A DNA stretch of 22,426 nucleotides, taken from positions 1 to 22,426 of the forward strand of contig JAIQGA010000056.1 of assembly GCA_020072925.1 (NCBI GenBank). The letters are read 5' to 3'. The translations under genes and the position numbers were made by a program. Source of the DNA: Terriglobia bacterium (GTDB taxonomy: Bacteria; Acidobacteriota; Terriglobia; UBA7540). Shown here in pieces: positions 1 through 22,426 of this stretch; within the stretch, counting starts at the first letter, position 1, and every line of letters starts with the position of its first letter. The notes beneath the pieces are model-generated. The model was not told the origin of the DNA and searched no databases. It saw only the letters and a program-made list of their open reading frames with translations.

Positions 1-370
1 TGCGCCGAGGGCGACATGCAGGAAGGCATCGCGACCGCTGGACGATTGCGTCTTGATGCTTTTCGAAAACAGACACCTCGCGAGGACTGGGCTAAGGTCG
101 CCTGGGAACACAACCCCTCAAAATACGTGGCGAAACAATTTCAATCTCCAAAAAGGTGTTGGCTGTTACGCTCCGCCCCAGGACTTGAGCAGTCGTGCCT
201 TCCTCAATCAACCGCGGACTCAATGTAGATATCTCGAACCGGCCGAACCAGGCCAGCTAGCTCGCGCGACCTGCCGATTGTCGAGCACTGCAGCGAGGTA
301 CAGAAACGAACAGCACCGCAAATGGCTGAGGATTGATCCGACCGAAGGCGGGTACGCAGTCGTCGACCTG

Positions 371-1126
371 ATGAACATCGCGAATTTTGCTCCGTATGTG
401 GCTCCCGGCGGAATGAGGATACCCGTCGTCCCTTTAGTTGTGGCACTCTACCACGACTTTAACTCTGGCTTTAGCCTCGCCAATCGTGCAGAGGTTGACA
501 TCCCGGATTTTGGGTCAGACTTCAACTTCTCGCCTGAAGAGCTGGCCCAGTATATCGATGATGAGCCGACAAATCCGCATAACCAGACCTTAGCAGAATT
601 CGGCCAGGGTATTACCTGGACCCGCACGGCAGCCTTACGGCGAACTATACTTCGGCGAGCAGCGGCCATCCGAGGTCGTGCGCGGACGCTCGAGGGTGGC
701 CGTCGTGCTCCCTTGCTGACAGGCACCCCCGCGACACCGCCTGGAGTCAATACGGGTTGGGAGGCGGAACAGTTCGTTGCGCAAGCTATGCGGTCCGCCG
801 GATGGACTGTCTTCGACGTTTCCAGGCAAAGGCTCGGTTACGACTTGATCGCACAAAAAGGACGGGCGACAAAATACGTCGACGCCAAGAGCTCGCTAGG
901 GGTATGCAGCCCGACGCTCACTTCACGCGAATGGCAACAAGCAACGGCGCATGGCGACAACTATGTGCTCGCAGTTCTCGAAAACTTTAACCCTACCGGG
1001 GAGAATATGATCTTGTGGGTGCCAAACCCTGCGACGAACTGCCTTGCTCACGAGTCCACAACAGTTCAGCATTCCATTTCCCGCAGGTCTTGGCTGCTTG
1101 CGCTCGTCCCGTTGGATGACGTCTAG
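371..1126 (+). CDS. DUF3883-domain protein. The true start is uncertain: the ORF is open from 53, but the N-terminal 100 aa are not protein-like.
   Basis: The C-terminal ~120 aa (GWEAEQFVAQAMRSAGWTVFDV..GYDLIAQKG..KYVDAKSS..LTSREWQQA..GDNYVLAVLEN) match the DUF3883 restriction-endonuclease-like signature. ATG at 371 is the first in-frame ATG before protein-like sequence. A frame-1 ORF running from the window edge to 228 suggests a frame change. Confidence 0.5.
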   Translation: MNIANFAPYVAPGGMRIPVVPLVVALYHDFNSGFSLANRAEVDIPDFGSDFNFSPEELAQYIDDEPTNPHNQTLAEFGQGITWTRTAALRRTILRRAAAIRGRARTLEGGRRAPLLTGTPATPPGVNTGWEAEQFVAQAMRSAGWTVFDVSRQRLGYDLIAQKGRATKYVDAKSSLGVCSPTLTSREWQQATAHGDNYVLAVLENFNPTGENMILWVPNPATNCLAHESTTVQHSISRRSWLLALVPLDDV

Positions 1127-1180
1127 CAGGCCGCGACATGGGCCGGTTGGCGCAGAGCGAAGCTCGGTGCAGGAGCGATA

Positions 1181-1292
1181 GTGAACAGCGAATGGTGAAT
1201 TGAGCGACCTTCGCAAAGATTTTGTTCATCCTTCATAATTCATCCTTCATGCCTCATCCTTCATAATTCAATCTTCACCATTCACATTTCGC
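1181..1292. repeat. Palindromic intergenic element: 10-bp perfect inverted repeat GAATGGTGAA (1190-1199) / TTCACCATTC (1274-1283) flanking three 14-nt tandem units CATCCTTCATnnnn (1227, 1241, 1255).
   Basis: Read directly from the sequence. It lies between the convergent genes 371..1126 (+) and 1298..1948 (-). Confidence 0.8.
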
Positions 1293-1297
1293 CCGGC

Positions 1298-1948
1298 CTA
1301 TGCCAGGGCTTTCGTCGGGCGCACACTGGCGGAAAGCTTCTGCCATTCAATCAGGAACGACGGGAGGAAGCAGGCGACGGCGATCACGCTCCAGACGGTG
1401 GTCTCAACTCCCAGCACGCCCATGCGGGCGACGGCGGGAATGGCGAGAATGGCGCGCACCACGACAAAAACCGCGGCGAACGGATAGCTGCGCGTCATCC
1501 ACTCGCGGTGCTGCTGGATTCTTCCGCTGCGCACGCAGTAGAGCGCCGTGGCCGTGGTCAGCACCCACGCCGAGGCTTGAATCACCGTAGACATCAGGAG
1601 CGTGGGGATGGGCAGCTTGATGGAGACGAGGAGGGCCAGGGGGGCCGATACCGCCACGCTTCCCACGTAGATTCGTCCCATCAGGCGATGGACCCGCAAA
1701 TGGCGCTGGCGTAAGCGGCTGGAAAATTGGAAGACCCCCAGGAATAGCGCCACGGCGCCTGGGAAACCGTGCAGCATCACCAGCCACGAGACGGGCGCGT
1801 ACCGCTGGCGCAGGAACGAATGAGGATCGAGCAGCAGACGGTCGCGGGTAAACCAAACTACAACCATCAACAAGCAGTACACGAGAAACATCACATGCTT
1901 GGCCTGAATGAAACGGCGACAGGAAACTGCCCAGGCTGCGGTCGCCAT
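1298..1948 (-). CDS. DUF2306-family integral membrane protein
   Basis: 216-aa ORF with multiple hydrophobic helices and the motif HRLMGRIYV typical of DUF2306. SD-like AGGGAGG is 6 nt upstream of ATG 1948. Confidence 0.6.
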   Translation of the reverse strand: MATAAWAVSCRRFIQAKHVMFLVYCLLMVVVWFTRDRLLLDPHSFLRQRYAPVSWLVMLHGFPGAVALFLGVFQFSSRLRQRHLRVHRLMGRIYVGSVAVSAPLALLVSIKLPIPTLLMSTVIQASAWVLTTATALYCVRSGRIQQHREWMTRSYPFAAVFVVVRAILAIPAVARMGVLGVETTVWSVIAVACFLPSFLIEWQKLSASVRPTKALA

Positions 1949-2002
1949 ACGTGCCTCCCTTGTCGGTTGTAGCGCTGAGAGTCCCTAATGACGCTGGGAC
2001 AA

Positions 2003-2031
2003 AATGTAGCACATTTCCCTCAGCCAAACAA
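2003..2031 (-). promoter_or_regulatory. Candidate sigma70-like promoter for the DUF2306 gene (minus strand reads TTGTTT-N17-TACATT).
   Basis: Hexamers read on the reverse complement with 17-nt spacing, ~50 nt upstream of ATG 1948. This is inference only. Confidence 0.3.
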
Positions 2032-2379
2032 TGGAAGGCTTTGAAATATAGACAATATGCCTCTGCTGCGGATTCCCAGGCTTGAGGGTTCGCTTGGAGC
2101 GCAGCAAAGTGCGAGAGTGTGGCATTATGCCACATGGGTAGGCTCGCTCTTTGCCCGCCGCTTCTGGCCGAGTCGAGGATGGGAATTGTGGAAAGGAGTC
2201 TGGTGTTCGAGTATAAAACGCTGATGGTAAATCACTTATTTCACGGATGGCTCGTTTGGCTGGGAGTGACTATTTGTCTGTTTACGGAAATTAGCCGCTG
2301 GCGCGTTCGGAGACGGTGACGGATGGCACGGCCCGCACGTGCCGCTTCGAGTCCAATGGCTCGCCACGCTCGGGGCCAG

Positions 2380-3501
2380 CTATTGGCTGAGGACGCGCTC
2401 GTAGAGCTTCTCGTAAAGCTGGATGATAGAGCCGCTGCAGAACTGGCTGAGCGCGCGCTGGCGCGCGGCGCGTCCCATCTCCTCGCGGCGCTCGGGATTC
2501 GTAAGGATCTCCAGAGTGCGCGCGGCCATCGTCTGCACATCGTGCGGCTGCACCAGAAATCCGTCCACGCCGTCGCGGACCACTTCCGGCAATCCGCCTA
2601 CGCGCGAACACACCGGCGGCACCGCGCACGCCATCGCTTCCAGCGCCACCAGCCCGAAGGATTCGATCTCGCTCGGCAGCAGCAACACGTCCGCGCAGTT
2701 GAGCAGATCTTGCACCTGGCTCTGCTTTCCCAGGAAGAGCACGTCCTGCGTCAACTTGCGCTCGCGCACCATCCACTCGCCAATGGTGCGGTCCGGGCCG
2801 TCACCGATCATCAGCAGCTTGGCGGGGATTTCTTTCCGCACCAGCGTGAAGACATCGATCACATCGGGAATGCGCTTCACGGGGCGGAAATTGGAGAGGT
2901 GAACCAGAACCTTCTCCTCCGGCTTAGCGAAGTCGTCGCGACGGCACGCGCCATCCGCGGGGCGAAACACGTCGCAGTTGACGAAGTTGGGAATCACCTC
3001 CACGGGCCGCTGCACTTCGAGCTGCTCCGCGGTGATCCGCTTGAGGTATTCGGAAATGGCCGTGACGGCGTCGCTCTCTTCGATGGAGAACCGCGTGATG
3101 GGAAGATACGAGCGGTCCATGCCCACCAGCGTGATGTCCGTGCCGTGCAGCGTGGTCACGAAAGGCAGCCGGTGCGGTCGCAGCATGGCGCGCGCCAGAT
3201 AGGCGCTTACGGAGTGCGGAATGGCGTAGTGCACGTGCAGCAAATCCAGCGACTCGTTCCTGGCGACGTTGCACATCTGCGTGGCCAACGCCAGCGTGTA
3301 AGGCGGGTGGTCGAAGAGCGGATAATTCACCATCTCGACTTCGTGGAAGTGAATGCGCTCGGAAGCCTCGGTGATGCGCACGGGCATCGCGTAGCTGATG
3401 AAGTGCACATCGTGACCGCGTGCCGCCAATTCCAGGCCTAGCTCCGTGGCCACCACGCCGCTCCCGCCGTAGGTGGGATAACACGTAATGCCAATGCGCA
3501 T
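2380..3501 (-). CDS. bshA: N-acetyl-alpha-D-glucosaminyl L-malate synthase (bacillithiol biosynthesis GT4 glycosyltransferase BshA)
   Basis: The N-terminus [24 protein letters not shown].VHFI is near-identical in pattern to Bacillus BshA ([22 protein letters not shown]). Conserved [17 protein letters not shown], HxSNFRxVKR, GDGP and ESFGLVxLEAMAC blocks run along the full length. Confidence 0.85.
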   Translation of the reverse strand: [373 protein letters not shown]

Positions 3502-3542
3502 GGGATTAAGGATGATGCTCCGCGCTGAATCGTTACGGATGG

Positions 3543-3953
3543 TTAAGAGTGAGGAGTCGCTTTCTTGGCGGCGACCTTTTCAGCCGCTAACACTACGATC
3601 TGCTTCACGCTCCGCCGGTCGCCTTTTTGGGAGTAGTAAATCAGCACGTTGGTTCCCGGCTTCAGGTCCTCCAGTTTCCTCTTATCCCCCTCGGCGTTTT
3701 CGACCTTCATGCCTTTCTTGATGGGAAAAATCTCCGTCACTCCGCCCTGCACGGTGTTGACATTCAGGATGCTGCGCTTCATGTCGAGTGATTGCACAAT
3801 CCCGCTGAAGGCCTGATTGGTGGAGCCGCCCGAGATCTTGTCCAATCCCGGAACGTGACGCTTGCGCTCCTGGCCTTGGGCTTTCCCCAGATTTGCGCCA
3901 CACAGGCAGAACACCAGGGCCACTAACATCACGCAGACCAAGCGCGTAAGCAT
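3543..3953 (-). CDS. Small secreted/periplasmic protein of unknown function. The ORF is open to 4091, but the likely start is the Met before the signal peptide.
   Basis: Hydrophobic signal-peptide-like segment MLTRLVCVMLVALVFCLCGANLG followed by a soluble ~110-aa domain. The 46-aa upstream extension is charged/low-complexity. Confidence 0.5.
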   Translation of the reverse strand: MLTRLVCVMLVALVFCLCGANLGKAQGQERKRHVPGLDKISGGSTNQAFSGIVQSLDMKRSILNVNTVQGGVTEIFPIKKGMKVENAEGDKRKLEDLKPGTNVLIYYSQKGDRRSVKQIVVLAAEKVAAKKATPHS

Positions 3954-4199
3954 TCGCTCGGTTCGCGGCTCATCGCGGAGGTCATGACGACTTGAGGGTA
4001 CGGGGCTAACCGCGTCCTCGTCCTCGTAGCGCCAATTGCTCGCCAACTCGGACCGCACTCTCCTGTGGCCGGTATCCATGTGCAAGCTCATCCTAGGTCA
4101 GCCATTGGAGGCTGTCAAGTCAGGTGAGATAAGGCGATAACCCCAGAGGCCGCAACTTTGCCGCTCCGGGGACAGGCCAGGGCGCGAGGTTAGAAAAAG

Positions 4200-4544
4200 C
4201 TAATCTTCCAAATCGGGCTCACGCAGAAGATTGCCATCGCCGCTGCCATTCTTCGAGTCCGCTTCTTTATATATGTAACGAATGCAGGATTTCATGATGA
4301 GGAGGTTGGGCTCGTGGGCGCGGTGCACCTTGATGCAGTGCTTGTCGTACCACTCGATCACCCCGTGGATGATCTCACCTTGGTCGAGCACTACCACCAC
4401 AGGCGTGCGCGCTTGCATCTGCTTCAGGTAATAAAAATTTTCCGCGTTAGTCTGTTCCGGAGGTGTGGGCTTCTTCCGTTGCACGCGCGTGCCAAGTTGG
4501 TCCTGGACCTCAGACAGTGACGGACGGATAAGTCTTCGGTTCAT
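4200..4544 (-). CDS. Sm-like / Hfq-like RNA-binding protein with N- and C-terminal extensions
   Basis: The core FYYLKQMQARTPVVVVLDQGEIIHGVIEWYDKHCIKV..LLIMKSCIRYIY aligns with the Hfq Sm1/Sm2 pattern (PV.IYL.NG..L.G.IESFD.F.ILL...Q.VYKHAIS). A strong SD AAGGAG lies 9 nt upstream of ATG 4544. Confidence 0.5.
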   Translation of the reverse strand: MNRRLIRPSLSEVQDQLGTRVQRKKPTPPEQTNAENFYYLKQMQARTPVVVVLDQGEIIHGVIEWYDKHCIKVHRAHEPNLLIMKSCIRYIYKEADSKNGSGDGNLLREPDLED

Positions 4545-4918
4545 TGTCGTTTACTCCTTAGGCCCGCTCTTGCGGGCTGAACGATGGGAGTCTCGTGGCC
4601 CTTGAAACCGCGAGTGATGCCGCCACTTACGTAGATGATATGAGAGGCCTGCCGGTTTCCTAAAGGCCCGCACAAAATTCAGATTAAGGAAAACAGCCGC
4701 GAATAGATGAATGTTAACACAGCCTCCTGGAGTCCGCAACGGGTTTCTCCTGTCTCCAGCCCGCCCATACGAGGAGACGTTCGCGAACCGGCCTTACTGC
4801 TCGTCAATTCCTGGGTTACGGACGTTCCTGTACGAGAAGGCCTGTGGGTACGCCGTGGCAGTGTGATTGACGGGGATTTTTCGTTCCTCGAGCGGCGGTC
4901 GGACGCTCCCGGGTTCGG

Positions 4919-6019
4919 TCAACCGGTCTGGGTCAGAGTCGATTTTCTTCCCGTGACGACGTCAATACCGAGCTCTTCGAACCCAAGTTGTTGGTTGACG
5001 TTGCGGATCTGGAGGCGGTAGGCCCGGTCCAGCCCTGCTTTCAGGCATTCCAAGTCCTCCAGGCTTGAGCCGGCTGCCCAAGTTTTGAGGCGGGCAACAA
5101 GGTCGACATTCATGACTTCTTTGTCTCCGCCTGGTTCGCGAAGCTGGAGCACATCGCGGAGCAGCGAAAAGCCGATTCGCAGCGTGCGATCGAAATCCTC
5201 GCGATTCTCCGCCAGCGCCTTGGCGGCATCAAACAACGATGACCAAGGCGCCGGGTCGCGGCCCCCCGGCGCCACGCGAAGCACGCTCTCAAGAAAATCC
5301 AGCCAGGGTTGCCGGCGGCGCTGGTAATCGGCCAGGTCAAAGGCCTTCGCCTGCGCCACGCTCCCGGCGGCAACGCGCGCCGCCAGCGCCTGCTGGGGCT
5401 TCGTCAAGCGCTTGTCCTGGGCCAGCAGCGCCAGAATCGATCCCTCATCGACAGGCTGAAATGCCAGGCGGAAGCATCGCGAACGAATGGTGGGCCGCAA
5501 TTCGTAGGCATTGGGGCAAACCAGGATCAGTGTCGTGGTGTCGGGAGGTTCCTCGAGCACCTTGAGTAGCACGTCGATGGCCTGCCAATGGATGGCCTGC
5601 GCGTCGTCCACAATGAAGACCCGTCGGGGAAACTCGAAGGGGCAGGTGTAGGCGACGTTCCGAAGCTGGCGGATTTGCTCCGTCAGGATGTAGCTGGTGA
5701 TCGGCTCGATCAGTTGCAGATCGAAGTAGACCAGGCCTTCGACTCGTCGGGCCGCCTCTTTGATCTCGCGGCGGCGGGCGAGGTCCTCGCGCCCGAGGGC
5801 GATCATCTCTTCCGCCTTGCGGCACCGCCGGCACTCGCCGCAGAAATCGCCCTGATTCTTCTCGCACACCAGTCCTTTCGCCAGCATCATCGCCAGCGTC
5901 TTCTTTCCTACGCCGTCCGGGCCTGCAAAAAGCATGGCGCCGGGAATCCGCCCGCTTCTCAGGATTTTGCGGACCGTCGCCACTGCGCTCGCATTGCCGA
6001 TAAAAGAATCGAAGCCCAT
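4919..6019 (-). CDS. holB: DNA polymerase III delta' subunit (clamp-loader AAA+ protein)
   Basis: Walker-A-like GPDGVGKKT, zinc module CxxGxCxxCRxCRK, the SRC motif (TIRSRCFRL), and ~365 aa length. It lies immediately downstream of tmk, as in many bacteria. The ORF extends to 6106, but only through the heptamer repeat array; start chosen at MGFDSF (6019). Confidence 0.85.
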   Translation of the reverse strand: MGFDSFIGNASAVATVRKILRSGRIPGAMLFAGPDGVGKKTLAMMLAKGLVCEKNQGDFCGECRRCRKAEEMIALGREDLARRREIKEAARRVEGLVYFDLQLIEPITSYILTEQIRQLRNVAYTCPFEFPRRVFIVDDAQAIHWQAIDVLLKVLEEPPDTTTLILVCPNAYELRPTIRSRCFRLAFQPVDEGSILALLAQDKRLTKPQQALAARVAAGSVAQAKAFDLADYQRRRQPWLDFLESVLRVAPGGRDPAPWSSLFDAAKALAENREDFDRTLRIGFSLLRDVLQLREPGGDKEVMNVDLVARLKTWAAGSSLEDLECLKAGLDRAYRLQIRNVNQQLGFEELGIDVVTGRKSTLTQTG

Positions 6020-6027
6020 AACCAGCT

Positions 6028-6192
6028 GAATCGGGAGTCGGGAGTCGGGAGTCGGGAGTCGGGAGTCGGGAGTCGGAAGTGGGAAGCGGGAAGTAAGTGA
6101 AGACAAAGCCCGGCCATCCCGGGGCGAATCGGTTGGCGGTTCTTGCCTACCTACTACCTACTTGTTGCCCCCCGACTTCCTACTTCCGATTC
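6028..6192. repeat. Heptamer tandem array (GGGAGTC x6 at 6033-6074, then degenerate GGGAAGn copies) forming an imperfect inverted repeat with 6147-6192 (CCGACTTCCTACTTCCGATTC).
   Basis: Direct reading of the sequence. The reverse complement of the right arm, GAATCGGAAGTAGGAAGTCGG, matches the left arm GAATCGGGAGTCGGGAGTCGG at 18 of 21 positions. It sits between tmk and holB. Confidence 0.85.
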
Positions 6193-6834
6193 TCTTTCCA
6201 AGAAGTCGTCCACCAGCCTCCGAATTTCCGCCTGGACCTCCGCGATGGGCCGGTCCGCGCGTACCACCTTGACGCGGCTTGGTTCCTGCCGCGCGATGGC
6301 CAGATACCCGGCGCGAACGCGTGCGTGGAATTGTCGACCCTGCGCTTCAAAGCGCCCGCGCCGGGAGTTTCGGCGGGTCTCGCGACCCTGCGCTCTCGCC
6401 AGGGCTATCCGCGGGTCCAGGTCGAGCACGATGGTCAAGTCAGGCTGAGTATCTCCACAAACAATCTGGTCGAACGCCCGCACCGTCTCTACCCCCAGCT
6501 TCCGCCCGTAGCCTTGGTAGGCGAGTGATGCATCATTATACCGGTCGCTGACCACCGTTTCGCCACGGCCGAGGGAGGGCCGGACCACTTCTTCAAGATG
6601 CTGCGCGCGCGCCGCGTAGATTAGCGCCAGCTCCGCCATAGGCGCCAATCGCTTAGTTGACAAATCCAGCAGGATTCCGCGAATGCGCTCTCCGACGCGA
6701 GTCCCGCCGGGCTCGCGCGTGGCTCGCAAGCGGTGGCCGAGTTTGCGCAGGTATTGGACCAGCAGGCGATGCTGCGTGCTCTTGCCTGTTCCGTCGATGC
6801 CCTCGAGCGTGATGAAAAGGCCGGGCTGTTTCAA
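6154..6834 (-). CDS. tmk: Thymidylate kinase
   Basis: N-terminal FITLEGIDGTGKST P-loop, DRY motif region (VVSDRY), and 226 aa length. The ORF opens at TTG 6834; no in-frame ATG upstream. The last ~12 codons lie in the repeat arm. Confidence 0.9.
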   Translation of the reverse strand: MKQPGLFITLEGIDGTGKSTQHRLLVQYLRKLGHRLRATREPGGTRVGERIRGILLDLSTKRLAPMAELALIYAARAQHLEEVVRPSLGRGETVVSDRYNDASLAYQGYGRKLGVETVRAFDQIVCGDTQPDLTIVLDLDPRIALARAQGRETRRNSRRGRFEAQGRQFHARVRAGYLAIARQEPSRVKVVRADRPIAEVQAEIRRLVDDFLERESEVGSRGATSR

Positions 6835-6842
6835 ATGGTTAT

Positions 6843-6941
6843 CCGTTGTCCGTGGTTCGTTGTCAGTTGTTTCCCGACATCCCTCACGTGGCCCAAGTGG
6901 TTCCTCCGCGCAACGAACAACTGGCGACGGACTACGGACGG
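6843..6941. repeat. Imperfect palindromic element built of heptamer units (CCGTTGT CCGTGGT TCGTTGT CAGTTGT ... AACAACTG GCGACGG ACTACGG ACGG).
   Basis: 8-bp perfect CAGTTGTT/AACAACTG core plus degenerate flanking arms. Its left arm begins 9 nt beyond the tmk TTG start codon (6834), in the divergent tmk/yggS intergenic region. Confidence 0.6.
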
Positions 6942-7032
6942 TCGAGGAATCCTAGCATTGCACAGCGCGAAATAACAAGGCGCCAGCAATCATGCCAACG
7001 AATGGTAGAATGTCCCGACCCGCGGAAATGCT

Positions 7033-7725
7033 ATGGTCAACATCCCGGAGAACGTCGCGCGCGTGCAGGAACGAATCGCCGTGGCGTGCCGCCGCAGCGG
7101 GCGGCGCGTGGAGGACGTGAGGCTGGTCGCCATTTCGAAGACTATGCCTTGTGAAGCCATTCGCGCGGGCTACGAGGCGGGACTGCGCGAATTCGGCGAG
7201 AACCGCGTTCAGGAAGCCAAGGCCAAGCGGCCCGCCCTGTCCGATCTGACAGCCACCTGGCACCTCGTCGGTCATCTCCAGACCAACAAGGCCAAGCCGG
7301 CGCGGGAATTGTTCCATTGGGTTCATTCCGTGGATTCACTGCGGCTGGCGGAGAAGCTTGCGCAGGCCGCGCCATGCAGTTCGGATCGCTTGCCGGTACT
7401 CCTGGAGGTCAACCTGGGCGAGGAGACCACCAAATCGGGTGTCCGCACTGAAGAGATTGCGGCGCTTGCCGAACGGGTCGCGCAGTTTGAAACCTTGGAA
7501 CTGCGCGGCCTGATGGTGATTCCGCCCTTCTTCGAAGACCCTGAGAAAGGCCGCCCGTACTTTCGGCAGCTGCGTGAGTTGGCGAAGGAAATTGAATCGC
7601 GCAAGTTGCCTAACGTTTCCATGCGGGAACTCTCCATGGGCATGAGCCACGATTTCGAGGTGGCCATCGAAGAAGGGGCCACGATCGTCCGCGTGGGGAC
7701 GGCAATCTTTGGGCCGAGGCAATAA
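7033..7725 (+). CDS. yggS: YggS-family pyridoxal-phosphate homeostasis protein (COG0325/PLPHP)
   Basis: 230 aa; ISKT lysine region (VRLVAISKTMP), HLVGHLQTNKAK, the ELRGLM block and C-terminal RVGTAIFG are hallmarks of the family. Confidence 0.9.
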   Translation: MVNIPENVARVQERIAVACRRSGRRVEDVRLVAISKTMPCEAIRAGYEAGLREFGENRVQEAKAKRPALSDLTATWHLVGHLQTNKAKPARELFHWVHSVDSLRLAEKLAQAAPCSSDRLPVLLEVNLGEETTKSGVRTEEIAALAERVAQFETLELRGLMVIPPFFEDPEKGRPYFRQLRELAKEIESRKLPNVSMRELSMGMSHDFEVAIEEGATIVRVGTAIFGPRQ

Positions 7726-7726
7726 A

Positions 7727-7903
7727 TGAAGGCTGAAGTCAGGAGCCAGAACTCAGAAGTCAGAAGGATGAAGGATGAAGGACACTCCCCCGGCGGCGCT
7801 ATTTGATTGCCGGGATGTGGCGTCAACTGGCATCGGACAACTGACAACTGACGACTGACGACTGAGCACTGACTTCTGACCCCGGACTCCGGACCACGGA
7901 CTT
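7727..7903. repeat. Composite repeat: 10-bp perfect inverted repeat CAGAAGTCAG (7754-7763) / CTGACTTCTG (7869-7878) plus several heptamer tandem arrays (GATGAAG x3 at 7766-7782; nACTGAC x5 at 7834-7868; CCGGACn x3 at 7882-7901).
   Basis: Direct reading. It occupies the whole yggS-yggU intergenic space. Confidence 0.8.
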
Positions 7904-7906
7904 CTT

Positions 7907-8224
7907 ATGACTCCGAGCTTTCAACTCGACCGCGAGAACGTTTCCTTCTGGCTGAAAGTGAAACCGCGGTCGGCGCGGGAACGCCTGGGAGTCGACGCGG
8001 CCGGGGAATTACGCTTGGAGTTGCACGCCCCGCCCACGGAAGGGCAGGCCAACGAAGCCTGCGTGCAGTTTTTCGCCCGCGCGCTGCGGCTGCCCCAGGC
8101 GTGCGTGGTCATCCTTTCCGGTTCGAAGTCACGTCGCAAGCTTATCCGAATTACCGGCCACTCGGCCCAGGAAACCGTTGCACAGTTGAAGCGATTGTTG
8201 CAGTCTCAACCGGCAAGTAGGTAA
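7907..8224 (+). CDS. yggU: DUF167 (YggU/UPF0235) family protein
   Basis: 105 aa; the NEACVQFFARAL block and overall length fit DUF167. It is positioned downstream of yggS, as in the E. coli yggS-yggT-yggU cluster. Confidence 0.75.
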   Translation: MTPSFQLDRENVSFWLKVKPRSARERLGVDAAGELRLELHAPPTEGQANEACVQFFARALRLPQACVVILSGSKSRRKLIRITGHSAQETVAQLKRLLQSQPASR

Positions 8225-8228
8225 GAGA

Positions 8229-8375
8229 ATCGGGCCATCGGGTCATTGATCCATTGAGTGATTTGGTGATTGGGTGATTGAAAAAACAAATCCGAATCGT
8301 GGCGCGTCCATTCAATCACCAAATCATACAATCACTCAATCACCCAATGGCCAAGTGGCCCGATCACCTAATCGC
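8229..8375. repeat. Large palindromic element: ~55-bp arms built on GTGATTG/CAATCAC units, separated by a ~27-nt spacer.
   Basis: Left arm 8229-8283 and the reverse complement of 8311-8375 share GTGATTTGGTGATTG and GGGCCA..GGG segments. It is homologous to the element at 12105-12236. Confidence 0.85.
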
Positions 8376-8413
8376 CAGATCATTCGACTCGTCACTATAG
8401 CGCGGAGCCGACA

Positions 8414-9703
8414 TTGAGTTTCCGCCAACGCCTCGAGGAAATCCGCACGGGATTCAAGCCTGCCTTCTGGGTGGCGAACACCACGGAACTGTTCGAGCGC
8501 CTGTCGTACTATGGGGCAAGCGCGGTCCTGGCCATTTATCTGAGCGAACAACTGCACTTTTCCAAAGAGCTTACAGGCTGGATGATTGGAATTTTCGGCT
8601 TTGTGGTCTGGTTCCTGCCCGTGCTGGGGGGAACGCTAGCGGACCGCTTCGGCTTCCGGCGCGCGCTGATGTTCGCTTATCTGGTGATGACCGTCGGCTA
8701 TTTCCTGTTGGGTTCGCTCTCGGCGCCGTGGATGGTTGCGGCGCGCCAGGCTCTGACCGACAAATGGCTCGTATTCGCGATTCTCATGATCCCCGCGCTG
8801 GGACCGGCGGTGGTCAAACCCTGCGTGGCGGGCACGACGGCGCGCGCCTCCACGGAGAATGTCCGCTCCATCGGTTATTCGATTTACTACACGCTGGTGA
8901 ATGTCGGCGGCACGCTGGGGCCGGTCATGGCCTGGCTGGTGCGGAAAAAACTAGGGTGGGGCATTGAAAATGTCTTCCGCGTTTCCGCCCTCAGCGTTTT
9001 CCTGATGTTTTGTGTGACGCTGCTCTTCTTTCGCGAGCCGACCCAATCCGGCGAACAGAAAGTGGCCAGCGTCGCGGCCGCCATCAAGAACATGTTTGTA
9101 GTGCTGGGCAACTTCCGTTTCGTCCTGTTCCTGTTGATCTTTTCGAGTTTCTACGTGGTCTTCTGGCAGGAATTCATTTCCGCCCCGCTGTTTTTGCGCG
9201 GCTACGTCGATCCCAACGCCAACGCTGACCTGTTGCTTTCGATTGACGCGCTGACGGTGATCTGCTTCCAGATTTTGGTCAGCTATCTGACCCGCAAGAT
9301 TCCCGCGTTTTCGGCGATGACGCTGGGATTGCTGATTTCAAGCCTCTCGTGGCTGATTCTGGCCCTTTATCCCACGACAGTGGGCCTGATCGGGTCGCTT
9401 GTGGTCCTGGCACTCGGCGAGATCACCCAGTCCGCGCGCTACTATGAATACGTCTCGCGGCTGGCGCCGCCGGGCCAGCAGGGGCTCTACATGGGCTACG
9501 CGTTTCTGCCCATTGCCATCGGTTACTTCATCGCCGGGCCACTGGGCGGTTACCTGCTGCACTATTTTGGCGATATCCTGCGCCGGCCGCAGCAGATGTG
9601 GTGGGTGGTCACCGCGGTGGGGATTGTCGGCACGGTGTTGATGCTGGCGTACGACAGAGTTTTTCGGCCGGGCGGAGAAAAGGGATTAGGGATCAGGGGT
9701 TAG
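8414..9703 (+). CDS. Proton-dependent oligopeptide transporter (PTR2/POT family, MFS)
   Basis: The N-terminal ELFERLSYYG signature of POT transporters; ~12 predicted TM helices; TTG start with GCGGAG SD-like sequence upstream. Confidence 0.85.
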   Translation: MSFRQRLEEIRTGFKPAFWVANTTELFERLSYYGASAVLAIYLSEQLHFSKELTGWMIGIFGFVVWFLPVLGGTLADRFGFRRALMFAYLVMTVGYFLLGSLSAPWMVAARQALTDKWLVFAILMIPALGPAVVKPCVAGTTARASTENVRSIGYSIYYTLVNVGGTLGPVMAWLVRKKLGWGIENVFRVSALSVFLMFCVTLLFFREPTQSGEQKVASVAAAIKNMFVVLGNFRFVLFLLIFSSFYVVFWQEFISAPLFLRGYVDPNANADLLLSIDALTVICFQILVSYLTRKIPAFSAMTLGLLISSLSWLILALYPTTVGLIGSLVVLALGEITQSARYYEYVSRLAPPGQQGLYMGYAFLPIAIGYFIAGPLGGYLLHYFGDILRRPQQMWWVVTAVGIVGTVLMLAYDRVFRPGGEKGLGIRG

Positions 9704-9713
9704 GGATTAGCAG
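9682..9713. repeat. Short telomere-like tandem repeat GGGATTAG GGATCAG GGGTTAG GGATTAG overlapping the stop codon of the POT gene.
   Basis: Direct reading; about four 7-8-nt units containing TTAGGG. Confidence 0.6.
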
Positions 9714-9808
9714 GATAATGGAAAACCCGTTCGCCCTGTCATTCTGAGCGCAGCGAAGAATCCCCGCATTTGAAGAATCAAGGAAATGAAAGACAGAAAG
9801 ATACCAAA

Positions 9809-10393
9809 ATGAAAAACGGACCGCTTACAAGTAGATTCGAAGAGGCATTTTGCTTGGCTTCCCGTCTGCACGCGACGCAGAAGCGGAAGGGCACAGAAAT
9901 TCCCTACATTGCCCACCTCATGAGCGTTGCAGCGCTGGTGATCGAAGACGGCGGCGACGAGGACGAGGCCATCGCTGGTCTGCTTCATGACGCCGTCGAA
10001 GACCAGGGCGGAAGAGAAACACTGGAAGAGATTTGTCGCCGCTTTGGCGAACGAGTGGCGGGAATCGTCTATGGCTGCACGGATGCGGAGACTCTACCCA
10101 AGCCGCCGTGGCTCGAGCGAAAGAAGCGCTATGTCGACCACATTCGCATTGCACCTCCGGAAGTCCGTCGCGTCTCGAGCGCCGACAAGCTCCACAACGC
10201 GCGCGCCATCCTGGCCGATTTCCGGCATGAGGGCAACCGTTTGTGGGAAAGATTCACCGGCAAGCGCGACGGAACGCTCTGGTATTACCGCGCCCTGGTG
10301 CAGGCCTTCCAGGCAGCGGGCTCGACCCCCATCGTCGAGGAGTTGGACCGGGTCGTGAGCGAATTGGAACGTTTGGTTGCGGAGAGTAAGTGA
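9809..10393 (+). CDS. Small HD-domain (p)ppGpp-hydrolase-like protein (RelA/SpoT-type HD; small alarmone hydrolase-like)
   Basis: HL..VA...., the LLHDAVEDQGG motif and the ADKLHNARAI motif match the RelA/SpoT hydrolase HD domain. It is ~195 aa with no synthetase domain. The ORF is open from TTG 9770; the first in-frame ATG is 9809. Confidence 0.65.
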   Translation: MKNGPLTSRFEEAFCLASRLHATQKRKGTEIPYIAHLMSVAALVIEDGGDEDEAIAGLLHDAVEDQGGRETLEEICRRFGERVAGIVYGCTDAETLPKPPWLERKKRYVDHIRIAPPEVRRVSSADKLHNARAILADFRHEGNRLWERFTGKRDGTLWYYRALVQAFQAAGSTPIVEELDRVVSELERLVAESK

Positions 10394-10409
10394 CGCGGTG
10401 GGAGGCACC

Positions 10410-11591
10410 ATGAACCTGGCGGAAATTCAAGCAGCTCTGCGCGATTCGGGCCTGGATGGCTGGCTCTTCTACGATCACCACCATCGCGATCCGATTGCCT
10501 ATCGCGTGTTGAAGATCAATCCCCCGATGTGCACGCGCCGCTGGTATTACCTGATTCCGGCTTCGGGAGAACCCGCGAAGCTGGTGCATCGCATCGAGCG
10601 CGGCAACCTCGAGGGCCTGCCGGGAACCGTGTACGAGTACTCTTCCTGGCGCGAGCAGCACGACAAGCTGCGAAAGATTTTGGAAGGGAAGAAGCGTGTA
10701 GCAATGGAATATTCGCCGCTCAACGACATTCCCTACGTCGGGCTGGTGGACGCGGGAACCATTGAGCTAGTGAAGGGTTTGGGCGTGGAGGTGGTTTCCT
10801 CCGGTGACCTTGTGCAGCTTTTCGAGGCGCGCTGGTCTGACGCCGCGCTGGCCTCGCACCTGGCGGCGGGGAAGGTGGTTCACGCCGCGGTCAACGCGGC
10901 CTTCGCGATGATTCGGGACGCGGTGCGAGGCGGCAAAGCGCTCGGCGAGTACGAAGTCCAGCAGGAAATCTCCCGCGTATTCGAAGCGGGCGGCGTGATC
11001 GCGGACGAACCGGCCATCGTCGCCGTGAACCGCAACACGGCGAACCCGCATTACTCCCCCACGCGGGCATCGTCGCTGCCCATTCGCGCCAACGATTTCG
11101 TCCTGCTTGATGTCTGGGGAAAGTTGCCGACTCCGGGCGCCGTTTATTTCGACATTACTTGGACAGGATTTGTGGGCGAAGAGGTCCCGCGCCGCTATGC
11201 CGAGGTTTTTTCCATTGTGCGGGAGGCCCGTGATGCTGCCGTGCGTCGCGTCACGGAGGCGCAGGCAGTCGGCCGGGCGCTGCACGGTTACGAGGTGGAC
11301 GACGCGGCGCGCGAGGTCATCTCGCGGCATGGTTATGGTGAGAACTTCGTGCATCGGACCGGACATTCTATTGGCGAAGACGTGCACGGCAATGGGGCCA
11401 ACATGGATAACTTCGAAACGCGTGACCAGCGAAACATCGTTCCGCGCACCTGCTTCTCGGTTGAGCCGGGAATCTACCTGGCGGAGTTCGGCGTGCGCAG
11501 CGAGGTCAATGTATACGTCGAGGCAGGCGGGGCGCGCGTTACCGGGGAAATTCAGCAGGCCATCGTGCCGATCCTTGCCGCTGCGCGCTAA
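10410..11591 (+). CDS. M24-family metallopeptidase (Xaa-Pro aminopeptidase / creatinase-like)
   Basis: Metal-ligand blocks LLDVWG..YFDITWT, HRTGHSIGEDVH, SVEPGIY and RSEV. GGGAGG SD 6 nt upstream of ATG 10410. Confidence 0.85.
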   Translation: MNLAEIQAALRDSGLDGWLFYDHHHRDPIAYRVLKINPPMCTRRWYYLIPASGEPAKLVHRIERGNLEGLPGTVYEYSSWREQHDKLRKILEGKKRVAMEYSPLNDIPYVGLVDAGTIELVKGLGVEVVSSGDLVQLFEARWSDAALASHLAAGKVVHAAVNAAFAMIRDAVRGGKALGEYEVQQEISRVFEAGGVIADEPAIVAVNRNTANPHYSPTRASSLPIRANDFVLLDVWGKLPTPGAVYFDITWTGFVGEEVPRRYAEVFSIVREARDAAVRRVTEAQAVGRALHGYEVDDAAREVISRHGYGENFVHRTGHSIGEDVHGNGANMDNFETRDQRNIVPRTCFSVEPGIYLAEFGVRSEVNVYVEAGGARVTGEIQQAIVPILAAAR

Positions 11592-11671
11592 GTTGTGTTA
11601 ACTTCGTTGGTTCGGAGCGCCACATCCGCGCCTTTTCTGGGGCCGCGCGGCGCCCCTTGCCTTCGGAAACT

Positions 11672-12106
11672 ATGGCCGGAAAAAACGTTCAGGAAGCAAC
11701 CGCCGAGAAAGCGAAACCCGCCGCGGCGCCCCACCCGCCGCTCGCGCGGATGATTCGCCTCTGCGTCGCGGCCTGGCTAATTCCGGGGTTTGGGCATTTC
11801 TTGCTGGGCCGGAAATGGCGAGCGCTTATTCTCTTCGTCTCGATCCTGGCCATGTTTTTCCTGGGCCTGGCGATGCAGGGAGAGTTTTTTCCGACCAATT
11901 CGGCCTCTTATCTCGAAACCCTGGGCTATCTGGGCGAGATGTGCGTGGGCGTCGCGATGCCGGCGGCGAAGTTCTTCGGCTACGGGGGCGGTAATCCGTT
12001 CTTCGTCAGCTCTGATTACGGCACCGCCTACCTTGTTTCCGCCGGCATGCTGAACGTGCTCGCCGTCCTGGACAGCTACGACATTGCCCTGGGCAGAAAA
12101 CCGTGA
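11672..12106 (+). CDS. Integral membrane protein of unknown function
   Basis: 145 aa with 3-4 hydrophobic segments (LIPGFGHFLLG.., ALILFVSILAMFFLGLAM, VSAGMLNVLAVL) and coding-like GC3. Start at the first ATG; the ORF is open from TTG 11657. Confidence 0.5.
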   Translation: MAGKNVQEATAEKAKPAAAPHPPLARMIRLCVAAWLIPGFGHFLLGRKWRALILFVSILAMFFLGLAMQGEFFPTNSASYLETLGYLGEMCVGVAMPAAKFFGYGGGNPFFVSSDYGTAYLVSAGMLNVLAVLDSYDIALGRKP

Positions 12107-12236
12107 TCCATCGGGTGATTGAGTGATCGGGTGACTCAGCGATTGAAGAGGCGGAGCAGGCGGGTTTGCTTTTTCAATCGCAAAATCACACAATCACCAA
12201 ATCACTCAATGAACAAATGATCCAATTATCCTGATG
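12105..12236. repeat. Palindromic GTGATTG-unit element, second copy of the family seen at 8229-8375.
   Basis: The reverse complement of the right arm (GGATCATTTGTTCATTGAGTGATTTGGTGATTGTGTGATT) closely matches the left arm of the 8229 element (TGATCCATTGAGTGATTTGGTGATTGGGTGATT). Confidence 0.85.
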
Positions 12237-12407
12237 GCCCTGACTCACTTCCCCGCTCTCGTACTGTTTGCTCTCCTGGTCTCCGTGGTGTTCGGCCTGC
12301 TGAGCAAGGACACGCCGCGCGATCGAGTGATTTACGGCGCCAAGGTTTTTGGCGCCTTCGTCGGCGTGGCCCTGGCGCTGGGCTGGCTGATGTACTTCCT
12401 GCCTTGA
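12234..12407 (+). CDS. Possible 57-aa two-helix small membrane protein
   Basis: ATG..TGA ORF (MALTHFPALVLFALLVSVVFGLLSKDTPRDRVIYGAKVFGAFVGVALALGWLMYFLP) with strongly G/C-biased third codon positions, as in neighbouring genes. No clear SD, and its start lies inside the repeat arm. Confidence 0.35.
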   Translation: MALTHFPALVLFALLVSVVFGLLSKDTPRDRVIYGAKVFGAFVGVALALGWLMYFLP

Positions 12408-12531
12408 GTCCCCGTGAGGACATCCTCCGAACGTCACCCCGGCGCGACGGACCATTTGTAGCACGGGCATCCCGCCCCTGAGCACGGCCAAGGTGGCCGT
12501 GCTACGTGCACGACTACATTTGCGCTTTGCC

Positions 12532-12560
12532 TTGACTTCGCTTCGCCCGCGTCTTAGAGT
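12532..12560 (+). promoter_or_regulatory. Candidate sigma70 promoter TTGACT-N17-TAGAGT upstream of the NfeD/flotillin operon
   Basis: Hexamers with 17-nt spacing ~85 nt upstream of ATG 12647. This is inference only. Confidence 0.35.
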
Positions 12561-12646
12561 ATGCCTCGACCGAAGGATCTCCTCGCCCGGACAACGCGCT
12601 GAGTAGTTGGCGAGCGCGCGTTCTCGCCTGACGGAGGCTTTGCCAC

Positions 12647-13198
12647 ATGGCTTCGCTGGTGGGTTTGTCAGCATTCGCAATCTTCCTCGGAATCGCGGCT
12701 CTGGGTTTTTTCTTCCTGATTTTCAGCCTGTTTTTTGGAGAGTTGTTTGGACACGCGGACATCGGCGGCCACGACGCTGATTTCCATGGCGACCTTCACG
12801 GCGTAAGCTTTTTCAGTTCGCGGGTCATGAGCGTTTTCGTGACCGCGTTCGGAGGCTTTGGCGCTATCGGCATTCATCTTGGCTACGGCATCGGCCTCAG
12901 CACGGGAATGGGCCTGGCCGGAGGGCTGGTTTTCGGCGCCTTGATCTATCTCTTTGCGGCCTTCCTTTTCAGCCAGCAAGCTTCGAGCGACATCCGCGTG
13001 AACGACCTGCTCGGCAAGACGGCCCAGGTCATCGTGGCCATTCCACGTGGTGGCCTGGGGCAGGTAAGCTGCGTGCTCGGGGAAAGCGTCGTGGAACGAA
13101 TCGCGCGCTCGGCGGATGGGGAAGAAATACCCGCGAATGCGGCGGTTAAAATTCAGACGATCGTCGGAGAGACCTGCGTGGTGCGCCGCGCGGAATAA
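12647..13198 (+). CDS. NfeD-like (YuaF-type) membrane protein with C-terminal OB-fold, partner of flotillin
   Basis: N-terminal TM helices followed by a C-terminal beta-rich segment (GKTAQVIVAIPRGGLGQVS..GESVVERIA.....IPANAAVKIQTIVGETCVV) typical of the NfeD short form. It lies immediately upstream of an SPFH/flotillin gene. ACGGAGG SD. Confidence 0.7.
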   Translation: MASLVGLSAFAIFLGIAALGFFFLIFSLFFGELFGHADIGGHDADFHGDLHGVSFFSSRVMSVFVTAFGGFGAIGIHLGYGIGLSTGMGLAGGLVFGALIYLFAAFLFSQQASSDIRVNDLLGKTAQVIVAIPRGGLGQVSCVLGESVVERIARSADGEEIPANAAVKIQTIVGETCVVRRAE

Positions 13199-13264
13199 TC
13201 ACAGCTTCGGGAGGCGCGGAAGTCATCGCCGGCCTCGAAGCATGAACTCTTAAGGAGAACTCCC

Positions 13265-14863
13265 ATGCCAGCCGTTTCGCAATTCTTCATTCCTATCGTC
13301 GTAATGGGTGTGGTCCTGGCCCTGATTGTGGCCATGGCCCTCTTCAGCCGCAATTACATCAAAGTGCCGCCCAACGCTGTGGCGATTCTGAGCGGCCGCA
13401 AACACAAGCTCGAGGACGGCTCGATGGTCGGCTATCGCACGGTGATAGGCGGTGCAACGTTCCGCTTCCCGCTGCTCGAGCAAATCGATTATCTATCCCT
13501 CAACGTCTTCACCATTCCGCTGGAAATCAAGCGCGCTTACACACTGAAGGGCGTCCCGATTTCGGTCAAGGCGGTAGCTAACGTGAAGATTAAGGGCGAC
13601 AAGCTCTCGCTTCGCGCCGCCGCCGAACGCTTCCTGGGGATGACCCACGACCAGATCCAGCGGGTCATCTTCCAGACGCTGGAAGGCCACTTGCGCTCGA
13701 TTCTCGGCACGCTGACGGTCGAAGAAGTGAATAGCGATCGCCAGAGCTTCGCGCAGAAGCTGACCTCCGAGGCGGCGGTGGACCTGGAGCGCATGGGCAT
13801 TGGCGTGGACGTGCTGACCATCCAGGACATCAGCGATGAGGAAGGCTATCTCGATGCGCTCGGCAAAAAGCGCACGGCCGAAGTGAAACGCGACGGCACC
13901 ATCGGCGAAGCAGAAGCCACGCGCGATGCCAAGATCAAATCCGCGCTCGCCATGCAGGAAGGCGAGAAGGCGAAGTTCGACGCCGACGCCAACATCGCCT
14001 CGGCCCAGCGCGACTTCCAGGTGAAGCAGGCGCAGTTCATGGCGGAAGTTGAGATGGAGAAGGCCCGCGCGGCCCAGTCGGGCCCGCTCGCCGAAGCCAA
14101 GGCGAGACAGGCTGTCGTCGCCGAACAAGTGCGCGTGGATAAAACGCGGACCCAGGAGCAGATTTCCGTTCAGGAGCAGGAAGTGCTCCGCAAGCAAAAG
14201 GAATTGGAGGCGACGGTCATCAAGGCGGCGGAAGCGGAACGGCAGGCGGCGATTCTGCGTGCTGAAGCGAAGAAGCAGGCGGCCATCCTGGAAGCCGAAG
14301 GCCAGAAGACCGCGCAGATCGCCCTCGCGGAGGCCGAGCAGACCAAACTCACGCAGGAAGGCTTGGGCCATGCGGCGGCCATCGAAGCGCAAGGCCGCGC
14401 CGAAGCGTCCAAGGTCGAGGCGCTGGGCCTAGCGCAGGCTCGTGCCATCGAGGCGCAGGGCGTCGCGGAAGCGCAGGCCATTCTGAAGAAGGCCGAAGCG
14501 TGGAAGCAATTCAACGAGGCGGCCAAGCTGCAAACCATCCTCGAGAAACTTCCCAGCGTCTTGCAGGCTTCCGCGGCCATTTTCGGCGCCGTGGCGGCGC
14601 CACTGGGCAATATCGATAAGGTTGTGGTCATCGAGCAGGGTAATGGCGCGGGCGGCGACGGCGGCACGGGGGGCATCGGCCGCATCGCTCGCACCGGCCC
14701 GGCGCTGGTCTTTGGCCTCCTGCAGCAACTGCAGGCCATGGGATTGGATGTTCCCACGATGCTCGCTCAGCTCGGCGTGGGTGGCGGCAAGCTGACTGAA
14801 GGGACGAAGCCGGTGGAGACGGCCGCTGCGGCCTCCGGCGCGTCCGACGCCGGAAAGAAATGA
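13265..14863 (+). CDS. Flotillin-like SPFH/band-7 protein (FloT/YuaG-like)
   Basis: N-terminal TM anchor, SPFH domain, and a long Ala/Glu/Gln-rich coiled-coil region with EA repeats. AAGGAGA SD. Confidence 0.85.
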   Translation: MPAVSQFFIPIVVMGVVLALIVAMALFSRNYIKVPPNAVAILSGRKHKLEDGSMVGYRTVIGGATFRFPLLEQIDYLSLNVFTIPLEIKRAYTLKGVPISVKAVANVKIKGDKLSLRAAAERFLGMTHDQIQRVIFQTLEGHLRSILGTLTVEEVNSDRQSFAQKLTSEAAVDLERMGIGVDVLTIQDISDEEGYLDALGKKRTAEVKRDGTIGEAEATRDAKIKSALAMQEGEKAKFDADANIASAQRDFQVKQAQFMAEVEMEKARAAQSGPLAEAKARQAVVAEQVRVDKTRTQEQISVQEQEVLRKQKELEATVIKAAEAERQAAILRAEAKKQAAILEAEGQKTAQIALAEAEQTKLTQEGLGHAAAIEAQGRAEASKVEALGLAQARAIEAQGVAEAQAILKKAEAWKQFNEAAKLQTILEKLPSVLQASAAIFGAVAAPLGNIDKVVVIEQGNGAGGDGGTGGIGRIARTGPALVFGLLQQLQAMGLDVPTMLAQLGVGGGKLTEGTKPVETAAAASGASDAGKK

Positions 14864-14989
14864 AGCTGCCCTCGCGCTTCGCGCCGCCGGTTTAGGGAAG
14901 GACTCAGGATCCCGCAGTCGTGAACTCGCCACACCACGTCCGGTGCGCAGGACTCTCGTGTCGACTTCCGTGTTCGGAAGGGAAACAAT

Positions 14990-15454
14990 ATGCCCTCCTG
15001 TCAGCTTACTTCCAAGACCAACAACGCTGATCCCGACGTACTGGTTGTGCATTGCAGCGACCACCGACTTCAGGCGGCGTTCTACGAATTCCTGAATCTC
15101 AAACTAAACCTCAACGAGAATTACGACCTGCTGGTACTTCCCGGCGGGCCGCAGTGCCTGACGCTGGTCGAGTATCTTCCCAAGTTTTCCTGGGCAGGAT
15201 GGAAGTGGGTGCGGTTCCTGGTGGACAGCCACGATCTCAAGCGCCTGATTCTGATTCAGCATCAGGACTGCGCCTGGTACAAGGACCTGCCTCTGCACTT
15301 GCACTCCTCGACGGAGCCGCGAAGCCGGCAGGAAGAAGACCTGCGGCGGATTGGCCAAACCCTGCGCAAGGAGCGCCCGGAACTGGCCCTGGAACTCTAT
15401 TACGCCGGGTGGAACGCTCAGGACGAAATCACCATGGATACAGTTTCCGCCTGA
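14990..15454 (+). CDS. Short divergent beta-class carbonic-anhydrase-like protein (metal-binding CxDxR ... HxxC motifs)
   Basis: VLVVHCSDHRL (CxDxR after a beta-strand) and LILIQHQDCAW (HxxC after a beta-strand) about 70 residues apart, matching beta-CA zinc ligand spacing. YDLLVLPGGP sits in place of the GDxFVxRNAGN block. Its stop codon overlaps the next gene's start (TGATG at 15452-15456). Confidence 0.45.
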   Translation: MPSCQLTSKTNNADPDVLVVHCSDHRLQAAFYEFLNLKLNLNENYDLLVLPGGPQCLTLVEYLPKFSWAGWKWVRFLVDSHDLKRLILIQHQDCAWYKDLPLHLHSSTEPRSRQEEDLRRIGQTLRKERPELALELYYAGWNAQDEITMDTVSA

Positions 15455-16716
15455 TGCCCACCTATTCACAAATCGTCTGGAGCGGCGCGATGGCCATGCT
15501 GATGGGCTTGCTGATTGGCCTGGAGCGCCAGCATTCTCAGAAAGCCGATGAGCCCCTCTTTGCGGGCTTCCGGACGTTCCCGGTTATCACTTTGACTGGC
15601 TTCCTCGCCGGGCTGCTGGCTAAAGCGGGGTTTATCTGGGTCTTGCCGGTGGCGATGGCAGGGGTTTGCGCCGTCGCGGTGGCGGCGTATTACGTCACCG
15701 CTCAGGGCCAGCACAAGGGCGCCACCACGGAGTTCGTCGCCATCCTGGCTTTTGTCCTCGGCGCGCTCACGGCCTTCAATTTCGTGATTCCCGCCGCGAC
15801 TTTTGCGGTGGTCACCACGCTGCTGCTTTCGATCAAGGCGCCCCTCCATCGCTTCGCGGAAAAGATTCAGGAAGAGGAAATCTACGCGATCCTGAAATTC
15901 GGAATTGTCACGGTGATCGTGCTGCCCCTGCTTCCGAACCGCACGTTTGGGCCGTTCCAGGTTCTCAACCCGCGATTGATCTGGCTGATGGTCGTGTTGA
16001 TTTCCGCGGTGAGCATGGTGGGCTACGCCTTGATGCGCTTTATGGGCGCCCGGCACGGTATCGCGGTGACCGGGATGCTGGGAGGCCTGGCCTCGAGCAC
16101 GGCCACGACATTCGGGCTCTCGCAGAAAGCGCGTGAGGCGGAGGACTCCCTGGCCAAGTTTTTCGCCCTGGGGATCGTGATTGCCTCCACCATCATGTTT
16201 CTCCGTATGCTCATCTTGACGTTTGTCGTGGATCCTCATCTGGGGCGCGCCCTTGTCGTTCCGATCATGGCTCCCGCGCTGGCAGGTGTGGGGATAGCCC
16301 TCTACCTCTGGTTGAAGAAGCCCGGCACTCAGAGCGAGGCCGGACTCCGCGTGCGCAACCCCATGGATCTTTGGACGGCGATCAAGTTCGGTTTGCTATT
16401 TGCGGTTGTGCTGTTTGTCTCCCGCGCGGCGTTCCAGTACTTTGGCTCTTCGGGAGTCTACATTGCCGGAGCGCTGGCGGGCATGACCGATGTCGATGCT
16501 TTCACGATTTCCGCCGCGCGGCTGGGGCAGGAAAATGTCTTGGCGGCCAGCACCGCCAACGCTTCGATTCTTCTGGCTGGAGCGATGAATACGCTGGTCA
16601 AGGGTGGCATCGCGGCCGTTCTGGGCGGCCGCGCGCTGCGCCGCGTCATCATTCCCCTTTTTGGTATCCTGTTTTTCGCTGCGCTCGTGAGCTGCATCGT
16701 CGTCGCCCGCACTTAA
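15454..16716 (+). CDS. MgtC/SapB-family membrane protein with C-terminal DUF4010-like region
   Basis: N-terminal GLLIGLERQ motif characteristic of MgtC-family proteins; ~420 aa and polytopic. The ORF is open from 15052, but the upstream part overlaps the previous gene in another frame and is not protein-like. Confidence 0.7.
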   Translation: MPTYSQIVWSGAMAMLMGLLIGLERQHSQKADEPLFAGFRTFPVITLTGFLAGLLAKAGFIWVLPVAMAGVCAVAVAAYYVTAQGQHKGATTEFVAILAFVLGALTAFNFVIPAATFAVVTTLLLSIKAPLHRFAEKIQEEEIYAILKFGIVTVIVLPLLPNRTFGPFQVLNPRLIWLMVVLISAVSMVGYALMRFMGARHGIAVTGMLGGLASSTATTFGLSQKAREAEDSLAKFFALGIVIASTIMFLRMLILTFVVDPHLGRALVVPIMAPALAGVGIALYLWLKKPGTQSEAGLRVRNPMDLWTAIKFGLLFAVVLFVSRAAFQYFGSSGVYIAGALAGMTDVDAFTISAARLGQENVLAASTANASILLAGAMNTLVKGGIAAVLGGRALRRVIIPLFGILFFAALVSCIVVART

Positions 16717-17276
16717 ATGTTTCTCGATCACGCTCCGCGTTCCCACGAATAGTGATGACGCCTCGGATCGCCACTCCTCCCTTTGCCGACAAGCAATCTT
16801 AACTTGGGTGTCCTCAACCCCGGGCGAGAGGTTTGGGCGTGCCGACGCCGGGGAGGGTGGCTTGCGCTGCGAGGGCCTTCGCGACCGGAAGCCTTTCGGG
16901 TTCGATTAAGTAACGCGGCGGCTTCAGCACCGGGATCTCAAAATAGTTCTCGAGGACGATGCGCGCCGGAACTTGCAGGATATCCGGTCCGCAGTCACCG
17001 GCCGCGACACTCCCGCTCAGACAGCGGAACCGCCCGAATAAGCGCGCCGCTGCGCCTGAAGCCCAACCTTATCATCGGCGGCTATGGGCACTTCACCTAT
17101 CACTTCGATTACTGGGACCGACGGGAAGCAATTGTGACACTCACACCCTGGTGCCGAAGCTCCCCGAATTGAGGTGGTTACTGTAGCGCCGGCTCCGTGA
17201 CCCGCCCGAGTTTTGTATCCCCTCAGTTCAGAGGTTTTCGCAAGGAATCTGTTTCAGGATGATCGAAAGTCATGCT

Positions 17277-20027
17277 TCAAAAACTCGATTCAAAATCCCA
17301 TTGCCCGGAGCCCACCTTGAAGACGGCGCGGTCCCTTTCCTGGCGAAGAAGCTCGACGCCCGCATGCCGTGCCGCCACTTCTCCGTCCAGCATGACCTGC
17401 TCGGAAGAGCGTGCCGGAACAGACACTGTCGCCGTGGTGTTGGGGGGAAGCGTTACCGAAAGCGTGAAGCGGCCGTCTTGCTTCGTCCAATGGCTGGCGA
17501 TTAAGCCTCGGATCGAGTCGTAGCTGGCGTTGGCCCAGGTCAAGTCTCCAGCCGGCTGCGGATTGATGACGATTCTCTTGAAACCCGGTCCGGTCGGGTC
17601 CGTGCTGATGCCGGCCAGGTCGTGATAGAACCACTCGATGATCTGGCCCAGCATGAAATGATCCTGTGAAGACCGAGGGTCGGCATTCCAGGCTTCGGTC
17701 AGGCTGGTCGCTCCCATTTTCAACTGGTAGCCGTAGCCTGGCTTGTCAGATTGGTTGTTTATATCGAAGATTACATCGGAGCGCCCTCCCTCCGCGAGCG
17801 CGCGCAGGAGGTAGCGGTAGCCGACGTCGCCGGCGGTCAGCGCGTTGCCGTGTCGCCGCACGTCGCGGACAATGTTCGCCAGCACGGCGGCGCGGTCCTT
17901 CCGCTCGGCCAGGCCCATGACAAGGGGAAGGGCATTGGCGCACTGCGAACCTGTGGCATATTGCTCTTTCTCCTTGTCGAAGAATTTCTGATTGAACGCG
18001 GCGCGGATTTGCGAGGCCAGCGTCTGATATTGTCGGGCGTCATCCGCCTTCCCCAGGAAAGCGGCCACCTGAGCCAGAATTATCGCGTCCTGGTAATAGA
18101 ACGCCGTTGCCGTCAGTGCCACAGGAGTCAGTTGAGCTACCCCGGGTGGTTTCGGCCCGAGATCGTACCAGTCTCCAAGTCCATAGGAGAGGATGTGATC
18201 GGCCGCGCGCGTGCCGAGGTAAGCGACGTAATGCTTCATCGCGTCGTAGTGCCTGCGCAGGAGGTCAAGGTCCGCCGTCCACTCGTATTGCTGCCAGGGA
18301 ACCAGGATGAAGGCGCTGCCCCATTCGGGCGAATCGCGGAAACCATCCTGGAATACGGTATATTCCGGCGCGATGTCCGGTACCAAGCCGTTTGGCAACT
18401 GGCTGTCCGCCATGTCGGACATGCCTTTCGTGAACAGCCGCGCCAAGTCAAAGTCGTAGCGCAGCGACGGGCCGTTGAGGTGATACTGCTCGAGCCAGCC
18501 CAGCCGCTCGCGGTGCGGGCAATCGGTGAGAACACTCATCATGTTGCTGATCTGCGCCCAGCGGACGAGCCGGTCGATGCGGTTGAACAGTTTGTTTGAA
18601 CATTCGAACTTCCCGACCGGCGGGGAGGCGGAGTGGACCACGACGCCATCAAGGGACTCGATCACGGGAAGGCGCTGGCCCGAGGGCGCGGAACATTCAA
18701 CTTGCAGATAACGCGCGCCATGGTAATAGAACTTTGGGAACCACGTCTCCGTCCAGTCCCCCGCCAGCGTATACTGCCAATAAGCCGGGGCCAGGTTGGG
18801 CTCGGCCGACCGGCGGTCCACCGAACCGTCTTCCTTCAGGAGTTCGGCGGGAACGATTCTGACCGCCGATCCCGAGGGGCCCCGAACCGTGAGCTTCGGA
18901 ATCAGAGCCGCGTTTTGGCCCAAATCGTAGACCGCGACGCTCGGGCCGAGGCGCCTGACTCCGACGGGCTTAAGCACGTCAAAGGCCCGGATGGGCGGTG
19001 CGGCGGCGGACAGCCCTTTGAGCTCTCCTCCGGGGCCCTCGACGATACGGGCGGGCGGCCACTTCGAGTCATCGAACCCGGGCTGATTCCACTCGGACTG
19101 CACCAGCCGTGCATCGTAGTCCTCACCGCCGTACACGCACGAGAAGGTGATGGGGCCGGCGCTGGTACGCCATTCTCCGTCGGTCCCTATAATCTCCCTT
19201 CTGCCGTTGGTGTACTCCAGGCGAAATTGCATGATGGCTTTGAGTGGGCCAAAGGAACCTTTGAACTTCGTATAACGCTTCCCCTCGACGTTGTACATGC
19301 CATTGCCCAGCAGCAATCCTATGGCATTGCGCCCTTCTTTCACCAGACCCGTCAGGTCGCGCGTATCATAAAGGCAGGTCTTGTCGTATTTCGTCCAGCC
19401 GGGCGCGAGGAGATCGTCGCCTGCCTTTCGGCCGTTCACCGACAACTCGTAGTATCCAAGGCCGGAAACGTAAGCCAGCGCGCGCTTCAGTCCGGGTTGC
19501 ACCGTGAACTCTCGCCGCACCAACAACGTTTCACTCGGTTGCGAGGCCGCGATCCAACGGGCGTGCCAATCTGCCGCATTCAGCAAGCCCATGGTCCACG
19601 ACGCCGGCTGACTCCACGCTGAACCTTTACCTTCCTGGTCCCAAACGCGCACTTTCCAGAAAACCTGCTGGGAAGACTCCGGGCGCTTGCCGCGATATGG
19701 GATTTGAATGGTTTCATCCGAAGCTACTTTGCCCGTATCCCACAGGTCGCCGCGGTCGTTCGCCAGAGTCTCGGCGGTTGAGGCGGCCAGAATCCGGTAC
19801 GCCGTCTGGCGCTGATTGCGCGCTGTGCTCTCGAGCTTCCAGAATAGGCGTGGCGTGGCCACATCCACACCGAGCGGATTGGAAACGTACTCGCAACGCA
19901 AGTCTGTCACGGCAAGCGGCGAGGCTGTTTCGGCCTTTGCCAGGTGCGCGCTTGACCCAACCCCGGCCAGGACACTGATAGCCAGCACCGAAAGCAGCGG
20001 CACGACTCTCCGAACGTATTGGTTCAT
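17277..20027 (-). CDS. Alpha-L-rhamnosidase, glycoside hydrolase family 78 (secreted)
   Basis: The N-terminal domain signature LRCEYVSNPLGVDVATPRLFWKL...RQTAYRILAAS...GDLWDTGKV.SDETIQIPYRGK...VFWKVRVWD..G..SAWSQPASWTMGLL is typical of bacterial GH78; ~915 aa. Signal peptide after MNQYV (start 20027, GAGGGAAG SD). The ORF is open to 20048. Confidence 0.9.
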   Translation of the reverse strand: MNQYVRRVVPLLSVLAISVLAGVGSSAHLAKAETASPLAVTDLRCEYVSNPLGVDVATPRLFWKLESTARNQRQTAYRILAASTAETLANDRGDLWDTGKVASDETIQIPYRGKRPESSQQVFWKVRVWDQEGKGSAWSQPASWTMGLLNAADWHARWIAASQPSETLLVRREFTVQPGLKRALAYVSGLGYYELSVNGRKAGDDLLAPGWTKYDKTCLYDTRDLTGLVKEGRNAIGLLLGNGMYNVEGKRYTKFKGSFGPLKAIMQFRLEYTNGRREIIGTDGEWRTSAGPITFSCVYGGEDYDARLVQSEWNQPGFDDSKWPPARIVEGPGGELKGLSAAAPPIRAFDVLKPVGVRRLGPSVAVYDLGQNAALIPKLTVRGPSGSAVRIVPAELLKEDGSVDRRSAEPNLAPAYWQYTLAGDWTETWFPKFYYHGARYLQVECSAPSGQRLPVIESLDGVVVHSASPPVGKFECSNKLFNRIDRLVRWAQISNMMSVLTDCPHRERLGWLEQYHLNGPSLRYDFDLARLFTKGMSDMADSQLPNGLVPDIAPEYTVFQDGFRDSPEWGSAFILVPWQQYEWTADLDLLRRHYDAMKHYVAYLGTRAADHILSYGLGDWYDLGPKPPGVAQLTPVALTATAFYYQDAIILAQVAAFLGKADDARQYQTLASQIRAAFNQKFFDKEKEQYATGSQCANALPLVMGLAERKDRAAVLANIVRDVRRHGNALTAGDVGYRYLLRALAEGGRSDVIFDINNQSDKPGYGYQLKMGATSLTEAWNADPRSSQDHFMLGQIIEWFYHDLAGISTDPTGPGFKRIVINPQPAGDLTWANASYDSIRGLIASHWTKQDGRFTLSVTLPPNTTATVSVPARSSEQVMLDGEVAARHAGVELLRQERDRAVFKVGSGQWDFESSF

Positions 20028-20370
20028 TCTGAGCTTCCCTCTCTCCATGGCTTCAACTTTGGAGTATCGGCCTCGAAACGACGAAACCCTCTAGCGGCCG
20101 GCCCGGGGACATTTAAGGGCTTCGCCTTTGAGGATGTCAAATGTTTTTGACCAACTCGAATGCTTGCCCCTCAATTGCCTATCCCTTGACAAGCTGGCGT
20201 TGTAGCACTAGAAGGGAGGGCCAGGGCCCATGCCGGGGCCGGCGTACCGCGGGGGCCGAAGGGAAGTATACGCCCTCAGAATGCGCTAGGAGGAACCTAG
20301 CACGGTGGGTCTGTAGGAAGATTCAACCGAACCGGGCCGTGCGAGAAAGGAAGGTTGGACACAAACTCAC

Positions 20371-21870
20371 ATGAAACCCCAAATTTCCCTCCGAACCTTG
20401 GCACATTTGATCATTGGCTTTTCCTTCTTGACGGCCCTGAGCGCTTTCGCCCAGACGCCAGAGAACGTCCGCGTCAATTGGAACAGGGTGATGGCCGTCT
20501 CGAAGTCGACGGCCACCCTCCAGGTGGTCGTCAACCCGCCGCTCCGCCGGGGATCGGCTATTCACGACCGGGTGTTTCAGGGGTTGAAAGACCTGAAGTG
20601 TGATTACGTGCGGTATGTACCCTGGCTTCCGTATCCCCGGCTGGGCGTGGCCGAGCTAGAGCCGCCGCGTGACGGGAAAACTTCGTGGGACTTCTCCTTA
20701 ATTGACCCCATGACCGAAGATTTCCTGAACGCCACGTCAGGCCATTCGGTCATCCTGAATTTCAGCACCATCCCGCAGTGGATGTTCCGGACGGAGAAGC
20801 CCGTGTCTTATCCGGCAGACCCCGACCAGGTAATCTGGAACTACACGCAGGGGACGGAACTGCGCGACCCTTCGATGAAAGAGGTGGCGGATTACTACGC
20901 GCGGCTGGTGAGCTGGTACACGCAAGGAGGATTCACTGACGAATATGGAAACCGGCACGAGTCGGGCCATCACTTCAAGATTGATTACTGGGAAGTGCTC
21001 AACGAGGTTGATCTCGAGCACAAGATGAGTCCCCAGTTCTACACCGCCCTTTATGACGCCATCGTGATCGCCATTCACAAGGTCGACCCTCACATCAAGT
21101 TTGTGGGGATGGCTCTTGCCTACCCGGGCAAGGCCCCTGAATTCTTCGAGTATTTCTTAAACCCCCGGAATCACCAGGCCGGCGTTCCGCTGGACATGAT
21201 TTCATACCATTTTTATGCAAGCCCCACAGCCGACCAAGAGCCTGAAAACTGGCAGTATACATTCTTCAATCAAGCGGACAATTTTCTGGATGTGGTGCGA
21301 TACGTAGAATCCATTCGGAAGCGGCTTTCACCTGGGACCCAGACCGACCTCGACGAGTTGGGGGCGATCCTGCCGGACGATAATACCGTTCCTCGAGGCC
21401 CGATTCCGGACTCCTACTGGAATCTCTGCGGAGCTATGTACGCTTACCTCTACGTGGAGGCCGCTCGCCTGGGGATCGACGTGGCCGGCGAGTCGCAACT
21501 GGTGGGCTACCCGACACAATTTCCCAGCGTATCCATGGTGGACTGGAATACCGGCCAACCGAACCCGCGATACTGGGCGCTGAAGTTGCTTCGTGACAAC
21601 TTCGGGCCCGGCGACACGCTCGTGGAAAGTCGCGCCTCTACACCTTCGGTCGAGGTTCAGGGTTTCATTACGCGCGAGGGCAAGCACAAGATTCTCCTCA
21701 TTAACAAGCGCGGACAGACGATAAGAATCGCCCTTCCTTTTGCGAGCGGGGGCCGGGCGGACTACGTGGACCCCAGCACGGGATTCAATCCCCCGGCGAC
21801 CCTCAGGATCCCGGGTGACGAACTCAATTTGAATCCCTTCTCGGTGACGGTCGTAACTCGGGGGGACTGA
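20371..21870 (+). CDS. Secreted glycoside hydrolase, GH-A clan TIM-barrel (GH39/GH30-like)
   Basis: Signal peptide; a WEVLNEVD block (acid/base Glu in an NE motif) and a later TDLDELG block (candidate nucleophile). Divergently arranged with the GH78 gene. Confidence 0.55.
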   Translation: MKPQISLRTLAHLIIGFSFLTALSAFAQTPENVRVNWNRVMAVSKSTATLQVVVNPPLRRGSAIHDRVFQGLKDLKCDYVRYVPWLPYPRLGVAELEPPRDGKTSWDFSLIDPMTEDFLNATSGHSVILNFSTIPQWMFRTEKPVSYPADPDQVIWNYTQGTELRDPSMKEVADYYARLVSWYTQGGFTDEYGNRHESGHHFKIDYWEVLNEVDLEHKMSPQFYTALYDAIVIAIHKVDPHIKFVGMALAYPGKAPEFFEYFLNPRNHQAGVPLDMISYHFYASPTADQEPENWQYTFFNQADNFLDVVRYVESIRKRLSPGTQTDLDELGAILPDDNTVPRGPIPDSYWNLCGAMYAYLYVEAARLGIDVAGESQLVGYPTQFPSVSMVDWNTGQPNPRYWALKLLRDNFGPGDTLVESRASTPSVEVQGFITREGKHKILLINKRGQTIRIALPFASGGRADYVDPSTGFNPPATLRIPGDELNLNPFSVTVVTRGD

Positions 21871-22159
21871 CGGCAGCACGAGGCGCGCGTTTGCCGGGGT
21901 GTCAAAATTGAATTCTTGGCGGGACTCCCCTGGCACGCACACCAAGGCATGTTAGCAACCTCCGACAGGGCAGGGGGTTCTCCTTGGTACGTTAGCCCGA
22001 AACGTTCTGTCTGTGAGCGACCTTTCCAGTAGGTACAACGAGACCTATGCGAGCCTCTCATTCCATGGGATGTGAACGATGGCGACCGAGCTTGTGCACC
22101 CGCCGTGGGACCTTCAGCCAGCGTGTCTTCCGCGGAGAGGGTATAATAGGGACATACTT

Positions 22160-22426
22160 GTGGAAACAGAATCTAAGATTCGAAAGGTCGCGTTTCTCGG
22201 CGACTACCTGCCGCGTAAGTGCGGCATCGCGACGTTCACAACCGATCTGCTTGTGGCCGTGGCAGCGGAGCACCCCCAATGCCAGTGCTTCGCAGTTCCG
22301 GTCAATGACATCGACGGCGGTTACGAGTATCCGGACGTAGTTCGCTTCGAGATTGAAGAGCAGGATCTGACATCCTACCAGCGCGCGGCGGACTTCATTA
22401 ACATCAGCAACGTGGGTATCGTATGC
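22160..22426 (+). CDS. Glycosyltransferase (GT4-like) N-terminal fragment, continuing beyond the window
   Basis: Frame open to the window end: (V)ETESKIRKVAFLGDYLPRKCGIATFTTDLLVAVA.. resembles GT-B/GT4 N-termini. The start is ambiguous: GTG 22160, with a TATAAT hexamer at 22142-22147 upstream, or ATG 22079. Confidence 0.45.
   Translation, partial: METESKIRKVAFLGDYLPRKCGIATFTTDLLVAVAAEHPQCQCFAVPVNDIDGGYEYPDVVRFEIEEQDLTSYQRAADFINISNVGIVC

Follow-up and report, generated by a model that had tools for sequence, protein, structure and literature searches.

Tandem-heptamer hairpins recur between genes in Terriglobia (Acidobacteriota)

The window analyzed here is a 22,426-nucleotide stretch of metagenome DNA from a member of the Terriglobia (Acidobacteriota), a soil bacterium. 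Along it, next to genes such as tmk, holB, yggS and yggU, lie six long-SSR hairpins (E1 to E6), namely intergenic inverted repeats with both arms composed of 7- or 8-nt units in tandem (Table 1). The arrays consist of head-to-tail units in the 5-11-nt range and exceed chance expectation, as is characteristic of long SSRs. The original prediction had described six or seven intergenic palindromes with arms of roughly 7-nt tandem units. TRF, pairing and folding bear out E1 to E6 as imperfect inverted repeats with tandem arms. The 7-nt unit applies to E1 to E4, whereas E5 and E6 have 8-nt units according to TRF. The seventh element (9682-9713, here E7) is a lone array without inverted partner or excess folding compared to shuffles (z ~0), and does not belong among the inverted repeats. 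The intergenic location holds for most elements, but E2 is not purely intergenic because its right arm runs into the coding end of tmk and covers the last 13 codons.

Table 1. Repeat elements and the adjoining conserved segment in the window. Percentages give arm complementarity; fold z-scores are relative to shuffles.
Feature	Positions	Strand	Basis and context	Inverted-repeat arms	Fold z (+ / -)	Orthologues
E1	1181..1294		TRF periods 7 and 14 at 1225-1270; inverted repeat; fold	17 nt, 82% (1183-1199 / 1274-1290)	-2.2 / -3.1	
E2	6028..6192		TRF score 94, 93% matches; inverted repeats; fold	17 nt, 88%	-3.5 / -3.3	L168, L173
E3	6842..6942		Inverted repeat; fold; divergent tmk/yggS spacer	24 nt, 83% (6848-6871 / 6916-6939)	-4.0 / -1.2	
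E4	7727..7905		TRF; inverted repeat; fold; fills yggS-yggU spacer	36 nt, 72% (7728-7763 / 7869-7904)	-2.5 / -1.9	L167, L168, L171, L173, L002-L006 (differing unit numbers)
E5	8229..8380		TRF period 8; inverted repeat; fold	54 nt, 78%	-8.4 / -7.1	L167, L169, L171, L173
E6	12105..12236		TRF period 8; inverted repeat; fold	44 nt, 75%	-5.3 / -4.2	L169, L171, L002
E7	9681..9713	+	TRF period 7, 4.3 copies; no inverted partner			
Conserved non-repeat segment beside E3	6946..7032		Alignment with relatives			

E1 is flanked by the convergent ends of a NOV_C-domain gene (stop 1126) and a DUF2306 gene (stop 1298). About ten TTCAnnn units form its right side (1225-1294) and about four GnGAAnn units its left side (1183-1210); only the last four TTCAnnn units pair with the GnGAAnn array. 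A direct reading confirms what had been noticed before, namely that its unit TCCTTCAT reverse-complements the ATGAAGGA found at 7766-7782. E2 lies at the junction of two minus-strand genes, tmk (stop 6154) and holB (start 6019). Its left arm comprises about eight GGGAGTC units (6031-6094) and its right arm (6143-6192) fewer units, of the types CTACCTA and CTTCCTA. The fold reaches -78.1 kcal/mol and has a small GC hairpin at the apex (6109-6123), where the terminator scan places a terminator-like site on the minus strand (6123-6109). Arm lengths are often unequal within an element, as in E1 and E2, and pairing is therefore not strictly maintained.

E3 begins at a distance of 7 nt to the start codon of tmk and probably represents the tmk-holB 5' UTR. 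It gave no TRF row, and its units were identified by reading the sequence directly: CCGTTGT, CCGTGGT, TCGTTGT and CAGTTGT stand against ACAACTG, GCGACGG and ACTACGG, forming a stem of 23-28 bp from CCGTTGT-type heptamers (-49.3 kcal/mol on the plus strand). Across six orthologues, 90.6% of the stem is paired, and in strain L162 two substitutions convert G.U pairs to A.U and C.G pairs; covariation in the stem did not rise above the shuffle control. The non-repeat segment beside E3 is 96.6%, 79% and 77% identical to relatives, compared to 64-70% for the E3 hairpin. It contains extended -10-like motifs on the minus strand towards tmk (TGCTAGGAT) and on the plus strand towards yggS (TGGTAGAAT), and these motifs suggest a promoter-like context that lies outside the repeat.

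E4 extends from 2 nt past the yggS stop to 2 nt ahead of the yggU ATG, with GAAGTCA and GAAGGAT arrays on the left (7735-7782) and CAACTGA, CGACTGA and CCGGACn arrays on the right (7824-7905). A 26-codon ORF arising from a TAAATG overlap at the start of E4 was rejected as coding; it is unconserved, since L168 has an early stop (read by eye). E5 begins 5 nt past the yggU stop, pairs GTGATTGn with CAATCACn octamers and is the strongest structure among the elements (-66 / -69 kcal/mol on the plus and minus strands). Unit numbers differ among its orthologues and are unequal between the arms. E6 is an octamer hairpin that shares its unit family with E5 and has the DUF6677 stop (12106) on one side and a conserved ORF of 57 aa (12234) on the other. 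With 80-83% identity between their arms, E5 and E6 are the sole resembling pair within the window. E7 consists of four GGGATTA-type units spanning the stop codon of an MFS gene (9701-9703).

TRF detected 7-nt arrays at 1225-1270, 6031-6094, 7735-7782, 7824-7905 and 9681-9710, and 8-nt arrays at 8253-8280, 8313-8348, 12110-12134 and 12175-12218. The window yielded 15 rows of period 7 or 8, seven of them with a score of ≥ 40, compared to means of 1.09 and 0.02 rows in 100 second-order Markov simulations, which argues against chance. Fold z-scores against shuffles range from about -2 to -8 for E1 to E6. An Rfam search returned nothing at gathering thresholds, and the sole match in E-value mode (mir-H1, 28.6 bits against a cut-off of 97) was discarded as chance. 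BLASTn of E5 against a plasmid collection gave no match.

A set of 154 related loci (1.91 Mb), consisting of syntenic slices from relatives, forms the basis of the lineage-wide claim. The gene caller used under-calls genes (83% of bases coding) and start codons are uncertain. Outside genes, periods 7 (182 arrays) and 8 (83 arrays) dominate, whereas periods 6, 9 and 12 dominate inside genes; units that are not a multiple of 3 are thus concentrated outside coding DNA. Although coding DNA makes up most of the bases, it contains only 104 of these arrays (58 of period 7 and 46 of period 8) versus 265 in intergenic DNA, and period-7/8 arrays are consequently about 12-fold denser outside genes. Per 10 kb, the clade of the window has 4.2 arrays, other Terriglobia-like loci have 1.0, four loci from outside the Acidobacteriota 0.15 and two Blastocatellia loci 0.

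Of the intergenic period-7/8 arrays, 45-48% (about 46%) have a complementary partner no more than 200 nt away, compared to 3% of both the coding arrays and the null, where a partner was called as a difference from matched random flanks. Raw RNAduplex energies of arrays versus flanks failed to separate real partners from random flanks, and an exact-match detector (TRF plus ungapped complementarity) was too strict, recovering one of the six window elements. BLASTn-short on DNA complementarity underrates stems that are rich in G.T pairs.

The units are of many sequences, including GGGAGTC, CCGTTGT, GAAGTCA, CAACTGA, GTGATTGn and TTCATCC in the window and its relatives, and are drawn from a restricted repertoire. 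Dozens of unit families occur, many of them seen once, even within one 20-kb locus, while AACTGAC, AAGTCAG, GGTTTCAA and GTGATTG recur. Different elements have units in common in 22.7% of within-locus pairs and 9.1% of between-locus pairs, compared to 1.8% in the shuffled null, i.e. 5-12 times the null. Pure slippage leaves this above-chance sharing unexplained. The same architecture recurs across Terriglobia loci, in line with the dense, recurring class of repeats that the original prediction had proposed. Since intergenic enrichment, recurrence and unit sharing were all found, neither of the two outcomes that had been named as evidence against the original prediction (no intergenic enrichment, or unique elements without related copies) is observed. 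The hairpins are a lineage-wide feature of the Terriglobia and not a peculiarity of this window.

In L002-L006 and L167-L173, the orthologous spacers likewise have an array or hairpin in the corresponding place, with other units and other unit numbers. Identity between the elements and their relatives is 50-85%, at or below the identity at third codon positions (66-83%), compared to 77-97% for the promoter-like segment near E3; all orthologous hairpins nevertheless retain strong folding. Expansion on one side, as slippage predicts, is observed in the E5 copy of L169 as well as in E1 and E2. E4 and E5 are altogether absent from the close relative L170, which shows that these elements are dispensable; its yggS-yggU spacer measures 18 nt and its spacer at the E2 position just 65 nt. 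A strain that is 99.66% identical has none of its 37 differences within the 732 element bases. With near-identical strains showing no excess variation in the elements, these are not contingency loci. Strain-level copies were obtained through protein look-ups, and a scan of metagenome contigs returned no relative above 75% YggS identity.

The arrays occur in tandem, convergent and divergent spacers, with the density per kb in divergent spacers at about half. Measured from the TRF array borders, stop codons lie at a median distance of 8 nt and start codons at 21 nt (p = 2.5e-4), and 64% of the arrays lie within 10 nt of a stop codon. This placement near gene 3' ends is shared with REP/BIME elements, to which the original prediction had likened the repeats. 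The hairpin base as estimated by MFE folding of the spacer with flanks of 15 nt was saturated at the flank ends and was dropped as a measure. Folding energy did not differ between sense and antisense strands (36 versus 43 arrays, p = 0.63), so that no strand-specific RNA constraint acting via G.U pairs can be detected; this symmetry fits equally well with a DNA-level origin or with absence of function.

The Terriglobia hairpins are apparently an undescribed relative of known heptamer repeats, with the inverted GGGAATC arrays of Xanthomonas and the cyanobacterial STRRs as nearest precedents. In Xanthomonas (GGGAATC) and Nostoc (GGGGA(C/T)T), intergenic tandem heptamers are over-represented, under-represented between divergent ORFs, and located either on the sense strand near stops or on the antisense strand in front of ORFs (Rehm et al. 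2015, PMC4692102). Between species, the type of repeat is usually kept with variable length, and Xanthomonas has 70-75 cases of two neighboring convergent arrays capable of forming a stem-loop (PMC4692102). The Terriglobia elements resemble these arrays in their intergenic excess, inverted pairs, lower number in divergent spacers, stop proximity and length turnover. They differ in their second mode at 8 nt, their paired fraction of about 46%, their acidobacterial host and their dozens of mostly non-G-rich unit families, whereas Xanthomonas and Nostoc have one dominant G-rich family for which a G-quadruplex was proposed. Novelty is lower because the inverted arrays of Xanthomonas were already known (PMC4692102).

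The original prediction also drew a parallel with STRR and REP/BIME elements, which holds for heptamer periodicity, position and dyad symmetry, but not for membership of either class. STRRs have units such as CCCCAGT, TTGGTCA and CAACAGT and are hosted by heterocystous cyanobacteria. Like STRRs, the Terriglobia arrays are dispersed intergenic tandem heptamers with several unit families per genome and a high copy number. STRR membership was rejected, as both the units (GGGAGTC, CCGTTGT, GAAGTCA, etc.) and the phylum differ. To our knowledge, STRRs are usually described as direct arrays and not as hairpin arms, and neither STRRs nor the Terriglobia arrays have a known mobility mechanism. In REPs, a single conserved palindrome of 20-40 nt, often GTAG-tagged, is present in many copies, and these are tied to RAYT transposases. 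Like REP/BIME elements, the Terriglobia hairpins are extragenic, dyad-symmetric and located in transcription units near stops, with a plausible role as mRNA 3' stem-loops. In contrast, their stems are 25-50 bp long and composed of short tandem units of variable sequence with unrelated loops. Membership of REP, BIME or REPIN families was rejected as no single conserved palindrome is found and loops differ between copies in the window and the relatives' loci; inspection by eye revealed no shared terminal GTAG/CGTC-type tag at the ends of E1 to E6.

Other known classes were considered as well. MITE membership was rejected based on unrelated loops, the lack of visible border duplications and orthologous positions, and membership of the intrinsic terminators based on the lack of a short GC stem with U-tract at the element bases. 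In appearance, the elements resemble neither canonical terminators nor promoters nor transposable elements. Among bacterial long SSRs with 5-11-nt units, heptamers are the most abundant, polymerase slippage was proposed as their cause, and their enrichment is seen in non-pathogens with large genomes of high GC (Mrazek et al. 2007, as cited in PMC4679880 and PMC4692102). Those long SSRs are direct arrays, and systematic hairpin pairing and orthologous persistence lie outside the description as relayed there. In Beggiatoaceae, Cyanobacteria and Bacteroidetes, direct repeats of TAACTGA occur immediately upstream of starts without Shine-Dalgarno sequence, consist of a single unit and are inverted in one case in 170 (MacGregor 2015, PMC4679880). 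The right arm of E4, with (C/G)AACTGA and CGACTGA units ending 2 nt before the yggU ATG, is similar. Membership was rejected, as CAACTGA and CGACTGA are the nearest units and the Terriglobia elements are inverted pairs that overall favor stop codons.

We lean slightly towards the interpretation that the elements are slippage-driven, co-transcribed long-SSR hairpins that probably act as REP-like RNA stem-loops, a role suggested by their sequence and position. Replication slippage, which according to published work favors heptamers across bacteria, would cause the arms to gain or lose units, while arm complementarity would be kept or restored by selection on pairing, by template switching between the arms, or by both. 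The architecture would thereby persist at a locus despite sequence turnover. According to PMC13100816, template switching is able to homogenize and extend inverted-repeat arms, and inverted heptamer-array pairs are known from Xanthomonas (PMC4692102). Since the elements lie within transcription units and near stop codons, they are presumably co-transcribed and would most likely act as long stem-loops in RNA, comparable to those of REP/BIME. They might protect the 3' end, undergo processing of the RNase III type, terminate transcription in part or occlude the neighboring start region. A bolder version, which we consider unlikely, is that of a self-renewing Terriglobia hairpin class co-opted as standard intercistronic or 3'-end RNA element. 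Tandem arms would then re-pair in shifted registers and regrow through slippage and template switching; in one clade roughly every second spacer would be occupied. The stem base would join the stop codon of one gene to the start of the next, as E4 might do with only 2 nt on either side and no Shine-Dalgarno sequence before yggU. A factor favoring a limited set of units might also take part.

It is equally unlikely, in our estimate, that the elements are non-autonomous MITE- or REPIN-type mobile elements, dispersed by a transposase such as a RAYT-like TIRYT, with the tandem arms as by-product. Acidobacteria do encode TIRYT tyrosine transposases and one TIR repeat family was reported from them (PMC3733652). 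The excess of unit sharing and the resemblance of E5 and E6 would also fit dispersal, as would two elements in L014 that lie 14 kb apart with nearly identical 34-nt arms and the GGTTTCAA-type hairpins found at non-orthologous sites in nine loci. However, copies with the same arms have unrelated loops, and the sequences read contain neither terminal inverted repeats beyond the arrays nor target-site duplications. Positions are orthologous across relatives with YggS only 75-90% identical, E6 orthologues retain locus-specific unit variants, and numerous unit families are found inside 20 kb of one genome. In addition, no transposase-family match was obtained (Pfam) among the 20 ORFs at 53-17172.

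Alternatively, the units may be bound by a protein that recognizes specific DNA or RNA sequences, in a regulatory or nucleoid-organizing network, as proposed for the TAACTGA repeats of Beggiatoaceae (PMC4679880). The restricted repertoire common to several species, with its recurring units, points in this direction, and the E4, E3 and E2 arrays reach 2-8 nt from starts without obvious Shine-Dalgarno sequence, a placement that resembles those repeats (PMC4679880). We regard this option as improbable given the dozens of unrelated units, many of them single even in one 20-kb locus, the presence of both orientations in every element, the overall position closer to stops than starts and the failure to find a candidate binding protein.

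For the left arm of E2 and for E7 only, a G-quadruplex similar to that of the Xanthomonas and Nostoc GGGNATC arrays might be formed. A heptamer array with at least four G3 tracts is present in these two and absent from E1 and E3 to E6: (GGGAGTC) x 6 and (GGGATTA) x 4 fit the canonical G3-N(1-7) x 4 motif on reading the sequence. E7 has exactly four tracts, lying on the sense strand at a stop codon, and E2 has its G-rich arm on the antisense strand, ≤ 75 nt upstream of holB, which correspond to the two preferred placements in PMC4692102. Nonetheless, this covers two of the seven elements, the remaining units are not G-rich and two relatives, L168 and L170, have the array in degraded form, which leaves little probability for this explanation.

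Even less probable are ordinary, merely long Rho-independent terminators. The placement directly after stop codons, the presence in both convergent and tandem spacers, the terminator-like site in the E2 apex and the mildly raised T content in the 15 nt past the last array (0.31 versus 0.23) would suit termination. Yet U-tracts are mostly absent, with a run of ≥ 4 T after only 7 of 55 related elements, and the terminator scan predicted no site at the base of any element (11 hits versus 14.2 in shuffles). Moreover, stems of 25-50 bp far exceed those of terminators, E2 and E4 lie between apparently co-transcribed genes and E3 lies in a divergent spacer. Lastly, chance or an assembly artefact can practically be dismissed: although short-read assemblers can mis-assemble repeats, the row count far exceeds the Markov expectation, MEGAHIT, Logan and NCBI MAG assemblies of different samples give identical sequences (E4 and E5 being identical or 99.4-99.8% identical in independent assemblies from six samples), and the same architecture is present in MAGs with megabase contigs (MFD bins).

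Acidobacteriota are among the most abundant soil bacteria and little is known about their gene regulation. These hairpins extend the heptamer-repeat phenomenon to a third phylum beyond cyanobacteria and Xanthomonas, with hairpin pairing that is frequent and not occasional. If about 4 arrays per 10 kb holds genome-wide, a 5-Mb genome of the clade would contain some 2,000 arrays, as extrapolated from 243 kb. Such numbers would affect operon and terminator prediction, small-RNA searches and the assembly quality of MAGs. The elements may also offer a natural system in which slippage and inverted-repeat homogenization maintain structure under sequence drift.

The original prediction claimed six or seven intergenic palindromes with arms of roughly 7-nt tandem units. 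Six loci with tandem-array arms (E1-E6) hold up as palindromes, whereas the seventh (E7) is a lone array, GGGATTA x 4, that spans the MFS stop codon and shows neither an inverted partner nor excess folding relative to shuffled versions. Unit length is likewise less uniform than proposed: TRF returned 7-nt arrays in E1, E2 and E4 and octamers in E5 and E6, while E3 gave no TRF row and its heptamer units are evident on reading the sequence. An inverted-repeat search found arm pairs in all of E1-E6 (17-54 nt, 72-88% complementary; arms unequal in E1 and E2), and all six fold better than their shuffled versions, most strongly E5 (z = -8) and most weakly E1 (-2 to -3). Among the 19 window spacers, only those with E3-E6 fold much better than shuffles. 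The window holds 15 period-7/8 TRF rows, whereas 100 second-order Markov simulations averaged 1.09. The GGATGAA unit is indeed common to E1 and E4 in opposite orientation, E3 and E4 have CGGACnA and ACAACTG units in common, and the E5 and E6 arms are 80-83% identical. Since E4 and E5 were recovered exactly or nearly so in independent assemblies from six samples, an assembly artefact is excluded.

Repeat elements and genes of the window, with hairpins of two Acidobacteriaceae-type loci
Feature	Coordinates	Strand	Basis or description
E1	1181-1294		hairpin element
E2	6028-6192		hairpin element
E3	6842-6942		hairpin element
E4	7727-7905		hairpin element
E5	8229-8380		hairpin element
E6	12105-12236		hairpin element
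E7	9681-9713	+	G-rich heptamer array
NOV_C-domain protein	53-1126	+	Pfam/ORF
DUF2306	1298-1948	-	Pfam/ORF
GT4 glycosyltransferase	2380-3501	-	Pfam/ORF
Hfq-like	4200-4544	-	Pfam/ORF
holB	4919-6019	-	Pfam/ORF
tmk	6154-6834	-	Pfam/ORF
yggS	7033-7725	+	Pfam/ORF
yggU	7907-8224	+	Pfam/ORF
MFS transporter	8414-9703	+	Pfam/ORF
HD-domain protein	9770-10393	+	Pfam/ORF
M24 peptidase	10377-11591	+	Pfam/ORF
DUF6677	11657-12106	+	Pfam/ORF
57-aa ORF	12234-12407	+	ORF
Further genes	to window end		Pfam/ORF
L014	2092-2206, 16776-16881		(GGTTTCAA)n/(TTGAAACC)n hairpins
L055	3195-4547		(GGTTTCAA)n/(TTGAAACC)n hairpins

Genes were mapped with Pfam scans and ORF lists. In a species-level genome collection, the nearest genomes are Terriglobia/Acidobacteriota MAGs (YggS 74-77% identical). 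The NOV_C-domain ORF escaped a gene caller that had learned from local codon usage; this points to an atypical composition and, possibly, to horizontal transfer. The related contig L173 has a different gene in its place. The 114-aa Hfq-like protein has an Sm-like domain match confined to residues 41-93, just below or around Pfam cut-offs, and its gene adjoins holB in relatives too (L170, L173). A 33-nt tandem duplication (14415-14481; 2 copies, 76% matches) adds 11 codons within a flotillin/SPFH gene with the reading frame kept. The hydrophobic 57-aa ORF directly 3' of E6 matches no Pfam family. Its identity to the L169 and L171 copies is 98%, compared with a DNA identity of ~81-87% for neighbouring genes, and it probably encodes a genuine small membrane protein under strong constraint.

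Loci around yggS homologues (80 genome and 80 metagenome) were fetched and contigs of close relatives added via YggU. Of these, 154 loci (1.91 Mb) were run through TRF, a gene caller self-trained on codon usage, and a partner test that compares RNAduplex energy against real and random flanks. Intergenic arrays numbered 182 for period 7 and 83 for period 8, compared with 6, 33 and 22 for periods 6, 9 and 10; coding sequence, 83% of bases, held 58 and 46 arrays of periods 7 and 8. At these relatives' loci, period-7/8 arrays thus show the anticipated intergenic enrichment, a ~12-fold per-base excess, and related copies are found there as well. A partner within 200 nt accompanies 45-48% of the intergenic period-7/8 arrays, against ~3% of coding arrays and ~3% in the null. 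Array density per 10 kb is 4.2 in the window's clade (243 kb, delimited by YggS identity of 70% or more), 1.0 in other Terriglobia-like loci, 0.15 in non-acidobacterial loci (a small sample, n = 4) and 0 in Blastocatellia loci (also small, n = 2). The pattern is genuine, does not arise by chance and extends across the lineage.

In the relatives L002-L006 and L167-L173, arrays or hairpins occupy the corresponding spacers, namely tmk/yggS, yggS-yggU, yggU-MFS and 3' of DUF6677. Their units are related yet different and vary in number, and strong folding is kept in every orthologous spacer. Aligned to relatives, the elements are 50-85% identical and heavily gapped, which is at or below the third-codon-position identity of neighbouring genes (66-83%). 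Expansion can be one-sided, as in the L169 copy of E5 with 7 left-arm unit motifs vs 4 right. Presence/absence polymorphism is seen in L170, in which the yggS-yggU spacer is 18 nt and E5 is missing. The yggU-MFS spacer (window positions 8225-8413) has its orthologous regions in L167 at 1366-1693, in L170 at 4887-5024 and in L171 at 1747-2091, and in these three relatives it opens with a conserved stretch, called as a 30-aa gene in L171, that resembles a small membrane protein. This stretch is missing from the window, L169 and L173, which have the E5 hairpin directly 3' of the yggU stop.

At strain level the elements are not hypervariable: none of 37 differences from a 99.66%-identical contig falls in 732 element bases, and the 97.8%-identical strain L162 has five substitutions in E3, two of which change G.U pairs to A.U and C.G. 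The E3 stem is 90.6% paired across six orthologues, with covariation not above the shuffle control. In L162 the coding arm of E2 also differs by an 11-nt indel; as this right arm encodes the last 13 tmk codons (6154-6192), the repeat shapes a variable Tmk protein tail. Tmk has 222 aa in L162 vs 226 aa in the window.

Unit sequences vary greatly: there are dozens of canonical units, many of them singletons; GGTTTCAA (22 arrays in nine Acidobacteriaceae-type loci), AAGTCAG, AACTGAC, AAGCTAG and GTGATTG recur at non-orthologous sites. Scored at no more than 1 mismatch, different elements share units in 22.7% of within-locus and 9.1% of between-locus pairs, against 1.8% after letter shuffling within units. 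Where hairpins share their arms, the loops are unrelated. In Acidobacteriaceae-type MAGs, near-perfect (GGTTTCAA)n vs (TTGAAACC)n hairpins stand directly 3' of stop codons, two of them 14 kb apart with almost identical 34-nt arms and unrelated loops; these may be a dispersed family.

For spacers 80 nt or longer, the share that holds paired arrays is 8.2% where the flanking genes are in tandem, 9.6% where they converge and 5.8% where they diverge; the per-kb density in divergent spacers is about half that of the other types. The median distance is 8 nt to a stop codon vs 21 nt to a start codon (p = 2.5e-4), and pairing energy does not differ between sense and antisense (36 vs 43, p = 0.63). Canonical terminator features are absent: a terminator scan placed no site at the base of any window element, and a run of at least 4 T comes after just 7 of 55 related elements. 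E4 runs from 2 nt past the yggS stop to 2 nt short of the yggU ATG, and gaps of 8 nt and 7 nt separate E2 from the holB start and E3 from the tmk start, respectively; no obvious Shine-Dalgarno was read at these three starts. The non-repeat segment between E3 and yggS (6946-7032) is 97%, 79% and 77% identical to relatives, far above the adjoining hairpin, and contains a conserved pair of extended -10-like motifs that look like divergent promoters, with TGGTAGAAT facing yggS and TGCTAGGAT facing tmk. If these motifs are real, E3 would be the 5' UTR of a tmk-holB mRNA.

The elements are best classed as intergenic heptamer or long-SSR arrays with inverted pairing. Periodicity is common to cyanobacterial STRRs and the general long-SSR class, and position and dyad symmetry to REP/BIME. 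STRR membership fails on unit sequences and host, REP/BIME membership on the missing conserved palindrome; MITE and intrinsic terminator assignments also fail. The nearest precedent is the Xanthomonas GGGAATC heptamer repeat, for which 70-75 inverted pairs are reported; it is also reported to be under-represented where ORFs diverge, to lie near stops and to keep its repeat type between species (PMC4692102). E7 and the E2 left arm (6031-6094) fit the quadruplex motif of that study as predicted canonical G-quadruplexes, and both occupy placements preferred by Xanthomonas and Nostoc repeats: sense strand at a stop codon and antisense just upstream of an ORF, respectively (PMC4692102).

A process-based origin agrees with the data. 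Arms would lengthen or shorten by slippage in 7-8-nt steps; a passage in PMC4679880, summarising Mrazek 2007, gives heptamers as the commonest long SSR in bacteria and polymerase slippage as the proposed cause. Arm complementarity would be kept by selection on pairing, by template switching between inverted-repeat arms (PMC13100816), or by both. Because the elements lie inside transcription units and next to stop codons, they most likely act as long RNA stem-loops of the REP/BIME kind, with 3'-end protection, processing, partial termination or occlusion of the adjacent start region as candidate effects. A largely neutral or selfish DNA-level phenomenon is a possible alternative, given the absence of strand asymmetry and of covariation and the dispensability of E4 and E5 in L170. 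Mobile elements and binding-protein sites have a low probability and stay alive because slippage alone is insufficient for the non-random unit repertoire.

In the literature that was searched, no account of such elements from Acidobacteriota turned up. Beside the phylum, what is new is the many unit families, octamers among them, the high share of arrays arranged as hairpins, the array density in one clade, and the way in which elements persist at orthologous positions as their sequence turns over.

Follow-up and report, generated by a model that had tools for sequence, protein, structure and literature searches.

Heptamers of the STRR type were reportedly described in cyanobacteria by Mazel et al. 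in 1990. GGGNATC and GGGGA(C/T)T repeats are known from Xanthomonas campestris, X. axonopodis and Nostoc PCC 7120 (Rehm et al. 2015, PLoS One 10:e0144275; PMC4692102). They are organized in 2 to 26 tandem units, about 90% intergenic and mostly located between aligned ORFs. The whole genome of X. campestris contains 186 arrays (84 on the plus strand and 102 on the minus strand), and the 70-75 convergent array pairs per Xanthomonas genome are potential stem-loops or cruciforms (PMC4692102). One consensus unit is used genome-wide, and the G-quadruplex (G4) has been proposed as the common denominator.

The long simple sequence repeats (LSSRs) of Mrazek et al. (2007), as summarized in PMC4679880 and PMC4692102, have units of 5 to 11 nt, among which heptanucleotides are the most abundant. 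Heptamer tandem repeats are over-represented in non-host-adapted bacteria according to these summaries, as in the lineage studied here, and their proposed origin is polymerase slippage, linked to how long a stretch of DNA the active site of the enzyme accommodates. The same summaries of the survey describe neither systematic inverted pairing nor unit turnover at orthologous positions. TAACTGA direct repeats are found in marine Beggiatoaceae, some cyanobacteria and Bacteroidetes (MacGregor 2015; PMC4679880). This single, fixed unit is nearly always direct, with one inverted case in the BOGUAY (orange Guaymas 'Maribeggiatoa') genome, and, because it is oriented with the downstream gene, a regulator that binds single-stranded RNA was proposed.

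REP, BIME and REPIN elements are abundant intergenic imperfect palindromes, often situated between co-transcribed genes and persisting at orthologous positions, for which roles in mRNA stability, termination and DNA topology have been proposed. The REP consensus spans 20-40 nt and is shared genome-wide; the elements carry a GTAG or CGTC tag and are accompanied by a cognate Y1 transposase (RAYT). Searches of the literature on Acidobacteria and Terriglobia returned no paper that names Acidobacteria as heptamer-rich or describes structures of the kind reported below, and heptamer hairpins are not mentioned in PMC12699852, PMC4060949, PMC6749651 or PMC12306157.

Organization of the heptamer array between tmk and holB

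The window, i.e., the whole stretch of 22,426 nucleotides that was analysed, comes from a lineage of soil and sediment Acidobacteria (Terriglobia). An earlier note, made from the letters of this DNA, had described a GGGAGTC array with a palindromic partner between tmk and holB. Both the structure and its coordinates proved correct: six perfect and about three degenerate units belong to an imperfect palindrome at 6028-6192. The features of this region are the following.

4919-6019, minus strand: holB (DNA polymerase III delta'), ATG at 6019-6017, protein starting with MGFDSF
6020-6106, minus strand: in-frame upstream ORF extension from TTG 6106, which would add MSSLTSRFPLPTPDSRLPTPDSRLPIQLV; judged untranslated
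6028-6097, no strand: left arm of the palindrome, 3' on the gene strand; 8 nt lie between its outer end and the downstream holB ATG 6019
6033-6074, plus strand: six perfect GGGAGTC units; the G-rich strand is the template for tmk and holB
6075-6097, plus strand: degenerate units GGAAGTG, GGAAGCG and GGAAGTA(AG), continuing the array (TRF row 6071-6094)
6098-6141, no strand: central spacer of the palindrome, with a small GC stem-loop (6109-6123, minus strand) and then CTTTGTCTTC
6142-6192, no strand: right arm (the 5' arm on the gene strand), overlapping the tmk 3' end
6154-6834, minus strand: tmk (thymidylate kinase), Pfam Thymidylate_kin E=5e-49, stop codon 6154-6156

The six GGGAGTC copies are free of errors and read as (GACUCCC)6 in the mRNA. 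For the array, TRF gives a score of 94 with a period of 7, 7.9 copies and 93% matches. A two-unit GGGAGTC probe (at most 2 mismatches) has six matches in the whole window, all at the focal array, where shuffles expect 0.23; the window thus contains no further GGGAGTC array. In 660 kb of relatives, this unit is found only in contigs of the same organism and as one isolated two-unit match in locus L070 (345-358). The identical six-copy array is present in L001, an independent metagenome assembly, and the short-read contigs L002-L005 end within the array or just short of its edge. Samples in which this exact locus occurs are ERZ27247940, ERZ27247951, SRR15677233, SRR29366193 and SRR29366202.

The right arm is composed of degenerate heptamers (2.3 copies of CTACCTA, then CCGACTT and CCTACTT) and counts about six units vs. 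about ten in the left arm. The two outermost stretches of 22 nt (6028-6049 and 6171-6192) are 86% complementary, and a gapped alignment of 6049-6097 with 6142-6192 contains 49 aligned pairs, 35 of them Watson-Crick. On folding, a check suggested by the earlier note, the focal element turns out to be weak when taken as one hairpin (z-scores of -1.15 for the gene strand, -2.27 for the opposite strand and -0.97 when folded as DNA). It is the most decayed and the most asymmetric of the window's hairpins.

Rfam 15 at gathering thresholds has no match in the whole window; in E-value mode over 5900-8500, only a spurious mir-H1 match appears (28.6 bits vs. a 97-bit threshold), which reflects the mere presence of a hairpin. 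A promoter scan of 5700-7200 detected no promoter-like site, including between tmk and holB, and a terminator scan of the same region gave two terminator-like sites vs. 1.4 expected, i.e., chance frequency. A Rho-independent terminator was considered and rejected: the large stem is followed by CAGCUGGUUAUG, and the small apical stem at 6109-6123 has a poor U tract, at chance level.

The ends of Tmk and HolB

The last 12 residues of Tmk (residues 215-226, ESEVGSRGATSR) are encoded by 6157-6192, within the right arm, as the earlier note had read them. When Tmk is compared with its relatives, tblastn matches end at residue 212-216. In about 50 relatives, the tails past the conserved ...FLAR motif range from 2 to about 35 residues, each derived from the repeat of its own genome. 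They are all different, so that the repeat-encoded residues are lineage-specific, and no orthologue shows the same tail without the repeat. The tail of Tmk is translated, yet incidental.

The earlier note had also pointed to a possible extension of HolB by PTPDSRLPTPDSRL from TTG 6106. The ORF exists, but translation from there is unsupported and the start is ATG 6019. All holB orthologues begin at the MGF(D/E)SF methionine equivalent to this ATG, the gene caller places the start at the same position in L001 (366 aa), and 29 of 51 orthologues have an in-frame stop at most 13 codons upstream. The upstream ORF, whose product is not conserved, appears to be spurious. The 8 nt that separate the hairpin from the holB start show no Shine-Dalgarno motif.

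Sister hairpins in the window

Degenerate tandem units of 7 or 8 bases make up at least seven intergenic hairpins in the window, and every hairpin has a unit of its own. Period 7 is dominant among the arrays, and the strong ones lie at gene ends or between genes. They include the following elements.

1183-1290, no strand: TTCATCC-type heptamer array and its inverted partner, between convergent genes; minus-strand z = -3.34
6842-6939, no strand: hairpin in the divergent tmk/yggS spacer, CCGTTGT/CCGTGGT paired with ACGGACT/CAACTGG; z = -4.36 on the plus strand and -0.96 on the minus strand; base about 8 nt from the tmk start
7728-7904, no strand: hairpin filling the yggS-to-DUF167 spacer, GAAGTCA/GAAGGAT paired with CTGACTT/GACTGAC; z = -3.04; finishes 2 nt short of the DUF167 ATG 7907
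8229-8380, no strand: hairpin in the DUF167-to-MFS spacer, 8-nt units GGTGATTG paired with CAATCACC; z = -7.56
9681-9710, plus strand: AGGGATT-type heptamer array at the 3' end of the MFS gene, second site with a G4 motif; short partner (GAATCCCC) downstream only
12109-12219, no strand: hairpin with the 8-nt unit family of 8229-8380; z about -7 on both strands

The hairpins are found alike in co-oriented, divergent and convergent spacers.

Comparison with related Terriglobia

In most relatives, a heptamer hairpin occupies the tmk-holB junction; its unit differs every time, and its two arms change together. CGAAACT, GGGATTC, GGGACTA, GGTGCTA, AGGGAAC, TTCATCA, CAGTTNT and GAAGGTC were all found, and in every such hairpin one arm is complementary to the other. 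These hairpins hold the same spacers across approximately 35% protein divergence. The tmk/yggS, yggS/DUF167 and DUF167/MFS spacers of the relatives show similar structures that behave in the same way. Since neighbouring spacers are equipped like this one, the focal element is typical of the lineage and not special to tmk-holB. The earlier note had seen an insertion into a normally tight junction. A recent insertion of this kind is not supported: the junction is tight only in more distant relatives (L061/62, L070, L075-77), and within the present clade the hairpin is normal and old.

Contigs that are 93-95% identical, and ungapped over 455 nt of tmk, differ by exact 7-nt insertions or deletions, which hit either arm independently (L035/36/37 and L064/66). 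Such exact indels between near-identical contigs demonstrate slippage. Two apparent regularities did not hold. The orientation rule at tmk-holB, with a purine-rich 5' arm and a pyrimidine-rich 3' arm, can be inherited via transitions, and the polarity is opposite in the yggS-to-DUF167 spacer. The 10-nt loop, considered as a defining feature, reduces in the CGAAACT-family hairpins to a single additional unit left unpaired and a GC loop of 3 nt; many of these hairpins are orthologous.

The abundance of these repeats was estimated from 664 kb, consisting of the window and related Terriglobia loci (about 20 kb per genome), so that any genome-wide statement is an extrapolation. Gene calls in the relatives come from a crude codon-bias caller, and hairpins were counted by an MFE-only and by an alignment-based census. 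Many of the compared loci are orthologous and the counts are hence not fully independent. TRF reports 270 arrays, 198 of them with a period of 7, 14, 21 or 28. Most of these heptamer-period arrays (151, or 76%) lie mostly within the intergenic 18% of the sequence. An inverted 14-mer partner, with at most 2 mismatches and within 250 nt, accompanies 83 of the 198 (42%), vs. 9 (5%) for a null in which the partner is reversed but not complemented. The arms can pair in several registers.

Arrays number 3-9 per 10 kb within the clade and are absent from the outgroup loci and from several Terriglobia loci; L013, L017, L019 and L076 are among the loci without arrays. The spacer upstream of hfq is array-free and conserved in sequence, in contrast to the hairpin spacers. 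The earlier note would have regarded a lack of similar arrays elsewhere as a sign of ordinary drift. Similar arrays are abundant nearby, with other units, and the GGGAGTC hairpin is ordinary for its lineage. Arm pairing was also scored by register: 0.71 of the in-register pairs are Watson-Crick vs. 0.55-0.60 at shifts of ±7 and ±14, a comparison in which the alignment picks the best register by construction.

Relation to the known repeat families

The heptamer repeats of Xanthomonas and Nostoc are the closest known case. As in those genomes, the focal array consists of head-to-tail heptamers in at least two copies (six perfect and about three degenerate), contains at least four G3 tracts with loops of 1-7 nt at 6033-6070 (a predicted G4 motif), lies on the non-coding strand between the minus-strand genes tmk and holB, 8-14 nt upstream of the holB ATG, and keeps its position between relatives while length and sequence vary. 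The unit GGGAGTC departs from the GGGNATC / GGGGA(C/T)T consensus by a G for A at position 5, and the lineage belongs to a different phylum, the Acidobacteriota. Unlike Xanthomonas and Nostoc, the Terriglobia have an own unit per spacer, many units are non-G4, and the unit found in a given spacer is exchanged for another from relative to relative. Inverted pairing is also much commoner and the density is higher than in Xanthomonas (3-9 per 10 kb in the sampled loci).

With the TAACTGA repeats, the Terriglobia arrays share a heptameric, intergenic nature, the frequent ending a few nucleotides before a start codon and the occasional overlap with the end of the upstream ORF. They differ in being paired and unit-variable, without an orientation rule. 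They also resemble REP, BIME and REPIN elements in being abundant intergenic palindromes, but lack a shared consensus, have arms with a 7-nt period and undergo unit slippage, and a second GGGAGTC array is absent from the window and the related loci.

Pairing in the mRNA or in the DNA

A functional intercistronic mRNA hairpin would be the main alternative to a DNA-level origin. The stem would occlude the Shine-Dalgarno-less holB start and be opened by ribosomes finishing tmk (translational coupling) or, in a variant covered by the same assessment, would serve as an RNase III site or exonuclease barrier setting the tmk:holB ratio, like REP-like mRNA stabilisers. Several observations are in agreement with this. 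The genes are co-oriented with no promoter-like site found between them, and tmk is translated over the first 36 nt of the 5' arm. In the window and in about 14 of 25 relatives, a gap of only 6-8 nt, with no visible Shine-Dalgarno motif, separates the 3' arm from the holB ATG. In the outgroups devoid of a hairpin, the distance from the tmk stop to the holB start is 5-15 nt, a classic coupling arrangement. Moreover, the sense MFE is better than the antisense one in 17 of 25 junction hairpins (by 1.8 kcal/mol on average), and the position is conserved across the clade.

The mismatches tell otherwise. In 44 non-identical heptamer hairpins between co-oriented genes, mismatches that are G:U-compatible on the sense strand number 75 vs. 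87 A:C (p=0.39); the junction hairpins alone give 48 vs. 53, and the focal hairpin 3 vs. 8-9, with its sense z-score of only -1.15 and a better fold on the antisense strand. The 27 non-heptamer hairpins follow the usual trend, with 55 G:U vs. 38 A:C. Because the sense strand has no bias of G:U over A:C, there is no indication of selection on mRNA pairing, and arm complementarity without a wobble bias points to a process at the DNA level. In addition, the tmk stop of the relatives lies before arm 1 (n=8), inside arm 1 (n=5), in the loop (n=4) or inside arm 2 (n=1), which leaves no consistent coupling geometry, and similar hairpins occupy divergent and convergent spacers. A functional mRNA hairpin is thus considered rather unlikely as the reason for the element.

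Less likely readings: G-quadruplex, mobile element and coding repeat

By analogy with the proposal for the GGGNATC repeats of Xanthomonas and Nostoc, the template-strand (GGGAGTC)6 might fold as a G4 and modulate transcription or replication through the tmk-holB junction. It has the canonical G3N4 motif, and the regular expression matches only 6033-6070 and 9682-9705 in 22 kb. With the G4 energies of ViennaRNA, the isolated arm is predicted to fold as a G4 (-14.5 vs. -10.0 kcal/mol). The location of the G-rich non-coding strand, less than 50 bp upstream of an ORF, fits the rule of Rehm et al. 2015 (PMC4692102), and the closest relatives also have G3 units (GGGATTC, GGGACTA, AGGGAAC). However, many relatives have non-G4 units at the same junction (CGAAACT, TTCATCA, CAGTTNT, GAAGGTC), and G3 tracts are absent from most sister hairpins of the window. 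What is conserved is periodicity and palindromy and hence not G-richness. Once the partner arm is included, the duplex stem greatly exceeds the G4 in stability (-80.6 vs. -14.5 kcal/mol). A G4 function is therefore judged improbable.

It is very doubtful that the focal structure is a mobile element, i.e., a non-autonomous MITE, REP or REPIN inserted between tmk and holB, perhaps via a Y1 (IS200/IS605-like) transposase. It is an intergenic hairpin, and the CGAAACT, GTCCGTT and GTGACGA unit families recur in different spacers of the same genomes, with nested hairpins in L010 and L015. The arms of the two 8-mer hairpins of the window (8229-8380 and 12109-12219) are 76% identical, and TIR-associated tyrosine transposases are encoded in Acidobacteria (PMC3733652). 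On the other hand, GGGAGTC recurs in the window and 660 kb of relatives only in the same-organism contigs and the L070 match, and hairpins of the same family have unrelated loops and flanks. No terminal inverted repeats with a target-site duplication were found, the flanks CAGCT and TCTTT not being duplicated, and no transposase gene was found in the window. Close relatives differ by indels of whole 7-nt units and not by presence or absence of the element, whose position is orthologous across the clade. The alignment of the two 8-mer hairpins was set aside as evidence of transposition, as 76% arm identity with unrelated loops is insufficient.

An adaptive coding repeat, giving Tmk and/or HolB a repeat-encoded peptide extension, is extremely improbable: the tmk ORF does extend 12 codons into the right arm and an ORF from TTG 6106 would add PTPDSRLPTPDSRL to HolB, but the relatives' Tmk tails share neither sequence nor length, with a stop placed arbitrarily relative to the hairpin, HolB orthologues all begin at the conserved MGF methionine and mostly have in-frame stops shortly upstream, and the Pfam domains finish before, or begin after, the repeat-encoded residues.

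A model for palindromic heptamer repeats

The focal element is probably a palindromic heptanucleotide simple-sequence repeat (SSR), long and organized as an inverted pair, one of very many in the intergenic spacers of the Terriglobia clade. Its arms gain and lose whole 7-nt units through slipped-strand mispairing, the six perfect GGGAGTC being a recent expansion of one arm over older degenerate GGAAGTN units. This expansion explains why the left arm is longer than the right and why the fold is weak. Loops of 7 nt exceed the size handled by MutS-type mismatch repair, and escape from this repair would let 7-nt slippage persist.

The arms remain complementary even though, from one relative to the next, the sequence of the unit is replaced entirely. 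Strand-symmetric fold-back or intrastrand template switching on a single-stranded DNA hairpin, which corrects quasi-palindromes, could account for this. We infer that template switching is the most economical cause, purifying selection on mRNA pairing being less economical. The structure persists in unconstrained sequence. It fills the spacer until about 6-8 nt are left to the following start codon, and it can enter the dispensable C-terminal end of the upstream gene. This gives rise to the arbitrary 12-residue Tmk tail and to the spurious holB upstream ORF. The tmk-holB RNA could form a long imperfect stem, from the last tmk codons to 8 nt before the holB ATG, which might modulate holB initiation or mRNA processing as a side effect and not as the raison d'être of the element.

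Some points stand against this slippage and template-switching model. The same pattern would result from selection that acts on DNA pairing (cruciform or protein binding) or acts weakly on RNA. The better sense MFE of the 17 junction hairpins is also against it, and a 3' arm so close to a Shine-Dalgarno-less holB ATG would fit a role in translation initiation or coupling. Finally, persistence at the same spacers across approximately 35% protein divergence is not obviously expected for neutral, unstable DNA.

Significance for the Terriglobia

The heptamer-repeat phenomenon is hereby extended to the Acidobacteriota, with an unusually high local density. Orthologous spacers conserve the 7-nt periodicity, the palindromy and the position, whereas unit sequence and G-richness vary, which argues against the G-quadruplex as a general explanation. 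In practical terms, the arrays break short-read assemblies, as in L002-L005, and annotation pipelines should expect both spurious N-terminal ORF extensions (holB) and arbitrary C-terminal tails (Tmk).

A further, speculative and rather improbable view would make the heptamer palindromes a class of non-coding elements that defines the lineage and is actively maintained, and not passive debris of slippage. If so, a dedicated machinery might be expected, e.g., a protein reading heptamer periodicity or hairpin geometry irrespective of the sequence, or a replication or repair activity particular to the lineage that creates the arrays and makes them symmetric. The alternative would be a general function, such as the insulation of adjacent cistrons, the presentation of Shine-Dalgarno-less starts at the foot of the stem or the organization of DNA topology. 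The patchy distribution of the arrays would then allow phylogenetic profiling to find the responsible gene.

Heptamer hairpins in the window and in its lineage

The GGGAGTC array between tmk and holB is a typical representative of a class of palindromic heptamer SSRs that spans the lineage, and this one locus does not stand out in its genome. The window alone holds at least seven intergenic imperfect palindromes, with arms made of degenerate tandem 7- or 8-mers:

1183-1290, hairpin, unit TTCATCC
6028-6192, focal hairpin, unit GGGAGTC
6842-6939, hairpin, unit CCGTTGT
7728-7904, hairpin, unit GAAGTCA
8229-8380, hairpin, 8-mer unit GGTGATTG
9681-9710, hairpin, unit AGGGATT
12109-12219, hairpin, 8-mer unit GGTGATTG

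The unit differs from hairpin to hairpin, save for the 8-mer present at two sites, and apart from period 7 only period 8 gives a clear signal across the window. These two hairpins, 3.8 kb apart, share an 8-nt unit family in which GGTGATTG is paired with CAATCACC; they have arms of 76% identity and unrelated loops. Several sister hairpins fold far better than shuffles (z = -7.6, about -7, -4.4 and -3.0).

A HolB scan of genomes yielded 16 loci (58-68% identity), all from Acidobacteriota/Terriglobia MAGs or isolates. A Tmk scan of metagenomes added 73 loci, 59-79% identical for L022-L081, the rest being lower-identity outgroups. Over the window and the related loci L006-L081 (664 kb), 198 of 270 non-overlapping Tandem Repeats Finder (TRF) arrays have a period of 7, 14, 21 or 28. 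Most of these (151/198) are mainly intergenic, while intergenic DNA, defined as what our own codon-bias gene caller leaves uncalled, amounts to 18% of the sequence. An inverted partner (a 14-mer with at most two mismatches, within 250 nt) accompanies 83 of the 198, against 9 of 198 in the null (reversed, not complemented). Most clade loci have 3-9 arrays per 10 kb; none were found in outgroup loci L082-L090, nor in L013, L017, L019, L033, L048, L076 and L077.

The focal array and its inverted partner

The array and its palindromic partner are as the earlier note described them. Six error-free GGGAGTC copies (6033-6074) are followed by GGAAGTG, GGAAGCG and GGAAGTA to ~6097, which TRF scores at 94 (period 7, 7.9 copies, 93% matches). 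With up to two mismatches, a two-unit GGGAGTC probe gives six matches at the array, versus 0.23 expected from shuffles, and none elsewhere in the 22.4-kb window. The outermost inverted repeat pairs 6028-6049 with 6171-6192 (22 nt, 86% complementary), and gapped alignment of the arms (6049-6097 and 6142-6192) gives 35 Watson-Crick pairs out of 49.

The identical six-copy array is present in an independent metagenome assembly (L001) and is therefore no artefact of a single assembly. All four short contigs of the same organism from Logan and ENA (L002-L005) end in or just before the array, which is an assembly breakpoint in short-read metagenomes. The fold z-scores of the focal hairpin are the weakest in the window (-1.15 on the gene strand, -2.27 on the opposite strand, -0.97 as DNA), consistent with a recent expansion of one arm without its partner. 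The perfect six-copy run beside degenerate GGAAGTN units, unmatched in the other arm, likewise points most readily to a recent expansion. The palindrome carries at its apex (6109-6123, minus strand) a small GC-rich stem-loop, CCCGGGATGGCCGGG, with CTTTGTCTTC after it; it is terminator-like, and such sites occur at chance frequency in the region.

An old occupant of the junction

At precisely the tmk-holB junction, a heptamer hairpin is found in most relatives, built on varying units. On the gene strand these include CGAAACT or CGAAAAT, GGGATTC or GGGTTTC, TTAGGGG, GGGACTA, GGTGCTA (six copies), AGGGAAC (nine copies), TTCATCA, CAGTTNT and GAAGGTC, and in each genome the downstream arm complements the upstream one. 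The classic tight junction appears only in more distant relatives. The hairpin has therefore long been present at this junction throughout the clade and is not a one-off, recent insertion; the earlier note had taken it for an insertion into a tightly packed junction. In L061 and L062 the genes appear to overlap, with the conserved holB start motif 10 nt within the aligned end of tmk; L070 and L075-L077 have a short spacer.

The tmk/yggS, yggS/DUF167 and DUF167/MFS spacers behave in the same way; the unit families that recur across different spacers are few, and nested hairpins are occasional. In such nested palindromes of the DUF167-to-MFS spacer (L010, 6103-6266; L015, 427-574), GTGACGA/GTGACAA-family outer arms surround a CGAAACT-family hairpin, as though the second hairpin had arisen within the loop of the first or been inserted there. 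In many CGAAACT-family hairpins of L007-L016 the innermost pairs are exactly 10 nt apart, a gap present in 13 of 44 hairpins and made of one unpaired extra heptamer and a 3-nt GC-rich loop. Many of these are orthologous, so their independence is doubtful.

Contigs that are 93-95% identical over 455 nt of tmk, and gapless there, differ by exact 7-nt indels in the junction, direct evidence that slipped-strand mispairing adds or removes whole units. The indels are independent for each arm: between L036 and L037, one lacks a unit of arm 1 (the upstream half of the hairpin) and the other a unit of arm 2 (the downstream half), and L064 and L066 differ by one unit in arm 2.

Coding ends made by the repeat

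The genes on either side are:

6154-6834, minus strand, thymidylate kinase (tmk; PF02223, E=5e-49)
4919-6106, minus strand, DNA polymerase III delta' domain ORF (holB; PF13177, E=5e-36)

The tmk frame runs 36 nt into the right arm, and residues 215-226 (ESEVGSRGATSR) are therefore repeat-encoded. This tail proved lineage-specific, as the earlier note had suggested: those of relatives consist of 2 to ~35 unrelated residues. The tmk stop falls before the hairpin in eight relatives, in arm 1 in five, in the loop in four and in arm 2 in one. In L028 and L047, where tmk lacks an early stop, its frame crosses most of the hairpin and terminates in or close to the 3' arm, adding ~30-35 unrelated residues past the conserved end; in L031, a close relative of L028, the stop precedes the hairpin. 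Tmk evidently tolerates long arbitrary C-terminal tails.

The longest holB ORF begins at TTG 6106, and ATG 6019 begins MGFDSF. All orthologues start at the methionine equivalent to ATG 6019, the gene caller places the L001 start at the same position (366 aa), and an in-frame stop lies at most 13 codons upstream in 29 of 51 orthologues. The suggested PTPDSRL extension of HolB is therefore an ORF artefact made by the array.

Other regions of the window

The 375-nt spacer between holB and an hfq-like gene (4545-4918; gene at 4200-4544, minus strand) contrasts with the hairpin-bearing spacers in that its primary sequence is conserved among relatives and it holds no heptamer arrays. Within it lie a promoter-like TTGCG-N17-TACTAT, a conserved ~190-nt leader and an AGGAG Shine-Dalgarno motif, with a second conserved block, GGGCAACGAG...CCATCCA, upstream. 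The spacer gave no Rfam match; it may act as a leader for hfq autoregulation or represent a small RNA so far unannotated. An ORF with a NOV_C (NO VEIN C-terminal) domain (53-1126, plus strand) has codon usage atypical for the window and was rejected by our codon-bias caller. About 560 nt (16717-17276) contain no called gene.

RNA or DNA level

Two features would favour a role of the hairpin in translational coupling or RNA processing, which is kept as a rather unlikely rival: in ~14 of 25 relatives 6-8 nt, without a Shine-Dalgarno motif, separate the end of the 3' arm from the holB ATG, and the sense MFE is slightly better than the antisense in 17 of 25. Selection on transcript pairing predicts, however, that transition mismatches are mostly sense G:U. 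In 44 non-identical heptamer hairpins between co-oriented genes, 75 sense G:U were counted against 87 A:C (binomial p=0.39), with 48 against 53 at the tmk-holB junction alone and 61 against 67 in a smaller earlier count summed by hand; 27 non-heptamer hairpins from the same data gave 55 against 38. The focal hairpin has eight antisense-compatible wobbles versus three sense ones. Hairpins are found alike in co-oriented, divergent and convergent spacers, and the position of the tmk stop relative to the junction hairpin varies. Neither wobble counts, spacer orientations, tmk stop positions nor Tmk tails suit a tuned mRNA device.

The array may also form a G-quadruplex (G4). On the template strand (GGGAGTC)6 matches the canonical G4 motif, which occurs at just one other site in the window, and its position follows the rule reported for GGGNATC repeats. 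However, this is not a conserved property, as the junction units of many relatives are unable to form a G4, and the duplex stem is far more stable (-80.6 vs -14.5 kcal/mol).

The observations fit a process that acts on DNA, treats the two strands symmetrically and preserves the similarity of the arms; fold-back template switching on single-stranded DNA would be the obvious candidate.

Relation to known repeats

REP/REPIN, MITE, terminator and Rfam membership were each tested for the focal element, and none applied. The closest description is that of heptameric G-rich SSRs in Xanthomonas and Nostoc (Rehm et al. 2015, PMC4692102). These are intergenic, lie between aligned ORFs, and place the G-rich strand near the stop codon if it is the coding strand and near the start if it is the non-coding strand. 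Each Xanthomonas genome has 70-75 convergent inverted pairs; repeat positions are conserved, lengths vary, and no function was assigned. The Terriglobia repeats differ in having no common unit, in being mostly paired and in being much denser. As represented in papers citing it, Mrazek et al. 2007 described a heptanucleotide LSSR excess and the idea of polymerase slippage. Searches of the Acidobacteria literature found no description of such heptamer hairpins. The class is a variant of a known, unexplained kind of repeat, and the clade lends itself well to comparative study of why heptamer repeats build up in bacteria.

Follow-up and report, generated by a model that had tools for sequence, protein, structure and literature searches.

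Two hairpins built of inverted 8-nt repeat arrays in intergenic spacers of a Terriglobia contig, and their relation to convergent long SSR arrays

Rehm et al. (2015) described convergent arrays of heptamer SSRs, namely (GGGAATC)n in Xanthomonas and (GGGGAYT)n in Nostoc (PMC4692102). A Xanthomonas genome carries about 185 arrays of the GGGAATC heptamer, among which there are 70-75 convergent pairs; some 90% of the arrays are intergenic, their mean distance past the upstream ORF is 28 nt, and at a given site they differ from species to species (PMC4692102). The class of 'long SSR' with a 5-11-nt unit, defined by Mrazek et al. (2007), covers both the Xanthomonas and the Nostoc arrays, and slippage as the cause of heptamer over-representation is attributed to that work as cited in PMC4679880 and PMC4692102. 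REPs are imperfect palindromes of 20-40 bp that have a conserved GTAG/CGTC head, with a single conserved sequence in each family, and are found on either side of a RAYT gene (Di Nocera et al. 2013, PMC3733652). The STRR and TAACTGA heptamer repeats are mostly direct arrays; TAACTGA is located just upstream of starts, with a single inverted case among 170 sets (MacGregor 2015, PMC4679880).

Here we consider two long imperfect hairpins, H1 and H2, in a window of 22,426 nt; the window is a contig of chromosomal DNA from a MAG of the Terriglobia (Acidobacteriota). A literature search for the motif and for repeat hairpins in Acidobacteria found no matching paper, although absence from such a search is not a proof of novelty.

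Position, architecture and homology of the hairpins

On the + strand of the window the order is yggS (7033-7725), yggU/DUF167, H1, the gene of an MFS/POT-type transporter, the genes of an HD-domain protein and an M24 peptidase, DUF6677 and H2, followed by the genes of a 57-aa membrane protein, an NfeD-like protein and flotillin; the tRNA search yielded no tRNA genes in the window. H1 is situated between yggU/DUF167 (7907-8224, 105 aa; Pfam PF02594, E = 3.7e-20), whose TAA occupies positions 8222-8224, and the transporter gene (8414-9703, 429 aa, TTG start; Pfam PF07690/PF00854). The transporter is 100% identical to a protein of a Terriglobia MAG, and the final ~23 nt of its gene are formed by an array of the 7-nt unit AGGGATT (TRF, 9681-9710). 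H2 is situated between the gene of the DUF6677 membrane protein (11657-12106, 149 aa; Pfam PF20382, E = 2.5e-32) and that of the conserved 57-aa membrane protein (12234-12407, no Pfam match), which follows the repeat spacer in syntenic relatives as well and is not called in L010. All these genes are on the + strand.

Repeat finding places H1 at 8229-8364, with two arms of 54 nt (8229-8282 and 8311-8364; 78% complementarity) separated by a spacer of 28 nt, and H2 at 12109-12211, with two arms of 44 nt (12109-12152 and 12168-12211; 75% complementarity) separated by 15 nt. The arms consist of tandem 8-nt units, GTGATTGN / NCAATCAC (repeat finding; TRF period 8); in the left arms the unit reads ATTGNGTG, which is equivalent to GTGATTGN, and in the right arms it reads NNCAATCA. 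Period-8 arrays of three to nine units are present in all four arms (repeat finding, TRF), so the 7-nt unit GTGATTG assumed in a preliminary description of this DNA has to be replaced by the 8-nt one.

The left arm of H1 contains about 6.75 units, ATCGGGCC ATCGGGTC ATTGATCC ATTGAGTG ATTTGGTG ATTGGGTG ATTGAA, as judged by repeat finding, TRF and folding. It is followed by the non-repetitive loop (8283-8310) and by nine units of NNCAATCA (8311-8382), where positions 8311-8364 are paired and 8365-8382 are a continuation of the array. The left arm of H2, delineated by repeat finding, TRF (period 8) and folding, reads CATCGGGTG ATTGAGTG ATCGGGTG ACTCAGCG ATTGAAGAGGC; the apex of its spacer (12153-12167) is GC-rich and lengthens the stem, and its right arm (12168-12231) is formed by NNCAATCA-type units, paired at 12168-12211, with a degenerate continuation (12212-12231) that stops 3 nt ahead of the ATG at 12234. 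In both elements, the right-hand array extends unpaired past the stem, to ~8382 and ~12231, respectively.

The whole elements span 130-150 bp, and each host spacer is about 140 bases long. H1 starts 5 nt past the TAA of yggU/DUF167 and ends 32-50 nt ahead of the TTG of the transporter gene. The TGA of DUF6677 (12104-12106) sits within the first repeat unit of H2, and the distance between the end of H2 and the next start codon is only 3-20 nt, hence a promoter would not fit there.

Both hairpins are real and exceed chance expectation. The window contains 10 occurrences of GTGATTG, compared with 3.0 ± 1.6 in shuffled sequences (ten or more in none of 100 shuffles), and seven of these ten occurrences are within H1 and H2. 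The predicted RNA folding energies of H1 are -69.6 kcal/mol for the + strand and -74.2 kcal/mol for the - strand, with z = -6.7 in both cases; for H2, the values are -54.7 (z = -4.9) and -52.5 kcal/mol (z = -3.6). Folded as DNA, H1 retains z-scores of -6.6 and -5.8, while those of H2 are weak (-2.2 and -1.7), since the stem of H2 depends on G-T pairs.

The left arm of H1 (8237-8279) and the right arm of H2 (12184-12226) are 86% complementary over 43 nt. The similarity is not limited to the arrays: the 5' part of the H1 loop, GAAAAAACAAATCCG, whose first letters still belong to the final arm unit, matches the H2 loop when the latter is reverse-complemented. The score of this match is 10, equalled in none of 2000 shuffles, whereas in the direct orientation the loops score 2, equalled in 932 of 2000 shuffles; the loop sequence common to both elements comprises about 15 nt. 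As the similarity runs into the non-repetitive loop, H1 and H2 are true homologues, two copies of one element in mutually inverted orientation.

In these respects the preliminary description has held up well. It had placed two elements at 8229-8375 and 12105-12236, which agrees with repeat finding and with direct reading; it had noted near-identical stretches in opposite-arm orientation, which correspond to the 43-nt match and the loop similarity; and it had regarded the elements as homologous copies of the same architecture, each directly following the stop of a gene on the plus strand, as is indeed the case for the inverted arrays around a short loop, with the TAA 5 nt before H1 and the TGA inside H2.

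Orthologous sites and neighbouring spacers

A repeat array occupies both orthologous spacers in all syntenic genomes (8 of 8), and in most of them it forms a long hairpin. The relatives compared at the H1 and H2 sites have 88-94% identity of the MFS protein; in all, more than 100 homologues of this protein fall at 85-94% identity. L134 and L136 have a weak hairpin or none at the H1 site, and in L008 and L135 the hairpin at the H2 site is a short one. The number of units varies as well: the left arm of H1 has about 11 units in L007 (94% MFS identity), compared with about seven in the window. Both sites carry GTGATTGN 8-mers in the window, L007 and L133, and GTGACNA 7-mers in L009 and L135; L008 combines the GTGAC type at H2 with a mixed hairpin at H1, and L134 and L136 have GTGATTG at H2 and unrelated arrays at H1, those of L134 being two arrays that are not complementary to each other. 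The orthologous spacers demonstrate turnover of unit type and copy number at fixed sites.

The 9-mers common to H1 and H2 form two clean blocks that match the unit-type groups, and in the neighbor-joining trees of the MFS and M24 proteins these groups fall into separate clades. H1 thus resembles H2 in at least two clades, which suggests occasional copying between the two spacers. A strict co-variation of the unit type at the two sites across genomes was also considered and had to be rejected, as it holds in two clades and fails in L134 and L136.

In six further contigs of the same strain H1 is identical, save for one SNP in one contig, and no slippage variants at H1 were seen among them. In L011 and L012, yggU overlaps the MFS gene, so that there is no spacer at all rather than an empty site. 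Given the H1 site without a hairpin in L134 and the lack of a spacer in L011 and L012, the structure is dispensable for these genes.

In the alignment of H2 orthologues (RNAalifold, five orthologues of the GTGATTG type) the arms are far better conserved than the loops. Compensatory changes were observed at 2 of 25 pairs in this small sample, and the covariation term is positive, that is, unfavourable. With covariation this weak, the pairing could be a side effect of both arms retaining the common unit consensus.

Most spacers near H1 and H2 bear similar hairpins made of other 7-nt units, an observation absent from the preliminary description. The hairpin at 6034-6199, built of (TCGGGAG)n and (CTACCTA/CTTCC)n, has 60 nested pairs, including 12 G-U pairs on the + strand (the antisense strand of the flanking genes), and its right arm runs over the 3' end of tmk. 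At approximately 6842-6941, TCCGTTG / TCGTTGT units form a hairpin in the divergent spacer between tmk and yggS. The yggS-yggU spacer contains a hairpin of (GAAGTCA / GAAGGAT)n and (CAACTGA / GACTTCT)n at 7728-7904 with 51 nested pairs. At 1225-1270, a convergent spacer carries an array of the 7-nt unit TTCATCC, which is one-sided, its inverted partner being partial. In total, the window contains two copies of the GTGATTG type and about five analogous hairpins with other units.

We also surveyed about 100 intergenic spacers from nine syntenic loci, obtained via exact-protein look-ups. In approximately one quarter to one third of these spacers the period-7/8 autocorrelation reaches 0.44 or more, and the majority of the periodic spacers fold into hairpins, defined as 30 or more nested pairs. 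No spacer reached this autocorrelation in L011, an outgroup with 85% identity. Folding energies and G-U counts of the sense and antisense strands showed no consistent asymmetry over the ~100 spacers; together with the antisense G-U pairs at 6034-6199, the absence of a strand bias is what one would expect of a generating process that operates at the DNA level. To judge from these loci, H1 and H2 are members of a lineage-wide population of inverted-array hairpins with 7/8-nt units in this Terriglobia clade.

The units themselves are biased towards stop codons of one kind. Among 52 period-7/8 units from five genomes, 29 contain TGA on one strand, compared with 11.9 ± 2.8 for letter-shuffled units (29 was reached in none of 1000 shuffles), and both TAA and TAG are depleted.

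Origin and possible role

The reading that we prefer, with a probability of about 0.55, is that H1 and H2 are SSR quasi-palindromes generated by slippage and template switching, whose role, if any, would be that of 3' or intercistronic RNA stem-loops. The element would then be a short unique loop between inverted GTGATTGN arrays, occupying, together with the array tails, most of the spacer that follows the gene. Its units would multiply via replication slippage, and template switching, within a strand or between hairpins, would create the inverted partner and maintain its complementarity; given the patterns seen here, this switching might be either inverted duplication or quasi-palindrome correction. 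By such switching, or by ectopic conversion, a hairpin might sometimes be copied to a nearby spacer, in this case 3.8 kb away. TGA-bearing units would persist beside gene ends, since they would stop translation in three frames at any unit count: units of 7 or 8 nt place TGA in all frames, and arrays could therefore abut or overlap genes without long read-through tails.

In the transcript of an operon, such an element would fold, where the upstream cistron ends, into an imperfect stem of 45-55 bp, which would most plausibly hold back 3' exonucleases in the manner of a REP, or else serve as a point of processing or attenuation. A putative role of H1 and H2 as mRNA stabilisers, also suggested in the preliminary description, is plausible in view of this predicted geometry, which fits a protective or attenuating REP-like stem at a 3' end within an operon better than it fits a terminator. 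The divergent (5'-5') spacer at ~6842-6941 holds a similar hairpin, with which a purely 3'-end role does not agree.

Transcription termination had been the other proposed function. Like intrinsic (Rho-independent) terminators, H1 and H2 are stem-loops directly past a stop codon; unlike them, they have long stems with periodic mismatches, loops of 15-28 nt and no U-tract, the tails being CACCTAATCG and ATGAACAAATG, and H2 abuts the next start codon. The consensus scan detected no terminator-like sites at either hairpin, while over positions 6800-13300 it detected seven, compared with 8.4 ± 3.3 in shuffled sequences. Lacking the U-tract and having such large loops, H1 and H2 are not canonical intrinsic terminators, and the earlier suggestion is largely not sustained. 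Hairpins without a U-tract ('I-shaped') have been proposed as terminators for high-GC bacteria. No Rfam family matched any part of the window at the gathering score. The GGTGATC units are presumably complementary to the 3' end of 16S rRNA, the other units lacking such complementarity.

If the hairpins were a neutral by-product, slippage and template switching would make and erode them in tolerant spacers, and they would be functionless at both the RNA and the DNA level. We consider this possible, though less probable than not, and it is a strong rival to the functional reading. The rapid change of the units, in type and in number, at fixed sites would be expected in this case, as would the lack of covariation and of strand asymmetry, the presence of hairpins in convergent, divergent and co-directional spacers alike, and their absence from the outgroup, where yggU and the MFS gene overlap. 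Furthermore, control octamers yield arrays equally often: in viral contigs (IMG/VR), which served as the control of unit specificity instead of bacterial genomes, GTGATT arrays were found in 82 stretches, and arrays of three permuted units in 87, 23 and 54. The permuted controls being about as common, the wide spread of such arrays reflects generic formation of octamer SSR arrays and not common descent. The notion of GTGATT as a special, widely conserved motif was rejected on the same counts in viral contigs.

Three observations disagree with complete neutrality. The site between DUF6677 and the 57-aa gene retains a repeat hairpin in 8 of 8 genomes despite the change of the unit type; the conservation of the arms exceeds that of the loops; and the arrays begin at stop codons or a few nucleotides from them and are enriched in TGA units, which indicates some selective filtering. 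Nevertheless, a neutral origin stays a strong rival because of the dispensability in the outgroup, the absent covariation and the occurrence in a divergent spacer.

The preliminary description had assigned H1 and H2 to a dispersed REP/MITE-like family. As a non-autonomous element of this kind they would be mobilised in trans by a transposase (RAYT/Y1 or IS), which we regard as improbable. What speaks for mobility is, besides the two inverted homologous copies 3.8 kb apart with homology extending into the loop, the recurrence of such arrays elsewhere. The genome scan, with three copies of GTGATTNN as the query, gave at least 120 matches, and several MAGs recur two or three times among the 120 matches listed; nearby pairs of GTGATT hairpins were also seen at L141, L148 and L032. 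The matches listed come from Acidobacteriota, Bacteroidota, Chloroflexota, Planctomycetota, Thermodesulfobacteriota, CPR and Burkholderiales, among others; among them, the Acidobacteriota loci are mostly inverted pairs that start directly after a stop codon, and the Bacteroidota loci are mostly one-sided arrays. A relative, L134, has an ORF of a RAYT-like Y1 transposase (NF047646, 78.5 bits versus a cut-off of 80).

Other observations are at variance with a mobile family. The metagenome scan with the exact arm 21-mer common to H1 and H2 retrieved 19 loci, all of them inverted-array hairpins, with unrelated loops and all in different contexts. Three of the 19 loci are directly 5' of tRNA-Trp. 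Neither sequence reading nor repeat finding revealed a target-site duplication or a flanking direct repeat at H1 or H2, and the two elements have no defined termini, as their arrays end raggedly and not in the same way from one orthologue to another, with lengths that differ by whole units between close relatives. There is no GTAG/CGTC REP head at the ends of H2, and the GTAG near H1 (8217-8220) is 9 nt outside the element and is a part of the last codons of yggU. H1 and H2 likewise differ from REP/BIME palindromes in having neither a length of 20-40 bp nor one family sequence with a conserved core, and from MITEs in that they lack a full-length consensus, only the repeat-built arms recurring elsewhere.

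A link to the REP/RAYT system was examined and rejected. No RAYT gene is present in the window; the RAYT-like gene was found only in L134, and there the palindromes on either side of it, GGGGCTTTAGCCCC and GGCACGACTTTAGTCGTGCC, are of the classical short, GC-rich kind and unrelated to the GTGATTG arrays. Moreover, adjacent spacers contain hairpins of unrelated units, which a single element family would be insufficient to explain. Overall, the sequences largely fail to support the assignment of H1 and H2 to a mobile REP/MITE family.

It is also conceivable, but quite unlikely, that the element is a selected intercistronic device, and not debris, in which the stem juxtaposes the upstream stop codon and the downstream start codon, so that terminating ribosomes would re-initiate, either coupling the two cistrons or being shunted between them. 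The distances at the site between DUF6677 and the 57-aa gene would suit such a device, with approximately 3-30 nt between the start codon and the stem's 3' base in 8 of 8 genomes. Ribosomes would then unwind the base of the stem, and slippage of units would tune expression ratios quickly. A related possibility would be a lineage-specific factor that grows or maintains 'palindromic microsatellites'.

The least probable explanation is that a sequence-specific protein reads GTGATT every 8 nt along the arrays, either in DNA (as dyad-symmetric sites) or in RNA (TRAP- or Csr-like); in B-DNA, sites 8 bp apart do not share one face of the helix. The GTGAT core is well conserved with 2-3 variable positions between the cores, and MacGregor made an analogous proposal for the TAACTGA repeats (PMC4679880), but TCGGGAG, GAAGTCA, CAACTGA, GTGACGA, CTGAGAG and other units fill equivalent spacers of the same genomes, the unit type is swapped at one site between relatives, and GTGATT is not over-represented relative to the permuted controls.

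Significance and comparison with described repeats

If the surveyed spacers are typical, a sizeable share of intergenic DNA in this major soil phylum would be self-complementary microsatellites with a turnover faster than that of the flanking genes. This has a bearing on the annotation of gene ends, as the arrays enter the 3' ends of the MFS gene and tmk and give variable C-terminal tails, and on the prediction of operons and terminators in Acidobacteria, canonical terminators being not evident in the window. In the assembly of MAGs, low-complexity palindromes of this kind may be where contigs break. The same sites with different units in at least eight genomes also constitute a comparative system, suited both to the origin of inverted SSR arrays and to the question of whether long imperfect stems in operon spacers alter the fate of mRNA.

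Several known systems share features with H1 and H2. The MITE-like repeats of enterobacteria and neisseriae, ERIC/IRU (127 bp) and Correia elements, are, like H1 and H2, imperfect palindromes of comparable size (~130-150 bp for H1 and H2) that are found in transcribed intergenic regions in both orientations. ERIC/IRU and Correia elements have a conserved full-length consensus and defined termini, with a TA target duplication in the case of Correia; in H1 and H2, on the contrary, only the low-complexity arms recur, the lengths vary by units, and no target-site duplication is seen. REP/BIME elements of E. coli and Pseudomonas (PMC3733652) are similar to H1 and H2 as extragenic imperfect palindromes that follow genes within operons in either orientation, and the proposed effect, stabilisation of the upstream mRNA by a 3' stem-loop, is the same; unlike REP/BIME, H1 and H2 are 130-150 bp long, built of tandem units and devoid of the head, and they differ from the REPs of L134. 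With the cyanobacterial STRR and the TAACTGA repeats of Beggiatoaceae they share the nature of intergenic tandem repeats, a phylogenetically sporadic distribution and stop codons in the unit, although H1 and H2 are paired inverted arrays that begin at stop codons.

The closest precedent is given by the convergent GGGAATC arrays of Xanthomonas, which are the same kind of repeat, but not the same family. As in Xanthomonas, H1 and H2 are composed of heterogeneous tandem units of the 7-8-nt class, are intergenic and lie near the 3' end of the upstream ORF; each consists of two convergent arrays with a stem-loop potential, and the sites are kept in relatives while their length and sequence vary. 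Every architectural feature of the Xanthomonas-type convergent long SSR arrays is thus found in H1 and H2. The differences are the 8-mer unit, the acidobacterial host, the multitude of unit types within one genome and the loop homology between H1 and H2, which points to copying between sites; in addition, GTGATTGN contains no G3 tracts and hence, unlike the Xanthomonas unit, has no G-quadruplex potential. H1 and H2 are therefore a variant of convergent long SSR arrays, and represent neither a new class of mobile elements or RNAs nor a new mechanism.

Composition and distribution of the repeat units

In the arrays of tandem 7- or 8-nt units (period-7/8 arrays) from the window and the syntenic relatives L008, L009, L134 and L136, with both arms of each hairpin counted separately, TGA was present on one strand in 29 of the 52 units, compared with 11.9 expected, and none of 1000 shuffles reached 29. 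GAC/GTC was also enriched (24 vs. 11.8 expected), TAA and TAG were depleted, and a TGAC core was found repeatedly across many otherwise unrelated units. As period-7/8 hairpins are absent from the spacers of the right-hand third of the window (14864-22426), whereas they are present in 1.1-12.3 kb, the repeat hairpins are clustered along the contig, not uniformly distributed.

In three metagenome loci sharing a 21-mer with the arms of H1 and H2, the two GTGATTG-type hairpins of the window, GTGATTNN hairpins are located directly 5' of a tRNA-Trp gene (L140:160-344; L145 and L149:328-413), ending approximately 6 nt short of it; in L140 the whole hairpin of about 101 bp is present as two tandem copies. 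Among the matches listed, L013, L036, L112 and other Bacteroidota and Planctomycetota loci have long GTGATTNN arrays of up to approximately 21 units, which are one-sided, without an inverted partner. Hence, the tendency to form inverted pairs, observed in Acidobacteriota and some others, seems to be lineage-specific.

The unpaired tail of H1 contains GATCACCT (8365-8378), which we take to be the same as GAUCACCU of the 16S rRNA 3' end; the GGTGATC units are presumably complementary to GAUCACCU. Since other unit types lack it, this correspondence is probably a coincidence.

REP palindromes and a structured spacer

In the syntenic relative L134 (7290-8390), a 126-aa RAYT-like Y1 transposase (NF047646 score 78.5 bits, slightly below the cut-off of 80) takes the place of the HD-domain gene and has classical short GC-rich REP palindromes on either side (GGGGCTTTAGCCCC, GGAGCTTTAGCTCC, GGCACGACTTTAGTCGTGCC), so that the gene and its flanking REPs look like a REPtron. 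These palindromes are unrelated to the GTGATTG hairpins. Although non-periodic, the 239-nt window spacer 12408-12646 shows strong structure, with folding energies of -90 to -99 kcal/mol. A promoter-like site was called within it (12532-12560), and its segment AGCACGGCCA-AGG-TGGCCGTGCT is a GC-rich, perfect hairpin that recalls the REPs adjoining the RAYT-like gene of L134.

Arrays at gene ends

The right arm (6143-6199) of the repeat hairpin at 6034-6199 overlaps the final 40 nt or so of the called tmk ORF, which lies on the minus strand, and the length of Tmk varies from 219 to 233 aa among the relatives; this suggests that repeat arrays give rise to variable C-terminal tails or, alternatively, to mis-called stops. 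At 9681-9710, an array of 4.3 copies of the 7-nt unit AGGGATT encodes the C-terminal residues of the MFS transporter (…GEKGLGIRG*) and includes the stop codon of its gene. The same array is present in the orthologue from L007 (1926-1955), and in the outgroup L011 the end of the MFS gene carries a CAGGGGT array (9461-9491). The AGGGATT unit is similar to the GGGAATC repeats of Xanthomonas and the GGGGATT repeats of Nostoc.
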